Shown here: positions 1-64,000 of the stretch, in pieces
Layout of the letters: every line of letters begins with the position of its first letter
Numbering within the stretch: position 1 is the first letter of the stretch
Notes under the pieces: generated by a model
Databases searched by the model: none
What the model was told of the DNA's origin: nothing
What the model saw: only the letters and a program-made list of their open reading frames with translations
Source of the DNA: Candidatus Yanofskybacteria bacterium
Lineage (GTDB): Bacteria; Patescibacteriota; Minisyncoccia; 2-02-FULL-40-12; GWA2-44-9
Assembly: GCA_003514055.1 (NCBI GenBank)
Contig: DOSG01000002.1
Location: 79,825-143,824, forward strand
Length of the DNA stretch: 64,000 nucleotides
Direction of reading: 5' to 3'
Made by a program: the position numbers and the translations under genes

Positions 1-183
1 CAGTCATTGGGACTGACTTATATTCTTGTAGTTCTAGTTTCGTGATTAGAGAATATGGTGTCGGGACTTATTTGAAAGAAGGCAGGAATGAACTTACCTT
101 TACTCCGACAAGAACTGGCTCAGTTAAATTTAGCTGTGCCATGGGCATGTATACAGGCATAATTAATGTCGTAGATTAAAATC

Positions 184-2415
184 ATGGAACATACTAAAAA
201 AATATATACAATTAAGGGGATGCACTGCGCCTCTTGCGTGTTGATGATTGAGAAGTCACTAAAAAAGATTGATGGCGTTGTGGAGGCAAACGTTAATTTA
301 GCTAACGAGAAAGCTACGATTACCTTCGATCGTAATAAGGTTGATGACAACAAGATTATGTCAACAGTTTCTAGTGCTGGCTACGAAGCCATGGTTCAAG
401 AAGAGACCATGAGTGCCGATGAGCATAGGGAGCACATGGTTAAAGATCTCGGTAAGTTGAAGTGGGAAGTGGTGGTTAGTCTTGTATTGGGTGGGCTAAT
501 ATTGTGGGGCAGTTTTCCAGGATTGATGGATACGGCACCAGCGATTTTGAGGAATTTTTGGCTGCAGCTAATTATTGCCACTCCAGTTCAATTCTGGTTT
601 GGCAGGCAGTTCTATAAATCGGCAATTAGAGCTATCGCTCATGGAAATGCGAACATGGATGTTCTCGTGGTTATAGGCACGACCGTGGCGTATATCTATT
701 CCATATTCGTAATTATCTTCCCCGAATACGTCAAAGCAATTGGAGTCGAAGCAATGCCATACTTCGATGTCTCTTCGTTGATAATTGGGCTAATACTTTT
801 GGGAAGATTTCTGGAGTCGCGAGCGAAGCTGGGAACGTCGGAAGCGATCAAAAAATTACTACAACTTCAGGCCAAAAGTGCACGGGTAATTCGAGATGGG
901 ATTGAAGTTGATGTGCCCATTGAGGCTGTGGTTATCGGCGATCTGATTAGGGTTAAGCCTGGCGAGAAAATTCCCGTTGATGGAATTATTATGGAGGGCG
1001 AATCATGGGTAGATGAATCCATGATTACTGGCGAGAGTATGCCAGTAACTAAAAAGAAGAATGATTCGGTTGTTGGGGCTACCATAAACAAGAATGGAGC
1101 TTTTATCTTTCGGGCGGAGAAAATTGGATCGGAGACCATGTTAGCCAGAATTGTAAAAATGGTTCAGGAAGCTCAAGGCAGTAAGGCGCCGATTCAGCGA
1201 TTGGCCGATCAAGTTTCGTCGTATTTTGTTCCGATTGTTATTGTGCTTGCCATCGTTACCTTCGGCGTTTGGTATATTTGGGGGCCCGCGCCGACGCTAT
1301 CCTATGCTCTACTTAATGCAATTGCCGTACTTATAATTGCTTGTCCGTGTGCTATGGGTTTAGCCACGCCAACGGCAATAATGGTTGGTACGGGAAAGGG
1401 TGCCGAGAATGGGATTCTTATTAAAGATGCCGAGAGCCTGGAGATCGCCCACAAGGTTGATGCGGTAATATTCGACAAAACCGGAACGCTTACAGTCGGC
1501 AAGCCGGAAGTAACCGATGTTAAATTCGTTGAAGGTTATGACGAGAAGGCAATTTTGAGAATAGCCGCTTCACTGGAAGTTAATTCGGAGCATCCTTTGG
1601 CTGAGAGTATAGTCAACCAGGCCAAGAGGCTGAATATAGGTATTCAAGCGGTGGTAGGTTTTAGGGCGATTCCTGGACTTGGTGTCGAGGGTGTAATTGG
1701 TGACACTAAATATAGTATTGGTAGTAGGAAGCTATCCGAAAATAATGGCATAGATCTCGGGGATTTAAAGCACTCGATAGACTCGCTTGAAGATAGCGCT
1801 AAGACGGTAATGATTCTTGGATCTGAGGATGGAGTCATCGGTTTGATCGCTGTGGCAGATGTAATTAAGGACAGCGCCGTTGCCGGCGTAGAAGTTCTTA
1901 AGCAAATGGGGATCGAGGTTATTATGCTAACGGGTGATAATAAAAAAACGGCTAATGCTATCGCTGCGAAATTAAACATAGGCAGGGTATTGGCTGAGGT
2001 TTTGCCAGATGAGAAAGAGGCCGAAGTAAAAAGAGTCCAGTCGGAGAATAAGATCGTGGCTATGATAGGTGATGGTATCAACGATGCGCCGGCCCTAGCT
2101 CAAGCCGATGTCGGCATTGCTATGGGTAGCGGCACCGACGTCGCCATCGAAGCGGCCGACATAACATTAGTTAATAAAAACTTGAGATCGATCGCGTCAG
2201 CGATAAGTCTTTCTAGGCAAACCATGAAGACGATCAGGTTGAATCTGTTTTGGGCGTTTGGATATAATATTATTCTAATTCCCGTAGCCATGGGCGCACT
2301 GTACCCGTTCTTCGGTTTGTTATTGAATCCGATATTCGCTTCGGCGGCGATGGCACTTAGCTCGGTGTCGGTGGTATCGAATTCGCTTCTATTGAAACGT
2401 AAAAAAATAATTTGA
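184..2415 (+). CDS. copA: Copper-translocating P1B-type ATPase
   Basis: N-terminal HMA motif GMHCASCV; CPC metal motif ([11 protein letters not shown]); DKTGTLT phosphorylation site; GDGINDAP hinge; 743 aa. Confidence 0.9.
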
Positions 2416-2443
2416 TAGGCGATGCTATCGAATTGGTGAAATA

Positions 2444-2480
2444 GGTAGTAGGTTATAGCATAAGACGGGCCAACGGCCCG
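2444..2480 (+). terminator. Perfect hairpin after copA (agcataagacgggcc-aac-ggcccgtcttatgct), followed by TGcTATAAT
   Basis: inverted repeat read directly from the sequence. Confidence 0.5.
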
Positions 2481-2536
2481 TCTTATGCTATAATGCGTAC
2501 AACAATAATTGTAACTGGCGACTTATCGCTGATGGT

Positions 2537-3565
2537 ATGACCGACAAAAATAAAAGTATCATATATGCTACCGTGGGGTTTATGTTTATGGCCGTATTCT
2601 TTGTTTTGGGGTACACGCATAATGATCAGGAGATAAAAGATTTTACTAAGACTAATATTGTTAAAGAAAAGATTACTGTCGAGCCCACGCCGAGTCCTGC
2701 GAGTAAAAATGGGGCCTCTATTATTTTTGTGGGCGATGTCATGACGTCACGAACAGTGGCTCAGAAAATGAAAAAGAATGGGTATGATTATCCGTTCTCA
2801 GCCATGGCGGGATATCTAAAAAGCGCTGACATGGTTTTCGCTAATCTAGAGACGCCCATAACGTCTGGGCCAAGCGTAAGTAGTGGAGATGTCGTTTTCC
2901 GTTCTGACCCAGAGGTTGCCGGTGCCTTGGCTCGCGCTAATATCAAAATAGTTTCTTTGGCCAACAATCATTCGATGAATTTTGGTGTTCAGGGCATAGC
3001 CGATACTTTCAAATATCTTATATCGGCTGGTGTCGATTTCGTGGGTGCCGGTAATAATGAAGTGGAAGCTTATGGGCCAAAATACATAAATATAAACGGG
3101 ATCAAGTTCGCGTTCTTGGCTTTTACTGATATCGACGTACTTCCTCCAGGAGCCGCTATAGAAGTGATTCAGCCAGGCGTAGCTATAATGGATTTAGCTA
3201 AGGCCAAGAAGGCAATTCAGGTAGCTAAAGGCATTGCCGATGTGATTGTTGTCTCGATGCACTCGGGTACAGAATATACCGACGTGCCCAATCAAAGACA
3301 AACAAGTTTCGCTCGAGGCGCTGTGGATGCGGGCGCTGATTTGGTTATTGGGCATCATCCGCATTGGACTCAAACGGTAGAGGAATATAAGGGCAAATAC
3401 ATTTTCTACAGTTTAGGCAATTTTGTATTTGATCAGATGTGGTCACAGAAAACCCGTGAAGGTGAAATTGTAAAAATATATTTTTCAAAGGATGGAGTCG
3501 AAAAATACGATTTGACTAGAATCGTTATTGACGATTATTCTAGGCCAAGGATAGTCCAGCCCTAA
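2537..3565 (+). CDS. CapA/PgsA-like metallophosphoesterase (poly-gamma-glutamate capsule synthesis family), membrane-anchored
   Basis: N-terminal TM segment; GDVM.., NNHSMNFG, GHHPHW motifs typical of the CapA family. Confidence 0.55.
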   Translation: MTDKNKSIIYATVGFMFMAVFFVLGYTHNDQEIKDFTKTNIVKEKITVEPTPSPASKNGASIIFVGDVMTSRTVAQKMKKNGYDYPFSAMAGYLKSADMVFANLETPITSGPSVSSGDVVFRSDPEVAGALARANIKIVSLANNHSMNFGVQGIADTFKYLISAGVDFVGAGNNEVEAYGPKYININGIKFAFLAFTDIDVLPPGAAIEVIQPGVAIMDLAKAKKAIQVAKGIADVIVVSMHSGTEYTDVPNQRQTSFARGAVDAGADLVIGHHPHWTQTVEEYKGKYIFYSLGNFVFDQMWSQKTREGEIVKIYFSKDGVEKYDLTRIVIDDYSRPRIVQP

Positions 3566-3675
3566 CGGACATTTTCTCATCAAGGGCCCGCTTCTTGGTT
3601 CTCGGGGCGCGAGATTAGACATGAGCCGTATGGCTCATTTGTTTTTTTCGAGGAAAAAGGTATAAATAAATTGCG

Positions 3676-5517
3676 ATGCCAGACGATAATATTTCAAAAA
3701 TAAAAGAGCGGCTAGACGTAGTCGGAGTCCTTTCTGGCTATATCAAAGTTCAGAAGGCGGGTATGAATTTCAAGGCACGTTGCCCGTTTCATAATGAGAA
3801 GACGCCATCTTTCTATATATCGCCAGAGAGGCAGATTTGGCATTGTTTTGGTTGTCAAAAAGGCGGCGATATATTTGCTTTCGTAAAAGAGATCGAGGGC
3901 GTCGAATTTCCAGATGCTATGCGCATACTGGCTCAGAAAGCTGGCATACAATTACAGCACTACGAGCTAATCGATCAGAAAAAAGACGAGAAAGCCATTC
4001 TGTATGATATCGTCGAATTAGCAACTAAGTTTTTCGAGAAACAACTTAGGGCCTCTAGAACGGGCATGCAGGCACTAAAGTATTTGAAAGAAAGAGGCCT
4101 CGAAGAGGGCACCATAGATGAATTTAGATTGGGCTTTGCGGCTAACGATTGGGAGGCCTTGTCATCTTTTTTAAGAGAGAGGGGATATAAGGAGCAAGAT
4201 ATCGTGGCCGCGGGTATGGCCATCAAGAGAGAAAATAAGAGTGGCGCTTATGACCGATTTCGTTCTCGAATTATATTCCCCATATTTGATCTAAACGGGA
4301 GGGTGGTCGGCTTCACGGGCAGAGTGTTTCAAGCAGAAAGACCGTTAGAGACTAAGGGCGAAGAGCCAGCTAAATATATTAACACGCCCCAGACTTCCAT
4401 TTATGACAAAAGTATGGTATTGTACGGCTTAAGTAAGGCGAAACAGAGTATACGCCAATCAGACAAATGTCTGCTGGTCGAGGGCAATATGGATGCCCTC
4501 ATGTCGTACCAGGCCGGCGTTACTAATGTAGTCGCCACATCCGGCACAGCGCTGACACCAAATCATTTAAAAATCCTACAGCGCTATACAAGTAATTTGG
4601 ATTTCTCATTCGATACCGATCAGGCCGGAGCGATAGCAACAAGAAGGGGCATAGGCCTCGCCTTAGCCCAAAATTTCAGTGTAAAAGTAGTTTCAATAGA
4701 AGATCCTTTATGCAAGGATCCGGCTGACTTTGTCCAGAAGCATGGTTCCAAATGGGCCGAGTTAGTTTCTGCATCAAAGCCGGTCATACAGTTCTATTTC
4801 GACAATTTGAGATCGCAGATAAACCCGTCATCGGTTGACGGGAAGAAAGCCGTTATTGCGGCGCTGGCACCTTTTATAAGAAGAATTGTCAGCAAAGTTG
4901 AGAAGGACCATTGGATTAGTCACTTGGCATCCTTTTTAAAAACTAAGGAAGAGGCACTTGAGGCTGATGTCTTAGCGGCTAAAGATGATTTAGGTGTTTA
5001 TGAAGGGGGTTCGAATGTCTCGGCTGGGCCAGTCCCAACGGTGGCTGCCGTGGGGTGGGCACCTGATAATGAATTGGCTGTGGATATACTTAGCGAGGCG
5101 CTGTTATCCATCATCATAAAGAATCCATCGATTTTTAAAGATGAGCTGGTCAAGATCAATCTGGACTTAATTGATCCTCGCGTATCTGGTGTTGTGACGG
5201 TGCTATCTAAGCTAGATCTAGAGAACTTTAATTTCGCCGAGGTCGTTAAGGGTTTTGACGGTGCGGCGGCGATGAAGCTAGAGTTTGCCTTCCTGAGGTC
5301 ACAAGAACTCTGGAAAGATTTTCAAGACGAAGATCTAAGGATAGAATTCAAGTCTGTTTTGCAAAAAATAGTTCACCGTTCGATTGTCGCTCGTCTAGTC
5401 AATCTCGAATACGAGATGAAAGAAGCCGAGATGACGGGTGATAAAGATAAGATTAGTGAATTGATATCGAAGTTCACAAATCTAACCAAGGAATTGGTTG
5501 AGATAAATAACATATAA
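3676..5517 (+). CDS. dnaG: DNA primase
   Basis: Zn-ribbon [11 protein letters not shown]...CFGC; TOPRIM region ([10 protein letters not shown]); 613 aa; immediately upstream of rpoD. Confidence 0.9.
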
Positions 5518-5518
5518 A

Positions 5519-6712
5519 ATGGCCAAAAAAACAAAAAAGACGACTGCGAAGAAAGCGATCAAGCCCAAGAATAAAGTTAAAGCTCCAAAAACCAAGAAGA
5601 AGGTAGCTAAGAAGTCTAAAGCTCCTGGTAAGATAATTTTAAGCGAAAGCAGCGTTCTTGCTTTGATCGAAAAAGGACGCCACAGAGGCTTTGTAACTCA
5701 GGCCGAAGTCTTAAATTCTTTTCCCAATATTGAGAAGGATATTAAGGGCCTAGAGGCCTTGTATGACAAACTCGATGCGGCAAATGTTAATGTTATTGAA
5801 TCTGGCAGGGTTTTTCATGAAGAATCAGTCAAAGAGTACGATGCTAAGAAAAAAATCGAAACTGAGTTTGGCGATTCTTCGTCAGATTCGGTGCAGATGT
5901 ATTTGAAAGAGATCGGGCAATATCCACTTTTAACTAGCGAGGAAGAAATTGAATTGGCTAAAAGAATTGAGAAGGACGACGAAGCGGCTCGTCAGAAGCT
6001 GGCTCTTTCGAACTTAAGATTGGTGGTCTCGATCGCCAAGAAGTACGTGGGGCGCTCGGCTAATTTGACTCTGCTTGATTTGATTCAAGAGGGGAATATT
6101 GGGTTATTTAAGGCCGTAGAAAAGTTTGATTACAAAAAGGGATATAAATTCTCAACCTATGCTACTTGGTGGATTAGGCAAGCTATTACTCGTGCCTTAG
6201 CTGACCAAGGCAGAACTATCCGCATTCCGGTGCACATGGTTGAGACTATAAATAAATACCAACAGGTAGTACGACGCTTAGTGCAGGATCTTGGTCGTGA
6301 GCCTATGCCGGAAGAGACTGCTTCAGAGATGGGCATTGCCGTGGATAAGGTTAGGCACATCATGAAGATCTCACAGGAAACGATTTCTCTCGAAGCGCCG
6401 GTGGGCGATGATGATGATCAGGATTCAAGTCTAGAGAGTTTTATTCCAGACGAAGATACGATTTCGCCATCGATGTCCGCCGCTAGAAAAATATTAAAAT
6501 CATATATTAACGAAATCATCGCCGACTTAACTCCAAGAGAGCAGAAAATACTAGATATGAGATTTGGATTGACCGATGGCGTGACTCACACTCTCGAAGA
6601 GGTTGGTAAGGTGTTTGCCGTTACTCGCGAGCGTATTAGACAAATTGAAGCCAAGGCTTTGGATAAAATTCGACAACATCACAAGTTGGGCAAGTTAAAG
6701 GGCTACGAATAG
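5519..6712 (+). CDS. rpoD: RNA polymerase primary sigma factor (sigma-70 family) with lysine-rich N-terminal tail
   Basis: region 2.4 [13 protein letters not shown]; region 4 [23 protein letters not shown]; dnaG-rpoD synteny. Confidence 0.9.
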
Positions 6713-6725
6713 CCGAGACAACTCG

Positions 6726-6770
6726 TCTCAAATCAAATGGCGGCCTTTGGCCGCCATTTGATTTGAGACC
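6726..6770 (+). terminator. Long perfect hairpin after rpoD (tctcaaatcaaatggcggcc-tttg-ggccgccatttgatttgaga)
   Basis: 20-bp perfect inverted repeat; no T-run follows, so the terminator role is inferred. Confidence 0.4.
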
Positions 6771-6858
6771 CTTGAATGCACGGAGTTCTTCTGTTAAAAT
6801 ATCTAAGTTCTTATAGAACAATACATTCCGCGATAGCTCAATGGTAGAGCGGCTCCCT

Positions 6859-7387
6859 GTGGAGACTATTCCTTCGAAATAGCGCTATAATGTTATTAAT
6901 GAAGGATAAAAGAACCTATGCCGATCGTCGCGAGGAATTGATAAAAGCGGTCGCCAAAAGGCGACGCAAAGTCAAAAGTCTAGCGATAGAATATAAGGGT
7001 GGCAAATGCCAAGTTTGTGGATATTGTAAGTATCAAGGAGCTCTTGATATGCACCACATATCTGATAAGCAATTTGGCATCGGAGATAAAGGATATACGA
7101 GATCTTGGGAAAAGATTAAACAAGAACTTGATAAATGTATCCTTGTCTGCGCAAATTGTCATCGTGAGATAGAAGGCGGCATAACGCAGCTTTCCGATCG
7201 AAAGACGGATTGAAACTTTTCGGGATAACGGTGAAGCCCTAGTCCGCCGACTGGTGGATGGGTAATACCGTGGGAACCTCGTAAATTTTACGAGGGCGCC
7301 GTAGAGACTAGATACCGAAACGCCTAAATCGTAAGGTAAGATAGGGCGAAGATATAGTCCACCCCGTGTCGTAAGACATGGATTACG
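6859..7387 (+). mobile_element. Group I self-splicing intron (approximate boundaries) with an ORF in its 5' part
   Basis: Conserved core elements in the expected order: R-like gtagagactaga (~7296-7307), S-like aagatatagtcc (~7341-7352). P8-like hairpin cgccta...tagggcg between them. P9-like GNRA hairpin ccgtgtc-gtaa-gacatgg, then G before the 3' exon. Confidence 0.6.
6890..7213 (+). CDS. HNH homing endonuclease (intron-encoded)
   Basis: CQVCGYC...DMHHISDK...N...VCANCH pattern (CxxC...HH...N...CxxCH); 107 aa; lies entirely inside the intron. Confidence 0.75.
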   Translation: MLLMKDKRTYADRREELIKAVAKRRRKVKSLAIEYKGGKCQVCGYCKYQGALDMHHISDKQFGIGDKGYTRSWEKIKQELDKCILVCANCHREIEGGITQLSDRKTD

Positions 7388-9011
7388 TGTAAGGAGAAGG
7401 TTCCAGGTTCGAGTCCTGGTCGCGGAGCAGAGGGTTCAAACCAGCGCCCGAAAGGGCGTTTTGGTTTGGATTAGAGCCACTTTTTGGCGGTTCTAAAGTT
7501 TGTTTTTGTAGTTTTGCCTGTTCTGCCCTTTCTTTTATCCTTAATATCGGTTTTTTATAGAATTTGCCCAATATCTCGCCGTTTAAAGTAAGGTTCGAGA
7601 ATATAAGCGACATGAACTCTCTTTTTGCCGGTATGTCGTCTTTTAGTGATTCGTATATTTCTTTTGATTTTCTGGCCAATTCCATAAAAGAACTACCGAG
7701 TAAGAGGAAATGAGTATTGTTTTGTTTTAATTTTGATTTTTCATCGATAACCCTTTGTTGATCCTGGTCCCACGTTTGGATATTACGGTTGTATTGGTCT
7801 TCAGATATCTTGCCGTCTAGCTTGTCTATATAGCAACGATCCTTGCGTTGCTGAAGAATCTGGAATTGTCGATCCAGATTCTCGGTTGCATTTTCAAAGT
7901 AATTAACTTCTTCCCGATGATTGCTTTTTAGTACTTCCTGGACCAGGGCAATTTCGTCCGGATCAAGCCCTTGGTGGAACCAGTCGAATATCTCCTTGGC
8001 CTGGGCCTCTATCCGGTCCTCACGTGCGAATTTTAGGCCCCTACAACCCTTATAGCCGTTACATCGGTAATAGGTTCGCCCTTTATGTATCTCACCACAT
8101 ACGGTGCCACCACAGGCCTTACAGTAAACCAACTGCTTAAAGAGGTGGAAGTGCTTCCTGTGTTTAGGCGTTGTTTTGGAATGCATGAGGGACTGCACCT
8201 GGTCAAATAACTCTTTCGATATCAATGCCGGGTGCTTGGCCGGATAGATAACACCTTTCCAAACCATCGAACCGTAGTAAAAGGGATCAGACAAAAGTTC
8301 TGCAATCCGGCTTTTAAGTATCTTTCGGCCGGACTCATTTCTTAAACCTTCTCGATATAACAGCTCAACAAGTGATTTTAGTGAATGCTGACCGGAAGCA
8401 TACAATTCAAACATACGACGAGCATACGGCGATTTATTCTCATCAACTATGTGGATCTTCCTGCCCTTTTCTCCGATGGTCTTATAGCCGATAGGGGGCC
8501 TAGTGGGAAGCCAGCCCTCTTTCAGTTTTTGTGCCTGGCCCTTTTTAACCTCCTCGGACAGGTTGTTTGAGTAAAACCTAGCAATAGCAATTTTCATATC
8601 CCATACCAGATTCTCGTGGGCCTTGGTATTCTTATTTGCTATGAAGTTCTCTTTTACGAAGTGTACTTTTCGGTTTTCATTCTCAAAAACCCAATCGCCC
8701 GCTATAATTGCTTCTTTTTGATTTCGAGTCATCCGATCGATTTTCTCGCATAAGATGTTGCCAGTATTATGGTCAACAGCATAATCAATCATCTGCTTAA
8801 ATATCTTTCGTGTCTGTTTTCCGCTTGCTGATTCTGGTACAGAGAACTCCTTAACGATCTTAAGGTTTTTGGAAGCAGCATAAGTCCTGAGCAACTCCGA
8901 TTGCGCGGCTAGGGAATACCCTTCTTCTGCCTGTTCTTTAGTGGATACCCGGCAATATAGAATTGCACAGTCGACTCTTATTCTTTGTATTTTTTGGTTT
9001 TCGGAAGCCAT
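7383..9011 (-). CDS. Large serine recombinase / integrase
   Basis: N-terminal resolvase catalytic domain (AILYCRVSTKEQ, YSLAAQ); recombinase domain; Zn-ribbon CKACGGTVCG...YYRCNGYKGC; coiled-coil C-terminus; 3' end overlaps the tRNA 3' exon on the opposite strand. Confidence 0.85.
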   Translation of the reverse strand: MASENQKIQRIRVDCAILYCRVSTKEQAEEGYSLAAQSELLRTYAASKNLKIVKEFSVPESASGKQTRKIFKQMIDYAVDHNTGNILCEKIDRMTRNQKEAIIAGDWVFENENRKVHFVKENFIANKNTKAHENLVWDMKIAIARFYSNNLSEEVKKGQAQKLKEGWLPTRPPIGYKTIGEKGRKIHIVDENKSPYARRMFELYASGQHSLKSLVELLYREGLRNESGRKILKSRIAELLSDPFYYGSMVWKGVIYPAKHPALISKELFDQVQSLMHSKTTPKHRKHFHLFKQLVYCKACGGTVCGEIHKGRTYYRCNGYKGCRGLKFAREDRIEAQAKEIFDWFHQGLDPDEIALVQEVLKSNHREEVNYFENATENLDRQFQILQQRKDRCYIDKLDGKISEDQYNRNIQTWDQDQQRVIDEKSKLKQNNTHFLLLGSSFMELARKSKEIYESLKDDIPAKREFMSLIFSNLTLNGEILGKFYKKPILRIKERAEQAKLQKQTLEPPKSGSNPNQNALSGAGLNPLLRDQDSNLEPSPYT

Positions 9012-9109
9012 TTCATTAAATTAGGGGTTGATTACATTAACGCTTAAGTTTGGAATCAATTCAAGTCTGTCATAATGGCTAATTTAGGTGGGATAAGCCT
9101 GGAGCAACT

Positions 9110-9245
9110 TTCCTAATATCCTTTATTTAAGCCATTTTTATAATGGTTTGATTCTCGACTTTTCCCAGCGGGTGATTTTCCGAAAAGTCTGATTTATGGC
9201 TAAAAAGTTCTGACCGGCTTTCCAAATATCCTTTATTTAAGCCAT
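9110..9245. repeat. Two ~32-bp direct repeats (tttccYaatatcctttatttaagccattDtt) about 100 bp apart, just upstream of the recombinase gene
   Basis: repeats read at ~9110-9142 and ~9213-9245. Confidence 0.5.
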
Positions 9246-9350
9246 TATTCTAGTAATTAATTTTAGACTTTTTATCTAAGACATTTTTATAACTTTTTCT
9301 TACTATTCTTATTTGTGTAAGCATAACCTTACGGGGCTATGCGATTATGT

Positions 9351-9749
9351 TTATAGGGGCTGTGAATTTTTATTTACACGTCTATCAACTACGCCGGTCT
9401 TATCCACAAATACCAGTGGTCTATATACGCAGACTGATCCATTTGTTGCTCTCTGGCTTTCTAGAAACCCCTTCTTAACGATTTTCTTTATGTTATTCAA
9501 GATGGTAATCCTGCTATTTTTTGAATTTAGGCCGATATCTTTTGCGATAGTATTGTGACTTACTCTGCACTGCCCCTTATTAAAAGTTCTCATAAGTATA
9601 GTTGCGTAGACTCTCATCTCTGAGTTTGTGAGTCCGCTACCCTTTATGATTTGATTAGGGACCATTGTAAACCCAAGCTCCTCCCATTTTTTAAGGCCTA
9701 ACCTTGATATTAGTTTTTGCAGAGCTATAGTTCGTCCTATTTGTTGCAT
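9351..9749 (-). CDS. Winged-helix/HTH DNA-binding protein (Rep- or repressor-like)
   Basis: HTH-like stretch SHNTIAKDIGLNSKNSRITILNNIKKIVKKGFLE; lies next to the recombinase. Confidence 0.4.
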   Translation of the reverse strand: MQQIGRTIALQKLISRLGLKKWEELGFTMVPNQIIKGSGLTNSEMRVYATILMRTFNKGQCRVSHNTIAKDIGLNSKNSRITILNNIKKIVKKGFLESQRATNGSVCVYRPLVFVDKTGVVDRRVNKNSQPL

Positions 9750-10037
9750 GGTTTATTTGTTGCCTCTTTTTTTGCTTGATTCTTAATAAGCCAACTAAAA
9801 AGCTGACATAGTGTTCTAAGATGTTCTTCCGCTTCAAGATCGGATTCAAAATCCTTCCCATATATTTTGCGGTATAGCTCTCGCATCTTTTTAATTTGTT
9901 CTTTAGATATAATCAAAGCCGCCGGCTCATGGGGATAAACCGGCGGCTTTGGTCCCCATGAAAATAAATAACCTGATGGTTATACCACCAGGTTATTCTG
10001 TCTTAACGACGATGACTAAGTATTAAGTGAGGTACAC

Positions 10038-10802
10038 TTACTTTCGCCTTTTTTTCTCGATGGAGATGATTTTTCCGATACTGCCTGCATCTATTGAGCG
10101 CGTCAGCTTTTCGGGGAACATTTCGCAGACTAGGTTTGCGAGTTTTTTTCTCGACATGTGACGATTCCTATAGATGAAGTCGGTCATCTCGCGACTCCCT
10201 TCTCTTCTAGTCCTGACCTGGAGTAGCCTGCTTTCTTCCCCAGATCTTTCTCCAGCGATGCGTTTCCAATTCTTGCTTATAAAGTCGATCAGATCCCGCT
10301 TGGTTGCATCTTTGTGAACCCCGATTGCGATAGGATACTCATCGCCGCGATTAACCACTTCTTTTAGTAAGGCCATGGGGCTGTTCCCGTTATCTGGGTC
10401 AAACCCACCGTCGTAAGTTGATAGATCTTCAGCTAGGTTAAAAATCTCAATAACCCCATAATCAAAATCTGGTTTTAGGTGGACAAATCTCTCTATGTCA
10501 TTATAGAAAATATATACCTTAGACAGGAACACAACGGCCCAATGTTTTATTGGAAACCCTGAGATCAGGTTCTCTATATCTCGGTTCAACTCTCTGTATA
10601 AGTCCCCGGACCCAAAATTAATCGGGAATGTTTGCTGGTTTATCTCTGGTAGTTCTTTATCTGAAATTGAAATCCCACTTGGAAGAATCCCATATTTTAC
10701 CCTAAGCTCTCTAGCGGTTTTTTGGAACGAGTCAGTTCTTAAGAAATCTCTAAAGGTATTAATAACCTTTTTGTTTGATTTATTTTTCCCCATGATTATC
10801 AC
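10038..10802 (-). CDS. Hypothetical protein (254 aa)
   Basis: long ORF with no recognisable motif. Confidence 0.45.
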   Translation of the reverse strand: MIIMGKNKSNKKVINTFRDFLRTDSFQKTARELRVKYGILPSGISISDKELPEINQQTFPINFGSGDLYRELNRDIENLISGFPIKHWAVVFLSKVYIFYNDIERFVHLKPDFDYGVIEIFNLAEDLSTYDGGFDPDNGNSPMALLKEVVNRGDEYPIAIGVHKDATKRDLIDFISKNWKRIAGERSGEESRLLQVRTRREGSREMTDFIYRNRHMSRKKLANLVCEMFPEKLTRSIDAGSIGKIISIEKKRRK

Positions 10803-11076
10803 AACCGTAGCGATTTTTAGTCAATTTTTCAAGTAGAGCAAGACCTTTTAATCATTGAGTGTTTGTGGTAAATTTAGCGTAACAATTCAGCCTAAACCAA
10901 TCGGGGCAACCTGATTAGCATGGCATCAAATACCGACGAAGATACTGAACCCATCGTTCAGGCTCCTTCGTCGGTCCATACCCGAAAGGGTGTGGGAGAG
11001 TGAAAGCTCTCGGCCTAGCGGTGGGTTTAGTGTTATACAAAACCCTGAGTCCCCATTAGCCGAGGCAAAATATACC

Positions 11077-11547
11077 ATGGGGACGAATCTCAAACGAATC
11101 ACGGTGAGCCTATTGCTAGTTGTTGGTGTGGTTGTACTTATCTCGGCATTGTCCTCTGGTGAACCAGGGAAGGATGTGGAAACAGTTGCCGCGTTTGATG
11201 TCCCAATGCTTGTTGGCAAGGACCTCTCCGGACTTGTAGCCGAATTGGGCATACCAGATAATAACAGCGAGCCGAATATGCTCCAAATAGAAAATGGGAC
11301 AAAAACATGGGAAAAAAGCTGGGAACGGGGCGACTATTTTCTTATGGCAACTTACGATGTAAAAACTAGAAACGTTATAGACTTGTTTATAGGTGCTGAA
11401 ACCGACGCCGGGTTTGTTCAGTTCCGGGATACAAAAAATATCTTGAAGGTAGGTGGACTATCCTCGAGTGCTACTGGTTACTCGGTCGAATTTGTAAAAG
11501 CAAGAAATACTCCGGGTTATACAGGTGCTGTTATTAAGGAGAGGTAA
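11077..11547 (+). CDS. Hypothetical membrane-anchored/secreted protein
   Basis: internal ATG followed by a hydrophobic segment (ITVSLLLVVGVVVLISAL). Confidence 0.45.
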   Translation: MGTNLKRITVSLLLVVGVVVLISALSSGEPGKDVETVAAFDVPMLVGKDLSGLVAELGIPDNNSEPNMLQIENGTKTWEKSWERGDYFLMATYDVKTRNVIDLFIGAETDAGFVQFRDTKNILKVGGLSSSATGYSVEFVKARNTPGYTGAVIKER

Positions 11548-11655
11548 ATAATGGGAGGATATCCCGACAAGGTTCAATACGATCTTGTCCAGTATCCATG
11601 TTGATTTTATTGTCTATTTCTGCGAGGATGTCTTCATCTAAATAATTTCAGCAAT

Positions 11656-12795
11656 ATGACGAGAAAAATTAATAAAATTGAGCTTCCAAAACCAATAGAC
11701 AAGAAAGAGATTACCTTGGATTCTTTAGTGTTAGACGACGACAATCCTCGCTTTGGGAGTACCCTGAACGGCAAAAGTCAGGAAGAAATCATAGAGAAAC
11801 TTGCCAAAGAGAAAAATCTATATGAGTTAATAGAATCATTCAGACAGAATGGTTACTACGAAGCAGAACCCCTGCTAGTTATCGGAGATAAAAAAAGTCC
11901 TGGTAAGTATATCGTCATTGAGGGCAATCGACGCGTAGCAGCTTTAAAAATACTTTTTGACTCAAACCTTTTAAAAAAATTCGGCTTTTCTAGTCCAAAC
12001 AATTTAAAACTTGAGGATTCTCTTGTGGAAAATCTCACCAAACACATTCCTGTGCAGGTTTATGGTAGTCGAAAAGATCTATGGAGCTACTTGGGCTTCA
12101 GGCATATTAAGGGGCCAATGCCGTGGGATCCTTATAGTAAGGCGCTTTATATTGTTAGTTTACATAAAGCTGGTACGTCAATAGACGAGATTGTTGAGCG
12201 CATAGGAGATCAAAATGCTCTAGTCGTGAAGATGTTTAATGGCATAAAGGTACTACAACAGGCAGAGCGCAAAAACCTTATTGAACCGGAAAATATAGCA
12301 AAGTTCGCCTTTTCCCATTTGTATACCATTCTTGGATACACAAATACGCAAAAGTTTCTTGGTCTTAAAATAAAAAGTGGGACTCTCTTAAAAGACAACC
12401 CCATACATGAAAAATATATTAAAAATCTGAAGTTACTCATTGAATTTATTTATGGTGATAAGGAGGGTAAATTCAAGTCGGTTATTCGGTCACAGAATCC
12501 TGATATCCGCCAATTAGACGCAGTCTTAAGCGACCCGAAATTAATAGCTGACCTAAAGGTAAACGTGAATCAGGTCGGATCTTTGAGTAATGTCTTTGCT
12601 GCTACCGGAGAGGCAGAGCAGATAGTCCCAGACTTAATAGCTGATGCTTTGGCAAAACTTAAAAAAGCAGCTGCCAACTTTCATACATATAAAAAAGTTG
12701 ACTCTTCCACAAGATCAATGATCGATGAAATAGCTGAGCTTGCCATAGATTTAACAAACAGACTCGATGCCAAGAAAAAAGGTAAAAAAAGCTAG
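11656..12795 (+). CDS. ParB-like / DUF262-like NTPase-nuclease domain protein
   Basis: DDDNPR box followed by YIVIEGNRRVAALK, resembling ParB Box I-II and the DUF262 DGQQR motif; 379 aa; 3' end overlaps the next gene by 29 nt. Confidence 0.5.
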   Translation: MTRKINKIELPKPIDKKEITLDSLVLDDDNPRFGSTLNGKSQEEIIEKLAKEKNLYELIESFRQNGYYEAEPLLVIGDKKSPGKYIVIEGNRRVAALKILFDSNLLKKFGFSSPNNLKLEDSLVENLTKHIPVQVYGSRKDLWSYLGFRHIKGPMPWDPYSKALYIVSLHKAGTSIDEIVERIGDQNALVVKMFNGIKVLQQAERKNLIEPENIAKFAFSHLYTILGYTNTQKFLGLKIKSGTLLKDNPIHEKYIKNLKLLIEFIYGDKEGKFKSVIRSQNPDIRQLDAVLSDPKLIADLKVNVNQVGSLSNVFAATGEAEQIVPDLIADALAKLKKAAANFHTYKKVDSSTRSMIDEIAELAIDLTNRLDAKKKGKKS

Positions 12796-13747
12796 ATCTT
12801 CTGCTCCTACTTTACGCCAGCTGATATCATTACCAAACCAAGCAGACGAGTTATCAGAGTTAGCAGATTGGGTAGAAGTTTCAGCATGGATTCAATCTGA
12901 CTATCAAGTTAGTCGGGAAGAGGTACTGTCTGTTTTTTCGTTTGCATCGGATAGTAATGATGCAGAAGAAAAAGTTTCAAAGTTGTGGGACGAATTAAAA
13001 ACCCGTGCTGTAATTCTCCAAGATCATTATCCCTTTGCGTTATCTCCCGGGGAAGAGATTTTTCAATTTAAAAATAACGACCGCTACAAGGCTTATCTTT
13101 TTTGTTTACTTCTTTCGTTTGTTGGACTTACAAAAATAAACTCCAGAACATTTCCCGCTGCAAGTATTTTTGAAGAGTTATGCTCTTCTGTCGCTCAGAA
13201 ATATATTTCAAGTGAGTCAGTTCCTGCGAAAAGCTTACATTTTGGTTGGCCGCGTAATAGCTGGCCCAGAAGACAAAGATCACTATTAAAGGCCCTGCCA
13301 GAGCTTATAAGGACCCTCGGAGATGGAGAAAATCTAATTGATGGTGTCAGAAGTGGACGAAGTGCTCATACAGGAGATGCGGGTCTAGATATTGCTGCTT
13401 GGCGTCCATTCGTAGATGAGAGAAGGGGCATGTTGGTATTTTTAGGGCAGTGTGCAACTTCTAGGGACCATAATAGTTACATGAAGAAATTAGGAGACCT
13501 CGATTCATTCCTACTAGAGTGTGTTAACTTTAATTTTCCAAACACCCTAGGGTTGTTTATACCCCATATCCTGAGCGACAACGATCAATCCCACAAGGAG
13601 TACTGGGAGAGAATAAAGAGAAGGAAGAATATCCCATTTGATAGAATTAGAATTGCTCTTTATGGCGAGTCTTGGTCAAACTCTAAACTAGATACTTTTT
13701 TAAGTAGTCAACGTAAAAAATTGAAACAGGAGCACTCTCTTACTTAA
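12767..13747 (+). CDS. Hypothetical protein, putative nuclease partner (DUF1524/His-Me-finger-like, tentative)
   Basis: C-terminal IPHILSDNDQSHKEYW...N...SNSK resembles the EHIxPQ...W...N...N pattern of DUF1524; translationally coupled to the ParB-like gene. Confidence 0.35.
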   Translation: MPRKKVKKARSSAPTLRQLISLPNQADELSELADWVEVSAWIQSDYQVSREEVLSVFSFASDSNDAEEKVSKLWDELKTRAVILQDHYPFALSPGEEIFQFKNNDRYKAYLFCLLLSFVGLTKINSRTFPAASIFEELCSSVAQKYISSESVPAKSLHFGWPRNSWPRRQRSLLKALPELIRTLGDGENLIDGVRSGRSAHTGDAGLDIAAWRPFVDERRGMLVFLGQCATSRDHNSYMKKLGDLDSFLLECVNFNFPNTLGLFIPHILSDNDQSHKEYWERIKRRKNIPFDRIRIALYGESWSNSKLDTFLSSQRKKLKQEHSLT

Positions 13748-14885
13748 GAACCTTGATCGTAAAGTCGTACTCTCCAGAGTCATCGTATTTTTTGCCGAAC
13801 ATTCTAGCCTGCCGCACTTTTTTAAAAGGAGAGTAGCTTTCTTTTATTAAACTAAGTTTTTGATTGCTCCTTTTTATGCTTTTCTGGATAATTTTTCGCA
13901 AAGGGTAATTATCTTTTGTGGATTGACCTATTCTACATACTATAATCCCATCTTTACTCATTATTTTAATAAGTGACTTCCATGTGTCAGAAAGAAAATC
14001 TATATATTTTTCTTGAGATGCAATTCTGTCATCTTTGGTTATCTTGCCTCGTGATGGAAATGGCTCGAATCCTAAGAACCATAGCCTTAGCCACTGGTCT
14101 TCCTCGTAAGATGTTATTTTTAAATATGGCGGAGACATTACTACTAGCGCGGCTTTCTTACTGGTGATCTTCTTTATGTTTCTATCAATATCTCTAACAT
14201 CTCCTAAGATACAATGCCCACGAGATTTAAATTTATGCTGTTTAGAGTTTGATAGTCTGAAATTTGTCCTGTCTCGTAAAACAGAGAAGGTGTCTATATG
14301 AGGAGCCTTCATTTTATTTTTGTGCCAGAATCTAACTGAGTAGCCTGGCTTCGGGCAATACGTATGGGGCAGGTTATTGCTTAAGTAAACCTTTTTTGTT
14401 TTTTGTGTTTCCCCGTGCAAGTAGCTAAGACATAATGTTTTAATAAAAAGACCCTCCTTTGTTTGCTCTTTTTTAAGTCGGTTCCTTAACCATAAAATCT
14501 GAAGTAGGGTTTTGCTATAGTATGCATGGCGGAAAAAAAGCGGCAACCTGGAAGCTTCTTCTCTGATAGAATTCTTATCGGCCGACTCAAACTCCTTCTC
14601 TAGTTTTTCGATGTATTTTAAGCAGGTAGCCAGTTTAATGGGCCTTGTTTTTGCTTGAGTAATCGCAAACGCCACAGGGTTTATATCATTGGCTATCGCC
14701 GCTCTTCCCAGTATTCTTGCTTCCAACAAGGTGGTTCCTCTACCTGAAAAGGGGTCTATAACTAAATCTCCTGGCTTTGAATGTTTTAAGATGGCGTCTC
14801 TAGCAAATTCTGGAGGGAACATGGCAAAATAAGGGCATAGTGCATGCATTGCATCATTGTAAGTTATTGAGGATATAATTTTCAT
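13740..14885 (-). CDS. DNA methyltransferase (N6-adenine or N4-cytosine, amino-MTase)
   Basis: AdoMet motif I DLVIDPFSGRGTT near the N-terminus and catalytic motif IV SPPY (VVMSPPYL) about 210 aa downstream. Confidence 0.8.
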   Translation of the reverse strand: MKIISSITYNDAMHALCPYFAMFPPEFARDAILKHSKPGDLVIDPFSGRGTTLLEARILGRAAIANDINPVAFAITQAKTRPIKLATCLKYIEKLEKEFESADKNSIREEASRLPLFFRHAYYSKTLLQILWLRNRLKKEQTKEGLFIKTLCLSYLHGETQKTKKVYLSNNLPHTYCPKPGYSVRFWHKNKMKAPHIDTFSVLRDRTNFRLSNSKQHKFKSRGHCILGDVRDIDRNIKKITSKKAALVVMSPPYLKITSYEEDQWLRLWFLGFEPFPSRGKITKDDRIASQEKYIDFLSDTWKSLIKIMSKDGIIVCRIGQSTKDNYPLRKIIQKSIKRSNQKLSLIKESYSPFKKVRQARMFGKKYDDSGEYDFTIKVLK

Positions 14886-15147
14886 TCCTGCTTTAAATTT
14901 AGCAAATTTATGAGACCTTGGCCAGAGTGGGTTAACAACAGGTGAAATTAAAGAAATCTATTCAATTTTTTTTGTAGTAAATCCAGGTCTCCGAATTCTT
15001 CGACCCAATCAATCTGTCTGAAATCGTCCTTCAGTGCGAGCTAGTAGCGCTGTTATAATGAGAGCCAGCATTATCTGACTTTTTAGTTATAACAAGTATG
15101 GACGGTAGAGCTAACTTCTGATAACCTTATCGCATTCCATCAGAAGG

Positions 15148-15756
15148 TTGAGACCTATGCGACTAATTATCGGCACCACAAATGAGGCCAAGGTTAAGCA
15201 AATTAAAGGAGCCTTGCTGCCACTGAAATTTCAAGTTGATGGCGTCAAAGATAAGAGTGTTCTTCCTGAAGTAATAGAGGATGGTGCGACTGCTCAAGAT
15301 AACGCCAGGAAGAAAGCCGTCGCATATGCCAAGGTATTGGGCGCAACAGTTTTATCAATGGATAACGCCCTATTTATTGATGGTCTGAACGAGAAAGAGC
15401 AGCCTGGCATTAATGTCCGGAGAATAAATAGTCGAGATGACCGTTCGGATGACCAAGAATTATTGAACCACTATAGTTCCTTAATCAGAAGGCTCGGAGA
15501 AAAAGTCGGGGGGCATTGGGAGTTTGCGATATGCGTAGCGACTCCAAGCGGCGAGACTCGTGAGACAACGATCATATCGCCAAGATTGTTTGTTGCTCAG
15601 TCGAGTTCGAAGATAGTACCAGGCTATCCGCTTGAGTCGATTCAAATTGAACCAGAGAGTGGAAAGTATATCTCCGAAATGAGCCAAGACGAACAGGACG
15701 TGTTTTGGCAGAAAGCAATCGGGAAAGAACTATGCAACTTTGTCGGATCATTGTAA
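15148..15756 (+). CDS. Ham1/RdgB-like non-canonical purine NTP pyrophosphatase (tentative)
   Basis: N-terminus RLIIGTTNEAKVKQIKGAL resembles the RdgB/Ham1 start; about 200 aa. Confidence 0.5.
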   Translation: MRPMRLIIGTTNEAKVKQIKGALLPLKFQVDGVKDKSVLPEVIEDGATAQDNARKKAVAYAKVLGATVLSMDNALFIDGLNEKEQPGINVRRINSRDDRSDDQELLNHYSSLIRRLGEKVGGHWEFAICVATPSGETRETTIISPRLFVAQSSSKIVPGYPLESIQIEPESGKYISEMSQDEQDVFWQKAIGKELCNFVGSL

Positions 15757-15770
15757 TCCCAGGCCCATTC

Positions 15771-15900
15771 GCCGACTAACGTCGGCTTTTTTATTCCAAA
15801 CAGATTCTGACATCAATGCATCAACGGAGCTAGCAGCGCTGCTATACGAAAGTTGACAAATGCCACGAGGGTGGTATTTTAGACTTAGTTTGCTCACAAA
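15771..15900 (+). promoter_or_regulatory. Intergenic module A: hairpin terminator (gccgactaacgtcggc+T7), conserved element ccaaacagattctgacatcaatgcatcaacggagc, then promoter TTGACA / ATGCCAC-gagg-GTGGTAT / TATTTTAG
   Basis: a homologous module occurs at 22086-22185. Confidence 0.6.
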
Positions 15901-15909
15901 GGATAGGCA

Positions 15910-16113
15910 ATGGCCAAACTGTCCATTAACGATATAAGACGGCGGATTAAACAAGCATCAGAGACCGGGCAAGCCTCGTGCGACATCGGGATTGAAGGGG
16001 CATTTCTAGTTCTCTTTGCTGGGATGTCCTTGAATGAAAGAAAACATATATCGAAACGAAAAAGTGAGGGGCGAAGAAGGCCAAACTCAAGCTCAAAGAA
16101 AAGAGCTCGCTGA
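15910..16113 (+). CDS. Small basic protein (67 aa), hypothetical
   Basis: ORF directly downstream of the operator-bearing promoter. Confidence 0.35.
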   Translation: MAKLSINDIRRRIKQASETGQASCDIGIEGAFLVLFAGMSLNERKHISKRKSEGRRRPNSSSKKRAR

Positions 16114-16228
16114 CCGAGAACGGTCATTTTTTAATCCAAACAGATCCTGGCATTCTTTACTCAGCGGAGCACCTATAAAAAGCCAGATAATACTGGCTTT
16201 TTGGTTGGACCTAATGTGGACGTTAGAA

Positions 16229-16927
16229 CTAATCTATCCTTTTCAAGACAAGGTCGCTGAACATACCCGGTATATTTTCGATTACCCACCCTGGCATATA
16301 TTTTTCAAACATAATTTTAAAATACTCCGAGCGTTCTTTCGCCTTACCTTTCCTGCGTAATTTATCGGGTAAAAAATCCTTATCAAATAGTGAATAATAT
16401 AATTCGAACACTTCGTGAGGCAAATGTCCGCTTTTTATTTCATCTCGAGTCAATTTATTGTTGGGATTTGCCAGAATCTCTTCTATGCACCTCCCTACGT
16501 CGCTCCCATAATAAGCAGTATCTGCCGGTGATATGCCGATTGCTTTAATTGATTTCAAGGAAGCCGCGGCTTCAATAAAAGAAGAGATGGCATTCCGAAG
16601 TATCGTCTGATCTTCTGGGCTTAGCCTTATCCGGGCGTATGCATATTCTCTAGTTTTAAATAGGAAGCTGTAACTATTGCCATAGCCTTCGGAAAGTCGG
16701 AATATATACTTTAGCCCGCCAATCGTCTTTTGTAAGGTATAGCGATTGTATGGTTGCTCCTCGCGTCGGAATGCGAAGGGGTAGGTCGTTGAATGATAAA
16801 TCTTTCCTTCTTCTAACTCTGGAAGGTTTTCTAACTCCAATTCTCGTTCGCTTTCGACGACTATGGGGGAGTTCGGCTTATGCTCTATAATCTTTTTGGC
16901 TTCGTTACTATTCCATTCTTGGCTCAT
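16229..16927 (-). CDS. Hypothetical protein (232 aa)
   Basis: long ORF on the minus strand inside the cassette region. Confidence 0.5.
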   Translation of the reverse strand: MSQEWNSNEAKKIIEHKPNSPIVVESERELELENLPELEEGKIYHSTTYPFAFRREEQPYNRYTLQKTIGGLKYIFRLSEGYGNSYSFLFKTREYAYARIRLSPEDQTILRNAISSFIEAAASLKSIKAIGISPADTAYYGSDVGRCIEEILANPNNKLTRDEIKSGHLPHEVFELYYSLFDKDFLPDKLRRKGKAKERSEYFKIMFEKYMPGWVIENIPGMFSDLVLKRID

Positions 16928-17099
16928 GATAATAATTCTACTATTAAATTTATTAAATGGTAGGGACGGCTAGATTAAATATTCAGATATTCTCTCAAGT
17001 CGGGGATATGCAAAAAATTCTCTTTTTTGATCACAGTTCTAACGTCATTCACAATGCGGAGCATTTTTCAGAGAGTGGCTTAAAACACCACTTTTTGAT

Positions 17100-17221
17100 A
17101 TTGCAAATATTAGGATTTTGTGCTATAATATAGACAATGTTGCACCATCTAATCTGGATGCGTGCAGGCAGACCGTAAACCAACGATCCAGCACAGCTGG
17201 ACGGATGGAAGGAGAGCGGCT
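17100..17221 (+). promoter_or_regulatory. Promoter TTGCAAAT...TGCTATAAT plus a conserved 52-nt leader (hairpin ccagc-aca-gctgg; RBS ggaaggagag) ahead of paralogue 1
   Basis: nearly identical to 23146-23264. Confidence 0.55.
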
Positions 17222-17650
17222 ATGGCAACTATGGTGTTGCTCGACAACAATGGCGAGAAAGTACGGACTCTCGGGTCGATCATCAATCCGAACCCGGATC
17301 TGGTCATCCCGCAGGGGTGGATGCTCAGTTGGGAAAATCAGTTCATGGAGGTCACTGCGACCGATCGTCTGAAAAATGCCGTGCTTACGCACGGGAAGGC
17401 CCGCGTCCTGGTCAATGTCGTGATGCAGACGCTCGTGGTCAGAATCGAGAGCCCGAATGTGAGGGATCTCGTGGAGGCAATCGACCTCATGGTTCAGTAC
17501 GTCGGGGGCGAGGTCGCTACGTTCAGCCCCTCCGCCGCCAACAATTCGTTCGTCGGCGGCATCAAGAACGACCTCGTCTTTCTTCGAAACATGGCGGTAC
17601 GGGCCATTCGCTCGCTACGGCAGCGAACTGGCTTCAAGATCGCGCGCTAA
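17222..17650 (+). CDS. GC-rich hypothetical protein, paralogue 1 (~142 aa)
   Basis: start MATMVLLDNNGEK after the RBS; 180 nt identical to the 23218-23398 copy, then diverged; own big-stem terminator downstream. Confidence 0.6.
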   Translation: MATMVLLDNNGEKVRTLGSIINPNPDLVIPQGWMLSWENQFMEVTATDRLKNAVLTHGKARVLVNVVMQTLVVRIESPNVRDLVEAIDLMVQYVGGEVATFSPSAANNSFVGGIKNDLVFLRNMAVRAIRSLRQRTGFKIAR

Positions 17651-17855
17651 GCGCTCACACCTCGCATCGAGACAGGGGATCCCAATCCTCGTCTGGTGCG
17701 GGGTCCTTTGTTTTTATACGTATCCAAGACTAATTAAATCTCCCCGAATTCTTACTCAATCCAGCGTTCTGAATGCGTTCCGTAGGCAGAGCAAAGCTTG
17801 ACAATAGCACTAGATGGTGCTATTGTTATTTTAACCTTAAAACTAGGAGAGTGTC

Positions 17856-18059
17856 ATGCGAATAGTTGCCGATGCGTCAAAACGTACATTGAAATTAACT
17901 GCCGAAACTGATATTGACGAGGATGAATTGATAAGAGCGAACTACGTAGTGGTAAGTTCCAAAAAGTGGTACCAATTTTGGAAAAAATCACCAACCGTTA
18001 AATTGACAATGGCTGGAGATAAGAATAAATATCTTCAGGCAATAGAAATCTCTTTCTAG
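17856..18059 (+). CDS. Small hypothetical protein (67 aa)
   Basis: promoter TTGACA-ATAGCAC-N6-GTGCTAT upstream; RBS aggaga; terminator gacccacagtgtgggtc follows. Confidence 0.4.
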   Translation: MRIVADASKRTLKLTAETDIDEDELIRANYVVVSSKKWYQFWKKSPTVKLTMAGDKNKYLQAIEISF

Positions 18060-18127
18060 GTGACCCACAGTGTGGGTCTTTCTTTTGCCTCAAAACAGTC
18101 TCTAACATCAAAGCGTTCGGGGAGTTA

Positions 18128-18162
18128 ACTTGATTATATCACGGAAACGTGGTATAATTATT
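18128..18162 (+). promoter_or_regulatory. Promoter TTGATT-N17-TGgTATAAT (extended -10)
   Basis: acttgattatatcacggaaacgtggtataattat; near-duplicate at 19808-19842. Confidence 0.55.
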
Positions 18163-18197
18163 CTAGTTCTCAAAAACCCAAGAAAGGAGTCAGTATA

Positions 18198-19322
18198 ATG
18201 AGTCTGAAACTGCGTCGGAGAGATAGACTATGGGTCATAACCCAAGGCCTGCCGCACGCTGTCGTGGCGGAAGTCCTCCTCGATCCTTGGGATCAGGTGG
18301 GCGAAGTCGTTCTGTATGCAGATTCCTCCGAGCAAGTTCAGCTCGAGGTTCTGCGTCTTGCGGCCTCACATGTTCGACAGTACGTTCGACATCGGACGGC
18401 TTCGGCTTTCGGTGGCCTCATGGTTGCCGAACATCGTAATCACAACCTGACGCGAGATGATTCCGACCGTTTCATGGATTTCTCGACGATCCCGTCGGAG
18501 ATTCAGGAGATGAATCGGGAGACGCTCACAAGAGGACTTCGCGAACTCCACATCAGTGTCTTTGCTGCCGTCCATCGGCGAGCCGAAGATGCAATCAGCG
18601 CCGCCATCGAACAAGTTGGCGTCGCTGGTCTCAAGTACGAAGTGATTCCCCAAAGGATGATCTTCGATACCGAGTTGATGGTTCGTTTCACCGTCGAAGA
18701 GCCGAACAGCTTCACCTTCTGGCACAGTCAGTCCAGGCCTGGTGGCGGGTTCGATCTCTACATCGTCCCGGCTTATCATCCCGTGATGAACGGGAAAGAG
18801 TCAGTTGGAATGGTCAACGGCGCTACAGATGCTTACATTCGCGGCAACGCGGTGAGAAGCATCTACTGCCCGGAGGACGCACAAGCAACAGATCCCAGTA
18901 AGAACTTCGGTACGAGCTGGAATCACGTGAAGCATCCGTTCTACGCGACAGGTCGTTCGATGGCGGTGAAGTTGATCACCACGAAGGTTCGTTCAGCCGA
19001 AAGCATGGAGGAGCTCACTCAGCTTCTGCGTGCTGCTCTCGGTCTGGACAACAAGTACGTGGACATCAGCGGCGGTTTCAATGCTCCGCTAAAGTGCGGG
19101 TACAATCGCATCGTTGAACTCGGCATCAGATCGCCCTATCCGCAAGCCGAGTACAGGCGCGGCGGTAACATCACTCGCGGTTCCGAACAACATTGCGTAT
19201 GGTCTTATCGAGTCCTCAAGGAAGAGGGGCAACTCGAGAAGGCCTACATTCCTTCCTGGTTTATCAAAGAAGGCTGGCTGAAGATCTACGAAGGCGCTGA
19301 AGAACGCCACGGTCTCTACTGA
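18198..19322 (+). CDS. GC-rich hypothetical protein (374 aa)
   Basis: strong RBS aaaggagtcagtataATG; GC content far above the surrounding DNA; terminator 19347-19396. Confidence 0.6.
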   Translation: MSLKLRRRDRLWVITQGLPHAVVAEVLLDPWDQVGEVVLYADSSEQVQLEVLRLAASHVRQYVRHRTASAFGGLMVAEHRNHNLTRDDSDRFMDFSTIPSEIQEMNRETLTRGLRELHISVFAAVHRRAEDAISAAIEQVGVAGLKYEVIPQRMIFDTELMVRFTVEEPNSFTFWHSQSRPGGGFDLYIVPAYHPVMNGKESVGMVNGATDAYIRGNAVRSIYCPEDAQATDPSKNFGTSWNHVKHPFYATGRSMAVKLITTKVRSAESMEELTQLLRAALGLDNKYVDISGGFNAPLKCGYNRIVELGIRSPYPQAEYRRGGNITRGSEQHCVWSYRVLKEEGQLEKAYIPSWFIKEGWLKIYEGAEERHGLY

Positions 19323-19494
19323 TGAGCAAGCTCAGAAATCACCTGCCCGCGAGAGCCCGCACATTACGTGCCCGCCTCGCGGGCTCTCTCTTTTTATACA
19401 AACGCATATTTTATTAAATCATTGTGAATACTAACCCAATCCAGCGTTCTGAATGCGTTCCGTAGGCAGAGCTGACAGCATTATTGCAAGTATA

Positions 19495-19524
19495 TTGACA
19501 AATACCACGCGAGTGGTATTCTAG
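19495..19524 (+). promoter_or_regulatory. Promoter with operator: TTGACA-a-ATACCAC-gcga-GTGGTAT-TCTAG
   Basis: perfect 7-bp inverted repeat between -35 and -10. Confidence 0.6.
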
Positions 19525-19556
19525 GTCAAGTTGATCGTTCTCTGAGGTAAGAGGCG

Positions 19557-19742
19557 ATGAATAAAAAACCACGTTCACCATATCGCAAGAAGCCTTTGCC
19601 TTGTCCTTTTGGATGTCCTGGGTGTTTAGGGAGATTTTTGGGCAAAAAATGTGAATGTTCGAATACGCTGTCAACGTGTCAGCGTGCTCGCAAAGGCGAG
19701 TGCAATGAGTGCCATGCCTGTCGTTCATGTCGAGATGCATGA
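19557..19742 (+). CDS. Cysteine-rich small peptide (61 aa, 12 Cys)
   Basis: CPFGCPGCLGRFLGKKCECSNTLSTCQRARKGECNECHACRSC; RBS gaggtaagagg; terminator caaaccgccatattggcggttt follows. Confidence 0.45.
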   Translation: MNKKPRSPYRKKPLPCPFGCPGCLGRFLGKKCECSNTLSTCQRARKGECNECHACRSCRDA

Positions 19743-19856
19743 TCAAACCGCCATATTGGCGGTTTTTATTTTCTAGATAGATCCTGATTTTATCCAGCGG
19801 AGTAGCACTTGATTATATCGTGTAAATGTGGTATAATTACTATACGGGGTGGCAAA

Positions 19857-20138
19857 ATGAATAAGGATACCGGGTGGATGATTGCTTCCGGGGTGGTAGG
19901 CTTCTTGTTCTTCTTGATCGCAAATTTCACAAACTTCTTTGCTGGCGCTAGTGTTCTGGCCGGCTGTCTCCAGCTTTGTGTTAATGCTTTTGTGTTCGTT
20001 GTCTGGGCCAGAGCATTCATGCGAAGCCATGGTTTTAAGAAGTTTGTGGCTTTCTTCGGAGTGATCGTCCCCGTCGGTATGGCGGGCGTTACTCTTTGGA
20101 GAATTCTAATCCCTGCAATCACAGCATCATTTGTTTGA
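19857..20138 (+). CDS. Small membrane protein (93 aa)
   Basis: two predicted TM segments; extended -10 promoter 19808-19842; terminator gaccgagaacggtc+T7 follows. Confidence 0.5.
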   Translation: MNKDTGWMIASGVVGFLFFLIANFTNFFAGASVLAGCLQLCVNAFVFVVWARAFMRSHGFKKFVAFFGVIVPVGMAGVTLWRILIPAITASFV

Positions 20139-20265
20139 TGCTCGCTGACCGAGAACGGTCTTTTTTTGTTGCAAAATAGGTTCTGATATTGATGCGTCAG
20201 CGAAGTTGGCGGCATTGCTACGTGAAAGCCAGACAAAGCTGGCTTTTTGGTTGAATCTGGTATAG

Positions 20266-20760
20266 ATGCCGGGGCTATGCTACGATTGGATCATGAATAT
20301 CATGCGGATATTATTGTATACTCTGGTTGCACTATTATTATGCTTGGTGGTCGTCTGGCTTGCTGTTGGAATTTGGAATGTCGATAAAGTTTACGGAAAG
20401 AAGATGTTTGGCTACCAAGAAGACAAAATTTGTATTGAATGTTTCAATGGTACTCGTACGGGTACTTGTCCACAACTGATGGATGATAAGCTCACATATC
20501 CACGCGCCGCTGAATCAACAGAAATGATGGATTCGGCGCCTAATGATAGTTCGGATTATTCCGATAGCCATGTTATTAGAAATGGGTTTTGCACTCAATT
20601 TCACTCTACATTAACTACCGAAGGGCAGGATTATATTAAAAGATTCCAGACGATGCCAATACCGGAGAAGAGTTATGCTGAGTCGCTTGGGGTAGCTTGG
20701 CGATATGTGGGAGATTTTTTTGTTGCTATTATCTGTCGCACCATTGGATGTAAAATGTAG
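20266..20760 (+). CDS. Membrane-anchored Cys-containing hypothetical protein (164 aa)
   Basis: N-terminal TM segment; terminator 20808-20850. Confidence 0.45.
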   Translation: MPGLCYDWIMNIMRILLYTLVALLLCLVVVWLAVGIWNVDKVYGKKMFGYQEDKICIECFNGTRTGTCPQLMDDKLTYPRAAESTEMMDSAPNDSSDYSDSHVIRNGFCTQFHSTLTTEGQDYIKRFQTMPIPEKSYAESLGVAWRYVGDFFVAIICRTIGCKM

Positions 20761-20912
20761 TTTATTATTTAATCCAAGTAGACTCTGGCCTCATTCACCA
20801 GACCGATCAAACTAAAACACCGTATCTTATGCGGTGTTTTAGTTTGATCGGTCACTTATTCGTCGTAGAGTAGGCCACGTATGGCATACTCTTAACTCGG
20901 GAATATAGATGT

Positions 20913-22040
20913 TTATCTCAGCTCTTTGATCATCCGTAGCTTCAAGCTTACGGCCGTTCCAATTGCAGTCAGGCTGAACAGAGAAATAACGGCATACCCT
21001 ACGAATGGAATGAACCAGAGGATAATATATGCGGCCACGCCAATTAACATAGTCTTCCAGCTAACGTCGAAATTCGTTTTCTTAGTAAGCCATTTATATA
21101 GAAGTGAACCTATGAATATCGGAGTTAAGGCACAGCTAAGGATACTAAGAGCAACAATACTTATGATGCCTAAAATTCCAAGCGGAATTCCAACGACCGT
21201 AACCAGAAGTAGAATAGATATTACGGGTAAGATAATAACAGTGACGAACCCCTTTCCAAGTGCGGCCCAGGGAGACTTGAAGGCAGTCTCAACTGCTTCA
21301 ACGCTGTAGCGTCTGAACATGATACCCATTAAGAATACTAGGACAATCATCATCAAGGCCTTCATGATCAACCAGAATGATATGAAAGCTTTGATAGGTC
21401 GACTTTCGTTACGCATCGCTTTCGATTCATAAGAAACTGTGCCAAGAATTTTTGCCTCGCTATCTCTAGACATTTCATTGGGTGAACGATAGGTAAGATT
21501 GCCGCTAATAACAGCTTTCGGTCCCAATTTCAATTGAGTGGCATCGACAATAATATCTCCAGTCACGGTGGAATTTATATATACCAATGCTCCTGCTATC
21601 CGAGCCTTACCTCGAACAGAAGCCTCGACATTAATTGAATTGCCGCCAAGTAAGAGGTCGCCACCCACTTGGCCACCGGAAACCGTAATCTGATTGCCGC
21701 CTATCATGGCATCGCCGCCAACGTTGCCCTGAATAAAAACAGTATTGCCGATAATCTTAACGTCGTCGTCGACATTGGCAGTAATGACAACATTGTTGCC
21801 AGCTGAAAAGAGATCTTGGCTGACCTGGTTACTTATGAGGACGGATTGACCTGCCGCAAAGAGATCTCCGATTATTGTACCAGTGACGGATACGCTACTG
21901 CCGGCGATATACAGATCATCGCTGACTATCTCTGACGAGCCGACGGTTGGGTTGCTTCCGCTCGTAAATGTCGCACCAAGAGCTACCGCTGGCAACAAAA
22001 GTGCCATGGCAACAAAGAGTATAATTTTTTGTTTGTTCAT
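20913..22040 (-). CDS. Bactofilin-like (beta-helical repeat) protein with signal peptide and C-terminal TM domain
   Basis: repeated G-rich beta-solenoid units (IIGDLFAAGQSV.., VGGDAMIGGNQITVSGG.., GDIIVDA..) followed by four TM helices. Confidence 0.5.
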   Translation of the reverse strand: MNKQKIILFVAMALLLPAVALGATFTSGSNPTVGSSEIVSDDLYIAGSSVSVTGTIIGDLFAAGQSVLISNQVSQDLFSAGNNVVITANVDDDVKIIGNTVFIQGNVGGDAMIGGNQITVSGGQVGGDLLLGGNSINVEASVRGKARIAGALVYINSTVTGDIIVDATQLKLGPKAVISGNLTYRSPNEMSRDSEAKILGTVSYESKAMRNESRPIKAFISFWLIMKALMMIVLVFLMGIMFRRYSVEAVETAFKSPWAALGKGFVTVIILPVISILLLVTVVGIPLGILGIISIVALSILSCALTPIFIGSLLYKWLTKKTNFDVSWKTMLIGVAAYIILWFIPFVGYAVISLFSLTAIGTAVSLKLRMIKELR

Positions 22041-22152
22041 ATCTATACTATAGCAAGTATCAGCAAATTTTCCAAAAATTCTCTAGCCGACTAGCGTCGG
22101 TTTTTTATTCCCAACAGATTTTGGCCTCATTTGCTCAGCGTGATGCACTTGA

Positions 22153-22185
22153 TTGACAGAACGCGATTTCGGTGGTATTATTAAT
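22153..22185 (+). promoter_or_regulatory. Promoter TTGACA...GTGGTAT half-site...TATTATTAAT
   Basis: member of the operator-promoter family; left half-site degenerate. Confidence 0.45.
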
Positions 22186-22211
22186 ATATCCTGAAATCTG
22201 GAGGTTGTGCC

Positions 22212-22421
22212 ATGCCCGACATTCGTAAGTGTGCAGTCTGTCGCGTTGAGTTTGACTTCGACGAGTCCGGGCTAGAGGGTCCAAACGACGTCGTGGTCTG
22301 CGGCGCGGTCTGTGCCAAAAAGTCTGCCGCCAGTCGTGGAAGCGAATATGTGATCCACGACGGCGAGGGGGCGGTAGTTGAGACGAACATCACTCCTGGC
22401 ATCAAGACTCACCGCTGGTAA
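22212..22421 (+). CDS. GC-rich small Cys protein (zinc-ribbon-like CxxC...CxxxC), 69 aa
   Basis: CAVCRVEF...VVVCGAVC; RBS ggagg. Confidence 0.45.
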   Translation: MPDIRKCAVCRVEFDFDESGLEGPNDVVVCGAVCAKKSAASRGSEYVIHDGEGAVVETNITPGIKTHRW

Positions 22422-22462
22422 TCTTATCTCGAACGCCACATCAAGGAACAGGAGGAGTGCAA

Positions 22463-22678
22463 ATGAAAGTCACGGTTCTCGAGAAACCGACCGGAGGAAC
22501 GTGGTCACGATCTGAGGTTGAGGCTATCATGGGGACAATGACCGAAGTCGAACAGCTACCGAGGCTGCCGAATCGTATCGTGCTCATGAACAAGCCGCTC
22601 CGTGGTTCGATCTCGTGCGCTCTGGGCCACACCAACTACGTCGCGCGAGAAGTGGACTACCACGATCGCTGGGCCTAG
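22463..22678 (+). CDS. GC-rich small hypothetical protein (72 aa)
   Basis: RBS aggagg; terminator 22683-22740. Confidence 0.4.
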   Translation: MKVTVLEKPTGGTWSRSEVEAIMGTMTEVEQLPRLPNRIVLMNKPLRGSISCALGHTNYVAREVDYHDRWA

Positions 22679-22861
22679 CTATCGGCCCGCCTACTTGGCG
22701 ACGGAAACCCGTCGACTCAAGTCGGCGGGCTTCTTTTTTTATCCATATCCAGCTGAGTCTTTTTGGGTGTTTGCCGAGGTTGTCGATCTGAATATGTTCT
22801 GTGAGCGAAGCAAGGCATGCGGATGGTTTACGAATATCGTTTTAATTGATATGCTAAAGTT

Positions 22862-23062
22862 ATGCAAAAAATAGCTACAAAAGTATTCGTCGGGGCGTCT
22901 GTCGCTTTCGGTATTATCGGACTGTCGATGGTTGTGACAACATCTCCTGAAAGCAACGGCCCGAATGTTGTTCTGTTGAAACTTCTCTTCACTAGCGTCA
23001 TTGTCATTTTAACCTCGTTCGCTCTAAGTGTAGCCAGTAAGTATCTCAACAATAAGTCCTAA
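22862..23062 (+). CDS. Small membrane protein (66 aa)
   Basis: two hydrophobic helices; terminator aaaagtgcc-ttaaat-gggcactttttgg. Confidence 0.4.
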   Translation: MQKIATKVFVGASVAFGIIGLSMVVTTSPESNGPNVVLLKLLFTSVIVILTSFALSVASKYLNNKS

Positions 23063-23264
23063 TCTCAGTTAGGTTATAGAATTGATGCCCAAGAGGAGAG
23101 GGGCGCGTCTTTCAAAAAGTGCCTTAAATGGGCACTTTTTGGTATTGCAAACGTTACAGTTTCGTGCTATAATATAAATAATGTTGTGGCGTCTAACCTG
23201 GGCGTCGCGAACAGACCGTAAACCAACGATCCAGCACAGCTGGACGGATGGAAGGAGAGCGGCT

Positions 23265-23693
23265 ATGGCAACTATGGTGTTGCTCGACAACAATGGCGAG
23301 AAAGTACGGACTCTCGGGTCGATCATCAATCCGAACCCGGATCTGGTCATCCCGCAGGGGTGGATGCTCAGTTGGGAAAATCAGTTCATGGAGGTCCTCG
23401 CAAAGGACCACCTGAACAACGCCGTACTAACGCATGGGAAGGCTCTCGTTCTGGTCACCGCTATGATGAGTACGGTTGTGGTCCGGATTGAGAGCCCGAA
23501 CGTGAAGGACCTGGTCGAGGCGATCGACCTCGTGACCCGGTACCTTGGCGGCGAGGTTGCCACCTTCAGCCCCAACGCCGCCAACAATTCGTTCATTGGC
23601 GGTATCAAGAATGACCTCATCTTCCTTTGGGGGAAGACGACTCAGGCCATTCGCTCGCTACGGCAGCGGATTGGTTTCAAGATCGCACGCTAA
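23265..23693 (+). CDS. GC-rich hypothetical protein, paralogue 2 (~142 aa)
   Basis: same promoter, leader and first ~45 codons as 17222-17650. Confidence 0.6.
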   Translation: MATMVLLDNNGEKVRTLGSIINPNPDLVIPQGWMLSWENQFMEVLAKDHLNNAVLTHGKALVLVTAMMSTVVVRIESPNVKDLVEAIDLVTRYLGGEVATFSPNAANNSFIGGIKNDLIFLWGKTTQAIRSLRQRIGFKIAR

Positions 23694-23771
23694 GCGTGCA
23701 TGCCTCGCATCGAGACAGGGGACCTCAATCCTTGTCTAGTGCGAGGCCCTTTGTTTTTATTCGTACCGAAT

Positions 23772-25073
23772 TTATTTTAGGAACCAAGCCTTAACGACTT
23801 CTTCAGATGGTTTGTTGCGGAAGCCGGCCGATATCGATATCAGGGGCCTTACTTCTGGATCGAGAGCATCATCCCAGGCGAAATTACCGACGTTAATCCT
23901 GACGATATTCGTTGCATCTCGGACCACCGAAAAGAAGGAATTAAAAGCTTTGGCTTGCTCGTTGTAATCACTTTCAAGGGCTCTGATCGATGGGTTTTTG
24001 GAATCGAGATATTCGACTGGGCCAGCAAAAGTGCCGTCTGTATAGCTGGATGGTGCGAAGAATAGAGATACCTTTATTCCCTTCGCAATGGCCTTTCGGT
24101 TAACATCTTCGATCATTCTTCCCATCGCCGCATCGAATGATTCTTCTCCGTCTATTTTGTACTTGCCAGGTATAGCGTATATTTTTATCTCAATCACGTC
24201 GGCTTCCTTGTAATAATCATATTTTGTCCAATCTTCCTTTCCGTTTTTGCCGTCGATAAACCCGTATATATTCAGATCAGTCATTATCTCTCCTTTAAAA
24301 TTCTCCTTGACCTTAGATATGAGTTTTTTCCATAATCTATTCGCAAGCTCCTCGTGTCTAGTAAACGTTGGGTCCTGGAACATGGGCGATATGGACATAA
24401 TATCGACTCCAGCTTCCTGGTACATCTTACCCTTCTCTGATAATCGCGATTCCCATTTTTCGAAGTAATTGGAAATCCATTCTTCCGTATGTGAACTGTT
24501 GAAGTCTTCGTAATCTTTCGCGACGTCTGTGGTAATATCTCCTTTTATCCCAGACAATATGAATTTCCCGATATTCACGAAGGCCAGATTTCTTTTTATG
24601 CCAAGTTTCATCCCGCGTGAATGGGCGGCTTCTACGAGCTTCTCCAGATCCTCGGAGTTTATTGATTCGTCACGCATATCGTTCCAGAATGTTTCGTCAG
24701 CTAACTGATATGAAGTACTTTTATAGTCTGTCTCGTCGTCATATAGAGCCCTGTCAAAATCGTGTATGAATATCTCTTTGGCGCCAAGAGTTCTTACTCG
24801 TTCGAATGAACTCTCAATATTGGCCTGCGTCGTTTCGAACATTCCCATATTGTAGTTTCGGCCCCATGTGTCGTACATATTAACCGCTTTTATTTGAGGC
24901 AGAGGGGATGGAGAAACCGATACTTCATATTTGTGTACTATAAATTCTCCACGGCACCAGGGAGGAGTCGGCCATGGTCCGACAGGTGGGCAGATATTGG
25001 AAGCGAACATCGCGCCGATTAGTAGAAGAAGGATCGCCGCGATGATCGCAAGATAGATAAAAGTTTTTCTCAT
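23772..25073 (-). CDS. Membrane-anchored glycoside-hydrolase-like (TIM-barrel) protein, tentative
   Basis: N-terminal TM segment; 433 aa; overall composition only, no specific motif confirmed. Confidence 0.35.
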   Translation of the reverse strand: MRKTFIYLAIIAAILLLLIGAMFASNICPPVGPWPTPPWCRGEFIVHKYEVSVSPSPLPQIKAVNMYDTWGRNYNMGMFETTQANIESSFERVRTLGAKEIFIHDFDRALYDDETDYKSTSYQLADETFWNDMRDESINSEDLEKLVEAAHSRGMKLGIKRNLAFVNIGKFILSGIKGDITTDVAKDYEDFNSSHTEEWISNYFEKWESRLSEKGKMYQEAGVDIMSISPMFQDPTFTRHEELANRLWKKLISKVKENFKGEIMTDLNIYGFIDGKNGKEDWTKYDYYKEADVIEIKIYAIPGKYKIDGEESFDAAMGRMIEDVNRKAIAKGIKVSLFFAPSSYTDGTFAGPVEYLDSKNPSIRALESDYNEQAKAFNSFFSVVRDATNIVRINVGNFAWDDALDPEVRPLISISAGFRNKPSEEVVKAWFLK

Positions 25074-25503
25074 ATATTAATTATTTTATTGGAACACTAG
25101 TATATTTAATCATTAAAAGGAGTGCGGAGCAACGAGAATGAAAAAGACATCCAGTATCATTTATATCTATTGGCAGTAATTTTTTGCTGAGATTATCGAT
25201 TAAACTGAATTTATTGAATGCGTGGACGTTTAAAATGGATTGTGATTAAATTTAAAAATGGTTATAGATATAGAATTAACCTTGAACAGGTTTGGATTCG
25301 GTAAAATCGACGCGAATAAATTTCAGCTGTTTTGCTTCAGGTTTTCTAGGTGGGAGATCCCTGGCAAGTATTCTATTTCCTTCGAGATAAATTGGCGAGT
25401 TAAAGAATAAGCTCCCGCCTTAATGCGTCTGGATTTAAGACCTTGACAGCCTAACGAAACTGATGTATTTCTTGAATAAGCACATTTACAAAGGAGCTGG
25501 CAC

Positions 25504-26628
25504 ATGGCGAATTGGTGGGAATCAGAACCAGAAAAAACTCAAGAACAAAAAGACTATGAGGCGGGTCAAAAAGAGGGATCGCAATGTAATTCGATGGGCG
25601 CAGCATTTAGGCACGATGTTCTTGTGGGCTTCCACAGTGAGGCATTCGAGAGAGGGTTTGATAATGGTTATGCTAACCAGCCGGAGCCTCCCAGAGAAGA
25701 GCCCGATGTGGATGAAGGATCAAGCTCAGACGATGATGACTATGGTAGCTATAGTTATTCGTCTTCTTCCAGTAGCACAAACATCTCTTCTCCGCCCGGA
25801 GACTCACCTAGCAATGCTATAGGGCGGGTTATCTTGGGTAGTATTATTGTTGTCTTGGTGATGTTCTGTACTCTAATTATGGGGCCAAATCATCAACATG
25901 TAGCGAATGATGATACTCAACCATCATATCGCGAGGCAATCATAAATGAACCGACGCATGTATCACCATCGGAAGATGGACCTCGCAAGACTATCCCAAA
26001 AAGCGTTGAAGACATTAATCGTATCGACAAGAGCCTCGGTGATAATAATGAAGATAAAAATCTTGACGCCGTATTCGACACATCCATTGTCCATTCCATA
26101 GATGTGGAGCTCGAAAGAGACTATTTTGCTTCTCATTGGGGCACAGTAGACACAAGATCGGCCAAGAAACATTTCAGGATATCAAAGTCTTTTTCTCGGA
26201 AGGTCCTAGTAAGTGGACATCTAGCTTCTAGCGAGGCGTTTACTGCTCCCGAATGGAAGTTAGATCTGGAAGAGTGTAATGCTCTCAACGATCCAGAAGG
26301 AGATAGGGAGGTTGAGATGATATTTTTTCAGATAAATCCTGACGATATTCTGGTGGGCGAGGAGATGAATAAGGCTTACGATGAACTAGGGTTAAGAGCA
26401 GATCCCTATGCACTAGCCGCCGTAAATCATAAAGATAAAACATTCTCGCGCCGCTATCCGAATATGACATTTTGGAGTATTCCGCAAGATTCCAAAGACT
26501 ATCAGGTTTTAATGTTCAGAGAGATCAAATCCGAAGATACGCTTAATATATATTGCGGCCATGTTCCTTTCTCGTGGCACTATATGGCATTTGGTGTTAA
26601 TTGGTGGTATGCCGGAATCAGGAAATAA
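25504..26628 (+). CDS. Hypothetical membrane-anchored protein with acidic/Ser-rich low-complexity region
   Basis: SSSDDDDYGSYSYSSSSSS tract followed by a TM segment. Confidence 0.45.
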   Translation: MANWWESEPEKTQEQKDYEAGQKEGSQCNSMGAAFRHDVLVGFHSEAFERGFDNGYANQPEPPREEPDVDEGSSSDDDDYGSYSYSSSSSSTNISSPPGDSPSNAIGRVILGSIIVVLVMFCTLIMGPNHQHVANDDTQPSYREAIINEPTHVSPSEDGPRKTIPKSVEDINRIDKSLGDNNEDKNLDAVFDTSIVHSIDVELERDYFASHWGTVDTRSAKKHFRISKSFSRKVLVSGHLASSEAFTAPEWKLDLEECNALNDPEGDREVEMIFFQINPDDILVGEEMNKAYDELGLRADPYALAAVNHKDKTFSRRYPNMTFWSIPQDSKDYQVLMFREIKSEDTLNIYCGHVPFSWHYMAFGVNWWYAGIRK

Positions 26629-26775
26629 CAATCTGTCCAGAATATGGACTTGATGGCCAACAATGGCCATCTTTTTTTATAATTCTATAGTGAAGTCCAA
26701 CGATAGTTTTAGAGAGCAATCTTTTAATTATTTTATAAAAATGACAGAATAGGAGTAAATGCAAAATATAATTAT

Positions 26776-27819
26776 ATGGATAACAAACATCATTCTCATT
26801 ATTTTCTACTTTTAGCGCTCGCGACATCGATTATCGTCTTGTATTTTGTAGCTAAGCCATTTTTAAGTCCATTGATATTGGCTGCTGTATTCGCGTTTCT
26901 CTTCCAGGTGATCTACAAAAAGTTTTTAGGTATTTTCATAAATCGAGAGAGCTTGGCGGCATTTCTCACAACTCTCGTCGCTATTATTCTGATCTTATTA
27001 CCGATCGTGCTTTTGGGAACTCAGATCTTCAAAGAATCTAGCCAGCTGTATCAATCCCTCGTGCATAGCGGTGGAGGAAATTTTGTTGATTCGATGGAAA
27101 ATATATTAAACCAAGCCCGCACTATTCTCCCGATTCCTGCAGATTTTGAATTCAACTTTGATCAATATGCTAGGCAGGGGCTAGACGTGCTGATTAGAAA
27201 CTTTGGCGCAGTGTTTTCAAGTTTTGCCAAGATATTACTCAATACGTTCGTATTCCTTATTGCTTTTTATTTCTTTCTCAAAGACGGCGATAGACTAAAA
27301 AATTATCTCATTGCGCTGAGTCCCCTCAACGATACGGATGATGATTTCATTGTGTCACGCTTGAAGGTGGCCGTGTCCGCGGCTATGAAAGGAAACTTAG
27401 CTATTGGGCTCGTTCAAGGAGCTTTAACCGGTATTGGTTTTGCAATCTTCGGCGTGCCTAATCCCGCGCTTTGGGGAGGCGTTGCCGTTGTGGCTGCTTT
27501 TCTTCCTGGTATTGGAACGGCGCTGGTCATTACTCCGGCGATCATCTTTTTGTTTCTTACCAATAGCACATTTGGTGGAGTTGGGCTCCTGGTGTGGGGG
27601 ATGATAGCAGTTGGCCTTATCGATAACCTCTTGGGCCCCAAGCTTGTTGGCCGTGGTATGCAGCTACATTCGCTTGCGGTATTCATCTCCGTCTTGGGTG
27701 GACTGGCTTTCTTTGGTCCGTTGGGATTCCTTTTGGGGCCACTTGCTATGAGTGTTTGCATGGCCTTGATTGATATATACGTCTTACTTAAGGTGCGAGA
27801 GAATAAGATTATGAGTTAG
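26776..27819 (+). CDS. AI-2E family transporter (PerM/YdiK-like)
   Basis: 347 aa, about 8 TM segments; characteristic NLLGPKLVGRGMQLHSLAVFISVLGG region. Confidence 0.65.
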   Translation: MDNKHHSHYFLLLALATSIIVLYFVAKPFLSPLILAAVFAFLFQVIYKKFLGIFINRESLAAFLTTLVAIILILLPIVLLGTQIFKESSQLYQSLVHSGGGNFVDSMENILNQARTILPIPADFEFNFDQYARQGLDVLIRNFGAVFSSFAKILLNTFVFLIAFYFFLKDGDRLKNYLIALSPLNDTDDDFIVSRLKVAVSAAMKGNLAIGLVQGALTGIGFAIFGVPNPALWGGVAVVAAFLPGIGTALVITPAIIFLFLTNSTFGGVGLLVWGMIAVGLIDNLLGPKLVGRGMQLHSLAVFISVLGGLAFFGPLGFLLGPLAMSVCMALIDIYVLLKVRENKIMS

Positions 27820-27863
27820 TCTTATTGGTCATATAAATCTTTTAAAAATCGTATAATAAATTT

Positions 27864-28631
27864 ATGAAAAACATATTTATGAAAATATTTGCCGGTGTCT
27901 CTTATGTCGCCATGGTAGTGGTGAATTTTTTGGCTAATAGTTTGCCCATTAATAATCGTTCCACCGGAGAGATATCGAATGCCTATCCTAACCTATTTGC
28001 ACCAGCGGGCGTGACTTTTTCTATCTGGGGCTTGATTTATCTTCTACTGGCTGGCTATGTGATTTATCAATTTACAAAAAGCGGTCAGCAAAGAGAGGGG
28101 ATTTTCAGAAAGATCAACCCACTTTTTATCGCCACCTCTCTTGCTAACATGACGTGGATATTTGCTTGGCACTATGACTATATCGGCCTCTCAGTTTTTA
28201 TAATGGCGATATTACTCGTTCTTCTTATTAAGATCGCAGATGTTCTTCGCGCGGAGCGATTTACTTCGTCGGAGAAGTTTTTTATTTGGGCGCCATTTAG
28301 CGTGTACTTTGGCTGGATTACCGTGGCAGCGATTGCTAATATAACGGTATTTTTGATCAGTATTGGTTGGAAGGGATTTGGAGTTGCTGACTTTGTCTGG
28401 ACTAGCATTATTTTAATCGTCGGCGCGCTCATTGGTATCTTGCGCATGCGCAAAGATAAAAATATTGCCTATGGTCTAGTGCTGATCTGGGCGTATTTGG
28501 GGATTCTTTTGAAGCACCTATCGGCCGACGGTTTTAATGGGCAATATCCCAGCATCATTGTCGCAGTAATTATATGCCTAGTTATGTTTATATTTTTTGT
28601 GGGGAGGATATCTTATGGCAAGCAGTATTAA
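27864..28631 (+). CDS. Trp-rich polytopic membrane protein (TspO/MBR-like, tentative)
   Basis: W-rich TM helices (FSIWGLIYLLLAGY, FAWHYDY, YFGWITVAAIANI). Confidence 0.3.
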   Translation: MKNIFMKIFAGVSYVAMVVVNFLANSLPINNRSTGEISNAYPNLFAPAGVTFSIWGLIYLLLAGYVIYQFTKSGQQREGIFRKINPLFIATSLANMTWIFAWHYDYIGLSVFIMAILLVLLIKIADVLRAERFTSSEKFFIWAPFSVYFGWITVAAIANITVFLISIGWKGFGVADFVWTSIILIVGALIGILRMRKDKNIAYGLVLIWAYLGILLKHLSADGFNGQYPSIIVAVIICLVMFIFFVGRISYGKQY

Positions 28632-28778
28632 CTATTTCGATTGCAATTGTAGCTCTTATTATTGTCGGCGGAAGAGGGCAGGATTTTATTGATAGTATCC
28701 ATTCTGCTTATAACGGCGAATATCTTCTTATGTCTCTCGTCATTGCGATGCCCCTTTAATCCTGGACGGATTTTTGCT

Positions 28779-29336
28779 ATGGTACTCATGCCTATGAATA
28801 GTCTTACAGACGAACAATTAGTCCAGAAATACCTCGGGAAAGACGATAAAGCCCTAGAGGGGCTTATTAAGCGATATCTGCCCATTATTTTTGGTTTTGT
28901 TAAAAGATATACCGGTAATCAAGATACTGCCTCTGACGTTGCACAGGAAGTTTTCGTTAAAGTCTGGAAAAATCTTAAAAATTTTGATCAGTCTAAAAGT
29001 TTTCGAACTTGGATATTCACCATTGCAAAACGAACGGCCATTGATGAGCTAAGAAAAAAGAATGCTTTGCCTTTCTCTGTTTTGAAGGAAAACGGATTCC
29101 CCGAATCTATAGTTGATGAATCTCCGTCAATTCCGGATCAGATATTTGCCCAAGAACAATCTAGGAAGCTCTCAGCGGCCTTGGCTAGGCTACCAGTAGG
29201 CTATAATTCCGTAATCAATCTATATTCTAATAACGGTCTAAATTTTAGGGAGATTGCCATTTTACTCAATGAACCGCTGAATACCGTAAAGAGTAGATAT
29301 AGGCGAGGCCTAGCTTTGTTAAGGAAGCTACTCTAG
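28779..29336 (+). CDS. ECF-type RNA polymerase sigma factor
   Basis: region 2 (DVAQEVFVKVWKNLKNFD, WIFTIAKRTAIDELRKK); region 4 HTH (LNFREIAILLNEPLNTVKSRYRRGLALLRKLL); start taken at an internal ATG. Confidence 0.7.
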   Translation: MVLMPMNSLTDEQLVQKYLGKDDKALEGLIKRYLPIIFGFVKRYTGNQDTASDVAQEVFVKVWKNLKNFDQSKSFRTWIFTIAKRTAIDELRKKNALPFSVLKENGFPESIVDESPSIPDQIFAQEQSRKLSAALARLPVGYNSVINLYSNNGLNFREIAILLNEPLNTVKSRYRRGLALLRKLL

Positions 29337-29344
29337 ATATACAA

Positions 29345-29842
29345 ATGATTTCAGGGCACAAAGGATGCACCAAAGTGCATCCTTTGTGCGTATTAGTATG
29401 TATGCGAGATCAAAAAGATAATCAACGATTTGAGGATATGCCCTCGGTTAGACTTCCTCGAAGCTTATTCTCGCGCATCATAAAAAGATTGGGCTTGGAG
29501 AAAGAGCTTATTCTGGCGAAGAGATATCTGGGTTTTTTTGTAGTCCTACTCATGATCTTTTTGTTCTTGTCGATCTTTGCCTTTATCGGAATAAAACATG
29601 TCTTATCAGAATCTAACCTAGAATTTTTCATCTCTCTTATATTCTCTGATCCTGGCGTAGTGATTAAATATTGGGACAGTTTTGCTTTTGCGGCCTTTGA
29701 GTCGATGCCTGGCATCACGGCCACGGCACTACTTCTTTCAGTAGCTTTTCTAGCCCTTTTTATCAGACTCGCTGCTCTTGCTTTTGAAAAACTTTTTACG
29801 GTTATTAAATTAATTAATAAACAGAAACATGGACACAAATAG
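29345..29842 (+). CDS. Putative anti-sigma-factor-like membrane protein
   Basis: position right after the ECF sigma gene; TM segments; no motif. Confidence 0.3.
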   Translation: MISGHKGCTKVHPLCVLVCMRDQKDNQRFEDMPSVRLPRSLFSRIIKRLGLEKELILAKRYLGFFVVLLMIFLFLSIFAFIGIKHVLSESNLEFFISLIFSDPGVVIKYWDSFAFAAFESMPGITATALLLSVAFLALFIRLAALAFEKLFTVIKLINKQKHGHK

Positions 29843-30395
29843 TTCGGATTTATCCACTACGAGTAAAATATTGGACTTTATTAAGTCAAAAAAAATAGTT
29901 GTTGTTATCGTAGCCCTTTTTGGTTTTGCCATGCTCTTGGGGACATTTAGCGTCGGAGTCGCAGTCGGATATCGTAAGGCTAAGTTCTCGTATGCCTGGG
30001 GAGAAAATTATCATCGAAATTTTGCCGGACCAAGGGATGGATTCATGGGAGAATTTAACCAAGAATTGAATGGCGGCGATTTCATCGGTGGGCATGGTAC
30101 TTTTGGGCAGATAATCAACATGGCTGGTTCTGAGCTGGTAGTCCGAGGCAAGGACAATGTTGAGAAAATTATAGTTATTAACGCGAATACTGATATTAGA
30201 CGCTTCAAAGATGCGATTCAAATGAAAGATCTCACAATTGACGAATCGATTGTAGTGATTGGAGAACCTAACGACAAAGGCCAGACCGTGGCTAAATTCA
30301 TTAGAATTATGCCTGCTTCCCCGACAGACCGGCCATTGCCTGCTTCGCCAGGGCTTCAGCGAGGCGAGCCGTCTCCTCGTTTACCACGAAGATAA
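29829..30395 (+). CDS. Hypothetical membrane-anchored protein
   Basis: N-terminal TM segment; 188 aa. Confidence 0.4.
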   Translation: MDTNSSDLSTTSKILDFIKSKKIVVVIVALFGFAMLLGTFSVGVAVGYRKAKFSYAWGENYHRNFAGPRDGFMGEFNQELNGGDFIGGHGTFGQIINMAGSELVVRGKDNVEKIIVINANTDIRRFKDAIQMKDLTIDESIVVIGEPNDKGQTVAKFIRIMPASPTDRPLPASPGLQRGEPSPRLPRR

Positions 30396-30401
30396 AAATA
30401 T

Positions 30402-32138
30402 ATGAATAAAATATTACAAATAATTTTAAAACGGAAGATATTATTGGGCATGGGGTTTTTAGTCATCGCTCTTGGCTCGTATTTCTTTTTTCGAGGAGAC
30501 GCCACGATAGAAACTAAATATGTATTAGCGGCCGTCGAAAAAGGAACCATCGTTGCCTCTATCACTGGCAGTGGTCAGATCTCTGCCCTGCAGCAAGTGG
30601 ATGTTAAGCCAAAGGTTTCGGGTAGTATAACTTATGTTGGGGTTAAGGCCGGACAGCAAGTTTACGCGGGTCAAGCCTTAGCTTACTTAGACTCGCAAGA
30701 TGCTCAGCGGTCGGTGCGTGATGCTCAGATTAGCCTCGAGAGCGCCCAAATATCTTTGGAGAAAATGCGTCGTAGTCAGGAGACGAGCGGGGAGACTACG
30801 ACAGATAATCTAGCTCAGTCATACAAGGACGGATATAGCAAGGTCTCGGATGCATTTTTAAATCTACCAAATTTAGTTGAATTAGCGCGAGGCGTCCTTT
30901 ATGACAACAATGTCGAAGCTGGTGGTTGTGGCAATGTTTGCGAGTATGGCAACTTAGCTTATCAAGACTTTAGAGAGGAATTTAAATCTATAACCTCTCG
31001 AGCTGAATACGATTATAAAATCGCTAAAGACGCCTATGATCCTAATTTCAAGACTTATAGAGATGTAAGATTAGATGCTTCGCCGGAAGAAATAACGTCA
31101 ATTATAGAAACGACAGAAAATACGGTTGAACTTTTAGCCCAAGCCATTAAAAGCGAGCAGAACATGCTAGATGCTCTAGTGAGCAATATTAACGACGAAG
31201 CATCGAAGCAAGGCCATAAAGGACAGATACGACAACAATTAGTTACCTTCCAAAATAGTATTGGAAGCGGAGTGAGTAATTTAAATAGCATTCTTTCAAG
31301 TCTAGGTAACGCTAGGCGGTCAATCGAATCAGCCCAAAGATCTCTTGAAGATTCGGCGCTTTCTAATCCAATAGACATAAGAAGTCAGGAGAATACAGTT
31401 GCGCAGAGACAAGCGGCATTGCAGGATGCGAAGAGTAACCTAGCAGACTATGCAGTTCGTGCGCCATTTGCTGGAATCGTGGCCAAATCAGATATTGAAA
31501 TTGGAGATTCGGCATCGAGTGGTACGATAATAGCGACATTGCTGACCAAACAAACCATTGCTCAAATATCGTTGAACGAAGTTGATATTTCTCAAGTCGA
31601 AGTTGGACAAAAGGCTACACTTACTTTTGACGCAGTAGAAGATTTAGCTCTCACGGGAAAAGTATTAGAAGTTGATTCCCTAGGAACGGTTAGCCAGGGT
31701 GTGGTTAGTTATAATGTTAAAATCGGATTTGATACTCAAGATGAGCGAATTAAATCTGGCATGAGTGTTTCTGCCGCTATTATCACTGATTCTAAGCAAG
31801 ACGTTTTGGTGGTGCCTAACTCAGCCATCAAATCTGCTAGTAGTGGAAGTTACATAGAAATACCAGGAGACAAATTGGATGCCGAATCGGCGGCTAGTCT
31901 TTTAAATAGTACTGGCATTTCTCTATCTTCTGCCATACAAAGGCAGACGATTGAAACGGGATTATCTAATGACGCTATTACCGAAGTCACGAGTGGTCTT
32001 AATGAGGGAGATCTTGTTATAGTTCGAACCATCGCCGCCTCAACTCAAACTACGACAAGTCAGGGCCAAAACAGTCTATTCCCGGTAGGCGGAAGTGCTA
32101 CTGGCGGCGGAGGAGGCAACAGGACGCAGATGCGCTAA
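30402..32138 (+). CDS. Efflux periplasmic adaptor (membrane-fusion protein, HlyD/MacA family)
   Basis: N-terminal TM segment; lipoyl-like and coiled-coil regions; directly upstream of the ABC ATPase and permease. Confidence 0.75.
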   Translation: MNKILQIILKRKILLGMGFLVIALGSYFFFRGDATIETKYVLAAVEKGTIVASITGSGQISALQQVDVKPKVSGSITYVGVKAGQQVYAGQALAYLDSQDAQRSVRDAQISLESAQISLEKMRRSQETSGETTTDNLAQSYKDGYSKVSDAFLNLPNLVELARGVLYDNNVEAGGCGNVCEYGNLAYQDFREEFKSITSRAEYDYKIAKDAYDPNFKTYRDVRLDASPEEITSIIETTENTVELLAQAIKSEQNMLDALVSNINDEASKQGHKGQIRQQLVTFQNSIGSGVSNLNSILSSLGNARRSIESAQRSLEDSALSNPIDIRSQENTVAQRQAALQDAKSNLADYAVRAPFAGIVAKSDIEIGDSASSGTIIATLLTKQTIAQISLNEVDISQVEVGQKATLTFDAVEDLALTGKVLEVDSLGTVSQGVVSYNVKIGFDTQDERIKSGMSVSAAIITDSKQDVLVVPNSAIKSASSGSYIEIPGDKLDAESAASLLNSTGISLSSAIQRQTIETGLSNDAITEVTSGLNEGDLVIVRTIAASTQTTTSQGQNSLFPVGGSATGGGGGNRTQMR

Positions 32139-32166
32139 TAATAACTTGTGACGAGTCTATCAAGCC

Positions 32167-32874
32167 ATGATCAAGTGTAATAATATATTCAAGATATATA
32201 AAAGCGGAGATATAGAAACTAGTGCTCTTAAGGGAGTTAGTTTTGAAATTACTGATGGTGAATTTGTAGCTATTATGGGTCCATCAGGATCTGGGAAATC
32301 AACATTGATGCATATCATCGGAGCCCTGGATATCCCCACAAGCGGCGAATATATTCTCGATGGACATGATGTCTCTAATTTGACTGACGACGAATTGGCT
32401 GATACCAGAAAAGATAAATTGGGATTTGTTTTCCAGGCATTTAACTTATTGCCAAGAGCTACTGTGCTTAGGAACGTAATATTGCCTTTGGTATATGCCG
32501 GAGTTCCCAAAGAAGAGCGTGAGCTAAAAGCTCGACGGGCTCTTATTAATGCCGGGATGGATGAATCTCACTTCCATCATAGGTCAAATCAGCTCTCGGG
32601 AGGGCAGATTCAACGTGTTGCTATAGCTCGAGCCTTGGTTAATGATCCCTCTTTAATTCTCGCAGATGAACCCACCGGTAATTTGGATACAAAAACAGGA
32701 GAAATAGTTTTGAATACTTTCCAGGCTCTTAACGAAAAGCAAAATAGAACTATCGTTCTCATCACTCATGAGCGAGAGGTGGCCGAACATGCTGATAGAA
32801 TTATAACCATCAAAGACGGACTAATCGTGGAGGATAAGATAAATAAAAATAAGCGTCACGCAAATCTATCATGA
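32167..32874 (+). CDS. ABC transporter ATP-binding protein (MacB/LolD type)
   Basis: Walker [10 protein letters not shown]; signature [15 protein letters not shown]; Walker [12 protein letters not shown]. Confidence 0.9.
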
Positions 32875-34094
32875 TCATTTCTGATTTATTCGAAGAAACA
32901 TATTCAGCCTTGCTAGCGAATAAGGCCAGATCTGGTCTTACGGTTCTTGGCATTGTCATCGGTATCGGTTCAGTTATCGCTATGATCTCAATTGGGCAAG
33001 GAGCCAAGGGGACTATTGAATCGAGCATCCAAAACTTGGGATCTAATTTGGTTATCGTAATGCCCGGTGCTCAGCGAGGCGTTGGCATTCAGGTCAATGC
33101 CGGTCGTGGTAGCGCTCAGACATTAACTCAAGATGACGCTGATGCACTTAAGGAGCAAGTAGTTTTAGCGAATGATGTCGCCCCAGAACTTTCTAGTCGG
33201 TATCAGATAACGGCTAAGGGAACTAATACCAATACTCAAGTAGTTGGAACGGTGCCGAGTTATTTAACAGTCAGAAATGTTGAGCTTGAAGATGGTTCAT
33301 TTATCAGTGAGCAGAATCTCAGAAGTTTATCCAAAGTAGTAGTATTGGGGCCAACGGTAAGAGATGATCTTTTCGGTGAAGGAGTAAGTCCCATCGGCCA
33401 ATCAATCCGTATCCGTTCTGTTCAGTTCAAAGTTATTGGAGTGATGAAAGCTAAAGGGGGAAGTGGATTTAATAATCCCGACAATACGATGTATATACCC
33501 CTTTCTACCGCGCAAAAGTTTTTGGCTGGAAATGCATCGGTAAGTCAAATAAGCGTCCAGGCTGTTGATCAGAACTCTATGGCGGAATTACAAGCCCAGA
33601 TTACTGCCCTACTACTCGATAGGCACAATATCTCAGATCCGGCCCTTGCTGACTTTAGTACACTTAATCAGGCAGATATTGTAGCGACGGCATCTTCGGT
33701 TACCGATACCTTTACTATTCTTCTTGCCGCAGTCGCGGGCATATCCTTAGTTGTCGGGGGAATTGGCATTATGAATATGATGTTGACCACGGTTACGGAG
33801 AGAACGAGAGAGATAGGGTTAAGAAAGGCTATCGGCGCCAAGAGAAAAGATATTAATTTACAATTTTTAGCCGAAGCCGTACTGCTTACCTTTTCTGGAG
33901 GAGCGCTAGGAATAATATTCGGATGGGTCGTCAGTCTGCTAGTCTCAAGATTTGGTGGCATAGCGACATCGATTTCAATATCTTCAATTTTATTAGCATT
34001 CGGCGTCTCAGCCGCTATTGGGATTGTATTTGGCTACTACCCGGCTTCTCGGGCGGCTAAATTAAATCCCATAGAGGCGCTACGTTTCGAATAA
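32871..34094 (+). CDS. ABC transporter permease (FtsX/MacB family)
   Basis: 407 aa, four TM segments with a large periplasmic loop; overlaps the ATPase gene (operon). Confidence 0.85.
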   Translation: MIISDLFEETYSALLANKARSGLTVLGIVIGIGSVIAMISIGQGAKGTIESSIQNLGSNLVIVMPGAQRGVGIQVNAGRGSAQTLTQDDADALKEQVVLANDVAPELSSRYQITAKGTNTNTQVVGTVPSYLTVRNVELEDGSFISEQNLRSLSKVVVLGPTVRDDLFGEGVSPIGQSIRIRSVQFKVIGVMKAKGGSGFNNPDNTMYIPLSTAQKFLAGNASVSQISVQAVDQNSMAELQAQITALLLDRHNISDPALADFSTLNQADIVATASSVTDTFTILLAAVAGISLVVGGIGIMNMMLTTVTERTREIGLRKAIGAKRKDINLQFLAEAVLLTFSGGALGIIFGWVVSLLVSRFGGIATSISISSILLAFGVSAAIGIVFGYYPASRAAKLNPIEALRFE

Positions 34095-34104
34095 CAAAAA
34101 TACC

Positions 34105-34545
34105 ATGAAGAAACTTTTATTAGTGGCGATAGTAGTCGCAGTGATAGTTGGAGGTGGAGCGTTTTATGGAGGCATGAAATATGCTCAGGCTGGAAAAGGG
34201 AATTTTGCTAACTTAACTTCGGAACAGCGTCAACAATTCGCGGATAATGCTGGAGCTGGTCTTAGAAATGGTCCGAGCAGAGGTAGTATGGGCGCAGGAG
34301 TTATCTCGGGAGAGATCATCTCAAAAGACGACAAGAGTGTAACTGTTAAAATGAGAGATGGTGGTTCAAAGATTGTGTTCTATTCCGGCTCGACAGAGAT
34401 TGGAAAGTTTACCAAGGGCGTTGTCTCCGACTTGAGCATCGGAGAAACCGTAACAACTAATGGTACTGCGAATTCTGATGGAAGCCTGACAGCTCAATCA
34501 ATCCAAATCAGACCTTTGCTACCAAGTCCAACGCCATCCAATTAA
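34105..34545 (+). CDS. Secreted hypothetical protein
   Basis: signal/TM N-terminus; 146 aa. Confidence 0.4.
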   Translation: MKKLLLVAIVVAVIVGGGAFYGGMKYAQAGKGNFANLTSEQRQQFADNAGAGLRNGPSRGSMGAGVISGEIISKDDKSVTVKMRDGGSKIVFYSGSTEIGKFTKGVVSDLSIGETVTTNGTANSDGSLTAQSIQIRPLLPSPTPSN

Positions 34546-34629
34546 TAGCAAGCCCAAGTTGCACATATCGATTGCCGAGCGCTCCCTTACTCTTTAGTCA
34601 ATCTGACATGAATATGATAAAATTTTCGT

Positions 34630-34806
34630 ATGAATAAAACTAGGATAACTTATTCTATTCTTGCAATATTGTTTGGCGTATTCATGGTTGTGTACGGTGG
34701 ATACGACGATAGTCCAGGAGCGCAAGGACTCGGACTGATAGCGGCTATTGTTGGTATCGTGGGCATTATAAAGAGCAAAAAGAGAATCTCTAGCCAAAAT
34801 AATTGA
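34630..34806 (+). CDS. Small membrane protein (58 aa), absent from the ORF track
   Basis: two hydrophobic helices (ILAILFGVFMVVYGG, LIAAIVGIVGII) with a basic tail; the antisense 67-aa ORF looks non-coding. Confidence 0.35.
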   Translation: MNKTRITYSILAILFGVFMVVYGGYDDSPGAQGLGLIAAIVGIVGIIKSKKRISSQNN

Positions 34807-34820
34807 TTACATATTATTCT

Positions 34821-35207
34821 ATGTATAAAAAAATATTAATATTAGGCGTGTTTCTTGCTGCGGGGGTATTAATTCTCGTCTTTACAGCTAAAGACAATAC
34901 AAATAAGAGCTCTACGGTAAGCCCGACTGCTAGTCCATCCATCACTCCAAAATCTCAAGATACATCTTCTGGGCATACTCTTTTAGATGTTGCTAGTCAT
35001 AATGGCAGACCAAGCTGCTGGAGCGTGGTTAATGGAAAGATTTATGACCTTACTTCGTGGATTGATAAACATCCCGGTGGCTCTGATCGCATTCTTAAGA
35101 TATGTGGGACTGATGGCTCGGCCAATTTTAACAATCAGCATGGAGGTAAGCAGAAACCGGCTGATCAATTAGTTAATTTCTATGTTGGAGATTTGTCGGT
35201 GCGATAG
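34821..35207 (+). CDS. Cytochrome b5-like heme-binding domain protein, secreted/anchored
   Basis: HNGRPSCWSVVNGKIYDLTSWIDKHPGG (cyt b5 HPGG motif); signal peptide. Confidence 0.75.
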   Translation: MYKKILILGVFLAAGVLILVFTAKDNTNKSSTVSPTASPSITPKSQDTSSGHTLLDVASHNGRPSCWSVVNGKIYDLTSWIDKHPGGSDRILKICGTDGSANFNNQHGGKQKPADQLVNFYVGDLSVR

Positions 35208-35362
35208 ACCATGGAGTGCCCGATATACGTGTTGATCTTATGCAACACTAATTAAGGCTCGATTTTTCCTCTTTTCAACCCGCAAAATAGGGGAGGAACG
35301 TTCATTTCTCCTTGCTAAAACAGTAAGATTGATGGCCTAGACAGGTCTAAGCTGTTGCGATT

Positions 35363-35392
35363 GACGAAACCGCCTGTTTATGCTATAATTAA
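35363..35392 (+). promoter_or_regulatory. Promoter TTGACG-N17-TGcTATAAT ahead of a GC-rich gene
   Basis: ttgacgaaaccgcctgtttatgctataatt. Confidence 0.5.
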
Positions 35393-35474
35393 TACAACAG
35401 TGATGGTAGGGACCTTCACAACAGAATACGTTAGATTTGGTGCTTTTTTTCTTGTATCCATAAGGAGCTTGAGG

Positions 35475-36734
35475 ATGAAGAAGATCGACAGGACTGCCGA
35501 ATTCCCTCAGTTGAGGGACGGCGAAGTGTATGCGGACTGGACGGGAGCGGCGCTTCCACCGGTATCGCTCATCAGCAAGTTCGCGACGTTTCTGACGTCG
35601 CATCTGCTGGGTAACCCACACTCATCGCACCGGGCATCGCAGACCGCCTCCGACATGGTGACGGCGACGCGAGCGAGAATTCTGTCGTATCTCAACGCTT
35701 CCAGCGATGAATACGATGTGGTCTTTACCCCGAACGCGACCGGTGCGATCCGTATCCTCGAACACTTCGTGTTCCGGGGCGGTGAGCTTCTGCTCACCGC
35801 GGACAACCATAACTCGGTCAACGGCTTGCGGGAAACCGCAAAACGTGACGGAGGGGTGGTGCGCTACGCGCCCATCAATGGCAATCTCGGGATCGACGTA
35901 GATGGGTTGGTCCGACTGCTCGACTACCCGCGTACGGAAGGTGGGAACAAGCTCTTCGCCTACCCGGCGAAGAGCAATTACTCGGGGGTGTGTCATCCGC
36001 TCGAGCTAGTCGGGATGGCGCAGGAACGCGGGTGGTACGTCCTTCTGGACGCCGCCGCGTACAACGCGAACTGCCGTCTCGATCTGAGCGCGGTCAAGCC
36101 GGACTTCGTTCCGGTGTCGTTCTACAAGATGTTCGGGTTCCCAACGGGTGTCGGTTGCCTGATCATCAAGAAGACGGCCTACGCAGCGCTGGCCAAGAAG
36201 TGGTTCGCCGGCGGCTCGATCCGACTGGTGTCGGTCGCCACCGACTACTTTACCCATGATCGTGGGGCGTCGAAGTACGAGGACGGAACCATCAACTTCC
36301 AGATGATCCCGGCGATCATGGAAGGGCTCGAGTTCCTCGAGGAGTTTGGGGATCGGAATCGGCACGCCATCGCGTTGGCTACCCAGCTCCGTGACGAGCT
36401 CAAGGGCTTGGCAGTGGGAGACGCCTTGTTCGTCATTCACAGCCCGCGTGGTACGGACACCGTGGCTTGCGCCGTTCGCAAAGACGGCGAATACTTGTCA
36501 GTGAGAAGGTTTGAAGAGTTCGCCTCTGAGCGTGGAGTTCACGTCCGGGCGGGCGACTTCTGCAACCCCGGGGCTAACGAGCAGGTGTATGGCTTCGTGG
36601 TCGACCCAAACGAGCCGCAATTCGATGCGGCTCCCAACGGGAGCATCAGAATTTCATTTGGCTACGCCAACGTGGCGAGCGATGTTTCACGGATTCTCGA
36701 GGTGGCAAGGGAGTACTTGGACCACATCCAGTAG
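35475..36734 (+). CDS. GC-rich class-V aminotransferase-fold PLP enzyme (MOCOS/cysteine-desulfurase-like)
   Basis: SFYKMFGFPTGVGCL resembles the PLP-lysine region of the molybdenum-cofactor sulfurase/NifS family; RBS taaggag. Confidence 0.55.
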   Translation: MKKIDRTAEFPQLRDGEVYADWTGAALPPVSLISKFATFLTSHLLGNPHSSHRASQTASDMVTATRARILSYLNASSDEYDVVFTPNATGAIRILEHFVFRGGELLLTADNHNSVNGLRETAKRDGGVVRYAPINGNLGIDVDGLVRLLDYPRTEGGNKLFAYPAKSNYSGVCHPLELVGMAQERGWYVLLDAAAYNANCRLDLSAVKPDFVPVSFYKMFGFPTGVGCLIIKKTAYAALAKKWFAGGSIRLVSVATDYFTHDRGASKYEDGTINFQMIPAIMEGLEFLEEFGDRNRHAIALATQLRDELKGLAVGDALFVIHSPRGTDTVACAVRKDGEYLSVRRFEEFASERGVHVRAGDFCNPGANEQVYGFVVDPNEPQFDAAPNGSIRISFGYANVASDVSRILEVAREYLDHIQ

Positions 36735-36746
36735 GAGAGGTGACAC

Positions 36747-36938
36747 ATGAGCCAGGATCAGTCGAAGGTTGACTCGCGTATCAAGGTCGGCTCGATCGTG
36801 AGTCGCCGTGGGCAGGAATACAGGGTGACAGAGTTCACCCACGGCTGCTGCGGCGGCGACGAACAGGTTCGGGTCAGGGATGGCAACGGCTTTTCGGCCG
36901 GGCCGTTCTACACCGACAACGTCAAGTTCGTTCGATAG
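36747..36938 (+). CDS. GC-rich small protein (63 aa) with an HGCCGG motif
   Basis: RBS gagagg; terminator cccccgggggg...ccccggggttttt follows. Confidence 0.35.
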   Translation: MSQDQSKVDSRIKVGSIVSRRGQEYRVTEFTHGCCGGDEQVRVRDGNGFSAGPFYTDNVKFVR

Positions 36939-37128
36939 TCGTCTACGCGACGGCTATCAGCCCCCGGGGGGTTCTACCCCCGGGGTTTTTGTTTACTAAA
37001 TAAATTGCCCAACGAGCGATCATATAAAAATATCTGGATTAATATCCGCGTATTTAGGAAGGAATAAAAAGATGATCCATGAGTGGATCATCTTTTTATT
37101 CCTGGGGAACTATAAACGAGTCTTTGTC

Positions 37129-37692
37129 TTATTGCGGCATCTGCATGTATTGTGGCTCGCCGATTCTAACTGAGGCGTTGAACAATCCATACTGAGCTTT
37201 TGCTTGGGCGTTTGCATTCAAGTTATAATAAACTTCTTGAATGGCATTTCTAGCCTGAACTGGTCCGATGGTACGATTTTGTAGAGCTTGAGAGGATAAA
37301 GTTCCAGTCCAAGCTGAGATTGTCGATAATGAAGAGTCTACCATTAAGAGGTATTTTTGTTTATCGGCATCCGAGAGACCATTCGGATTTCTTTGAGCTT
37401 CTTCAAGGGCTTTAACTGCGTTGAATACTCCGGTATAAGCCAAATGTTCAGGAGAGTTTGATATCGTCGCCAACACTTCGCTCAAAGGCTTCCCTGCGTG
37501 GAAAGATGCACCTGAATCTAGGGGTCGATGGAATATCGCTCCATATAGACTTGTCAGTAGCGATGTGTCGACAGTGCAAGTTGCGTTAGCCGAGGCTACT
37601 TGAGTATGATTACTAACGAACATCCCTCCGAGTAGTCCTAGGCCGATCATTAGGAAAGAGACAATAAATATGTTGTGTTTTGATATTTGCAT
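37129..37692 (-). CDS. Secreted hypothetical protein
   Basis: N-terminal TM/signal segment; 187 aa. Confidence 0.45.
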   Translation of the reverse strand: MQISKHNIFIVSFLMIGLGLLGGMFVSNHTQVASANATCTVDTSLLTSLYGAIFHRPLDSGASFHAGKPLSEVLATISNSPEHLAYTGVFNAVKALEEAQRNPNGLSDADKQKYLLMVDSSLSTISAWTGTLSSQALQNRTIGPVQARNAIQEVYYNLNANAQAKAQYGLFNASVRIGEPQYMQMPQ

Positions 37693-37907
37693 TCAGTTGT
37701 TAAAATAAGTACTAAGTAATCACGAGTTTTGATGAAACTAGTAAATTATCGGTGCTTAAATTAAGTTAATTATTCTACCGCGGGCTACGACCTGGGTAGC
37801 GAGTTAAAAAATACTACCCATTTTGATCCCGATCACTTTTGATGCCGTACAAAGCATCTATACATTGCAATTGATCGCTGATGCGGATAGCTAGTAGGCT
37901 TTAGAAT

Positions 37908-38564
37908 CTACTTTGAGAGGATGAGGGCTATCTTTATGGTGGCATCCATGGTCTTGGCAGAATTATTCCAATCTGCCGCTGCTTGCTTGAGCGTATCAAA
38001 AGAATAAATCATACCATTGCCTTGAGTGGTGCCTGGATCATTTACTATGAATCCAGAGGCATTGTAGCCGCGCACCACGATCATGTGGTAAAAAGGCCCT
38101 GAGTCCGTGTAGATCGGCAATAATCGGGCATTTATTGGCAGGAGAACGACATGGCCTCTGCTCAGCTCTTTCTTTAAATCCTTTTCGGTGTAATCTCTTA
38201 TTTGCTTAACGGTTATGTCAAATACTTTTTCAGCCATTCGAGAAGTGGTGTAAGCGCCAGTGTCGGCGTTGTAGCCAATATTGTTTGCCTCCCATTTTCT
38301 TAGTTTGGCTATATATTCTTGGGCTAGGGCTACTGTTAACTCATTATCTCTGTTGCCTTCGAAATAGGCGTGAGCCATGGCGATGCTTGTCTCTTCGCAA
38401 TCTTCGTTACGGTCCCATCTCCCCGTCGGAGCTTGATCAGTAAAGGGTACGGCCAGAACGAGGGTCTCGGGTAGTGGCCAGTTAGTCATTACGATGATCA
38501 GTCCGATAAGGCCCAGTCCGAGCAGGCTCATCGTGCGTCTGTGCGTCGAAAAAATATTTTGCAT
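37908..38564 (-). CDS. Peptidase C39-like (C39_2) domain protein, secreted
   Basis: LAVPFTDQAPTGRWDRNEDCEETSIAMAHAYF; signal anchor. Confidence 0.5.
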   Translation of the reverse strand: MQNIFSTHRRTMSLLGLGLIGLIIVMTNWPLPETLVLAVPFTDQAPTGRWDRNEDCEETSIAMAHAYFEGNRDNELTVALAQEYIAKLRKWEANNIGYNADTGAYTTSRMAEKVFDITVKQIRDYTEKDLKKELSRGHVVLLPINARLLPIYTDSGPFYHMIVVRGYNASGFIVNDPGTTQGNGMIYSFDTLKQAAADWNNSAKTMDATIKIALILSK

Positions 38565-38573
38565 ATTGGTGGA

Positions 38574-39338
38574 TTATTTTGAAACAACGATCATGACGGA
38601 TTTGCTTTCGTCGATTGTGTCGATGGCATGATCCCAATCAGCCGTGGCATTGTTAATGGTCGAGAATGAATATAGATAATTCTCGCCGTTTCTTGTGCCA
38701 GAATCATTGGTGATAATTTTTGTGGCTGTATAGCCGCGAATTACTAACATATGATAAATTGGCCCCGGTTGCTTATAGTTCGGATTATTGAGTTTGCGGC
38801 CATTAACCGGAATTATAAGTACTTTACCTGCTAGTAGGGCCGATTTAATATCGTTTTCGGTAAAGTTTTTTACTAGGTTAGTTTTAAGGCCGTATACCGA
38901 TTCAATCATTTCTGCAGTTTCTACTGCGTCAGTATCTAAATAGTAGCCGAAATTCGTATCCTGCCACTTAGTCAATTTGGTAATTTCTATTTCCACCTCG
39001 GCGGCCGGAATTTTTTCTCTTGTGTCGCCGGCAAAGTATGCCCCGGCCATTATGGCGCTAGCTTCTTCGCAGGCTTCATTGTGAAGTTGGTCCCAATTGC
39101 CGATCGGCGCCTGGGGCGTGAAGGGAACAGCGAGAGAAAAACTCAGAGGAGTTTCTGAGGGTTTACTTGCCGATGGACTTGGGCTTGGTGAAACTAATGT
39201 GCCGGTCGGCGTAGGTGAGATACTGGGACTTGGGGTCTGTGTTGGTTGTGGATTTTTACCATATCCAAACAGTACAATCCCGACTATTGCAACGACAAGA
39301 ATTACGCCGATTATATTGATTGATTTGTTGATGGTCAT
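38574..39338 (-). CDS. Peptidase C39-like domain protein, tandem paralogue with a P/S/T-rich linker
   Basis: VPFTPQAPIGNWDQLHNEACEEASAIMAGAYF. Confidence 0.5.
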   Translation of the reverse strand: MTINKSINIIGVILVVAIVGIVLFGYGKNPQPTQTPSPSISPTPTGTLVSPSPSPSASKPSETPLSFSLAVPFTPQAPIGNWDQLHNEACEEASAIMAGAYFAGDTREKIPAAEVEIEITKLTKWQDTNFGYYLDTDAVETAEMIESVYGLKTNLVKNFTENDIKSALLAGKVLIIPVNGRKLNNPNYKQPGPIYHMLVIRGYTATKIITNDSGTRNGENYLYSFSTINNATADWDHAIDTIDESKSVMIVVSK

Positions 39339-39481
39339 TTCTCAGTATTTATTTTTTTAGATTATACATTCAATAGTAAGCCGATACAAAATTTAAGTTA
39401 TTACAGTCTAAATGATTGTTCGGGCCGTTGTAACCTATTTGGTCTTGAGGCGGCACCATTTGTAATAAGAGTAATGAAACG

Positions 39482-39868
39482 TTGATGAATATGATAGACA
39501 AACACTATAATCCCATACACTCAAGTACCAACTTCGGGTATACTAGTTTACATTTTTGGCGACCAATCTTAAAAGCGGCTGGAATTGTTATTTTTCTTGG
39601 GGTAGTTATCTTATTGTTGGTTGGTGGTGTGATATTCGGGGCGTCTCAATTTGTGACAATTTTTTCGAGTTCCACCGAAGCTGCAGACCAGACTAGATTA
39701 GCCCAGGCAGGCTTAGAGACTATGAAGAAAATGGTGGGTGACCAGGAAGCTTGGTCAGCGGCAATCAAAAGCGAGTATGATGGTATTTTTACTAATCAAT
39801 CCGTAGACAAGCGTGGGCTTAGCTGGTTTGATGGCTATATAACTGAAGCAGACCATTCTATCGATTAA
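39482..39868 (+). CDS. Hypothetical membrane protein
   Basis: TM segment; 128 aa. Confidence 0.4.
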   Translation: MMNMIDKHYNPIHSSTNFGYTSLHFWRPILKAAGIVIFLGVVILLLVGGVIFGASQFVTIFSSSTEAADQTRLAQAGLETMKKMVGDQEAWSAAIKSEYDGIFTNQSVDKRGLSWFDGYITEADHSID

Positions 39869-39938
39869 ACCGGCTATGATGTACAAATTAAATCAGCCTC
39901 CAGTGGGGGGCTGATTTAATCAAGTAAAGGCCCATCAC

Positions 39939-40562
39939 TTATGCTGGATCATATAGTAATTTGAGCTTCGCCAGTCCACGATGTAGTTGTACGGCAATGG
40001 TATTTTTTGATTGTCCGGTGACGAGTGAGATTTCTTCGAGCGATAAGTCTTGGCTATATTTCATACGCATCACCTCTTGGTATTTTTTAGGAAGTCGCTG
40101 TATCAATATAAGCGCTTTCTTGCCGTCGAGCATATCTATAAGGCGTCCAGAGTTATCATTCCCAGGTTCGAACCCTTTCTCTAGCAGGGCATCAAGTGAG
40201 GTTGTCTTTCGTTTCCTATATTCGTCGACGATAAGATTGTTGAGAACATGATAGAGAAAGGCTTTCATAATTTCGATCTTTCCGCCCTTGACTATATAAC
40301 TCCAAGTTTTAATGAATGTATTCTGGACTAAATCTTCGCTAGTCATGCGGTTACGTATCTTAAAAAAGGCATACGAGCGAAGCTTTTTTTCGTAATCTCC
40401 GTGAACTATAGTAAATGCCACCTTTTGTTGTATTTCTTGAGTGGTTTCGTCCATGTTTATGAATAAAGCGGCCAAATTGCACATTATCGTGCGAGGAGTG
40501 ATAGTGTAGATCAATTGTGACCCCTTTTTTGCACAATAGCCAGCTGTAATAATTTTGATCAT
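39939..40562 (-). CDS. Sigma-70/ECF-family sigma factor
   Basis: region 4 HTH LSLEEISLVTGQSKNTIAVQLHRGLAKLK; region 2-like VQNTFIKTWSY. Confidence 0.55.
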   Translation of the reverse strand: MIKIITAGYCAKKGSQLIYTITPRTIMCNLAALFINMDETTQEIQQKVAFTIVHGDYEKKLRSYAFFKIRNRMTSEDLVQNTFIKTWSYIVKGGKIEIMKAFLYHVLNNLIVDEYRKRKTTSLDALLEKGFEPGNDNSGRLIDMLDGKKALILIQRLPKKYQEVMRMKYSQDLSLEEISLVTGQSKNTIAVQLHRGLAKLKLLYDPA

Positions 40563-41161
40563 TGGCAGGCTTCATTATTATGAAACCAATAAAAAACAAG
40601 AATAGTATAGGAATCGAGGCCATAGGCCCTGATTTTGTGAAGCGTTTATGGGAGGAAAGTTGGACATACATCAGAACGGTAGTCGATGTGGTTCGAGAAC
40701 CGGTCCTGATTCTTAACAAAGACCTTCGAGTGATGGCGGCTAATGATTCCTTCTATAGACTTTTCCAAGTCGAGTCAAAAGATACCGAAGGAAAGGTTGT
40801 CTATGAACTCGGAAATGGTCAATGGAATATTCCATCGCTTCGGAAACTCCTCGAAGATATATTGCCCAGAAATTCATTTTTCAAAGGCTTCGAGGTTGCT
40901 CACGAGTTTCCTGTTATAGGCCGTAAGGTCATGATTTTAAATGCTAGACAGATCCATCCCAAAGAGGAGATGACTTCAAAATTATTTCCACCGATTATAC
41001 TTCTGGCCATGGAAGATGTTACAGACATGATGCTTGTCGCCGAGACTCTCGCTAGTCATGCTAATCAAGTCGAATCCAAGTTCGCGGAGCGTGCGCATAA
41101 ATTGGAGGTTAACATTGAGAAGCTGGAGCAAGAGATTGTAAAACTTAAGAAAATATCATAA
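40562..41161 (+). CDS. PAS-domain protein with C-terminal coiled coil
   Basis: PVLILNKDLRVMAANDSFYRLFQVESKDTEGKVVYEL resembles the PAS core. Confidence 0.4.
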   Translation: MAGFIIMKPIKNKNSIGIEAIGPDFVKRLWEESWTYIRTVVDVVREPVLILNKDLRVMAANDSFYRLFQVESKDTEGKVVYELGNGQWNIPSLRKLLEDILPRNSFFKGFEVAHEFPVIGRKVMILNARQIHPKEEMTSKLFPPIILLAMEDVTDMMLVAETLASHANQVESKFAERAHKLEVNIEKLEQEIVKLKKIS

Positions 41162-41198
41162 TCGTCTAGGTAAAATAAAAAATAATTAATAAAAACAT

Positions 41199-41447
41199 AT
41201 GGGAATTATATTATGGATCATATTCGGCGCATTAGTTGGCTGGGTGGCTTCTATGATAATGAAGACCGACGCTGAGCAGGGAGCATTGTTAAATATAGCA
41301 GTGGGTATCGTCGGAGCAGTTATAGGTGGTTGGTTGATGAGCGTTATCGGAGCAAGTGGTGTTGGGGGATTTAATCTATACAGTTTTGTGGTGGCATTGA
41401 TTGGTGCGTGTGTATTAATCGCAATAGTGAAAGCATTACGTCGCTAA
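41199..41447 (+). CDS. GlsB/YeaQ/YmgE family (transglycosylase-associated) small membrane protein
   Basis: MGIILWIIFGALVGWVA... with Gly-rich TM helices; 82 aa. Confidence 0.7.
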   Translation: MGIILWIIFGALVGWVASMIMKTDAEQGALLNIAVGIVGAVIGGWLMSVIGASGVGGFNLYSFVVALIGACVLIAIVKALRR

Positions 41448-41475
41448 AAAATATTAACAACATAACATTAAAAAT

Positions 41476-41826
41476 ATGGACTCATACAATTCTCCAACTA
41501 CGAAGCCGTTATTTAGAGGCGCTCAGGTCGTGTGGTACATTTTATCGATTTTAGAGGTGCTGCTTGCTTTTCGTCTTATATTAAAATTGATGGCAGCAAA
41601 TCCTGGCGCGGGCTTTACGAATCTTATCTATTCTGTGACTTGGCCATTTATCGCACCTTTTCTAGCGGTGTTTCCAAAGACTGTTGTAGAAAGTAGCGTC
41701 TTCGAATGGACTACTCTTCTCGCTATGTTTGTATATTGGATGATAGCCATGGCAATCATTAGATTATTTCTAATGAGCAAGACCGTATCAACTCCAGAAG
41801 CAGCAGCCAAGCTTAACGAAAAATAA
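41476..41826 (+). CDS. YggT-like small membrane protein (tentative)
   Basis: 116 aa, two TM helices. Confidence 0.35.
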   Translation: MDSYNSPTTKPLFRGAQVVWYILSILEVLLAFRLILKLMAANPGAGFTNLIYSVTWPFIAPFLAVFPKTVVESSVFEWTTLLAMFVYWMIAMAIIRLFLMSKTVSTPEAAAKLNEK

Positions 41827-41830
41827 TATC

Positions 41831-42700
41831 ATGAAAATATTTGGAAAAATTTTGATGGTCGCGCTGGTAGTTTCTTTTGTCCTTGACGTGTCTGGGGCTA
41901 GTCTAGCTGCGACTACGATAAATCTTGGCGCGGCTGGTAATTTTGCAGTACTCGGAAGTTCAACGATTACCAATATCGGGTCTACTGTTGTAAACGGAGA
42001 CCTAGGATTGAATCCTGGTGCTTCGGTTACGGGATTTCCGCCTGGAGTAGTCAATGGTACGCAGCACATAACTGATGGCGTGGCTGCTCAGGCGCAGATA
42101 GACCTAGTTACGGCTTATAATTTGGCTAGCACGCAAGCTGGTGCCGTAATAATATCTGGCGATCTGGGTGGATTGACCCTGACGCCGGGAGTATATAATT
42201 CTGCGACATCAATCGGCCTTACTGGCGGATTAACCCTAGATGGTCAGGGGAACCAAAATGCAGTGTTTATTTTTCAGATTGGCTCTACGCTAACTACAGC
42301 ATCGGGAAGTACGATAAATCTTATAAATGGCGCTCAAGCTTGTAACGTTTTTTGGCAAGTTGGTTCTTCTGCTACACTAGGAACAAATTCAAGCTTTTCC
42401 GGGACTATCTTGGCATTCGCGTCTGTCACGGCGACTACTGGTGCGTCAATCAACGGCAGGGTGTTGGCACGGAATGGCGCGGTAACTCTCGACACAAGCC
42501 CGATCACTAGGCCAGTATGTATAGTAGCGACACCAACGCCAACTTCTTCGTCAACGCCGATACCAACGGTATCGCCTACAATAACACCAACTCCAACACC
42601 TTCGCCAACACCGACAGCGTCGCCTACGGTAACTCCGGCTCCTACGGTTACCCCAACTCCAACACCGAAGTTGCCAAATACGGGTTTCGGCCCAAATTAA
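41831..42700 (+). CDS. Secreted DUF3494 (ice-binding-like) beta-solenoid protein with P/T-rich stalk and LPNTG sorting motif
   Basis: NLGAAGNFAVLGSSTITNIGSTVVNGDLGLNPGASVTGF; C-terminal ...TPTPKLPNTGFGPN then a stop. Confidence 0.6.
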   Translation: MKIFGKILMVALVVSFVLDVSGASLAATTINLGAAGNFAVLGSSTITNIGSTVVNGDLGLNPGASVTGFPPGVVNGTQHITDGVAAQAQIDLVTAYNLASTQAGAVIISGDLGGLTLTPGVYNSATSIGLTGGLTLDGQGNQNAVFIFQIGSTLTTASGSTINLINGAQACNVFWQVGSSATLGTNSSFSGTILAFASVTATTGASINGRVLARNGAVTLDTSPITRPVCIVATPTPTSSSTPIPTVSPTITPTPTPSPTPTASPTVTPAPTVTPTPTPKLPNTGFGPN

Positions 42701-42748
42701 GTAAATCTTCTCTGGTAGTGTCAGGCGTGAATTTAATTATATAAATAT

Positions 42749-43309
42749 TTGTATACACGAATTATAAGATGGTGGTTATCGGGTATAGTTTTACTTGGAC
42801 TTCCGGCCATATTTTTTATATATAGTTTGGCATATCCCGGGTTAAATCAAAAAGGCGATAGAATTGGGATCCCAGTACGGATTAAAATCGTAAGCATTGG
42901 TGTTGATGCGGTGATTGAGCAGGTGGCGATAACAGATGATGGGCTCATGGATGTTCCAAAGTTCCCGGTAAATACTGGATGGTATAGTTTGGGCCCTCGT
43001 CCAGGAGAAAGCGGCAGTGCGGTGATTGATGGTCATGTCGACGATGAACGTGGCGATAAGGCAGTATTCTCAGATTTACATAATCTAAGACCGGGAGATA
43101 AGATTGAGGTTCAAGACGATAGGGGCTTGCTAGTGTCATTTATAGTGCGCGAAAGTCGTCGATATGATCCAGATGCAGACTCTTCTGAAATATTTATATC
43201 CAATGATGAAAGATCGCACCTAAATCTAATTACCTGTGAAGGTACTTGGGACGAAGCATCTAAAAGCTATTCCCAACGATTAGTGGTATTTACCGACAGA
43301 GAGATGTGA
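42749..43309 (+). CDS. Sortase
   Basis: catalytic His (IDGHVD) and TLxTC Cys (NLITCEG); N-terminal TM segment. Confidence 0.8.
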   Translation: MYTRIIRWWLSGIVLLGLPAIFFIYSLAYPGLNQKGDRIGIPVRIKIVSIGVDAVIEQVAITDDGLMDVPKFPVNTGWYSLGPRPGESGSAVIDGHVDDERGDKAVFSDLHNLRPGDKIEVQDDRGLLVSFIVRESRRYDPDADSSEIFISNDERSHLNLITCEGTWDEASKSYSQRLVVFTDREM

Positions 43310-43369
43310 GCCAAGATTTAATCCCAGGGATTCCCATGGCACATAATCTGTGTTATAATAAGAGTCAAA

Positions 43370-44503
43370 ATGAGAATAGCTACCAACGTAACTAGAGAAT
43401 ATCTTGGAGGTATAACTCGGTCAAACATCAATTTTTTAGATTCAATCCACGGAGAAGGAGATGGTGTAATTGGCCTTGAGTTAAATGCAAAAAGATACGT
43501 ACTTGAGCCTACGATGTTTCGACATCTTTCTTTGGATTGGTTTGCGCATCACATTATAAACATTCACGACATCTCGATATATAAAGCTATATATAGCTCT
43601 AAATCTCTGGGAGACCTCGAGAAAAAGTATAGGGCTATCATAAATATAATTAAAGATATTCTGGCCAAGGATAAGCCAGATGTCGTATTTTTGAATGGGA
43701 CATATTATGTACCATGGCTGATTTCCATAGCCGCCCACGAGTTAAAAATACCAATAGTGTTGCGGTATGCGGGAGTATATACAAAAGAGACAGAGCATCT
43801 CAAGCCGAAGCTTAGGAAGTTTTTCAATCAGATAGAGAAATCATTTAGAAAGAGGGTGAGCCGCTTCGTTTTCCCGTCGCGTTTATGCAAGGACCTTGTT
43901 GAGAAAGAAATATATAAAGGAGAGATTGAGAATGCCTTTATAATTCCCAACTCATTTAACGTGAAAGAGGACTATACGATTTTTAGGACGACCGAAAGGA
44001 GGATCGCTGCCATTGGTAGGTGGGATAGCATAAAGAATTTTAAAGCCTTTTTTGATATTCACAAGGCATTACAAAAAGATGGTTGGAGGCACGAGGCATC
44101 GTTTGTAACTAGCGACTCAAAAATAATGGGGATGCCGAAGAGCATAAATAGACTCGCCTCGATGACTCATGAAGAGTTGTTGAATTTCTATTCTGCCCAG
44201 GGACTAATTATCTGCCCTTCTATATTTGAGACATTTGGTAACGTCCCGATGGAGGCGGTCTGCATGGGGATACCCGTCCTTGTAAGCGAGAACATGGGAT
44301 GTGCCGAAATATTAAAAATAGCCGGTCTGGAGAATATGGTGATTTCTTTTAAAGATATGAAGGAGGTTACGAAGAGAGTTAAACTACTTTGTGGACAGCA
44401 AATAATGCCTAAGCAGATAAATAATGTTCGAAAGATTCTCAATTCTAAGTTAATAAATGCTGAAATAGTAGCGATTCTTAGGGATGCCATTAGTCATAAG
44501 TAG
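43370..44503 (+). CDS. Glycosyltransferase family 4 (GT-B)
   Basis: ETFGNVPMEAVCMGIPVLVSENMG (E-x7-E-like GT4 motif). Confidence 0.75.
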   Translation: MRIATNVTREYLGGITRSNINFLDSIHGEGDGVIGLELNAKRYVLEPTMFRHLSLDWFAHHIINIHDISIYKAIYSSKSLGDLEKKYRAIINIIKDILAKDKPDVVFLNGTYYVPWLISIAAHELKIPIVLRYAGVYTKETEHLKPKLRKFFNQIEKSFRKRVSRFVFPSRLCKDLVEKEIYKGEIENAFIIPNSFNVKEDYTIFRTTERRIAAIGRWDSIKNFKAFFDIHKALQKDGWRHEASFVTSDSKIMGMPKSINRLASMTHEELLNFYSAQGLIICPSIFETFGNVPMEAVCMGIPVLVSENMGCAEILKIAGLENMVISFKDMKEVTKRVKLLCGQQIMPKQINNVRKILNSKLINAEIVAILRDAISHK

Positions 44504-44618
44504 GTCTCAATATTTTCAAATTAACGGGCTAAGCTTAGGTATTAAAAAAAGCCATTTAAAAATGGCTTTTGGCGTTTTTATATTAGAAATATTTGGGGGA
44601 AAGTGGTTAAATTGATGT

Positions 44619-45572
44619 ATGGAAATCCAAAAGAAACGGCTGGAAGAAATACAGAAGGTACTTGTTCGGACATTCTTTATGAATTTGGTGGCCTGTTTAA
44701 TCAAGATAGTTCTCGGATTTTATACTGGCATTTTAGCAATTGCAGCGGATGGATTTCATTCTCTTGGAGACTCGCTGTCTAATATAATTGGATTTTTGGG
44801 TATACGATTGGCGAAGAAGAAGCCCGACGATAAATACGCCTATGGTTATGACAAATTCGAATCCTTCGTAACGCTTTTAATTGTTTCGATAATATCTGTT
44901 ACTTGCTATAAGATTTTCGAAGGTGGCATTCATCGTCTGATGCATCCGCAGGAGATTCAGGTCAATCCATTTATGATGATAATCGTTGTGGCTTCTATAG
45001 GTATAAACATTATCACTATTTGGTATGAAGGTGGGGCCGGCAGAAGTTTAAAAAGTGAGTTCTTGATCGCAGATTCTAATGAAACCAAGAGCGATCTGTG
45101 GGTTTCGAGTCTAGTCGTTGCTGGCGTTCTGATAATTAGCAGGATCGGATGGAATTGGCTAGATGGGGCACTATCATTACTAGTCGGCCTGTTTGTGCTG
45201 AGGGTTATATGGGAAATAATCGTGTCTACCGCTAAGACTTTGGCTGATGGCCAAGTCGTATCACCTTCTGCGGTAACTAAAATAGTTCTAGCCGTACCTG
45301 GCGTAGAATTTTGTCATGCGGTTCGTTCGAGGGGCAGGGAAGAAGCATTTTATTTAGATTTGCACTTGGGCACAAATAAGGATTTAACGATTGAGGAGGC
45401 CCACGATGATATTTGTCATCAGGCTAAAATTGCCCTACATAAGGCATTCCCAGGTCTCAAATCGGCAAATATTCATATCGAACCAGATAATGAAGATGGC
45501 AGAGGAAGAGCCAATAGTGTCTTTAGAAAACGCGACTCCTATAATCACGGCAAGGAGTTGCTGGCGAAATAA
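44619..45572 (+). CDS. Cation diffusion facilitator (CDF) family metal transporter
   Basis: ADGFHSLGDSLSNIIGFLG signature; 6 TM segments plus a cytoplasmic C-terminal domain. Confidence 0.85.
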   Translation: MEIQKKRLEEIQKVLVRTFFMNLVACLIKIVLGFYTGILAIAADGFHSLGDSLSNIIGFLGIRLAKKKPDDKYAYGYDKFESFVTLLIVSIISVTCYKIFEGGIHRLMHPQEIQVNPFMMIIVVASIGINIITIWYEGGAGRSLKSEFLIADSNETKSDLWVSSLVVAGVLIISRIGWNWLDGALSLLVGLFVLRVIWEIIVSTAKTLADGQVVSPSAVTKIVLAVPGVEFCHAVRSRGREEAFYLDLHLGTNKDLTIEEAHDDICHQAKIALHKAFPGLKSANIHIEPDNEDGRGRANSVFRKRDSYNHGKELLAK

Positions 45573-45611
45573 CTTGTGGACGAAAATTTACGTTAGTGAT
45601 TAAATATAATT

Positions 45612-45950
45612 ATGAGTGAAAAAACACCGGATACATTTGAGCAAAAAGTTGAGCACATCCCTACGCCAGACGAGGTTAGTGAGATAATAAGGCAGATGGT
45701 AGGAGGGGAATTTCAGGAGACTAAGAGATGTTTAGACGCTAAGGGTAATTTGTATCGAATCGATGCGATTGCTCCAGGAACAAGAGAAGGCGAGTCTCTG
45801 GAGATATTTTATATAAGGAAAGGAGTTTATCCGAGCGGTGATCAAGCGGCAGAGACGGAAATTCATAGCGTCTATGTTGGAGATGATTATTGCGGACCGG
45901 CAGGCCCGCAAGCCTCATTAGCTGATGGTCAGTGGGTGCTGACTAGCTAA
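45612..45950 (+). CDS. Hypothetical protein (112 aa)
   Basis: ORF only. Confidence 0.4.
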   Translation: MSEKTPDTFEQKVEHIPTPDEVSEIIRQMVGGEFQETKRCLDAKGNLYRIDAIAPGTREGESLEIFYIRKGVYPSGDQAAETEIHSVYVGDDYCGPAGPQASLADGQWVLTS

Positions 45951-45987
45951 CGAGAGGCATTACGCCCTCGAAAGCGTAACGATAGAC

Positions 45988-46017
45988 TTGACGAATACCA
46001 CGTAGGTGGTATTTTAG
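45988..46017 (+). promoter_or_regulatory. Promoter with operator: TTGACG-a-ATACCAC-gtag-GTGGTAT-TTTAG
   Basis: same architecture as 15853-15880 and 19495-19524. Confidence 0.55.
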
Positions 46018-46085
46018 TTTAAGCTCATTATCGTGGAAGGCGAAGATTATGAAGACAATCGCAAATCCTTCTTTCGAGAAGACTT

Positions 46086-46415
46086 ATGGCACATAAGCCA
46101 ATTGCTCCTAGAGCCTCAAGGCGTGTAGGAAGTTTTTTGGTGATAATGATTACTAGAGCGATCAGCAGGTACATCGCTCAAGTGATTGAGGAAGAACCTC
46201 TAGTATTGAAAGTTGAAGAATCGGGGCCCTACTCTAGATTAAAAGGTGAAGACTTTGTAATAATGGAGAATGATTCTCTGCGAGCTCAAGGAGATGATGA
46301 GACTGCACAAGAACTTCTTCGAGAAGCGGTTCGACGTGGCAAACCGCTTCGTTCTGGCCTGAAAAGCCTAGGAGTTAAGAATGGAAAATTGCATGAGATT
46401 CTGCCAGTAGAGTAA
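46086..46415 (+). CDS. Hypothetical protein (109 aa)
   Basis: ORF downstream of the operator promoter; terminator 46432-46490. Confidence 0.4.
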   Translation: MAHKPIAPRASRRVGSFLVIMITRAISRYIAQVIEEEPLVLKVEESGPYSRLKGEDFVIMENDSLRAQGDDETAQELLREAVRRGKPLRSGLKSLGVKNGKLHEILPVE

Positions 46416-46703
46416 TCTCTTTTTTGTTGATGGGGTCCGTGCCCTGCATGCAAAAGGCTTTGCCTTTTGCATGCAGGGTCTTTTTGTTTCTATATTTGTG
46501 ATAGAATTATGTACATACTGAGTAGTTAATATTTAATGAAAAACTGGCTAAGATCTAACTCGCTAGGCATTCTATTAATTATTGTGGCCGTTGCCATTTT
46601 AGTTGGCATAGTTTTTTTGGCAACCAGTCGAAATTTATCTGCTGTGATTTTTTAATCGCCAACGGTTGCCAATAATTTAAAAAAACGGTAGACTGTTGAT
46701 ATT

Positions 46704-46826
46704 ATGGCAAAACGAAAAGGAGCATTGAGCAGTCTGAACAGGAAGTCGCATTCTCACAAGACTAAGAAACGTCTTGCGGCAAAAGCGCTTCTGTTAGCTA
46801 AGATAGCCGCTAAAAGACGGAAATAG
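46704..46826 (+). CDS. Very basic 40-aa protein (MAKRKGALSSLNRKSHSHKTKKRLAAKALLLAKIAAKRRK), ribosomal-protein-like composition
   Basis: short ORF below the track threshold. Confidence 0.25.
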   Translation: MAKRKGALSSLNRKSHSHKTKKRLAAKALLLAKIAAKRRK

Positions 46827-46993
46827 ACTTTAGCTTTTAAGTAAATAAAACGGCCTTTTAGGGCGTTTTATTGTTGATTTTGGTTCAAATAGTCAAGACA
46901 ATTGACAAAATAAGATAAATGGAGCATTATTGATATACAAAGAGACGTGGTCGGGTTTCTAAAAAAATAAAAAGAGTTATACAATTTAAAAAA

Positions 46994-47194
46994 ATGACTG
47001 GAACAATTAAGACACTTACGGAAAAAGGTTTTGGATTTATCTCTCGCGAAGGTGAAACGAAAGATCTTTTCTTTCACTCTAACGATTTGGTAGGCGTAAC
47101 CTATGCCGAGCTGAGACTTGGCGATAGCGTCACCTTTGATGTCGTTGATGGCGACAAGGGACCTAGCGCTAAGAATGTAGCAAAGGCTCAGTAA
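46994..47194 (+). CDS. Cold-shock protein (CspA family)
   Basis: GTIKTLTEKGFGFISREG...DLFFHSNDL (RNP-1/RNP-2 motifs); terminator 47207-47240. Confidence 0.9.
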   Translation: MTGTIKTLTEKGFGFISREGETKDLFFHSNDLVGVTYAELRLGDSVTFDVVDGDKGPSAKNVAKAQ

Positions 47195-47370
47195 ACCGAT
47201 TTAAAAAACCAGCCCCCCAGTCGGGGGCTGGTTTTTTATTATCTAAAATTCGTCGAGATAGTAGTATCTATACAAGATTAGTGGAGCCGTCGGATATGAC
47301 GGCTTTTATGTTTAGGTGAGCCTTATTGATTCTTCTCGTGATAGTATTAGGATATATCTAGATAATTGGC

Positions 47371-47652
47371 ATGGAGACTGGCATGGCCTTAGCACCTTTC
47401 ATGGTGATCACATTCCTAGTTTGCTTAGTAGTCGCGTATCTATATATGACGATTAAGTGTTTTGCTCAAAAGAGATATAGTTCGGCGGCGAATCTAATAT
47501 TGCGCATGTTTGCGAACATTACGTGTGAGCCTTGTAGGGAGAGTTGCGATAATCATAAAAAACTTATCGCTCGAGCCATATTGTTCTCATTGCTTATGGC
47601 TATTGTCCTCACTCTTACTGTTTATCTTGCCATCACCTATTCTGCTCGCTAA
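47371..47652 (+). CDS. Small membrane protein (93 aa)
   Basis: two TM helices. Confidence 0.4.
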   Translation: METGMALAPFMVITFLVCLVVAYLYMTIKCFAQKRYSSAANLILRMFANITCEPCRESCDNHKKLIARAILFSLLMAIVLTLTVYLAITYSAR

Positions 47653-47765
47653 CCACCTTGCCTAGGTGGTTTTATGTTTAACTGGTAGTATGTCGCAGTT
47701 TATGGCCAGATTTTTTATTTCATTGCGAGCCGCTTGTAATATAGAAATAACGTGGTATAATGCGG

Positions 47766-47795
47766 CCGTGATTCGTGTTGGTTCGTAAGCAACTT
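47766..47795 (+). promoter_or_regulatory. Promoter TTGTAA-N17-TGgTATAAT ahead of a GC-rich gene
   Basis: cttgtaatatagaaataacgtggtataatg. Confidence 0.5.
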
Positions 47796-47843
47796 GGGTG
47801 ACTACTACCAGAGGCCAGATGCCTAAAAAGTAGTGGAGGAATT

Positions 47844-48359
47844 ATGGAAAGACTAAAACGGTTGATGGCCGAAGCCGAGGCTCTCATCATCGGGTCCGAT
47901 GATGAGCCGAATAGCGGCAAGAATTTCGATGACGTGGTCATCGGTGTCTTGCCGGATGGGCTGAAGAGGCTCGGTGTCCTCATCGGGCGCAAGTACGACC
48001 AGATCAAGGCGATGGTCAGGGAGGGTATCCACCTGTGTGACGCCGACGAGGGCCTTGAGCCCCACGAACACACGTCGGAACACAAGGAGTTCCACGCGAA
48101 GGTCCGCGCCGCCGAGGCGGAGCTGAAGTTCGTCAAGGATCTCTTCTGGGGTCTGGTGAAGATCGAATTCCCGGACGCCAACGACAAGGGAGAGCTGCTC
48201 GTTTGCATCGGCTTCGAGTTGGTGGCGAGGAAGAGCGAACCGAAACTCGACGGTTTGCGCCAGACACTGAATGCCATGGGCGTCGACTTCAAGGTTGTGC
48301 GTGCGTCTGTGGGCGACACGCCTCAGATCTTGGTGCCTGGATCCAAGGCCCGCAACTAG
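47844..48359 (+). CDS. GC-rich hypothetical protein (171 aa)
   Basis: RBS ggagga; hairpin terminator 48367-48420. Confidence 0.5.
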   Translation: MERLKRLMAEAEALIIGSDDEPNSGKNFDDVVIGVLPDGLKRLGVLIGRKYDQIKAMVREGIHLCDADEGLEPHEHTSEHKEFHAKVRAAEAELKFVKDLFWGLVKIEFPDANDKGELLVCIGFELVARKSEPKLDGLRQTLNAMGVDFKVVRASVGDTPQILVPGSKARN

Positions 48360-48507
48360 TCAGCGCGGGGTCTATTCAATCCCATGGTAGACGAAGCTTC
48401 GAGCTCCGTCTACCATGGGATTTTTACTTTTTAGGCTCATTTATGGACACGTATTGTAAAATGTGGGCTATTAGTGTAGTCTATGGCTATATAAATTAAA
48501 CAAAAAC

Positions 48508-49830
48508 ATGAAAAACACAGCAGTATTCCTATTAATCTTGGTCGTTATTACAGGAGGAATCTTTAGTAATTCGTTAATCGCCAGCGCTTCGGTGCCAACA
48601 TTATCAATCAATCCGACTGGTAGCGGCGACTCGGTTCAAATAAGTGTGTATGGTGATGCTAATTCAAGCGTGGTTTTGTATTATCAGCAATCAGGCTACT
48701 ACAGTGTCCAATCTCAATATATTGGATCGACCAATTACAGTGGCTATCTATCGACTACTATTAATAAATCGACATACAATATAAATTCTGGAAGTTCGGT
48801 TTACGTCGTAGTTAATAATCAGCAATCTTCAAGTGCTAATTGGCCATATTCATATGGCTATAATTATGGCGGGACGCCATCTGTCAGTCAGACGAGCATC
48901 TCTTTAACTATCGGGCAATCTACTAACGTGACAGTCTCTGGCGGATCTGCGCCTTATAGTATGTACCCTGGTTCGCCAAATTTGTATCAGGCTTCAATAA
49001 GCGGGAATACGCTTACTCTTGTGGGGCAGAATACGGGCTCAGATACGCTCAGAATTTGTTCTTCGGGAAGCACGACTAGCTGTGCCAATCTTTACATAAA
49101 CATAAATACCAGTGGTACTGGTTATAATAGCCAGGTGTCATTGGGACAAAATAGCGTTTCTATTAATTCTGGAAGCAGTGCCACGATAAGCATTTATGGT
49201 AGCGGAAGCTATTATATATCGAGTAACTCTAATCCTAATATTGCCACTGCCACGATAAGCGGGAATATTATGACCGTTTATGGTGTTAGCTACGGTAGTG
49301 ATAATATCACTGTCTGCCAGAGTGGTGGCCAGTGCGCAGTCTTATACGTATCAGTTGGATATGGGAATAACAACAATTACTCATCCGTATCTTTCAGCCA
49401 GGTGAATCCAGTTCTATCGATTGGACAAGTTATGAATGTGTCAGTCTATGGAGGGGATACTACTAATTACAATGTTGCTTATAATTCTAATACGAGCGTA
49501 GTGCAATCTAGCTTGAGCGGAGGAGCCTTGACGATAACCGGTTTGACCAATGGATCTAGTGCTATCGTTGTCTGTTCGTCGGCCCGTAGCTGTGCGGCAA
49601 TATCTGTGACCGTTGGCTCTGGTAGCGTATTGGGAGCTCAGAATAACTGGACATATTGTGCCGCTGAGAATGGTTATTGTAATTTTTATGGAACTCAGTT
49701 AGTTAGGTACGGAGCGAATGGGGTTTATTATTATAGAACTTTATCTGGCGGTGTCACCTGTACTAACGCCGTATTCGGAGATCCGATATTCGGCGTTGCT
49801 AAGCAATGTAGCTATGGTGGGAGTAGATAG
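48508..49830 (+). CDS. Secreted S/G/T/N-rich protein with about four ~90-aa internal repeats (Ig-like)
   Basis: signal peptide; repeated ...ISGNTLTL.G...GSD...VCSS....C... units. Confidence 0.5.
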   Translation: MKNTAVFLLILVVITGGIFSNSLIASASVPTLSINPTGSGDSVQISVYGDANSSVVLYYQQSGYYSVQSQYIGSTNYSGYLSTTINKSTYNINSGSSVYVVVNNQQSSSANWPYSYGYNYGGTPSVSQTSISLTIGQSTNVTVSGGSAPYSMYPGSPNLYQASISGNTLTLVGQNTGSDTLRICSSGSTTSCANLYININTSGTGYNSQVSLGQNSVSINSGSSATISIYGSGSYYISSNSNPNIATATISGNIMTVYGVSYGSDNITVCQSGGQCAVLYVSVGYGNNNNYSSVSFSQVNPVLSIGQVMNVSVYGGDTTNYNVAYNSNTSVVQSSLSGGALTITGLTNGSSAIVVCSSARSCAAISVTVGSGSVLGAQNNWTYCAAENGYCNFYGTQLVRYGANGVYYYRTLSGGVTCTNAVFGDPIFGVAKQCSYGGSR

Positions 49831-49842
49831 GCTTGCCATGAC

Positions 49843-49890
49843 TAATTAAGACAAACAAAAATACCACCGAGGTGGTATTTTTGTTTGTCT
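49843..49890 (+). terminator. Perfect 18-bp-arm hairpin (gacaaacaaaaataccac-cgag-gtggtatttttgtttgtc) whose tip is the ATACCAC-N4-GTGGTAT motif
   Basis: read directly from the sequence. Confidence 0.55.
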
Positions 49891-49952
49891 TAATATTATT
49901 TGGAAATAACGATAATTACTGGTAAATTAGTTATATAGATTAATATCTTTAC

Positions 49953-50537
49953 GTGAAAATCGAAGACAAAATCGAAGCCCTAGAAGAAGAGCTTAAGCGT
50001 CTAACTAAGCTGGTCTATCACGATGAGCTGACTGGCATATTAAATCGGAGGGGGTTCTCAAAAGAGGCCGAGGAGCAATTTAAAAGTATTTCTCTTGGCG
50101 ATACATTAGTCGAAAGGAGAACGCATAATCAGATTCCGTATGCGGTTATATTTATTGATCTGGATGATTTTAAGAAAATTAATGATACATATGGCCACGC
50201 AATCGGTGATATTGCATTGAAGACCGTATCTAGTGTACTTGCCGAACAGTTACGCGGTGGTGACGTGTTTGGTAGGTGGGGAGGAGAGGAGTTTGTCGTC
50301 GGCTTGTTGGGTGCAAGCGCTGAACTAGCTAGGCATGTTGCTGAGAAATTGCGAGTTGCGATTGAACGATGCGTCATAAAAACAGAAGAGGGGCACTCGA
50401 TCAATTTAAGTGCCAGTTTCGGCGTGAAAGAGCACGATAATGAGAAAAGTGTTTCGGAGATGCTCGATAGTGCGGACGATGCCATGTACGAAGCTAAGAA
50501 AAATGGCAAAAACCGAGTAGTGGTCTATAAAAAATAA
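49953..50537 (+). CDS. GGDEF-domain diguanylate cyclase with N-terminal coiled coil
   Basis: active-site RWGGEEFVV; GTG start. Confidence 0.85.
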   Translation: MKIEDKIEALEEELKRLTKLVYHDELTGILNRRGFSKEAEEQFKSISLGDTLVERRTHNQIPYAVIFIDLDDFKKINDTYGHAIGDIALKTVSSVLAEQLRGGDVFGRWGGEEFVVGLLGASAELARHVAEKLRVAIERCVIKTEEGHSINLSASFGVKEHDNEKSVSEMLDSADDAMYEAKKNGKNRVVVYKK

Positions 50538-50576
50538 TTTAGCTTATATACGGAATAAAAAACACCCGAAAGGGTG

Positions 50577-50828
50577 TTATAGCCATTTTCTCATTCTCGT
50601 ACATAATACTTTTGCAAGAACTACGAATCCGGCAATGGGTAGGAATATTACGTATACGGCGCCTAGCAAAGGTGCAGAAAATAACGTCTCAATGAGGCTG
50701 AGTCTAAAAAAGATCTGCTTGGGTTCTCCTTCGATGATAGAACCATCTTCAAGAGGAATAAGTTCCCATTTTTTTACGTTAAGATAGTAGCTTCGCTTAG
50801 CAAGCTCGCCACCATGATAGATTCTCAT
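50577..50828 (-). CDS. Small membrane protein (83 aa)
   Basis: RBS ggagga; C-terminal TM helices. Confidence 0.4.
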   Translation of the reverse strand: MRIYHGGELAKRSYYLNVKKWELIPLEDGSIIEGEPKQIFFRLSLIETLFSAPLLGAVYVIFLPIAGFVVLAKVLCTRMRKWL

Positions 50829-50958
50829 GTACTCCTCCGATGTGAATGTTCTGCCTATACTTTATATCTTATTTTCGAGTATGTAAATTGACTGTGCTGA
50901 GTTCGCGTTTATTGACGAGGGCTGTAGTTATGGTACTTTTTTACATAGACACTTAACA

Positions 50959-51468
50959 ATGCTAGGAGTAGTTATGGATAGCCGCAAAGTCGAAAGACGA
51001 CCTACGCCTATATATGGATTTGGTGTCTTTGCCATTGAAGATATCGAGCCCGGTGAAGTTATAGGGGAATTTCTTGCCGAAATTAGATGGTCAGAAAATG
51101 CCGCATCGTTACCAGTGGATGATTTTTTTTCTGGCAGACATGCTATACAGTTTAGGAAGCATTGGTGGCGAGATGGGCGAGTCGATGGTATCGCCAGATA
51201 CATAGCTCATTCTTGTAACCCAAATTGCGGTATAGTCGATTTGTTCAAAGTAGTTTCAATGAAAAGAATAAAAGCCGGAGAAGAAGTCACTTGGGATTAT
51301 GCCATGACCGAAGAAGAGCATCCACCATTTGAGTGCAAGTGCGGAAGCTCTAATTGTCGCGGAGTAGTATGCGGCTTCCGCCCGATGACATTGGAACAAA
51401 AAGAGGATTTTGTTTCTAGGTGCGGTGGGATGATATCCGATTGGCTACTAACAGAGTATAACCTATAA
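50959..51468 (+). CDS. SET-domain protein (putative protein-lysine methyltransferase)
   Basis: NHSCNPNC, EEVTWDY and post-SET CKCGSSNCRG motifs. Confidence 0.8.
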   Translation: MLGVVMDSRKVERRPTPIYGFGVFAIEDIEPGEVIGEFLAEIRWSENAASLPVDDFFSGRHAIQFRKHWWRDGRVDGIARYIAHSCNPNCGIVDLFKVVSMKRIKAGEEVTWDYAMTEEEHPPFECKCGSSNCRGVVCGFRPMTLEQKEDFVSRCGGMISDWLLTEYNL

Positions 51469-51496
51469 GGGTAGAGCCACTATGTGGCTCTTTTAA

Positions 51497-52495
51497 TTAC
51501 TTGTACATGGTGGCATTAACCACGGCCATGGTCTCGTCGGCATTTGACCTGGCGATAGCATTCCCTTTCTCTAAAATACTTTCTATATAATCCGGATTCT
51601 CGGTTATCTTCTTTCTATTTGTCTGGAATGTGGCTAGAAAAGAATTTACAATATCAGAGAAGGCGTCTTTGAATTCACCCATGACTTTCTCGCCTTTTAA
51701 ATGACGTCCAATAATAATATCTATTTTTTTGTGCTCGTTCTCATCGGAAGATAGCTCTTTTGCCAAGAATATATGATTTTTAAGGGCATTGCTCATTTGA
51801 CCTTCAAAAGCCGTTTCGGCTTTTTTAATTTTCTGGATTACTTCGTCTGGTGAGTCGGTTAAAAATATTGCTGTTTCTGGCGAAGTTTTACTCATTTTCC
51901 CGTCTCCCTTGAGGGATAAGATCCTAAGTGATTCGACTTGATGAGCTTTGGGTAAGGAAAATACTTCGCCGTAGTTTTTATTGAATCTACGGGCGAGTTC
52001 TCTAGTGACTTCTATGTGTGACAATTGATCTTCGCCGACAGGAATTTCTTTAGCTCGATTTATTAAAATGTCCGCGGCCATAAGCACGGGGTATAGCAAG
52101 AGTAGGGCATTGGCATTTTCTGGTTGGAGAGTGCTTTTTAGTTTCTCCTTAAGCGTGGGCACTCTTAATAATTCTGCCACTGATATTAATCTCGAGAGAA
52201 TCAGAGTTAATGAGCTGACTTGATTTGCAATGGCCGACTGTATGTATATAGTAGTTGTGTCTGGGTCTAAGCCTAGAGCGATATAATCGGCTACTACCTC
52301 ATTGGTGTATTTCTTAACAAGTGCTGGTTCATTGTCGGTGAGGGCATGTATATCGGCGACAAAAACTAGAGGTCTGTAGCCTTGAGATTGGAGCTTAACG
52401 ATAGGTTTAACGGCACCTAGATAGTTTGCAACTGTTAAATTACCTGTTGGCCTGATTCCTGTAAATATATCTACTTTATATTCTGGTTTACTCAT
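51497..52495 (-). CDS. trpS: Tryptophan--tRNA ligase
   Basis: HIGH-like region (FTGIRPTGNLTVANYLGA); KMSKS (GKMSKT); 332 aa. Confidence 0.85.
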   Translation of the reverse strand: MSKPEYKVDIFTGIRPTGNLTVANYLGAVKPIVKLQSQGYRPLVFVADIHALTDNEPALVKKYTNEVVADYIALGLDPDTTTIYIQSAIANQVSSLTLILSRLISVAELLRVPTLKEKLKSTLQPENANALLLLYPVLMAADILINRAKEIPVGEDQLSHIEVTRELARRFNKNYGEVFSLPKAHQVESLRILSLKGDGKMSKTSPETAIFLTDSPDEVIQKIKKAETAFEGQMSNALKNHIFLAKELSSDENEHKKIDIIIGRHLKGEKVMGEFKDAFSDIVNSFLATFQTNRKKITENPDYIESILEKGNAIARSNADETMAVVNATMYK

Positions 52496-52586
52496 AATAC
52501 GTTAAATGTTACCACTAAATACTTGTCGGGTCTATGTATAAAATATTAGGAAGTTAAAAATTGTGATAATATTGATTTAGATCTCC

Positions 52587-52889
52587 TTGCAAGGTGTCAT
52601 CATGATCCGTTTTGATAAAACTGGCAGAACGGTGACGATATATCAAGACGATGAATACATTGGGTGTATCCCGCACTTAAACAAGAATCTTGTAATTGGT
52701 GGCGTGACTATAAGTCCAGCCGATCTCCGCTTGGTTACTAGGCGACTGGCTTTCGAGCGAGGAGAGGTCATTTGCGATTGCTGTGGTGAAATAGCAAAAT
52801 TTGCCGAACATAGGCCAGCGCATGATGCTTATGATTGTGCCGCATGCGAGAATAGAATTTTGGTTAAGAGAGAGTGGGCAACCGGCTAA
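52587..52889 (+). CDS. Hypothetical Cys-rich small protein (100 aa)
   Basis: CDCCGE...CAACEN; terminator follows. Confidence 0.4.
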   Translation: MQGVIMIRFDKTGRTVTIYQDDEYIGCIPHLNKNLVIGGVTISPADLRLVTRRLAFERGEVICDCCGEIAKFAEHRPAHDAYDCAACENRILVKREWATG

Positions 52890-52957
52890 TGCCGGTTTTA
52901 TTTACACGTCCACGACGTTCTGATATAAGGGTAGTAGATCATTAACAGACGGAACGG

Positions 52958-53611
52958 ATGGGTGTGACCATGAACGCTTCGACACGAAGCGCCGTGATTA
53001 GTCTTGACCAGGGAATAGGTGGCACTTTGGGGATAAAGACTTTCTTTTCCGATCATGGCTTACGAAGAGCCTGGGAAAGATCGTCGATAATAACCATTCC
53101 AGAGATGATTAGAATATTAGATACTGGCCTTTACGTGCCAGTGGGTTACGAAGATGGAACCAAGAAAGAGCATCGCCTTTTTTATAGCATAGATGACCGG
53201 TTCCACTTGGTGGCCGTTCAAGATAGGATCAATCATGAGGTGATTACAATCCTTGGACCTCGGTTTAGATTTAGAATAACCGATGAAGCTATGCGCGCAG
53301 CTATGCAGATGATCGAGCGGAGCCCAATAGAAATATCTAAAGCAGAGCGATACGGTAATTACTATGTGACTTGTAGGGCGTATAGTAACGAATTTAGACA
53401 AGAGATCAATCACAAATTGTTAGCTTGTTCGATAGCTGATTACGGTAATATAAAATCGTTGATGAACAGCCGAATGTTTAAAGATGATCTCGTGACAGCA
53501 CTTAAGAAGAAGAATCTGCAGAGACTGATAAAGGTAATATATATAAGTAAGACTAGATCGGGCAAGCCTCGTCCGTATACGCTAAATGAAGTGTTTGGCT
53601 CCAATAGTTAA
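52958..53611 (+). CDS. Hypothetical protein (217 aa)
   Basis: ORF only. Confidence 0.4.
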   Translation: MGVTMNASTRSAVISLDQGIGGTLGIKTFFSDHGLRRAWERSSIITIPEMIRILDTGLYVPVGYEDGTKKEHRLFYSIDDRFHLVAVQDRINHEVITILGPRFRFRITDEAMRAAMQMIERSPIEISKAERYGNYYVTCRAYSNEFRQEINHKLLACSIADYGNIKSLMNSRMFKDDLVTALKKKNLQRLIKVIYISKTRSGKPRPYTLNEVFGSNS

Positions 53612-53674
53612 CCCGCCTATTCTGGCGGATTTTAGTTGCTCAAATCGTAAGTTTGATAATATAATGTAAATCTC

Positions 53675-54376
53675 ATGCCTAGCCTGAACGATGCGAAAAA
53701 ACGATTAAGGGTCAAAGCGGACCCGATTAAGGCAAAAATATTGCAAGGGTTTTTCAAGACAGCTAAGGGTGAATATGGTTATGGTGATTTATTTCTGGGT
53801 GTTACTGTGCCGGAAATAAGAAAAATCGCCGTGGCCAGCGAGGGACTTAGTCTGCCCAGCATAGAGAGACTGCTACATTCTAAAATTCATGAAGAAAGGC
53901 TTCTAGCCTTGTTGATTTTGGTTAATGCCTACGGATTGGCTGATAATTCTGGCAAGCATACGATATGTAAATTTTATATTTCGAACCGTCGATCTATCAA
54001 TAATTGGGATCTAGTAGATCTGTCGGCTCCTAAAATTGTCGGAGATTATCTGTTGGGTAGAAATAAAAAAGCCTTACATAGGCTAGCTATTTCCGAGAAC
54101 TTATGGGATCGACGAATTTCTATAATCTCTACTTATTCTTTTATTAGAAAAAATAAATTCTCAGAAACCCTAAAGATAGCTAGGATTTTATTAGGCGATG
54201 ATCACGATCTTATTCATAAGGCCGTGGGTTGGATGCTACGCGAAGTTGGGAATAGATCGAGGTCGACCGAAGAACTATTTTTAAAAAAACACTATAAGCA
54301 AATGCCAAGAACGATGCTGCGCTATGCCATTGAGAAGTTTCCAGAGAAGTTGAGGATAAAATATTTGGCTAGATAG
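53675..54376 (+). CDS. DNA alkylation repair protein (AlkC/AlkD-like HEAT-repeat glycosylase), tentative
   Basis: size and helical-repeat pattern; no catalytic motif. Confidence 0.5.
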   Translation: MPSLNDAKKRLRVKADPIKAKILQGFFKTAKGEYGYGDLFLGVTVPEIRKIAVASEGLSLPSIERLLHSKIHEERLLALLILVNAYGLADNSGKHTICKFYISNRRSINNWDLVDLSAPKIVGDYLLGRNKKALHRLAISENLWDRRISIISTYSFIRKNKFSETLKIARILLGDDHDLIHKAVGWMLREVGNRSRSTEELFLKKHYKQMPRTMLRYAIEKFPEKLRIKYLAR

Positions 54377-54432
54377 CCAGGGCTTTCTCTTGGGATTTTT
54401 GATAGGGCATTAAAGTAGTGTAGAATTAGAGA

Positions 54433-56715
54433 GTGGAGAGAAGAAATCTCGAAAAATATGATCCGGTAAAACCGGAAGATCTACGTAAGCGGGAACTTTT
54501 TGATTTACTGGCGGATGCTCAGAAGAAGGCTGAGTTAGAAAAAATAATGGCCAGAGCGCAAATGGAAAATTGCGATTCTTTTCATACTCTAGCCGCTAGA
54601 GAAGATAACCAGGAGAAGAAGGAGGCCCTGCTATTGGCAATAAAAGTGTCTGAAAGAGTTAAGGAGCTGGGCGGCGTGGCTATGGTGGCCGGCGGCTATG
54701 CCCGCGATGCGGTTATGGCTAAGCTGGGGATGGGTAGACCATCGAAAGATATCGACTTAGAAATATATGGTGTTGAATTGGCCGTACTTGAATCTGAGCT
54801 CTCCAATCTTGGCGTAGTGAATAAAGTTGGTCAGTCGTTCGGAGTTTTGAAAATAGGAGAATTAGATATAGCTATCCCTAGGCGCGATTCAAAAACTGGG
54901 GATGGGCACAGAGGTTTTGATGTTGAGGGGGATCCAAATATGTTAATGGTAGATGCCGCGCGCAGGCGAGACTTTACAATAAACGCCATGCTGCTTAATC
55001 CGTTGACTGGCGAAGTAATTGATTATTATGGTGGGGTAGAGGATATAAAAGAAAAAACTATCAAGATTGTTGACCCCAAGACTTTTGCCGATGATCCGCT
55101 TAGGGTATTGAGGGCGGCGCAATTCGCTGGAAGATTTGGTTTTGGTATCGACCTCGAAACCGTAAAAATTTGTAGGGATATGAGCGTAGAGCAATTGCCC
55201 AAGGAAAGAGTCGGAGAGGAATGGATAAAATTATTATTAAAATCCGATAGGCCCAGTATCGGACTTGAGGCCATGAGATGGCTGGGAGTCATTGAAAAAT
55301 TGCACCCCGAATTAGCCGCGTTAGTTGGTGTGCCGCAGAATCCTGAGTATCACCCTGAGGGCGACGTATGGAATCATGTGAAAATAGTATTAGATACTGC
55401 ATCTGAAATATGTAGAAGAGAAGGCCTGGATCAGGTGGCTGCTAAGACTTTAATGCTGGCCGCCTTATGTCACGACTTGGGAAAACCAGAGAAAACGACG
55501 ACTGATGAAAATGGTCGTATTATATCTCATGACCACGATGATGCCGGTGTTGAGCCTACCAAAAGCCTGCTAAGCAATTTCAATATTCCAAAAGATCTGA
55601 TAACGAGAGTGGCCGCATTAGTTAAGAATCACATGAAGCCGTTAATGACGAGAGAAGTGACAGATCATGGCGTGCGACGCTTGGCCGATAAATTGTCTCC
55701 AGCGACTATAAAGGAGGCGGTATTATTAACTGAAGCCGATTTGATGGGGCTTAGTAGGTATCCTTTCCTCGGTCCTGAAATACTTGAGAAAGCCGATGAG
55801 CTTGCCATTAAAGAATCAAAGCCTCAATCAATTATATCTGGCAAGATGTTAATTGAGTTGGGCCTTAAGCCGGGTCCAGAGATGGGTCAAGTTTTGAAAA
55901 AGCTCTTTCAGCTGCAACTTGATGGTAAATTCGTGGATATAGAGGGAGGGATGAGATATGCTCATTTGGAAAAATTCATTACTGAATCGCTAGGAAAGAA
56001 CATAGCGCCGGAATTGCTTCTGAATGGTGAGCAATTAACAAAAGAAGATATGGTCGGATACGTTGAACAGAGATTACTAGATGAAGGAACCCAAGATATG
56101 GGGACTTTAGTGATGACCATGATTCTAATGGGCAAAGAGTTACCGCTGATCTTAGAAAGGAATAAGAAGGCTATCTTAACGGCCCACAAGTACGGCCCGA
56201 TATGGTTTTCACATTTAGATCGTGAATTTTACGAGACATCATGGAAGTCATTCTATGGTCAATTTGAGGCCGGAGGTGATACGACAATGGCGCCACTCAG
56301 AAAGTTGACGTATGATAAGCAACTTGATAGGGGACTAGAGTTAATCCTTCGTTCCGATTTAGAATCAATTGATATTTATAAAAAGAGTTTAGACACAAAT
56401 CCAGTTGAGTCATCTGGCATCTTTGCTCTATACGAAACCGATGAGTACCCGTTTGAATTTGGCATGCTCTCCGGTTTCAGAATCATGATTCAATTTAATC
56501 CGACCAAAAAGCGGCTATCGGTTTCGGTACTGGATGAAAATACGGATAGAGTCGCCGATATCGATAGAGAGATACGAGACTTAATCCCAGACTTGGCCGA
56601 GGCCAGGAAGGTCGGCTACTTAACCATGGACTATAAAACAGATGGAACCTCTTTCAACATGGCTGACGCTAGAGAGATTTATGTAAAATTGTCGAATCAT
56701 CTAAGGATTAACTAA
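54433..56715 (+). CDS. CCA-adding tRNA nucleotidyltransferase with HD domain and a ~300-aa C-terminal extension
   Basis: Pol-beta NT motif GGYARD...DIDLEIYG; HD motif LAALCHDLGKP; 760 aa. Confidence 0.65.
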   Translation: MERRNLEKYDPVKPEDLRKRELFDLLADAQKKAELEKIMARAQMENCDSFHTLAAREDNQEKKEALLLAIKVSERVKELGGVAMVAGGYARDAVMAKLGMGRPSKDIDLEIYGVELAVLESELSNLGVVNKVGQSFGVLKIGELDIAIPRRDSKTGDGHRGFDVEGDPNMLMVDAARRRDFTINAMLLNPLTGEVIDYYGGVEDIKEKTIKIVDPKTFADDPLRVLRAAQFAGRFGFGIDLETVKICRDMSVEQLPKERVGEEWIKLLLKSDRPSIGLEAMRWLGVIEKLHPELAALVGVPQNPEYHPEGDVWNHVKIVLDTASEICRREGLDQVAAKTLMLAALCHDLGKPEKTTTDENGRIISHDHDDAGVEPTKSLLSNFNIPKDLITRVAALVKNHMKPLMTREVTDHGVRRLADKLSPATIKEAVLLTEADLMGLSRYPFLGPEILEKADELAIKESKPQSIISGKMLIELGLKPGPEMGQVLKKLFQLQLDGKFVDIEGGMRYAHLEKFITESLGKNIAPELLLNGEQLTKEDMVGYVEQRLLDEGTQDMGTLVMTMILMGKELPLILERNKKAILTAHKYGPIWFSHLDREFYETSWKSFYGQFEAGGDTTMAPLRKLTYDKQLDRGLELILRSDLESIDIYKKSLDTNPVESSGIFALYETDEYPFEFGMLSGFRIMIQFNPTKKRLSVSVLDENTDRVADIDREIRDLIPDLAEARKVGYLTMDYKTDGTSFNMADAREIYVKLSNHLRIN

Positions 56716-57039
56716 ATGGATATAAAAAAACTGTCTAAAATAACTAAGGAGATAAAATCAGCTTATGCCGAACTGAATCGAAAGAAGGGTAGGCCTGTTT
56801 TTAAAGTTAAAGATTATTCTGATGTTTTCGTTGGCGATGTCGGTGATCTGGTTAAATTTTTGGGTAGTTATTCAAGGCGACCGAGCAAGGAGATTCTCAA
56901 GAAGATAGAACATGAACTAGCCGATTGTCTTTGGTCTGTCCTGGTAATATCAGATGAGTTGGGAGTTGATATTGAGAAAGAGTTTCTGATTAACATGGAA
57001 TATTTAAAACAGAAATATTTCGAGAAAAAGAGCAAATAA
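56716..57039 (+). CDS. MazG-like nucleotide pyrophosphohydrolase domain protein
   Basis: EHELADCLWSVLVISDELGVDIE motif; 107 aa. Confidence 0.6.
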   Translation: MDIKKLSKITKEIKSAYAELNRKKGRPVFKVKDYSDVFVGDVGDLVKFLGSYSRRPSKEILKKIEHELADCLWSVLVISDELGVDIEKEFLINMEYLKQKYFEKKSK

Positions 57040-57138
57040 TAGCGAGTAAAACGCCGCCCCGCTTAGCGGGGCGGCGTTTTACTATTCTCTCCAATTGTTC
57101 TATATTCTCCCCAGATCATTTACAAGTAGGAGCTTGCC

Positions 57139-58866
57139 ATGCGTTATCTTAACGAATCAAACATTAGGCCCGTGGCTGATCTTCTTGGCGAGGTGGTCCA
57201 GGAAAAGGATCTGAATATCGGTATATATTTTTCTGGCGATGCTATGAGCTTTCGACGACTAGGCTGGTCCGTGGGTAATGTTGCTGCTTATGTTTCCGAT
57301 GCGACTAAGGTTGGTTCCCGAGTGGCCATTATGTTGCCCAACTGTCCACAGTTTGTGATAGCTTACCTGGCGACATTATCGGCCGGGAGAACGGTTGTGC
57401 CTATCAATTTTATTACAATCAAGGAGCGTCTTGAGGCTCGGCAGAGCGTTAATGAAATAATGCCCACGGAAAAGATAGTCCATCAAATAATGGACTCTAG
57501 GCCAAGTTTAATTTTTGTAGCCGATTTTCTGTATCCAGTTTTAATGAAGATAAAGCCGAACTGGCCGATGACCATAGTCGTCGTCGATGTTATTGACGGA
57601 ATCCCTGCGGCCTTACGGCCAGCTGCTAGACTTATTGCATGGAAAAATAATCGGCGAGCTAATATCTCTGGAATTTACGAAACCTTCACCGATATCGTTG
57701 AAGGTAACCATAAATATCCTCAGGTCAATTTTAACCCCGACGATGTCGCAATCATCCAGTATACGGGAGGAACTACCGGATTACAGAAGGGCGCAGTTCT
57801 TACTTACAGAAATATTCTATCGAATATGTGGCAAATGATGGAGATAATTAGTCCTTTCGTCAAAGAAGGTCAAGAAGTTATGCTGGGAACGCTACCGTTC
57901 TTTCATATCTATGGGCTAGCCGTCTGCATCAATGCTTGTCTCATCGGTCTGAAATCTCCGTTGGTAATCATTCCAACTATAAATCCTAAAGATATCGTTA
58001 AAAGAATTAAGTCGCACAGGATTACAATTTTCCCGAGCATAAACAGAGTCTTCAAAGATGTGGCCGCCTTAAATAATAAGTTCGATCTAGCTCATATGTT
58101 GGCATCTCTTAGGCTGTGCATTAGCGGTGCTGGGCCTATTGATGAATCTATTGTTCAAGATTTCCAACGTTTTACTAAGGTCAAGATCCTTCGTGCCTAT
58201 GGTCTATCAGAAGCATCTCCGGCTGTTTCGGTTTGCTTGCCAGGAAGTATACAGCCAAACAATACGCGTGGAAGCATGATAGGTACCCTAGTCCCAGGCA
58301 CTAAGGTGAAGATCATAGATTTTGACGATAAGGAGATTAATGATGGTGGAGTCGGCATCATTTGGGTCAATGGTCCTCAGGTTATGAAGGGCTATTGGGA
58401 TAACGATAGCGAAACGGCGGGAGCTCTAGCAACTATTGATGACGAGATTTGGCTGAAGACTGGTGACCTGGGCTACGTATTAAATGGTCAGCTTTTCTTC
58501 GCCGGCCGACAGAAGCACATGGCCACCATAAACGCCGAGAACATATATCACTGCGACGTTGAGAGGTATATACAAGCATTAGACGGCATATATGGCGTAG
58601 CACTAGCGACTATCCCTGACAAAAAGTCTGGTGAAGCTATTGCGGCGGTAATCGCCTTCAAGGACGATCACCCAAAAGATAGCGGCGTTACTGAAAGAAT
58701 AAAGACTCGACTTGCAGATATAGCCGTGAATAGATATCATATTCCGAAAGAGATTATTATTGTGACTCCGAAAGAATTTGATACCCTCAAGAATGAACTT
58801 GGTAAAGTGGACGAAGCCCACCTAAGCGGCTTCGTTGCTCGTCGTTTACGGATTCAAATGTCCTGA
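57139..58866 (+). CDS. AMP-dependent synthetase/ligase (long-chain fatty-acid--CoA ligase-like)
   Basis: AMP-binding motif IIQYTGGTTGLQKGAVLTYRN; 575 aa. Confidence 0.85.
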   Translation: MRYLNESNIRPVADLLGEVVQEKDLNIGIYFSGDAMSFRRLGWSVGNVAAYVSDATKVGSRVAIMLPNCPQFVIAYLATLSAGRTVVPINFITIKERLEARQSVNEIMPTEKIVHQIMDSRPSLIFVADFLYPVLMKIKPNWPMTIVVVDVIDGIPAALRPAARLIAWKNNRRANISGIYETFTDIVEGNHKYPQVNFNPDDVAIIQYTGGTTGLQKGAVLTYRNILSNMWQMMEIISPFVKEGQEVMLGTLPFFHIYGLAVCINACLIGLKSPLVIIPTINPKDIVKRIKSHRITIFPSINRVFKDVAALNNKFDLAHMLASLRLCISGAGPIDESIVQDFQRFTKVKILRAYGLSEASPAVSVCLPGSIQPNNTRGSMIGTLVPGTKVKIIDFDDKEINDGGVGIIWVNGPQVMKGYWDNDSETAGALATIDDEIWLKTGDLGYVLNGQLFFAGRQKHMATINAENIYHCDVERYIQALDGIYGVALATIPDKKSGEAIAAVIAFKDDHPKDSGVTERIKTRLADIAVNRYHIPKEIIIVTPKEFDTLKNELGKVDEAHLSGFVARRLRIQMS

Positions 58867-58943
58867 CCGGCACGCTAGTGCCGGTTTTATTTTGTTCACA
58901 ATCTATTATAATTATGCCAGCATCTTCAAAAGAGGCGATTTAT

Positions 58944-59462
58944 ATGAGGAACATGACTGTTGGTATTATGTTCTTTCTGGCGTTATCTCTGGGCGAGGTC
59001 ACGTTAGCTCAAGAAAGTAGTCTTTCTATTAGAATAAAGTTGTCGGAGTTTAGGCTGGATGTATATGATGGCGATATCATAATTGCCAACTTCGATATAG
59101 CCACGCCAGCGGTTATGCCCAAGAACCTACCAGTAGAGGCGTTGATAAGAAATTTCGAAATGAATCCGCGCTGGTATCCAACAGAGTTGACTAGAGAGTA
59201 TTATCTTAAAAGAAGGGGCATAGCCCTGCCCAAAGTATTAGAGTTTGGTGATCCAAGAAATGCTATGGGTCGGGCAATTATCAGGCTAGATTTTATCAAG
59301 CCCGGTGTGATGCCTAGCGCTGTTGCGATTCACGGTACGAATGATGAGAAATCTATCGGTACTTCGATTTCGAGGGGCTGCATAAGAATGCGCAATGTCG
59401 ACGTAGAAGGATTGGTGAATCTAATAGGTCGAAATAAAGCGAGAGTTATCTTCGAAAAATAA
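58944..59462 (+). CDS. L,D-transpeptidase (YkuD family), secreted
   Basis: HGTNDEKSIGTSISRGCIRM (catalytic His/Cys); signal peptide. Confidence 0.8.
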   Translation: MRNMTVGIMFFLALSLGEVTLAQESSLSIRIKLSEFRLDVYDGDIIIANFDIATPAVMPKNLPVEALIRNFEMNPRWYPTELTREYYLKRRGIALPKVLEFGDPRNAMGRAIIRLDFIKPGVMPSAVAIHGTNDEKSIGTSISRGCIRMRNVDVEGLVNLIGRNKARVIFEK

Positions 59463-59777
59463 AACCGGCTGACGCCGGTTTTTAATTTATTGAGGGCTGG
59501 GATTTGGTAAAGAGCCAGATTCGACCGTAACTATTGGAGGAGTGTAATAGAAGTATGACCTTATGCCACGGTAGAGGGCCTGGTAGTATCCTTGCCAGAA
59601 ACAGAACATGACTACTATTAATGCGAAAGCTAGCCACCCTGATAATCTTTTGTTCTCGTCGGTCATCGCCTTATCCTTGCTTTTTTGTGAAGTATTCTTG
59701 GCTAAGTATCAATCTTTTATTTGTAAATTGCAAGTCCATCTGCTAAAATTAATGCTAGTAAATTAATCTAAAAAAGT

Positions 59778-60548
59778 ATGGATGAAATAAATAATAATTT
59801 GCCAATTGGGAATGACAGCGGGGCGTCACTCAAGGATATTCCACCCAAGCCATTTTGGGATGGAATTAGCCCGAACACAATGATAATCTCCGGTGCGATT
59901 GTCATCGCTGGATTACTAATAGGTCTAGCAGTAATTTATTCGAATGGTGGATTCAAGGGGCTTCTTGACGATAGTGGCCAAGCTGCAGAATTGCCTTCGT
60001 CGGCTAGCTTAATTGATGATGACACTATACTTGGCGAAAAAAAGGCTAAACTAACGATTGTTGAGTTTAGTGATTTTCAGTGTCCTTATTGCAGAAAATT
60101 CTGGCAAGATACTCTTCCTCAGATTAAGAAAGAATATATAGACACTGGCAAAGTAAATTTCGTATACAGAGATTATCCATTATCTATACATCCTATGGCC
60201 AATCCGTCGGCCGAGGCAACTGAATGTGCCGATGAGCAGGGTAAGTATTGGCAGATGAACGATAAGATATTCGCGGAACAAGTCAAAAAAGGTGAAGGTA
60301 CAGTTCAGTATACTCTTAATGAAATTAAGAAATGGGCTGGCGAGATAGGCTTAGATACTAAAACATTTAACTCGTGCTTAGATACGCGCAAATTCAAGAA
60401 TGAAATTGCCAAAGACTTGAGTGACGGCACCGCTCAGGGGGTAGAAGGCACGCCAGCATTCTTCATAGGCTCGCAAGTAATGTCCGGAGCTTATCCATTC
60501 GCACAATTCAAGATGATCATCGATGAGGAATTGGCTAAAGTAAAGTAG
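59778..60548 (+). CDS. DsbA-family thiol:disulfide oxidoreductase, membrane-anchored
   Basis: CPYC active site (FQCPYCRKF); N-terminal TM segment. Confidence 0.8.
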   Translation: MDEINNNLPIGNDSGASLKDIPPKPFWDGISPNTMIISGAIVIAGLLIGLAVIYSNGGFKGLLDDSGQAAELPSSASLIDDDTILGEKKAKLTIVEFSDFQCPYCRKFWQDTLPQIKKEYIDTGKVNFVYRDYPLSIHPMANPSAEATECADEQGKYWQMNDKIFAEQVKKGEGTVQYTLNEIKKWAGEIGLDTKTFNSCLDTRKFKNEIAKDLSDGTAQGVEGTPAFFIGSQVMSGAYPFAQFKMIIDEELAKVK

Positions 60549-60904
60549 CCGCTCCGCCTCAAGCCTACGACTCGACCGATAGTTGTCCGCCTCCTGCGGG
60601 CGTCCACTGTCTACACTCTCGGCCCTCGGAAGATCCTATCCTTTATTAACTCTGATAGAGAATAATGATTCAGCCCTCGGGCCTGCGAGAGTTCTCGCTG
60701 TAGGCTTGGGCCTTCGTTTAATTAACAATGCTAAGACTTGGGATGTGGATTTCGAGAGGCCCGCGCAGGCTCGACTACGCCGTCTCGGAGGGATGGTGCT
60801 TTAGCCCATCCTCCAAGTCTCTGTAGGGAGAGGGTGATTTTTCAACAGAAAAATACAGCCCGTACTCGAGAAAGCCATATTCCAAGTCGGTCAAGCATAA
60901 CGAC

Positions 60905-61453
60905 ATGAGAGAGAAGGCTTTAAAATTGTTGAATGAGAAAATAGTGAATACTAACATGAAGAAGCACTCACTAGCCGTGGGTGCTATTATGTTTGCCTTA
61001 GCTGAACATTTCGGCGAGAATGAACAGGATTGGGAGGTGGCTGGAATATTGCACGATATTGATTACGAGGAGACAAATAAGGAATTGGATAAGCACTCAA
61101 TCTTAGGATCTAAATATGTTGAGGAGGCGGGTTTTTCGAAAGAGATTGCTCGCGCAGTTTTAACTCATAATGTTATGCACGGTATCCCAGCCGAGACTAG
61201 ATTCGAGAAAGCACTGGTGGCCGCGGATCCGATGTCGGGCCTTATCACTGCCGCGGCACTAGTCCTGCCATCTAAAAAATTGGCTGACGTCAAATCAGAG
61301 AGTATAGTCAATCGTTTCCATGAAAAGAGTTTTGCCAAGGGTGCGAATCGTGACTGTATTAGGGTTTGTGAGCAGATCGACTTATCGTTGGAAAAATTCG
61401 CAGAGATCTCCCTTGTAGCCATGCAATCTATCTCAGATCAGCTAGGTTTGTAG
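60905..61453 (+). CDS. HD-domain phosphohydrolase
   Basis: H...HD motif (KKHSLAVG...AGILHDIDY). Confidence 0.55.
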   Translation: MREKALKLLNEKIVNTNMKKHSLAVGAIMFALAEHFGENEQDWEVAGILHDIDYEETNKELDKHSILGSKYVEEAGFSKEIARAVLTHNVMHGIPAETRFEKALVAADPMSGLITAAALVLPSKKLADVKSESIVNRFHEKSFAKGANRDCIRVCEQIDLSLEKFAEISLVAMQSISDQLGL

Positions 61454-61642
61454 ATGGATATCGAGGCATTTGCTATTTTGGCGAGAAGTATGTTATAATA
61501 GGTTTACAGTAGGTTTTCTCGATAGTCTCTCTAAGTTTCTTAGCGGGGGCGCGGGAGGTCGTCCTACAAATAAATAGATATATTTGCGCAAAGATGAGTG
61601 GCTAATTATATGCCACGCGTTGATCTCGCAGATAAAATATAA

Positions 61643-61981
61643 GTGGCTAAGAAATTATATATAGGGAATCTTTCCTATAACACCAACGATGCTCAGCTCA
61701 GAGACTTTTTTGCTCAGGCTGGTACCGTTGAATCAGCATCTGTCCTTATGGACAAGATGACTGGCCGATCCAGAGGTTTTGGATTCGTTGAGATGGCTAG
61801 TGACGAAGAGGCTGCCAAGGCTGTTGAGACTCTCAATGGCGTGGAACTCGACGGCAGAAAGCTTGTCGTAAACGAAGCTAGACCGATGACCGACAAACCC
61901 CCAAGGCGCAGTTTCGGTGGAGGCATGGGTGGCGGAAACCGAGGCGGTGGCAGAGGTTTTGGCGGAGGCAGAGACTACTAA
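61643..61981 (+). CDS. RRM-type RNA-binding protein with Gly-rich tail
   Basis: RNP-2 LYIGNL and RNP-1 RGFGFVEM; C-terminal GGGMGGGNRGGGRGFGGGR. Confidence 0.85.
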   Translation: MAKKLYIGNLSYNTNDAQLRDFFAQAGTVESASVLMDKMTGRSRGFGFVEMASDEEAAKAVETLNGVELDGRKLVVNEARPMTDKPPRRSFGGGMGGGNRGGGRGFGGGRDY

Positions 61982-62078
61982 TCGTTGTCTTTAGAAACAC
62001 CGGCCCGAAAGGGCCGGTGTTTTGTTTTTATAAACGAATCGCATATAATAGTCCCAGACCTTTGAAAGGGGTAAGGAA

Positions 62079-62648
62079 GTGGCAGACGTCACCGTTGTGG
62101 TTGGACCAATGCGATCTGGTAAGTCTGAAGAGATCATTGGCGAAGCCAATAAATATCTAATTGCTGGGATGAAAGTTCTCGTTGTTAAGCCCGCGATTGA
62201 TAAGAGAACTACCGGCGCCATAGCCTCTAGAAAGTGGGATGGCGGGAAGCCCGTTTTAACGAAAGAATTGTCGGCCATGGAGGTAAAAGACGAGGAGCAT
62301 TTGAGAAGCTTGATTAGAAGATATAATCCCGAGATTATAATCGCGGATGAATGCCAGTTTTTTGATAGTTGGTTTTATGATGTAATGCTCTATGCGGCTA
62401 AATATTTGGATATTCCGGTTTGGCTGTCGGGTCTGGACCTAGATGCTTGGAAAAGGCCATTCCTAATCATGCCTAACTTGCTAGCATTGGCAGACGTCGT
62501 GATTAAAAAGACCGCCGTTTGTTCGAAGTGTCGTCATCTCGGTGCACGCTTTACTCAAAAATTATCGGGGACATCTTCGCAAATTGAAGTTGGGGATGTT
62601 CAGTATGAGCCAAGGTGCGAGAAGTGCCACGTCTTGCCATCGGTATAG
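62079..62648 (+). CDS. tdk: Thymidine kinase
   Basis: P-loop GPMRSGKSEE; C-terminal Zn motif CSKC...CEKCH. Confidence 0.85.
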   Translation: MADVTVVVGPMRSGKSEEIIGEANKYLIAGMKVLVVKPAIDKRTTGAIASRKWDGGKPVLTKELSAMEVKDEEHLRSLIRRYNPEIIIADECQFFDSWFYDVMLYAAKYLDIPVWLSGLDLDAWKRPFLIMPNLLALADVVIKKTAVCSKCRHLGARFTQKLSGTSSQIEVGDVQYEPRCEKCHVLPSV

Positions 62649-62773
62649 GTGCGCTAGAGACACCTATCCATTAGTCTCAACTCAAGAATGAATTGATTGA
62701 GTGTTAGGAAGTACCCAGTTGCGAAGCGCGATTGGGTACTTTTTTAATATGTAATATTATGTAGAATAGTCGT

Positions 62774-63118
62774 ATGCAGTTATTCAAGTTTCCGAAAAAC
62801 GATAAGAGATATCATTGGACTAATCACGTTATGCGCAAGATGCTTTATTATGGCTTAACGCCGGATAAGGTTAAGAGAATAATGCGCAATCCCAAAAGGA
62901 GCGAGAACGGCATTGCCGAAGACACGATTGCCGTGATGCAGCCATCGGGCAGTAAGACTAAGCCAACGGAGATCTGGGCCATGTATGCTAGTCGGCCAAA
63001 GTCTCAACAGAAAGTTATAATCACGGCTTGGCGTTATCCAGGCATAAGCCCAGTCCGAGATGAAATTCCCATCCCAAGTGATATACTTGAAGAATTAAGA
63101 GCTGAGGGAATAATATAA
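62774..63118 (+). CDS. Hypothetical protein (114 aa)
   Basis: ORF only. Confidence 0.4.
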   Translation: MQLFKFPKNDKRYHWTNHVMRKMLYYGLTPDKVKRIMRNPKRSENGIAEDTIAVMQPSGSKTKPTEIWAMYASRPKSQQKVIITAWRYPGISPVRDEIPIPSDILEELRAEGII

Positions 63119-63942
63119 TGAAAATTGGATGTCATGTATCAATCGCGGGAGGAATACAAAATGCGCCGAAGAGGGCGGCGGATTTGGGGTGCGAGATTCT
63201 CCAGTTATTTACGCGCTCACCGCAGGGCGGCGCGGCACCTGAGTTAACAGAAGAACTAATCTCGGAATTTAAATCTGAGACGAAGAAATGGAATCAAGAA
63301 AATTATTATATTCATACGCCATACTACATTAACTTTGCTTCAGTCAAGGAAAACGTTAGAAAAGCTTCTGTGCGTGTTGTTCGAGAGGAGCTTGAGAGAG
63401 GTTCTTTAATTGGTGCCAAATATGTAATGACTCATTTGGGTAGCGCTAAGGATTATAAAAACAAAGGAGAGGCTCTTGATGTAGTAGTCAAAAGTATCAA
63501 AGAGATTGTTGATGGCTACAGAGGGAAGACAGTTTTTTTACTTGAGATATCAGCCGGAGCGGGCGATACGATTGGTAGTACATTCGAAGATTTAGGATAC
63601 ATTCTCGATAATACGAGTGATAAGATTGGCATATGTCTTGATTCGGCTCACATGTTTGCATCGGGATACGATATCAAATCCAAAGATGGTTTTGAAGCGG
63701 TCATGGGGAAAATAAAAAATACAGTTGGCTTAGAGAAAATAAAATTAATCCATGCCAACGATTCGATGGTTGGCTTAGGCGAGAAAAAAGATCGTCATGA
63801 GCATATAGGTAAGGGCGAGATCGGGGAGGAGGGATTTGTAAGTTTGATGGCGCAATTTCCAGAAGTCGATATGATATTGGAGACCGATCATGATGGCGTC
63901 GAGGATGATATTAAAAAGCTGAAGAAGCTCAGAGGCTATTAG
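63118..63942 (+). CDS. nfo: Endonuclease IV (AP endonuclease family 2, TIM barrel)
   Basis: N-terminus MKIGCHVSIAGG...; conserved His/Asp/Glu metal ligands spaced as in the Nfo family. Confidence 0.7.
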   Translation: MKIGCHVSIAGGIQNAPKRAADLGCEILQLFTRSPQGGAAPELTEELISEFKSETKKWNQENYYIHTPYYINFASVKENVRKASVRVVREELERGSLIGAKYVMTHLGSAKDYKNKGEALDVVVKSIKEIVDGYRGKTVFLLEISAGAGDTIGSTFEDLGYILDNTSDKIGICLDSAHMFASGYDIKSKDGFEAVMGKIKNTVGLEKIKLIHANDSMVGLGEKKDRHEHIGKGEIGEEGFVSLMAQFPEVDMILETDHDGVEDDIKKLKKLRGY

Positions 63943-64000
63943 CGTGTTAAGAATATCAATTTTTCGAGTACGGGCTGTATTTCTCTACTGAGAAATCGCC

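Follow-up and report, generated by a model that had tools for sequence, protein, structure and literature searches.

The window, a 64,000-nt stretch of DNA, contains a single tRNA gene (6827-7427, + strand) whose two exons (6827-6860 and 7390-7427) enclose a 529-nt group I intron at 6861-7389. By its sequence, the host is Candidatus Yanofskybacteria (Patescibacteria) and the tRNA is tRNA-Asn(GUU), interrupted between positions 35 and 36. The best explanation of the locus, to which a probability of roughly 0.9 was given, is that the intron is self-splicing, carries an HNH gene in the loop of its P1 helix, and splices and homes as proposed below. It is a new example and not a discovery, since the class was described, and its splicing demonstrated, in 2025-26. 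A sequence-only reading had already proposed a tRNA gene split in the anticodon loop by an HNH-bearing group I intron, and this was borne out by covariation in the ribozyme, by relatives scoring 61-96 bits, and by the same split tRNA with an HNH ORF inside it in 69 of the 73 parsed homologous loci of other Patescibacteria.

The two halves of the tRNA fit together as one molecule. The acceptor strands, TCCGCGA at 6827-6833 and TCGCGGA at 7420-7426, are exact complements, and the D-arm and T-arm are canonical, as the sequence-only reading had noted. With its intron search, ARAGORN placed a single split tRNA, interrupted by an intron of 529 nt, at 6827-7428; by default, with that search off, it called nothing at the locus. 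The joined exons were identified by the program as tRNA-Asn(gtt), and their best full-length matches were annotated tRNA-Asn genes in phage records, at 77-81% identity. The 5' exon (6827-6860, +) comprises tRNA positions 1-35 and ends in CUGU (C32 U33 G34 U35). The 3' exon (7390-7427, +), placed by ARAGORN and by the homologs, comprises positions 36-73, from U36 A37 A38 to the discriminator G73; the CCA end is not encoded in the gene.

The insertion site was settled at 35/36 because of the comparative data. In all 73 homologous loci the exon ends in CTGT and the intron ends in G, followed by TAA, which places the terminal guanosine of the window's intron (omega-G) at 7389 (+) and the 3' splice site directly after it. 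Two positions had been suggested from the sequence, after U33 or after 35, of which only the second stood. The first corresponds to the result of the ARAGORN intron search, which called the gene itself a tRNA-Thr(tgt) with the 529-nt intron at position 33, that is, a tRNA-Thr(UGU) interrupted between positions 33 and 34. Within the window this reading also fits the group I rules (CU/GU...ACG/UG, with an exon end of U and an intron end of G). However, the base two positions upstream of the terminal G varies among the 73 loci (45 have G, 26 A, 1 T, and 1 C). Under the 33/34 reading 28 of the loci would have an intron ending in A, T, or C, whereas the 35/36 reading keeps the G in every one. The anticodon under the 33/34 reading would not be constant across the homologs either (UGU or CGU). 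Furthermore, G34 and U35 are among the CUGU bases with which the invariant guide GCAG pairs, and the match of the tRNA body to annotated tRNA-Asn genes is full-length. Exactly this miscall by ARAGORN, as Thr(UGU) at 33/34, and by tFind has been documented, and the member of the class that was spliced and sequenced was Asn, with the intron at 35/36 (PMC13011429). The tRNA-Thr assignment is therefore highly improbable, and it was rejected on the evidence of the 73 homologs, the invariant guide, and the tRNA-Asn matches.

Adjoining the tRNA gene is a large serine recombinase ORF (542 aa, 7383-9011, minus strand) with Resolvase, Recombinase, and Zn-ribbon domains. Its place directly beside the gene, with an antisense overlap of the 3' exon, speaks for reading the two tRNA halves as leftovers of integration by this recombinase, through an attL/attR-type duplication or disruption of the tRNA, in what would now be a dead tRNA gene. 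Yet the halves are not duplicates; they complement each other as the 5' and 3' portions of a single cloverleaf. The 3' part is single-copy in the 64 kb, even with 3 mismatches, and no direct repeats involving it were found in the window. The 529 nt between the halves consist of a ribozyme and an HNH gene, not of an integrated element, and the same split is found in dozens of other genomes. The attL/attR alternative, which the sequence-only reading had itself raised, was ruled out by the single cloverleaf, the lack of a second copy of the 3' part, and the lack of a relevant direct repeat; integration of any kind is scarcely credible as the origin of this arrangement.

A check against the Rfam Intron_gpI model had been suggested, and in a local scan of 701 nt the model (RF00028) did match 7153-7381, with a score of 44.6 bits and an E-value of 4.5e-10, but the score fell under the curated cut-off of 50. 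For this reason the whole-window Rfam gathering scan gave no match at the locus. The low score is largely attributable to the ORF, since the model assigned P1 and P2 to bases within the ORF, and homologous introns at the same tRNA site scored 61.4-96.3 bits against the same model, above the cut-off. A P1-P9 model was evaluated on 16 relatives of the compact type (defined below): 91.3% of the cells were paired, compared with 35-48% when the partners were slid, 24 pairs showed double changes, and none of 500 shuffles was equally good. Pairing in P4/P5 was 93% in the relatives. The group I fold P1-P9, including the P3/P7 pseudoknot, is thus supported by covariation.

Within this predicted fold, the 5' strand of P1 (6857-6861, +) consists of exon bases C32-U35 and the first base of the intron, and it pairs with the 3' strand at 7185-7189 (+), which contains the internal guide GCAG (7186-7189); all five pairs are formed in 100% of the 16 relatives. 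The 5' splice site follows U6860, where a U.G wobble with G7186 (CUGU/GCAG) is invariant in 73 of 73 loci. P2 is a hairpin at 7194-7208 (+), CCGAUC-GAAA-GACGG, with one A bulged, a GNRA-type loop, and compensatory changes in the relatives. The 5' strand of P3, UUUCGG (7218-7223, +), pairs with its 3' strand, CCGAAA (7315-7320, +), in 100% of the 16 relatives, with double changes in four of the six pairs, and forms a pseudoknot with P7 that is backed by covariation. The P4-P5-P6 domain (7229-7300, +), recognized by the Rfam match and by covariation, comprises P4 (7229-7233/7266-7270), P5 (7236-7239/7260-7263), P6 (7272-7273/7299-7300), and P6a (7277-7283/7289-7295). J6/7 and the 5' strand of P7 lie at 7301-7312 (+), GTAGAGACTAGA (= GUAGAGACUAGA), where the P7 strand GACUA (7306-7310) pairs with UAGUC (7355-7359) and is invariant in the relatives. 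P8 is a hairpin, CGCC ... GGCG (7321-7348, +), paired in 100% of the relatives with double changes in two of its four pairs. J8/7 and the 3' strand of P7, AAGATATAGTCC (= AAGAUAUAGUCC), were placed at 7349-7360 (+) by the Rfam match and the relatives. P9 (7364-7381, +) has a GUAA tetraloop and double changes in five of its seven pairs, in an alignment whose register is loose at this helix. The core elements that had been recognized from the sequence, from GTAGAGACTAGA through the P8 hairpin, AAGATATAGTCC, and the P9 hairpin to the final G, are thus all present, as is every other sequence feature of that reading at the coordinates it gave.

Two variations on this fold were considered. An alternative hairpin between the first intron bases, GGAG, and CUCC of the anticodon stem is present in the window and was dropped, as it is not conserved in the relatives. 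A P10 pairing of the 3' exon (UAAGG) with bases on the 5' side of the guide was looked for by eye, and no convincing one was found.

By inspection, two additional hairpins separate P7 from P3' in 55 of the 73 relatives and are lacking in the window and 17 others; in this compact type, GAUA alone stands between P7 and P3'. The compact form and the Rfam score under the cut-off could both be taken to mean that the window copy is a decayed intron that no longer splices, in a tRNA pseudogene. This is very unlikely, however. In the window neither the ORF nor any core helix is disrupted, the helices consist of canonical pairs, and the tRNA exons are canonical too. The compact type is common to 16 to 18 loci, with compensatory changes, and one compact member (L023) is above the Rfam cut-off at 61.4 bits, while the low score of the window copy is mostly explained by its ORF.

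The HNH-type endonuclease ORF (6899-7213, +; 104 aa plus stop) was identified from the reading frame, profile, alignment, and structural model, and was placed in the loop of P1 (L1) because P1 is a simple hairpin, CUGU(C)-AGAA-(G)GCAG, in four relatives that lack the ORF. An ORF of 107 aa in the 5' part of the intron had been pointed out from the sequence; its location and HNH-type motif (6890/6899-7213) stand, and of the two possible starts the ATG at 6899 (104 aa) is more likely than the one at 6890 (107 aa). The same protein is annotated from start 6899 as P0002 (104 aa). The 3' end of the ORF doubles as the guide sequence of the ribozyme and part of P2. The guide GCAG lies inside the codons ACG-CAG, which encode Thr-Gln of a conserved ITQL motif whose glutamine (Q100) is invariant in the protein alignment, and the stop codon (7211-7213) is just 3' of P2.

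Several lines of evidence support the identification of the predicted product as an HNH-type endonuclease. Among 18 relatives there is no variation in two CxxC pairs, DxHH, and CANCH, which include C40/C43, H55 H56, C87/C90, and H91 (numbered on the 107-aa ORF) and together provide the His-(Asn/Asp)-His and CxxC zinc-ligand pattern. The window protein scored 17.3 bits against Pfam HNH (PF01844), for which the cut-off is 21.4, and 14 of the 18 close relatives matched this family at E ≤ 0.01, the best at 5.3e-05. The best sequence match to a solved structure, in a profile search whose matches were marginal, was the HNH domain of a group II intron maturase (E 0.01), with which the HNH residues align. 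An AlphaFold model, which bears on whether the protein has the beta-beta-alpha-metal fold, had a pLDDT of 76.4, and its top Foldseek matches in the PDB, none of which reached E 0.001, were all HNH nucleases: Cap5 (probability 0.99, E 0.028), Gme HNH, T4 endonuclease VII, and Cas9 HNH.

Splicing is proposed to follow the usual group I course. P1 would form from the exon end C32-U35 and the guide GCAG, with the U.G wobble at the splice site, and the P3-P9 core (7218-7381) would fold. An external guanosine would then attack after U6860, and the freed exon end would in turn attack on the 3' side of G7389, the last base of the intron, so that the exons are ligated to give a normal tRNA-Asn of 72 nt. 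For this intron the catalytic steps are predicted from the fold; for another intron of the class, at 35/36 of the tRNA-Asn of another Patescibacteria genome, precise splicing was demonstrated in vitro, with an omega-G to C control and sequencing of the product (PMC13011429). For the HNH protein the most likely function is homing: it would cut tRNA-Asn genes that lack the intron, in or near the part encoding the anticodon, and repair would then copy the intron and its ORF into the cut gene.

The history of the ORF bears on whether it still serves homing. The ORF is kept intact, and over 60 introns pN was 0.16 and pS was 0.84, values that cannot be expressed as a dN/dS ratio since synonymous sites are saturated. 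By this measure the HNH ORF is under strong purifying selection. Taken with the saturation, this is accounted for by long vertical retention at least as well as by frequent homing. As a rule, homing endonuclease genes decay after fixation, and the low pN contrasts with this. The protein might thus be kept for another role beside a genuine intron, such as maturase-like help in folding the ribozyme, or some other nuclease or regulatory function of benefit to the host. Saturation of synonymous sites at such a pN would fit that possibility, as would the amino-acid identity of 70-88% maintained across the family (at least 421 species genomes and more than 2,800 protein clusters) and the overlap of the ORF with the guide sequence and P2. 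On the other hand, the catalytic HNH residues and both zinc-binding Cys pairs are invariant and would be superfluous for a pure maturase, introns of the same type exist without an ORF, and the majority of tRNA introns carry no endonuclease gene (PMC13011429). Free-standing copies of the gene also adjoin tRNA-Asn genes, as would be expected of an endonuclease tied to such a target. A role other than homing was considered unlikely on balance, and homing is retained as part of the preferred reading.

The product of the window ORF has a 100% identical counterpart in Candidatus Yanofskybacteria GW2011_GWF1_44, and its relatives come from Parcubacteria-type bins. In four of the 73 loci (L019, L031, L046, and L069) the HNH gene is just outside a tRNA-Asn with an ORF-less 35/36 intron, and in one phage contig (L083) a free-standing HNH gene is beside an intron-less tRNA-Asn, within a tRNA array. 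These make up three arrangements: free-standing by an intron-less tRNA-Asn, free-standing by an ORF-less 35/36 intron, and inside the P1 loop, as in the window and most loci. A tentative interpretation, somewhat less probable than its opposite, is that the HNH family is a dedicated and long-lived companion of tRNA-Asn, that the arrangements are a natural series in which endonuclease gene and ribozyme merge into a mobile intron, and that selection has maintained the merged element in hundreds of CPR species. The free-standing copies by tRNA-Asn genes offer a testable route for the origin of such introns. The scan of viral contigs gave a single match and so lends no support to a phage-borne origin for the element in the window. 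HNH identity was 0.82 within ribozyme type A, 0.78 within type B, and 0.79 between them; this lack of clear sorting means that nothing firm can be said on exchange between intron types.

Cooperation of free-standing homing endonucleases with ORF-less introns is known as 'collaborative homing', with T4 mobE and cyanophage F-CphI as examples (PMC2790892, PMC6083498, review PMC3984707). The four loci with an HNH gene outside the intron and the phage contig resemble these systems in gene arrangement, whereas in the window the HNH gene is within the intron.

The published class to which the window intron belongs consists of the 35/36 group I introns in Patescibacteria tRNA-Asn(GUU) (Nakagawa et al., mSystems 2026, PMC13011429; bioRxiv 10.1101/2025.07.03.662931). 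The suggestion from sequence that tRNA introns with an endonuclease gene are uncommon in bacteria, and this position unusual, is right in general, although both were already on record for this phylum. The window shares with the class its phylum, tRNA, insertion site, and HNH family, the failure of default annotation and the ARAGORN miscall, and an intron of more than 500 nt owing to the ORF. The published survey covered complete genomes and assigned nearly all Patescibacteria tRNA introns to subgroup IA, whose architecture includes extra P7.1/P7.2 hairpins between P7 and P3'; the window genome is a draft metagenome bin outside that set, and its ribozyme, by inspection, lacks the two P7-P3' hairpins of most relatives. 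Four introns with HNH genes were reported there, compared with the HNH family in at least 421 species genomes here. The text of that paper is silent on an ORF promoter, a leaderless mRNA, an internal guide, and free-standing copies. The breadth of the HNH family, the purifying selection, the TATAAT 6-8 nt before the ATG, and the free-standing copies go beyond it.

Other bacterial anticodon-loop introns differ more. The group I intron of cyanobacterial tRNA-fMet likewise carries a homing endonuclease gene, with an intron-less tRNA gene as the expected target, but it is in tRNA-fMet of the Cyanobacteriota, at position 33/34, and its endonuclease is of the PD-(D/E)XK and not the HNH type. The IC3 introns of Anabaena/Nostoc tRNA-Leu(UAA) and Azoarcus tRNA-Ile resemble the window intron in their anticodon-loop insertion, in exons that can pair as an anticodon stem, and in a P1-P9 core that is small (about 200 nt) and has no P7.1/P7.2. 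The GUAGAGACUAGA type of J6/7-P7 is presumably shared with the Azoarcus intron as well. Unlike the window intron, they are inserted at 34/35 or 36/37 and have no ORF. The close relatives of the window intron mostly have IA-like extra hairpins, unlike the IC3 introns.

The locus adds a draft-genome example to the published class. With a count of at least 421 species-representative genomes, the HNH-bearing form also appears to be far commoner than the four complete-genome cases would indicate. Standard tools miss or misname the gene (nothing from default ARAGORN, Thr in intron mode), so that the genome seems to be without a tRNA-Asn, which distorts completeness estimates of CPR genomes, a point already made in PMC13011429.

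Several expression signals were predicted around and within the gene. A TATAAT (6886-6891, +), 7 nt before the ATG of the ORF, is a candidate -10 box for an internal promoter. The exact TATAAT was found in 45 of 63 homologous introns, in 39 of which it is 6-8 nt before the ATG, and the HNH ORF probably has its own -10 promoter here and a leaderless mRNA. Consensus scans found a promoter-like site upstream of the tRNA gene (6772-6800, +; TTGAAT, 17 nt, TG-n-TAAAAT), which is a match alone and not proof of function, and a terminator-like hairpin with a T-rich tail downstream (7443-7470, +). On the opposite strand, the last codons of the serine recombinase ORF run antisense through the 3' exon of the tRNA.

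The two halves of a single tRNA were read at 6827-7427 on the forward strand. The first part, starting at 6827, is TCCGCGA-TA-GCTC-AATGGTA-GAGC-G-GCTCC-CTGT, and the second, ending at 7427, is TAA-GGAGA-AGGTT-CCAGG-TTCGAGT-CCTGG-TCGCGGA-G; the acceptor strands (6827-6833 and 7420-7426) were verified to be exactly complementary. Run with default settings, ARAGORN called no tRNA anywhere in the 64-kb window. With intron search it called exactly one gene there, 6827-7428 with a 529-nt intron, in agreement with the split tRNA proposed by the sequence-only reading. That reading had also raised the possibility that the halves were attL/attR duplications, that is, a remnant of integration, but the 3' part of the tRNA occurred only once in the window and took part in no repeat.

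Two splice choices satisfy the requirement for a U at the exon end and a G at the intron end: splicing after U33 would give tRNA-Thr(UGU), which was ARAGORN's pick, and splicing after U35 would give tRNA-Asn(GUU). Relatives of the HNH-type ORF within the intron were sought in species-representative genomes; at least 421 genomes encoded one, 80 loci were kept, and 73 were parsed under a single common model. In nearly every relative ARAGORN called a split tRNA flanking the ORF, with inconsistent labels (Thr, Asn, or His). All 73 parsed loci had CTGT at the 5' exon end and G before TAA, and the base two positions upstream varied (45 G, 26 A, 1 T, and 1 C). Splicing at 33/34 would therefore violate the terminal-G rule in 28 of the 73 loci and would also give a variable anticodon, and Thr(UGU) was rejected. 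When joined, the window exons were called as tRNA-Asn(gtt), and in annotated phage genomes they matched tRNA-Asn genes over the full length (77-81% identity). This comparison assigns the intron to 6861-7389, at position 35/36 of tRNA-Asn(GUU), so the earlier intron reading was upheld and its choice of insertion after U33 or U35 was narrowed to one.

The group I core motifs quoted earlier, GTAGAGACTAGA (7301-7312), AAGATATAGTCC (7349-7360), and a GUAA-capped hairpin (7364-7381), were all located in the sequence. A gathering-threshold Rfam scan of the whole window did not report the intron, only a LOOT RNA elsewhere. The Intron_gpI match suggested as a check was found at 7153-7381 in a local Rfam scan (E 4.5e-10), but at 44.6 bits it fell just under the curated cut-off of 50 bits. 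Part of the shortfall arose because P1 and P2 of the Rfam model were placed within the ORF sequence. Same-site relatives exceeded the cut-off (61-96 bits), among them a compact-type intron (L023) and an ORF-less one (L069).

Four introns at the same site, in loci L019, L031, L046, and L069, were short (186-242 nt) and ORF-less; here a plain hairpin, CUGU(C)-AGAA-(G)GCAG, was formed by the exon end together with the internal guide sequence. The guide, GCAG, was unchanged in 73 of 73 loci. In the window it lies at 7186-7189, and pairing as in the ORF-less hairpins therefore gives P1 as C6857-G7189, U6858-A7188, G6859-C7187, U6860.G7186, and G6861-C7185, with the ORF in the loop of P1. Sixteen compact-type introns were aligned with the ORF deleted, and a model was built by hand with P1, P2, P3, P4, P5, P6, P6a, P7, P8, P9, and the exon anticodon stem, P7 being treated as a pseudoknot with P3. 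Across these 16 introns, 91.3% of model cells were paired versus 35-48% when partners were slid by 1-3 columns, 24 pairs had double-sided changes, and none of 500 shuffles matched the observed values. P3 and P8 were 100% paired with double changes, P2 and P9 covaried with some register noise, and P7 and P1 did not vary. Given that all helices are intact and that compensatory changes occur in the compact type, a dead intron is unlikely. A P10 pairing was looked for in the window intron and not found; pairing between the exons as the anticodon stem is possible instead, and Zaug and colleagues (1993, cited in PMC3984707) reportedly found this pairing to matter for the Anabaena pre-tRNA intron.

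Two ribozyme architectures, with a common insertion site and a common HNH family, were seen among the ORF-deleted introns of related loci (L003-L082). In the compact type, which comprised the window and 17 others (18 loci), P7 leads straight to P3'. The larger type, found in 55 of the 73 relatives, has two extra hairpins between the 5' strand of P7 and P3', and its core looks like subgroup IA. HNH protein identity was not sorted by ribozyme type (A-A 0.82, B-B 0.78, A-B 0.79).

Homolog alignment and an annotated 104-aa twin of the window ORF (P0002) point to ATG 6899, rather than 6890, as the ORF start. Two CxxC pairs, DxHH, and CANCH were invariant in the alignment. The window protein scored 17.3 bits against Pfam HNH, below the cut-off of 21.4, and 14 of 18 relatives matched that family. 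Its best sequence match among solved structures was the HNH domain of a group II intron maturase (E 0.01), and for its AlphaFold model (pLDDT 76.4) HNH nucleases ranked first but weakly (best E 0.028). The earlier claim of an HNH ORF in the intron was accepted on the invariant motifs and the matching relatives, and on these motif and family grounds the product is accepted as an HNH-type nuclease whose cleavage activity and target are presumed.

The guide sequence is formed by the codons ACG-CAG of the conserved C-terminal ITQL, with the stop codon directly 3' of P2, so protein and ribozyme have bases in common. In some relatives (L003, L034, L043, L051, L061, L063, L073, L078, and others) the HNH frame extended deep into the core of the ribozyme; its stop could be as far as ~450 nt inside the intron, giving a C-terminal tail of translated conserved ribozyme sequence (e.g. 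...VEKRGEFGE...). An exact TATAAT was found in 45 of 63 introns, 6-8 nt ahead of the ATG in 39 of those; the window has this -10 box at 6886-6891, 7 nt ahead of ATG 6899. This suggests that the HNH gene has its own promoter and a leaderless mRNA starting inside the intron. TG-n often preceded the TATAAT in the homologous introns (L003-L082). Non-synonymous difference among 60 introns was 0.16 and synonymous sites were saturated (0.84), indicating a gene long maintained by purifying selection.

In the most likely mechanism, the tRNA gene would be transcribed as its own unit, for which a sequence scan gave a promoter-like site upstream (6772-6800) and a terminator-like hairpin downstream (7443-7460). 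The intron would fold and excise itself by the standard two-step guanosine-initiated pathway, yielding a 72-nt tRNA-Asn to which CCA would be added later, and the HNH protein would cut intron-less tRNA-Asn genes and so promote copying of the intron. The fold, splice sites, and tRNA identity are established at the level of sequence comparison. Self-splicing of the window intron would be by analogy, catalysis having been demonstrated experimentally only for another intron of its class. We infer homing by the HNH protein, and a non-homing role for it is considered quite improbable.

The locus closely matches a class described by Nakagawa et al. (mSystems 2026, PMC13011429; bioRxiv July 2025), who analysed 95 complete Patescibacteria genomes and reported 15 tRNA-Asn(GUU) genes interrupted at 35/36 by group I introns and often labelled Thr(UGU) at 33/34 by ARAGORN and tFind. 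That study demonstrated exact self-splicing in vitro, using a terminal G-to-C change as control, and found HNH (PF01844) endonucleases encoded in four such introns (PMC13011429). The kind is therefore already known, and the window adds a draft-genome member. The text of PMC13011429 makes no mention of an ORF promoter, a leaderless mRNA, an internal guide, or free-standing copies.

The HNH gene was free-standing in four of the 73 related loci, adjacent to a tRNA-Asn with one of the short ORF-less 35/36 introns: just upstream in L019 (1501-2143), L046 (1501-2114), and L069 (1501-2175), and just downstream in L031 (1187-1809). In L019 the rpoD-tRNA-Asn neighbourhood of the window is retained. The free-standing arrangement is similar to the stage of 'collaborative homing' that has been suggested for phage introns. 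A scan of 2.9 million viral contigs for the HNH family gave a sole match, L083 (1402-1818; contig IMGVR_UViG_3300009873_000002, 128.8 kb), an intact 118-aa relative with 65% identity. It lies within a phage array of 19 tRNA genes, where its stop codon and the first bases of an intron-less tRNA-Asn(GTT) overlap. Tentatively, the HNH family might be tied to tRNA-Asn genes, being placed beside an intron-less phage gene, beside an intron-bearing gene, or inside the intron; if so, these three arrangements would be a natural series for the formation of mobile introns.

Candidatus Yanofskybacteria GW2011_GWF1_44 has a hypothetical protein that is 100% identical to the ORF product, and metagenome scaffolds of 105-171 kb carry the same locus downstream of dnaG and rpoD. 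The window is thus part of a CPR/Patescibacteria chromosome. On the reverse strand, a 542-aa ORF for a large serine recombinase, with Resolvase, Recombinase, and Zn-ribbon domains, occupies 7383-9011. Its final ~15 codons lie antisense to the 3' exon of the tRNA and the intron end; the recombinase is a separate matter from the split tRNA. Downstream of this ORF, unannotated ORFs are accompanied by a DNA methylase (13740-14885) and a weak HTH match scoring under the Pfam cut-off, and G+C is lower at 8-14 kb. This region, for which no att repeat was found, may be an integrated element adjoining the tRNA gene. The LOOT RNA (Rfam RF03000; 10889-11011, forward strand), at 76.4 bits and E 1.3e-12, is well over its cut-off and lies between unannotated ORFs of the possible mobile region. 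A repeat cluster at 15787-23511, with local G+C raised up to 0.50, contains a 300-nt pair (17169-17468 and 23212-23511, 89% identical), 100-nt and 92-nt pairs, and six copies of a 44-nt unit (15787, 16127, 18082, 20163, 20765, and 22101), which may be duplicated gene cassettes with common flanking signals.

Follow-up and report, generated by a model that had tools for sequence, protein, structure and literature searches.

In serine integrases, strand exchange takes place at a core of 2 bp. We compared the recombinase described here with the large serine integrases of phages and ICEs and with other recombinases (phiC31, Bxb1, A118/LI, SPbeta SprA, TP901-1, CcrA/B, and XisF). Like those of phages and ICEs, it has a catalytic domain, a recombinase domain, and a zinc ribbon with a coiled-coil insert, in this order. 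It also shares with them a short core with a 2-bp crossover, the lack of long terminal direct repeats, and an attP half-site whose outer motif lies 5 bp farther out than that of attB. Unlike them, this family targets the 3' end of tRNA genes, has attP within its own open reading frame (ORF), shows no conservation in the B' arm of its sites, and is hosted by Patescibacteria. According to one survey, tRNA-gene targeting had not previously been reported for large serine integrases (14 of 297 elements; PMC7192596).

In the "suicidal" tyrosine integrases of SSV1, pTN3, and pT26-2, as here, the attachment site lies in the integrase gene, the gene is partitioned, and a tRNA is the target. Those integrases are stated to be exclusive to archaea, and for them, too, it must be asked how an integrated copy manages to excise (PMC8371274). 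In the SSV1 type, however, the split leaves the N-terminal portion and the catalytic domain apart and the enzyme inactive, whereas the bacterial serine recombinase studied here has only its last ~30 residues detached, beyond all known domains. Islander-type tyrosine-integrase islands also resemble this locus in that the integrase gene lies next to the 3' end of a tRNA that is regenerated, defence genes are part of the variable cargo, and tandem arrays build up at a single tRNA. In contrast to them, there is neither a tyrosine integrase nor a displaced tRNA fragment repeat here. Only 4 nt are common to both ends, and since the crossover falls at tRNA positions 71-72, essentially no tRNA is duplicated.

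Attachment sites at the intron-split tRNA-Asn gene

In a Candidatus Yanofskybacteria genome, within a window (the whole stretch of DNA analysed) of 64,000 nucleotides, the locus is flanked on one side by the 3' end of a tRNA-Asn(GUU) gene split by an intron and on the other by a Ham1 gene. The host is a tiny groundwater (CPR) bacterium. We conclude with considerable confidence that a 7.6-kb serine-integrase element at tRNA-Asn, occupying window positions ~7,426-15,039 (~7,613 bp between two GA dinucleotides), is the best explanation as a whole. The features that delimit it are as follows.

6827-6860, plus strand: tRNA-Asn(GUU) 5' exon (positions 1-35), read from the sequence
6861-7389, plus strand: group I intron at tRNA position 35/36 (Rfam Intron_gpI, 44.6 bits, below the gathering score; E 5.7e-9)
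6890-7213: HNH homing-endonuclease-like ORF inside the intron (weak HNH match)
7383-9011, minus strand: large serine recombinase, integrated tail-less form, 542 aa (Pfam, NCBIfam, and PHROG matches)
7390-7427, plus strand: tRNA-Asn 3' exon; T-arm and acceptor strand are the attL B half-site
7425-7428: attL core GAGC (GCTC in the recombinase sense), the sole identity common to attR
7429-7465: P' half-site, within the recombinase 3' coding region
7443-7460, plus strand: terminator-like hairpin directly 3' of the tRNA, within the P' half-site (terminator scan)
7489-7496: third TTCGAAC-type motif ("LEP/FEP" codons), 68 nt from the core, unexplained
14948-15040, minus strand: orphan recombinase C-terminal tail (LALKDDFRQIDWVEEFGDLDLLQKKLNRFL plus stop), also the attR P half-site
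15038-15041: attR core GAGC
15148-15756: Ham1 gene, confirmed by domain match
17768-17792, minus strand: older attR-type scar, core plus degenerate tail (LLCLRNAFRTLD plus stop; tail profile match)
19448-19472, minus strand: second older attR-type scar (LCLRNAFRTLDWVSIHNDLIKYAFV plus stop; tail profile match and P-arm pattern)

ARAGORN called no tRNA in the unjoined window, and the two exons, once joined, fold as a canonical 73-nt tRNA-Asn(gtt). The same gene sits after rpoD in relatives, and a group I intron of the same type and position has been described in tRNA-Asn of Patescibacteria (PMC13011429). An earlier note on this DNA had proposed a mobile or defence island integrated with the tRNA as its attachment site and headed by a 542-aa large serine recombinase on the minus strand. 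Both proposals are supported: the two junctions were located, with the same anatomy in ~20 relatives, and the recombinase matched the Pfam domains Resolvase (1e-23), Recombinase (6e-16), and Zn_ribbon_recom (1e-4, under Pfam's cut-off), with the catalytic residues R21/S23/R68/D92/R93/R96 invariant across the family alignment. The overlap with the tRNA 3' exon also stands, but the gene does not end there. It crosses the whole exon (antisense codons LLRDQDSNLEPSP) to a stop at 7383-7385, in the last 7 nt of the intron, and its last 14 codons are antisense tRNA plus intron. More than 1,800 homologs were found, mostly in Patescibacteria, and at least 86 of the 119 examined (at least 72%) end at or in an antisense tRNA.

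The right end, which the note had expected at 14.9-15.2 kb, was found there, although the repeat of the tRNA 3' end sought in that interval amounts to the GAGC core, without any long repeat. With strand exchange at a core of only 2 bp, no long repeat is expected, and the note's suggestion that missing flanking repeats would refute integration was wrong for serine integrases. The crossover dinucleotide is inferred, from symmetry only, to be GA at 7425-7426, the central TC being placed by the mirrored (TA)GGA positions in both attL arms. Counted from this dinucleotide, the B half-site has GGA at 9-11 and TCGAAC at 13-18 (the latter in 33 of 35 family attL sites), whose counterpart in the P half-site, TTCAGA(C), stands where the 5-bp shift places it, with GGA again at 9-11. 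Throughout the family, we observed GGA at 9-11 in B, P, and P', and TCGAAC at 13-18 in B versus 18-23 in P, an offset that agrees with the literature, where the zinc-ribbon-domain motif is shifted by 5 bp (11-19 versus 16-24; PMC3783163). The family attL consensus also shows an equivalent hairpin and the mirrored TAGGA. The third TTCGAAC-type motif keeps a constant 67- to 68-nt spacing in 27 of 35 attL sites and falls in a recombinase linker predicted to be disordered.

A Ham1-like gene does follow the segment, as the note stated, but it may not belong to the core chromosome. Farther on, at 17.8 and 19.5 kb, are the two older attR-type scars. The P-arm pattern matched three times in the window versus 0.15 expected, with a search pattern that was loosened once the window's sites had been seen.

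The split recombinase and its C-terminal tail

The orphan tail beside attR (30 codons, 14951-15040) was the best six-frame match to the tail profile in the 64-kb window and, in a plain tblastn of 60 family proteins, the sole match outside the recombinase gene. It resembles the C-terminal tails of unsplit homologs (against the very C-terminus of P0004, 28 aa align with 57% identity at E 2.4e-8) and joins the recombinase in frame between CTG CTC and GCA, i.e., at "...NPLL". The reconstructed attP has ...CAGTGCGAGC and AGAGGGTTC... on the two sides of the junction, and the reconstructed attB ...GGTCGCGGAGC and TAGTAGCGCTG...; the exact reconstructed 558-aa protein was absent from a collection of 15 billion proteins.

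We propose that the recombinase inserted the element at the extreme 3' end of tRNA-Asn(GUU), exchanging 2 bp at the GA within ...GGAGC. The T-arm and acceptor strand serve as the B half-site, the final ~25 bp of the recombinase's own coding region as P', and the initial ~25 bp of a tail of 30 codons, which can be detached, as P; with P' and P so placed, attP lies inside the recombinase ORF, and integration therefore removes an ordered C-terminal module of 30 aa. The circular form would encode a 558-aa enzyme with a small helical module at its end. Integration puts the tail codons 7.6 kb off at attR, without a start codon, and the chromosomal copy runs through the tRNA exon with 14 antisense terminal codons. 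The tRNA is regenerated exactly and acquires the terminator-like hairpin from the element.

It is a serious possibility, to which we give slightly less than even credence, that this anatomy stands but the tail peptide is functionless, the element being compact and attP merely overlapping its integrase gene at the 3' end. What is conserved as a "tail" would then be the DNA site of the P arm together with read-through that is tolerated, and the enzyme would behave alike in the integrated and the excised state. Indeed, the best-conserved codons (D.FRT) overlie the P-arm GGA...TCGAAC motifs, every catalytic and DNA-binding domain is kept in the integrated form, no Pfam family was found for the tail, and directionality in canonical serine integrases does not depend on such a tail (PMC3783163). 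However, conservation runs 60 to 70 nt past the 25-bp half-site, and all 18 of 18 orphan tails are intact ORFs of 30 to 34 codons with the stop at the same place. Substitutions beyond the P arm look protein-coding (0.40, 0.56, and 0.63 at codon positions 2, 1, and 3, respectively). In the AlphaFold prediction, moreover, a disordered tether of ~60 aa leads into a confident three-helix module (pLDDT 83-85), and the crossover codons mark exactly where this module begins. In synthetic integrase-RDF fusions, an extra module joined through a flexible linker to the C-terminus of the integrase can reportedly set the direction of recombination; the natural tail has the same topology, with no evidence of a directionality-factor role.

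Recurrence in related elements and mobility

The same split anatomy was observed in ~20 related elements of 6 to 11 kb. Their attL and attR share a GCTC core, which varies with the tRNA (GCGCG at tRNA-Asp; TGGCTC where CCA is encoded). Among 80 metagenome loci, the recombinase 3' end overlaps an opposite-strand tRNA-Asn in ~45 and other tRNAs in ~10. We found ~24 orphan tails versus ~0.05 expected, and each lay upstream of the recombinase and on the same strand as it. The tail was undetected in about half of the tRNA-abutting loci having 10 kb of upstream sequence, which may be longer elements or carry more divergent tails.

The flanks of one related element (L156) are adjacent in another locus (L057). 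This sole presence/absence comparison found is between species, leaves ~95 extra nt on one side, has an old scar rather than a tRNA as its target, and concerns a relative, not the window copy. In the other species compared, synteny was lost beyond the tRNA. No unsplit recombinase-plus-tail ORF with resolved context was on a contig shown to be circular: one (L174) sits in a tandem array, and for another (L175) the contig ends ~400 nt past the gene, terminal overlap is not detectable, and the state is unresolved.

Present-day mobility is an inference, and the element might instead be a fixed, immobile remnant, a domesticated defence island whose recombinase is inactive or repurposed. Every population contig that we examined carries the element in identical form (~60 index blocks for the recombinase). 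The empty site that the earlier note advised looking for was absent from these near-identical contigs, all contigs with identical RpoD, recombinase, or Ham1 carrying the element, and neither an attP or excised form of the window copy nor an attP-form protein was found. The decayed scars downstream show, moreover, that elements get stranded here. We nevertheless consider a remnant unlikely: the recombinase has all its catalytic residues, the orphan tail is still intact and joins in frame, and both att half-sites still fit the family consensus. Furthermore, many relatives' contigs break <100 nt from the recombinase 3' end, as expected at polymorphic junctions.

Element genes and cargo

Between the recombinase and attR, the genes may be arranged as a maintenance or regulation block, a LOOT RNA with a membrane-protein gene, and restriction-modification-like defence cargo.

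9074-9292: direct repeats, in the gap between winged-helix gene and recombinase start (repeat search)
9351-9749, minus strand: winged-helix protein, 132 aa (HTH_36, Rep3_N, and phage-O N-terminal, all below cut-off)
10038-10802, minus strand: hypothetical 254-aa protein, divergent from LOOT
10889-11011, plus strand: LOOT RNA (RF03000; 76.4 bits versus a gathering score of 46.4)
11077-11547, plus strand: membrane or secreted protein gene, 156 aa (N-terminal hydrophobic segment)
11656-12795, plus strand: ParB-like N-terminal-domain protein, PD-lambda-5_A type (PADLOC PD-Lambda-5_A 1.8e-26; TIGR00180 1.8e-6)
12767-13747, plus strand: 326-aa partner protein, winged helix and PD-(D/E)xK-like nuclease fold
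13740-14885, minus strand: N6/N4 DNA methyltransferase (PF01555 1.4e-19; PADLOC MTase_II 1e-24)

All features listed in the earlier note are present, although several details required correction. Its 32-bp direct repeats are real but merely the best-conserved core of a 69-nt duplication (9074-9142/9184-9252, 72% identical), and three copies of a 22-nt motif, TTTATTTAAGCCATTTTTATAA, are present (9122, 9232, and 9271). Its winged-helix gene has only sub-threshold domain matches. Its "ParB/DUF262-like" protein is ParB-like by TIGR00180, whereas DUF262 as such was undetected, and its methyltransferase call agrees with both profile matches.

The winged-helix protein, the repeats, and the 254-aa protein would form the likely maintenance or regulation block. 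We infer that the repeats are a candidate operator or iterons. The winged-helix protein matches phrog_678 (8e-8) and, judged by sequence, weakly resembles N-terminal domains of replication initiators; the related element L175 has Phage_rep_O plus HTH_36, and replication of an excised form is likewise inferred. The 254-aa protein had no matches in family profile searches, but its N-terminus is similar to that of the same-position protein in the related locus L105 (E 1e-4), and on this similarity it is probably a distant member of a LOOT-adjacent protein family.

The LOOT RNA, overlooked in the earlier note, occurs in 12 of 19 related delimited elements and is a recurrent part of the element family. 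The membrane or secreted protein gene starts 66 nt downstream of it (longest ORF start, 10990). An ORF with an N-terminal hydrophobic segment follows LOOT in ~11 of 13 elements, though the proteins are unrelated.

Like PD-lambda-5 and type II restriction-modification systems, the cargo has a first protein fitting PD-Lambda-5_A profiles, a partner with a restriction-endonuclease-like fold, and an adjacent methyltransferase that is swapped between families across hosts. The ParB-like protein has homologs in the related locus L201 (51% identity) and a Pantoea P2-like prophage (33%), and the three-gene module was observed to recur in both, with a different methyltransferase family there. The partner did not match PD-Lambda-5_B profiles and has no evident D...(D/E)xK triad of the canonical catalytic type; its family keeps D204, D208, and Q228-C-A. 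In the prophage, the module lies between the replication gene and the portal gene, a position that we take to be a hotspot for anti-phage genes. Without activity data, defence remains an inference, but "defence island" is a reasonable label for the cargo.

The presence of this module in a P2-like prophage, together with three close relatives in the IMG/VR viral collection and the cI/ImmA-like and Rep_O genes of L175, might suggest a small prophage or phage satellite rather than a plasmid-like integrative element. We find this improbable: PHROGs and Pfam revealed no capsid, portal, terminase, or tail protein in the window element, sizes are just 6 to 11 kb, the recurrent genes encode primase zinc-finger, HTH, and small proteins, and the IMG/VR contigs, which are cut at the tRNA, represent integrated copies, too. 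That the tRNA overlap and orphan tail arose by chance in an ordinary variable chromosomal region without recombination-site bounds is effectively refuted, even though an antisense tRNA is often open in one frame and gene order after tRNA-Asn varies among relatives anyway, by same-frame overlaps recurring at dozens of loci with recombinases only 23 to 50% identical, by the number and single orientation of the orphan tails, by the excess of P-arm matches, and by the shared cores and half-site geometry.

The serine-integrase element at tRNA-Asn represents a family that is widespread in Patescibacteria (CPR bacteria). Its arrangement is unusual in that the integrase gene spans its own attachment site, and insertion severs the last 30 aa of the enzyme.

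Junctions of the element and the split recombinase

We confirmed the minus-strand open reading frame at 7383-9011, which the earlier note had read as a large serine recombinase (LSR) gene ending in the tRNA region, as a bona fide LSR by its domains and its invariant catalytic residues. Pfam searches detected a Resolvase domain (PF00239, 1e-23) and a Recombinase domain (PF07508, 6e-16), as well as a zinc-ribbon match (PF13408) at 22.9 bits, under the cut-off of 25.3. Residues R21, S23, R68, D92, R93, and R96 were invariant in an alignment of 25 family members, as were C297, C300, C317, and C323 in the family alignment. The AlphaFold model of P0004, the closest long-tailed homolog, has long paired helices (341-445) between beta elements, i.e., a coiled-coil insertion in the zinc-ribbon domain. 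The nearest NCBIfam families were CcrB and XisF, and phrog_95 (integrase) was matched at 1e-73. The enzyme satisfies every criterion for LSR membership that can be tested from sequence. Its final codons, LLRDQDSNLEPSP, reproduce the tRNA 3' exon exactly in reverse complement, and the stop codon falls within the intron's terminal nucleotides. Searches yielded more than 1,800 homologs with 40 to 53% identity, predominantly of Patescibacteria; the majority terminate in '...LLR(G/R/D)QDSNL..P', i.e., in antisense tRNA, and a minority runs past 'LL' into a conserved tail of ~30 amino acids, '...AW.D.FRT.DW....PEL.I..IN.LLALV'.

The earlier note had proposed looking downstream for a repeat of the tRNA end as attR. 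Within 6500-20000, no copy of 14 nt or more was detected, and a serine integrase would not be expected to leave one; weak inverted repeats at 7392-7409/14545-14562 and at 7470-7487/17959-17976 were dropped as chance. We located the far end by searching a six-frame translation of the window with a tail profile made from the long-tailed homologs. The top match, LALKDDFRQIDWVEEFGDLDLLQKKLNRFL, lies at 14951-15040 on the minus strand, in the gap between the methyltransferase and Ham1 genes. This orphan tail is 57% identical over 28 amino acids to the extreme C terminus of P0004 (E value, 2.4e-8), and it was the sole match outside the LSR gene when 60 family proteins were compared with the window by tblastn. 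It joins the LSR in frame (...AAC CCT CTG CTC / GCA CTG AAG...) to give a product of 558 amino acids with a family-typical end. The two junctions have only GAGC in common, at 7425-7428 and 15038-15041, which delimits an element of ~7,613 bp.

Observed junctions and predicted attachment sites of the element (B and B', host half-sites; P and P', element half-sites)
attL: GGTCGCGGAGC / AGAGGGTTCAAACC, observed junction
attR: CCTTCAGTGCGAGC / TAGTAGCGCTGTTATAATG, observed junction
attP: CCTTCAGTGCGAGC / AGAGGGTTCAAACC, predicted
attB: GGTCGCGGAGC / TAGTAGCGCTGTTATAATG, predicted

Both junctions and the split LSR bear out the proposal of an integrated mobile element that uses the tRNA region as its attachment site. 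The element has clear limits and belongs to a large variant group of serine-integrase elements that has not been described. We are highly confident of the anatomy, while attP x attB integration and present-day mobility are inferred without biochemistry.

The source population is groundwater Candidatus Yanofskybacteria (Parcubacteria/Patescibacteria, of the Candidate Phyla Radiation [CPR]), and identical proteins occur on contigs of metagenome-assembled genomes (MAGs), e.g., GCA_001795935.1 and GCA_001001065.1. The locus reads as follows.

3676-5517: dnaG, upstream of the element
5519-6712: rpoD, upstream of the element, followed by a hairpin and then the tRNA gene
6827-6860: 5' half of tRNA-Asn(GUU), read from the sequence
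6890-7213: HNH-like open reading frame within the group I intron
7390-7427: 3' half of tRNA-Asn(GUU), read from the sequence, 529 nt after the 5' half

ARAGORN called no tRNA in the window because the intron splits the gene, which was resolved by Rfam at a relaxed threshold and manual splicing. The intervening 529 nt match the group I intron model at 44.6 bits (E value, 5.7e-9; below threshold), and the spliced exons adopt a canonical 73-nt tRNA-Asn(GUU) fold with the intron at 35/36. Patescibacteria tRNA introns of the same type, of which HNH-bearing ones are rare, were described in 2026 in a paper that does not mention a recombinase (PMC13011429). In many relatives, the tRNA-Asn intron is present and the open reading frame is absent. 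Both exons of the window tRNA carry compensatory changes, so the 3' exon is native, and similarity between the window and the unoccupied tRNA genes of relatives stops at ...CGGAG. Besides, the order dnaG-rpoD-tRNA-Asn is kept in very diverse Patescibacteria (loci L010-L089, L098, L101, L118, L122, L142, L153, L155, and L165), and everything downstream of the tRNA is variable, implying that the locus is a general insertion hotspot in the phylum.

Recurrence in the family, half-sites, and the search for empty sites

We retrieved 80 metagenome loci with the LSR alignment. In ~45 of them, the 3' end of the LSR gene is overlapped by a tRNA-Asn(GTT) on the other strand, in ~10 it is overlapped by tRNA-Gln, -Arg, -Val, -Asp, or -Ser, and several further loci have the 'YT'-type tails typical of an intron-split tRNA-Asn. 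Even in a distant locus (L071; 23% identity), the overlap and the frame are identical. About 24 orphan tails were detected; each shares the strand of its LSR and lies upstream of it, so that the elements measure 6 to 11 kb. In only three cases did a tail directly continue an LSR. Each junction pair has one core, GCTC in the LSR sense, which becomes GCGCG where tRNA-Asp is the target and TGGCTC where the tRNA encodes CCA.

We aligned 35 attL and 20 attR sites on the core. The B arm, on the tRNA side, reads ...TC / CGCGGGTAGGATTCGAAC; counted from the central TC, GGA occupies 9-11 and TCGAAC occupies 13-18. The P arm, on the tail side, reads ...TC / GCTTGG..GGACG..TTTCGAAC, with GGA at 9-11 and TCGAAC at 18-23; since the tails align without gaps, their FRT codons hold a fixed position. 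The P' arm (the last LSR codons) has a mirrored TAGGA at 7-11 plus a hairpin, and no conservation was seen in the B' arm of the aligned sites. It has been reported that in LSR sites the recombinase-domain motif is fixed, while the zinc-ribbon-domain (ZD) motif lies at 16-24 in attP and 5 bp inward, at 11-19, in attB (PMC3783163). As far as alignment can tell, the putative half-sites of the family have this established geometry, i.e., short sites with a fixed inner motif and an outer (ZD) motif 5 bp further out in attP than in attB. From the half-site symmetry we infer that crossover would take place at the dinucleotide TC (GA in the tRNA sense), at tRNA positions 71-72, which fits the native 3' exon and the end of similarity at ...CGGAG in relatives. 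Directly after the tRNA comes the P' hairpin (7443-7460), which resembles a terminator; thus, the element probably supplies the tRNA terminator.

A third TTCGAAC-type motif lies at 7489-7496 (plus strand, GGTTCTAA), in nearly invariant 'FEP' codons of a predicted-disordered linker. Of the 35 family attL sites, 27 have it at a constant distance of 67 to 68 nt from the core, which suggests a putative DNA-level role that remains unexplained. Its origin as a relic of a second tRNA was rejected, as T-stem complementarity is lacking.

The comparison with empty sites proposed in the earlier note could not be made. No empty site was found in the same population, where every contig with an identical recombinase, RpoD, or Ham1 has the element; an apparently different arrangement in the MAG contig L091 arose from assembly Ns. 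In other species, an rpoD-anchored scan of the genome collection found the tRNA conserved and nothing downstream of it syntenic, with only dnaG-rpoD-tRNA-Asn in common. As for circular or free forms, the copies in the viral collection were all integrated ones truncated at the tRNA, candidate contigs showed no terminal overlap, and the exact reconstructed attP-form protein (558 amino acids) was absent from the protein collection searched. The 'unsplit' homologs cannot simply be taken as excised forms, since some of them at least, as locus L174 shows, are tandem arrays, with the LSR of one element reading into the tail of the next.

Separately, two contigs stop inside the region covered here: L005 (LCIK01000005.1), from a same-population MAG, at window position ~15136, 95 nt past attR, and L006 (LCGN01000005.1) at ~11322. 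Many metagenome contigs of relatives (many of L094-L173) likewise end within ~100 nt of the 3' end of the LSR gene, as would be expected if assembly stopped at junctions that are polymorphic or repeated.

Cargo, arrays, and older scars

Protein cargo is not conserved across the family. A DnaG-type zinc-finger protein, an HTH protein of ~450 amino acids, DUF5659, small open reading frames, and a LOOT-adjacent protein of ~240 to 280 amino acids recur in relatives, and the 254-amino-acid protein of the window weakly resembles the last of these. No virion structural or packaging genes were found among the seven element proteins with PHROGs and Pfam. The direct repeats of the earlier note are real: a stretch of 69 nt is duplicated, and a 22-nt motif occurs in three copies. 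Its winged-helix gene is there, but the call is weak. Together with the 254-amino-acid protein, this weak Rep/O-like winged-helix protein and the repeats suggest, by inference only, that the excised form replicates.

The earlier feature list lacked an RNA, which is given here with its counterparts in relatives.

LOOT RNA (RF03000) in the window and in relatives
Window: 10889-11011, plus strand, 76.4 bits against a gathering threshold of 46.4, model positions 1-121
L100: 5227-5350
L127: 3901-4017
L106: 8155-8278
L105: 8324-8441
L131: 7924-8047
L174: 6882-7003
Also present in L156, L159, L119, L129, L132, and L134

LOOT thus occurs in 12 of the 19 delimited relatives, besides the window, and is mostly antisense to the LSR block. 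In ~11 of 13 cases, an open reading frame starting with a transmembrane or signal segment begins 40 to 66 nt past it, and the encoded proteins are unrelated. This arrangement gives LOOT the appearance of a conserved 5' leader, with membrane-protein cargo that varies behind it. LOOT is not covered in the main text of Weinberg 2017.

The ParB-like protein proposed earlier is supported by profile matches, including PD-Lambda-5_A at 1.8e-26, and the DNA methyltransferase and Ham1 genes were both identified as expected. The PD-Lambda-5_B profile matched neither the 326-amino-acid partner of the ParB-like protein nor any other cargo protein; the gene pair is conserved nonetheless. A confident model of the 326-amino-acid protein resembles PD-(D/E)xK restriction endonucleases plus a winged helix, and D204, D208, W212, and Q228 are invariant in its family, without an obvious catalytic lysine. 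Searches of the ParB-like and 326-amino-acid proteins against PDB sequences were uninformative. The third gene, convergent to the pair, encodes an N6/N4 methyltransferase. The trio is shared between phyla: it also occurs in another Patescibacteria contig (L201, 325-3567) and in a P2-like prophage of Pantoea ananatis (L199/L200, 4823-7949), where it lies between replication gene A and the portal gene and a C5 methyltransferase replaces the N6/N4 enzyme. Judged by this distribution and by sequence, the trio would be a putative restriction-modification-like defence module, its defence activity being inferred.

Two relatives record repeated insertion. Locus L174 (222-9721) is a two-element array, in which the 'unsplit' LSR runs on into the tail of another, dissimilar element; the LSR of the latter abuts tRNA-Asn. 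In locus L057, tRNA-Asn is followed by a minimal scar consisting of a P'-like hairpin, ~190 nt, and an old tail remnant. Its contiguous sequence '...GGGTGTGGAGC / CAAAGAACCTG...' is interrupted in locus L156, where the left part, the old tail-type scar ~190 nt downstream of tRNA-Asn, continues into the LSR 3' end and the right part recurs 9.6 kb away, just past the orphan tail, with ~95 extra nt (L057 5511-5711; L156 10560-10706 and 880-1200). The insertion point in L156 was that old scar, not the tRNA. Such elements also insert beside older copies, then, consistent with the unconstrained B' arm; to our knowledge, hybrid sites are not expected to be used by serine integrases.

The 64 kb of the window contain three instances of the P-arm signature, where 0.15 would be expected. 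All are on the minus strand, one at attR and the others at 17768-17792 and 19448-19472. The latter two, located in repeats (17701-17792/19381-19472), have the core GCTC and degenerate tails (LLCLRNAFRTLDW) in the same orientation as the live attR. No LSR remnants were found near them by tblastn of the 60 family proteins. These older scars indicate serial insertions at the window's tRNA, and as they lie beyond Ham1, this gene and those up to ~19.5 kb may be stranded cargo, not core.

Other repeats were noted in this flank. The host sequence just outside attR (15042-15055, TAGTAGCGCTGTTA, then TATAAT) resembles a perfect palindrome, TAGCAGCGCTGCTA, at 15831-15844, which has ...ACGGAGC before it (15820-15844). 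Promoter-like intergenic repeats (TTGACA...TATAAT types) recur in 15.8-19.9 kb and may be operator/promoter cassettes or further pseudo-att sites:

15787-15882
16127-16170
18082-18165
19469-19524
19807-19844

A segment of ~6 kb (~17.7-23.1 kb) lies between direct repeats of ~650 nt (17066-17722/23110-23766) that are ~12% diverged (stretch compared, 17354-17722). It is missing from the otherwise identical MAG contig L091 (GCA_003509745.1), so that the region downstream of the element is polymorphic by deletion or duplication.

The detached tail and comparison with known systems

All 18 of the orphan tails examined are intact open reading frames of 30 to 34 codons that stop at the same place; beyond the ~25-bp P arm, their differences at codon positions 2, 1, and 3 are 0.40, 0.56, and 0.63, respectively. 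The tail belongs to no Pfam family. The AlphaFold model of P0004 (pLDDT 79) shows with confidence an LSR body that includes a long coiled coil, then a disordered stretch (491-553) and, in the last ~30 residues, a confident three-helix module (556-586; pLDDT 83 to 85) starting at the 'LL' crossover codons, so that integration removes one discrete ordered unit. No candidate directionality factor was identified; FAM3 and FAM5, small conserved open reading frames upstream of the LSR in relatives, have no known function.

Any role of the tail is inferred, and that its swap has a regulatory function is at present a tentative idea. We put forward as no more than a possibility, and a rather doubtful one, that the LSR is a sensor of the element's state, the tail module a cis-tethered regulator of direction or activity, and LOOT a dedicated leader controlling variable membrane-protein cargo. 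If the LSR is such a sensor, only the excised circle would encode the full-length enzyme, with the three-helix module on a flexible tether of ~60 amino acids, and integration at tRNA-Asn would replace the module by a few antisense-tRNA codons. The module might, for example, be needed for attP x attB synapsis or block re-excision until lost. Were this true, it would be a built-in, factor-independent directionality switch in serine integrases and a bacterial counterpart of the archaeal 'suicidal' integrases.

As in the SSV-type 'suicidal' integrases, attP of the window LSR lies within the integrase gene, which is partitioned on integration. However, SSV-type integrases are tyrosine recombinases (Phage_integr_3) split into inactive N- and C-terminal fragments, whereas the window enzyme is a serine recombinase that loses only ~30 residues past the zinc-ribbon domain and is not destroyed. 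Tyrosine-integrase islands in tRNA genes carry a displaced tRNA 3' fragment as a far-end direct repeat, which is absent here, only 4 nt being common. From described LSR elements, the window element differs in its tRNA 3'-end target, its attP inside the integrase gene, and its CPR host. In a previous study, tRNA/tmRNA genes were targeted by only 14 of 297 serine-integrase elements, and such use was called previously unreported (PMC7192596); a large LSR survey makes no mention of tRNA (PMC10083194). Self-gene-splitting integrases have been stated to be exclusive to archaea, with tyrosine recombinases as the only cases (PMC8371274). The window family, with >1,800 members, contradicts both the archaea-only view of self-splitting (PMC8371274) and the statement that serine integrases have no known tRNA targets (PMC7192596). 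Our literature search found no paper pairing LSRs with the CPR.

The orphan LOOT RNA gains a biological home, and a putative PD-lambda-5-like defence module is placed on a CPR mobile element. For inserting DNA in one direction, serine integrases are the principal tools, and structural work on what sets that direction is active. A naturally occurring family whose C terminus is altered by integration offers a simple testable system, with a 558-amino-acid and a 542-amino-acid form and four short sites that the window sequence supplies. Moreover, CPR bacteria (Patescibacteria) are uncultured and without genetic tools, and an integrase that is widespread and whose defined target, the 3' end of tRNA-Asn, is present universally makes an obvious candidate for such tools.

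What the first reader, a model, noticed from the sequence alone, without database searches (positions are those of the whole stretch)
11656..14885. Candidate split GmrSD-like / RM-like defence module: ParB(DUF262)-like NTPase + coupled nuclease-like protein + DNA methyltransferase
The 379-aa protein has DDDNPR followed by IEGNRRVAALK, a ParB/sulfiredoxin-fold signature that also resembles the DGQQR motif of DUF262 (GmrS/BrxU/SspE N-domains). The translationally coupled 326-aa ORF ends with PHILSDNDQSHKEYW...N...SNSK, reminiscent of the DUF1524 His-Me finger of GmrD. A convergent amino-MTase (DPFSGRGTT...SPPY) overlaps its 3' end. A two-gene split GmrSD-like unit paired with a methyltransferase is not a textbook arrangement.
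Basis: partly seen in the sequence, partly recalled or inferred. Interest (0 to 1): 0.75.

Follow-up and report, generated by a model that had tools for sequence, protein, structure and literature searches.

The report
ParB–nuclease–methylase phage-defence cassette
This is a compact three-gene cassette (a ParB-type nucleotide-switch protein, a previously unannotated restriction-nuclease-fold protein and a DNA methyltransferase); it is widespread in prophages and bacteria, related to the proven anti-phage system PD-λ-5, and most likely a restriction-modification-like defence, not a split GmrSD enzyme.

Summary
**Observation.** The three ORFs, their overlaps and the quoted motifs are all real.

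**What each gene is**
- **A (379 aa):** a ParB/KorB-type N-domain plus HTH. It is homologous to the N-domain of PD-λ-5 protein A and is not a DUF262/GmrS domain.
- **B (326 aa):** matches no Pfam, NCBIfam or PADLOC model. Its confident model is a winged helix plus a PD-(D/E)xK nuclease fold, with invariant D204/D208…Q228…K241.
- **M:** a circularly permuted N6/N4 methyltransferase.

**Conservation.** A→B→MTase is conserved in every informative locus examined (52/52 on each side). These include phage Wφ (gp98–gp96–Mth), 104 of 5,426 complete E. coli genomes, Pantoea, Pseudomonas, Curtobacterium and other CPR bacteria. The MTase family switches between C5, D12 and N6_N4, largely along B clades. 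The B family has about 3,400 clusters at 50% identity, and every named member I saw is "hypothetical".

**Prior record.** Rousset 2022 lists the cassette, untested, as "DNA_methylase + hypothetical + ParBc".

**Verdict.** This is an RM-like defence module and a three-gene variant of PD-λ-5, in which a separate REase-fold effector replaces the fused HEPN domain. The mechanism is inferred, not shown.

**Side finding.** A LOOT sRNA lies beside the cassette in this clade and is unexplained.

The parts
11656..12795 (+). Gene A, 379 aa: ParB/KorB-type NTP-binding N-domain, HTH, and a helical C-terminal domain. Homologous to the N-domain of PD-Lambda-5_A. PHROG 3694 (unknown function).
11698..12105 (+). 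A residues 15-150: ParB/Srx-fold nucleotide-binding domain. Box I-like D27..N30-P-R32 and box II E89-G-N-R-R93.
12130..12270 (+). A residues 159-205: helix-turn-helix-like DNA-binding region following the ParB N-domain.
12271..12792 (+). A residues 206-379: all-helical C-terminal domain ending in two long helices. It stands where PD-λ-5 protein A has its HEPN part. Function unknown; possibly dimerisation or B binding.
12767..13747 (+). Gene B, 326 aa: winged helix plus PD-(D/E)xK restriction-endonuclease fold. The family has no database annotation. PHROG 14650/3984 (unknown function).
12851..13069 (+). B residues 29-101: winged-helix domain, the candidate DNA-recognition or specificity element.
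13157..13666 (+). B residues 131-300: PD-(D/E)xK core. Putative active site: E/Q136, D204, D208, Q228, K241, plus D292/R293.
   Evidence: D204, D208, W212, Q228, K241, P266 and R293 are invariant in 64 unique sequences. They sit at the start of strand 209-214, the end of strand 222-229 and on helix 235-251 of the model.
13740..14885 (-). Gene M, 381 aa: SAM-dependent N6/N4 DNA methyltransferase. Motif I (DPFSGRGTT, nt 14730-14756) precedes motif IV (SPPY, nt 14124-14135), a permuted order compared with β-class enzymes.
   Evidence: Pfam N6_N4_Mtase E 1.4e-19. PADLOC MTase_II E 9.6e-25. PDB sequence hits to β-class N4-C and N6-A MTases, aligned in permuted order. Motif coordinates. 69% identical to the MTase of the closest triad, L060.
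7383..9011 (-). Context: a large serine recombinase, the probable mobility gene of the islet that carries the cassette. It is not part of the system.
   Evidence: Pfam Resolvase + Recombinase + Zn_ribbon_recom. The closest triads L060/61 and L063 also sit beside large serine recombinases. The window and L060 recombinases are only 25% identical. GC is 0.38-0.39 at 12-15 kb against 0.42-0.46 in the housekeeping flank.
10889..11011 (+). Context, unexplained: a LOOT sRNA (Rfam RF03000) 645 nt upstream of A. It is linked to the cassette only in the window's close clade.
   Evidence: 76.4 bits against a gathering score of 46.4, full length. Also found near the triad in L060/61, L063, L064 and L065. 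Absent from 14 more distant loci.

Best explanation
The three genes form one restriction-modification-like anti-phage cassette. It belongs to a broad group that includes PD-λ-5 and has three modules: a ParB-type sensor/switch, an effector and a methyltransferase.

**Proposed roles**
- M methylates the resident genome and marks it as self.
- A is a ParB/KorB-type protein with an intact nucleotide-binding pocket and an HTH. It binds DNA and acts as an NTP-gated switch or clamp.
- A recruits or licenses B, whose winged helix reads DNA and whose PD-(D/E)xK core cuts unmodified incoming DNA.
- Compared with PD-λ-5, a separate DNase-fold protein stands where the fused HEPN domain is.

**In this CPR genome** the cassette sits on a small, low-GC islet next to a large serine recombinase.

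**Shown:** the folds, the homologies, the invariant residues, the obligate synteny and the co-divergence of B with MTase class.

**Inferred:** NTP dependence, A-B contact, DNA cleavage, protection by methylation and anti-phage activity.
For: **Synteny**
- A abuts or overlaps B in 52/52 loci, and a DNA MTase abuts B in 52/52 loci. Most junctions are -8 to +4 nt.
- The loci span 20 B clusters at 60% identity or more.
- They cover Gammaproteobacteria, Actinobacteria, CPR bacteria and cultured P2-like phages.

**MTase swapping**
- The MTase belongs to three unrelated families: 11 C5, 6 D12 and 2 N6_N4 among the 19 cluster representatives.
- MTase class largely follows B clades, as expected for a cognate R-M pair.
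- In the closest relative, A (63%) and M (69%) are inherited together, while the adjacent recombinase is only 25% identical.

**Link to PD-λ-5**
- The N-domain of A is homologous to PD-Lambda-5_A.
- The D12 MTases of sibling triads hit PD-Lambda-5_B at E 1e-84 to 1e-97.
- PD-λ-5 is experimentally anti-phage, needs a Δmrr host, and was described as a compacted RM+Abi system made of ParB/HEPN plus a methyltransferase (PMC9519451).

**Protein evidence**
- B has a PD-(D/E)xK fold with invariant D204, D208, Q228 and K241.
- The nucleotide-binding motifs of A are invariant.

**Genomic setting**
- Triads sit in the P2 gpA-portal defence hotspot.
- Others sit beside Mrr or other RM genes.
Against: - No experiment exists for any member of the three-gene form.
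- B lacks the canonical (D/E)xK: position +2 after Q228 is A or G. The proposed substitute lysine, K241, sits on the next helix, so catalysis is plausible but unproven.
- No A-B complex model could be made.
- Box II of A reads G-N-R-R rather than G-E-R-R. From my knowledge of ParB, that glutamate contributes to CTP hydrolysis, so A may bind NTP without hydrolysing it.
- PD-λ-5 protects strongly against T-even phages. Their hypermodified cytosines defeat many classical REases, so sensing in this group may not be simple cleavage of unmethylated sites.
Confidence: 0.6

Rival explanations
1. Abortive-infection or addiction reading. A senses an infection cue (foreign DNA, or loss of methylation) and releases B as a toxic nuclease against the cell's own nucleic acids. 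M acts mainly as the antidote that keeps A-B silent. This would be an RM-like toxin-antitoxin system that kills the infected cell rather than selectively cutting phage DNA.
For: The authors described PD-λ-5 as 'RM+Abi', and its effector is a HEPN domain, typically an RNase. PD-λ-5 acts on T-even phages, whose DNA resists most REases. The tight convergent B/M overlap fits co-regulation of a toxin and its antidote.
Against: B carries a DNA-type winged helix and a restriction-enzyme fold whose nearest structures are sequence-specific or modification-specific DNases. Nothing here distinguishes killing of the cell from cutting of phage DNA.
Confidence: 0.17
2. B is a catalytically dead REase-fold DNA binder. 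The active component is A (some ParB/Srx proteins nick DNA or hydrolyse NTPs), or the system blocks phage replication without cleavage, as BREX does.
For: B lacks the canonical ExK lysine. Inactive REase folds used purely as DNA sensors are described in Menshen NsnA (PMC12065111). ParB/Srx proteins with nuclease or NTPase activity are cited.
Against: Four polar residues in the catalytic positions (D204, D208, Q228, K241) are invariant in 64 diverged sequences. That is unusual for a dead site. D…Q…K variants are active in Mrr/MspJI-type enzymes (my own knowledge, not tested here).
Confidence: 0.12
3. Not a defence system. A is a KorB/ParB-like regulator or partition protein of the mobile element, M is an epigenetic or anti-restriction methylase of the element, and B is an accessory DNA-binding protein.
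Against: No ParA or centromere-type partner appears in any locus. A is below the ParB partition model cutoff (27.9 against 58.45 bits). B has a conserved nuclease-type site. The cassette occupies the P2 defence hotspot in place of old/tin. It also occurs on chromosomes outside prophages, next to other RM genes.
Confidence: 0.06
4. One reading: a split GmrSD-type Type IV enzyme (a DUF262 NTPase plus a DUF1524 His-Me nuclease) paired with a methyltransferase.
For: The box II motif of A, EGNRR, resembles the DGQQR/DGQHR motif of DUF262/DndB at motif level. There is a weak GmrSD_N hit at E 0.027. Functionally, 'ParB-like NTPase plus nuclease' is the GmrSD logic.
Against: GmrSD_N is far below its cutoff. 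Structure places A with KorB/ParB/PadC, not BrxU/SspE. B has no DUF1524 match, no His-Me fold, and its candidate histidines are not conserved. An obligate cognate MTase is incompatible with a modification-dependent enzyme aimed at that same mark.
Confidence: 0.03

Closest known systems
PD-λ-5 (Vassallo et al. 2022, E. coli ECOR7; PADLOC PD-Lambda-5_A/B)
   Same: The ParB-type N-domain is homologous (E 1.8e-26; hhalign 99.5%). An adjacent DNA MTase is obligatory. It is carried on prophages and mobile elements. Sibling triads even use the same D12 MTase family as PD-Lambda-5_B.
   Different: PD-λ-5 has two genes. Its protein A is 430-490 aa with a fused C-terminal 'HEPN' part, followed by a co-directional D12 MTase. 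Here A is 379 aa with an unrelated helical C-terminus. A separate winged-helix/PD-(D/E)xK protein, absent from PD-λ-5, is inserted. The MTase is a convergent N6_N4 enzyme.
Phage Wφ gp98-gp96-Mth, and the 'DNA_methylase + hypothetical + ParBc' cassettes of the P2 hotspot (Rousset et al. 2022 supplementary table)
   Same: Same three families in the same order and orientation. A is phrog_3694 in both. The B family is covered by phrog_3984 and phrog_14650: gp96 best matches 3984 and the window's B best matches 14650. The Wφ form is present in 104 of 5,426 complete E. coli genomes.
   Different: Those carry a C5 cytosine MTase and sit in P2-like prophages. The window's copy has an N6_N4 MTase and sits on a serine-recombinase islet in a CPR bacterium. 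A is about 30% identical to the Wφ protein over three quarters of its length. None of them is characterised.
GmrSD / BrxU / SspE (ParB-DUF262 + DUF1524 HNH, Type IV)
   Same: The general logic is shared: a ParB-superfamily NTP-binding domain coupled to a nuclease in defence.
   Different: They use a different ParB clade (DUF262), a different nuclease fold (His-Me/HNH against PD-(D/E)xK), a single polypeptide, modification-dependent targeting and no cognate MTase.
Classical Type II R-M systems and the Mrr/MspJI-type nuclease domain
   Same: An MTase sits next to a PD-(D/E)xK protein. MTase families are swapped while the partner co-diverges. B's best structural matches are NgoMIV, MspJI, AF1548 and FokI.
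   Different: A third partner, a ParB-type NTP-binding protein, is obligatory and probably translationally coupled to B. B's active-site motif is non-canonical: D…Q-x-A, with a distal Lys.
ParB/KorB/PadC CTP-dependent DNA clamps
   Same: These are A's best structural matches. A has an N-domain with box I and box II arginines followed by an HTH.
   Different: No ParA, no partition context, G-N-R-R instead of G-E-R-R, and a different C-terminal domain. TIGR00180 is below its cutoff.
Menshen (NsnABC)
   Same: It follows a 'ParB-family DNA sensor plus separate nuclease effector' scheme with polymorphic effectors.
   Different: Menshen uses ParB-DUF262, needs an ABC ATPase (NsnB), has inPIN-type effectors that are mostly RNases, and has no methyltransferase.

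Membership tests
GmrSD (Type IV, DUF262 + DUF1524) | N-terminal DUF262/GmrSD_N domain (PF03235, DGQQR motif) | tested here: not met
   [not shown]
GmrSD (Type IV, DUF262 + DUF1524) | DUF1524 His-Me finger (HNH-type) nuclease | tested here: not met
   B has no Pfam hit. Its fold is PD-(D/E)xK. H267 and H276 are not conserved.
GmrSD (Type IV, DUF262 + DUF1524) | Modification-dependent cleavage with no cognate methyltransferase | tested here: not met
   An MTase is adjacent in 52/52 informative loci. The enzymatic preference itself cannot be tested with these tools.
PD-λ-5 | Protein with a ParB-type N-domain homologous to PD-Lambda-5_A | tested here: met
   PADLOC E 1.8e-26. hhalign 99.5% over residues 17-172.
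PD-λ-5 | C-terminal 'HEPN' half fused to the ParB domain (protein of about 430-490 aa) | tested here: not met
   The match stops at profile position 241-268 of 466. A is 379 aa. There is no similarity beyond residue 172 and no HEPN structural hit.
PD-λ-5 | Adjacent D12-class MTase (PD-Lambda-5_B) | tested here: not met
   M is an N6_N4_Mtase. D12 gives only E 4.3e-4, below its cutoff. The feature is met in sibling triads L019 and L062.
PD-λ-5 | Anti-phage activity | not testable with these tools
   Shown only for the ECOR7 two-gene system (PMC9519451).
Type II restriction-modification | SAM-dependent DNA MTase with motif I and motif IV | tested here: met
   PF01555 E 1.4e-19. DPFSGRGTT and SPPY are both present.
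Type II restriction-modification | Adjacent PD-(D/E)xK endonuclease with a catalytic D…(D/E)xK | tested here: inconclusive
   The fold is met. The motif is the variant D208…Q228-C-A, with invariant K241 on the next helix.
Type II restriction-modification | Endonuclease active on its own, Mg2+ only, with no NTP cofactor protein | not testable with these tools
   The obligatory, overlapping ParB-type gene A in 52/52 loci argues against it.
Chromosomal or plasmid ParB partition protein | Match to the ParB partition model above its cutoff, with an adjacent ParA partner | tested here: not met
   TIGR00180 27.9 bits against a cutoff of 58.45. No ParA-type gene appears next to A in any locus listed.
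ParB/Srx superfamily (fold level) | ParB N-domain fold with conserved box I and box II arginines | tested here: met
   [not shown]

The most novel reading that the evidence does not exclude
The cassette may represent an unrecognised, widespread class of NTP-dependent restriction-modification systems. In it a ParB-CTPase-fold switch or clamp, rather than a helicase or AAA+ motor, detects unmodified DNA and licenses a separate winged-helix/PD-(D/E)xK nuclease. PD-λ-5 (HEPN effector) and the P2-hotspot 'DUF262 + DNA_methylase + HEPN' cassette may then be further versions of the same scheme: a ParB-family sensor, an interchangeable effector and an interchangeable methylase.
Probability: 0.35. Interest if true: 0.8.

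Novelty: new variant of a known kind. Interest (0 to 1): 0.58.

Why it matters
- **An unannotated family gets a fold and a partner set.** The middle gene belongs to a large family: about 3,400 clusters at 50% identity. It is present in 104 of 5,426 complete E. coli genomes, including strain W. Every database I searched calls it 'hypothetical'. This work assigns it a fold, a candidate active site and two obligatory partners.
- **PD-λ-5 becomes one member of a modular group.** If the cassette restricts DNA as proposed, the ParB-CTPase fold joins helicases and AAA+ motors as an NTP module that drives restriction.
- **It would add to the known defences of CPR bacteria.**
- **It is cheap to test.** E. 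coli W and phage Wφ are standard laboratory material.

Tried and rejected
- **B against sequence libraries.** Pfam, NCBIfam, PADLOC and PDB sequences, both as a single sequence and as a 21-sequence profile, gave nothing. Only structure prediction resolved B.
- **B against a full-length PD-Lambda-5_A protein.** I tested whether B is a detached version of its C-terminal 'HEPN' half. hhalign found no similarity.
- **PDC-M38A as an A-B fusion.** I tested whether this 715-aa PADLOC model is a fusion. No B-family member matches it, so there is no Rosetta-stone evidence.
- **HEPN motif.** A regular-expression search for Rx4-6H in A and in full-length PD-Lambda-5_A-type proteins was uninformative.
- **Promoter and terminator scan of 10.8-15.3 kb.** It found fewer sites than shuffled controls.
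- **Island boundaries.** No tRNA and no flanking direct repeats that would define att sites.
- **Collections not available or not usable.** The genome-contig scan with the B alignment failed for lack of a conserved stretch. The afdb50 library was not available.
- **Literature searches.** No paper names or tests the three-gene form. Menshen was considered and rejected as the family.
- **LOOT base rate.** An exact-pattern scan was not feasible because the copies are too divergent.
Full report
**Source and observation.** The window comes from Candidatus Yanofskybacteria bacterium GW2011_GWF1_44, a CPR/Parcubacteria genome. Proteins A and B are 100% identical to UW46_C0005G0049 and UW46_C0005G0050, both annotated 'hypothetical'.
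- A, 11656-12795 (+), 379 aa.
- B, 12767-13747 (+), 326 aa.
- M, 13740-14885 (-), 381 aa.

A and B overlap by 29 nt, and B and M converge with an 8-nt overlap. All quoted peptide strings are present.

**Protein A.** PADLOC matches PD-Lambda-5_A at E 1.8e-26, but only over the first ~240 of 466 profile positions. Pfam GmrSD_N scores 15 bits against a cutoff of 33.2, and the ParB partition model TIGR00180 scores 27.9 against 58.45. A 76-sequence alignment gave a confident model (pLDDT 91.4).

- Classical ParB-CTPase clade: KorB 9.2, pNOB8 ParB-N 8.7 (185 residues aligned, running into the HTH), PadC 8.4, Spo0J 6.5.
- DUF262 proteins: SspE 4.3, BrxU 4.1, DndI 3.5.
- The helical C-terminal 170 residues give no informative match and no HEPN match.

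Across 119 unique homologs, D27, N30, R32, E89-G-N-R-R93, H150 and W157 are invariant or nearly so. The nucleotide pocket is therefore under selection.

**Protein B.** No sequence library recognises it, whether queried as a single sequence or as a profile. A 21-sequence alignment gave a confident model (pLDDT 88.9, pTM 0.88).

Fold comparisons:
- Foldseek agrees in kind but is weak. MspJI has probability 0.99 at E 4e-3, and no hit reaches E ≤ 1e-3.

In 64 unique family members D204, D208, W212, Q228, K241, P266 and R293 are invariant. In the model they lie at the start of strand 209-214, the end of strand 222-229 and on helix 235-251. This looks like a D…Q…K variant of the motif with the lysine displaced. 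The 20-residue D-to-Q spacing resembles what I recall for MspJI (D334…Q355-x-K357); that comparison is from memory and was not tested here.

H267 is F, H, Q or Y, and H276 is missing in 37 of 64 sequences. B is nuclease-like, but by a different fold from the one proposed.

**Protein M.** It matches N6_N4_Mtase at E 1.4e-19. Motif I lies at aa 44-52 and SPPY at aa 251-254, the reverse of the β-class order seen in its PDB relatives. The target base is undetermined.

**Conservation of the triad.** A degenerate-pattern scan of IMG/VR with the B alignment returned 50 loci, and three exact-protein look-ups gave four genomic loci.
- In all 52 cases with upstream DNA (the window included), an A-family gene sits immediately before B.
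- In all 52 cases with downstream DNA, a DNA MTase sits next to B. It is usually convergent with overlapping stop codons.
- Pfam on one representative per B cluster gave 11 C5, 6 D12 and 2 N6_N4 MTases.
- On a B tree the MTase class largely follows clades.
- Further triads: phage Wφ gp98-gp96-Mth and Pseudomonas phage D14A, and CPR or metagenomic loci L060-L067. One of these has the order M-A-B.
- The Wφ version is present at 99% identity or more in 104 of 5,426 complete E. coli genomes. PGAP annotates it 'ParB N-terminal domain-containing protein | hypothetical protein | DNA cytosine methyltransferase'.
- An exhaustive profile search finds 3,426 B-family clusters at 50% identity, of which 1,504 have E ≤ 1e-30. 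Every named member is 'hypothetical'.
- PHROGs holds both families as 'unknown function'.

**Relation to known systems.** PD-λ-5 (ECOR7) is listed by its authors as 'ParB/HEPN, methyltransferase'. It needed a Δmrr host, protected broadly, and was called a compacted prophage RM+Abi system.
- Full-length PD-Lambda-5_A homologs are 432-491 aa. In the two loci I examined (P0103, P0100), a co-directional D12 MTase follows.
- The PD-Lambda-5_B model is that D12 MTase, and the D12 MTases of sibling triads hit it at E 1e-84 to 1e-97.
- A shares only residues 17-172 with a full-length PD-Lambda-5_A protein. B shares nothing with it.

The window's cassette is therefore a three-gene variant: the same sensor domain, an MTase slot that varies, and a separate REase-fold effector where PD-λ-5 has a fused HEPN domain. 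Rousset et al. list the E. coli form in their P2-hotspot table as 'DNA_methylase + hypothetical + ParBc', and it is not among their tested systems. I found no paper that names or tests it. Menshen is a ParB-DUF262/ABC-ATPase/effector system without an MTase. It is an analogue, not the family.

**Mechanism.** The obligate cognate MTase, the swapping of unrelated MTase families with co-diverging B, and the co-inheritance of A and M all point to a restriction-modification-like logic. A is 63% and M 69% identical to the L060 copies, against 25% for the neighbouring recombinase. So does the placement in defence hotspots and next to Mrr or other RM genes.

I propose the following roles:
- M marks self DNA.
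- A is an NTP-gated DNA-binding switch or clamp, by analogy with ParB and KorB.
- B, translationally coupled to A, is the DNA-cutting effector, with its variable winged helix contributing specificity.

These steps are inferred, and none is shown. The main uncertainties are whether B is catalytically active given its non-canonical motif, whether A hydrolyses NTP given G-N-R-R, and whether the outcome is selective restriction or abortive infection.

**Context in the window.** Housekeeping genes (a P-type ATPase, PGA_cap, dnaG, rpoD) end at 6712. A large serine recombinase (7383-9011, -) and small HTH/Rep-like genes follow. The cassette comes next, in a GC trough of 0.38-0.39, and then a Ham1 ITPase. 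Close relatives L060/61 and L063 also sit beside large serine recombinases; the one compared (L060) is only 25% identical to the window's. I could not define att sites.

**Side finding.** The only Rfam hit in the window is a full-length LOOT sRNA at 10889-11011 (+), at 76 bits.
- A LOOT copy lies within 0.25-3.5 kb of the triad in all five independent loci of the close clade (A at least 59% identical). Its position and strand vary.
- It is absent from 14 more distant loci.
- The small membrane-protein ORF between LOOT and A is conserved between the window and L065.
- Whether LOOT is cargo of the element or an integration target is unresolved.

**Verdict.** The cassette is a real, conserved RM-like defence module whose middle gene is newly recognised here as a winged-helix/PD-(D/E)xK protein. 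It is a new variant of a known kind (PD-λ-5-like), not a split GmrSD.

Noticed in passing
window 10889-11011 (+); also L060:6631-6750(-), L061:3075-3194(-), L064:1455-1566(-), L065:5051-5167(+), L063:8493-8580(+): A full-length LOOT sRNA (Rfam RF03000) lies 0.25-3.5 kb from the triad in every locus of the window's close clade, in varying position and strand. It is absent from 14 more distant triad loci. It could be cargo of the element or an integration target. I found no functional literature on it.
   Followed up: partly
window 10990-11547 (+), probable true start ATG 11077: A small ORF with an N-terminal transmembrane helix lies between LOOT and gene A. It is homologous (31% identity, E 7e-15) to the ORF in the same position in L065 (5338-5829). 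It has no Pfam hit and may be an accessory gene of this clade's cassette.
   Followed up: partly
window 17058-17468 and 23102-23511; also 17701-17792/19381-19472, 17796/18128/19807, 16105-16212/20140-20258: There are ~400-nt direct repeats (76-89% identity) covering a promoter-like TTGCAA…TATAAT stretch and the 5' part of paralogous ORFs (162 and 170 aa, no Pfam hit). Repeated promoter-like and terminator-like pieces also occur. All lie in a region of raised GC (0.49-0.52).
   Followed up: no
window 9074-9142 and 9184-9252: Two 69-nt direct repeats (72% identity) sit immediately upstream of the large serine recombinase gene (7383-9011, -). They may be regulatory or recombination-related.
   Followed up: no
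window 35001-37000: GC rises to 0.51-0.60 against about 0.42 elsewhere. There is no Rfam hit there, so it is not rRNA. I did not examine it further.
   Followed up: no
L060:10351-11178 and L061:6795-7622: In the closest relatives an Mrr-type Type IV enzyme (Mrr_N + Mrr_cat) lies directly after the triad's MTase. PD-λ-5 could only be cloned in a Δmrr host, so this Mrr must tolerate the neighbouring MTase's mark.
   Followed up: no
L001:4102-4710 (Ectothiorhodospiraceae prophage): A Vsr very-short-patch repair endonuclease gene sits just upstream of A in a triad with a C5 MTase. This is the classic companion of Dcm-type methylation.
   Followed up: no
[not shown]
   Followed up: no
Rousset 2022 supplementary file 6 (P2 hotspot table): [quoted passage not shown] It consists of a ParB-superfamily protein, an MTase and an effector, which fits a broader modular scheme.
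   Followed up: no
L063:5086-8152: One close relative has the MTase (D12) upstream and co-directional, giving the order M-A-B. It lies beside a Type IIG-like N6_Mtase/Eco57I gene, a serine recombinase and a tyrosine integrase. MTase position is therefore flexible even within the close clade.
   Followed up: no
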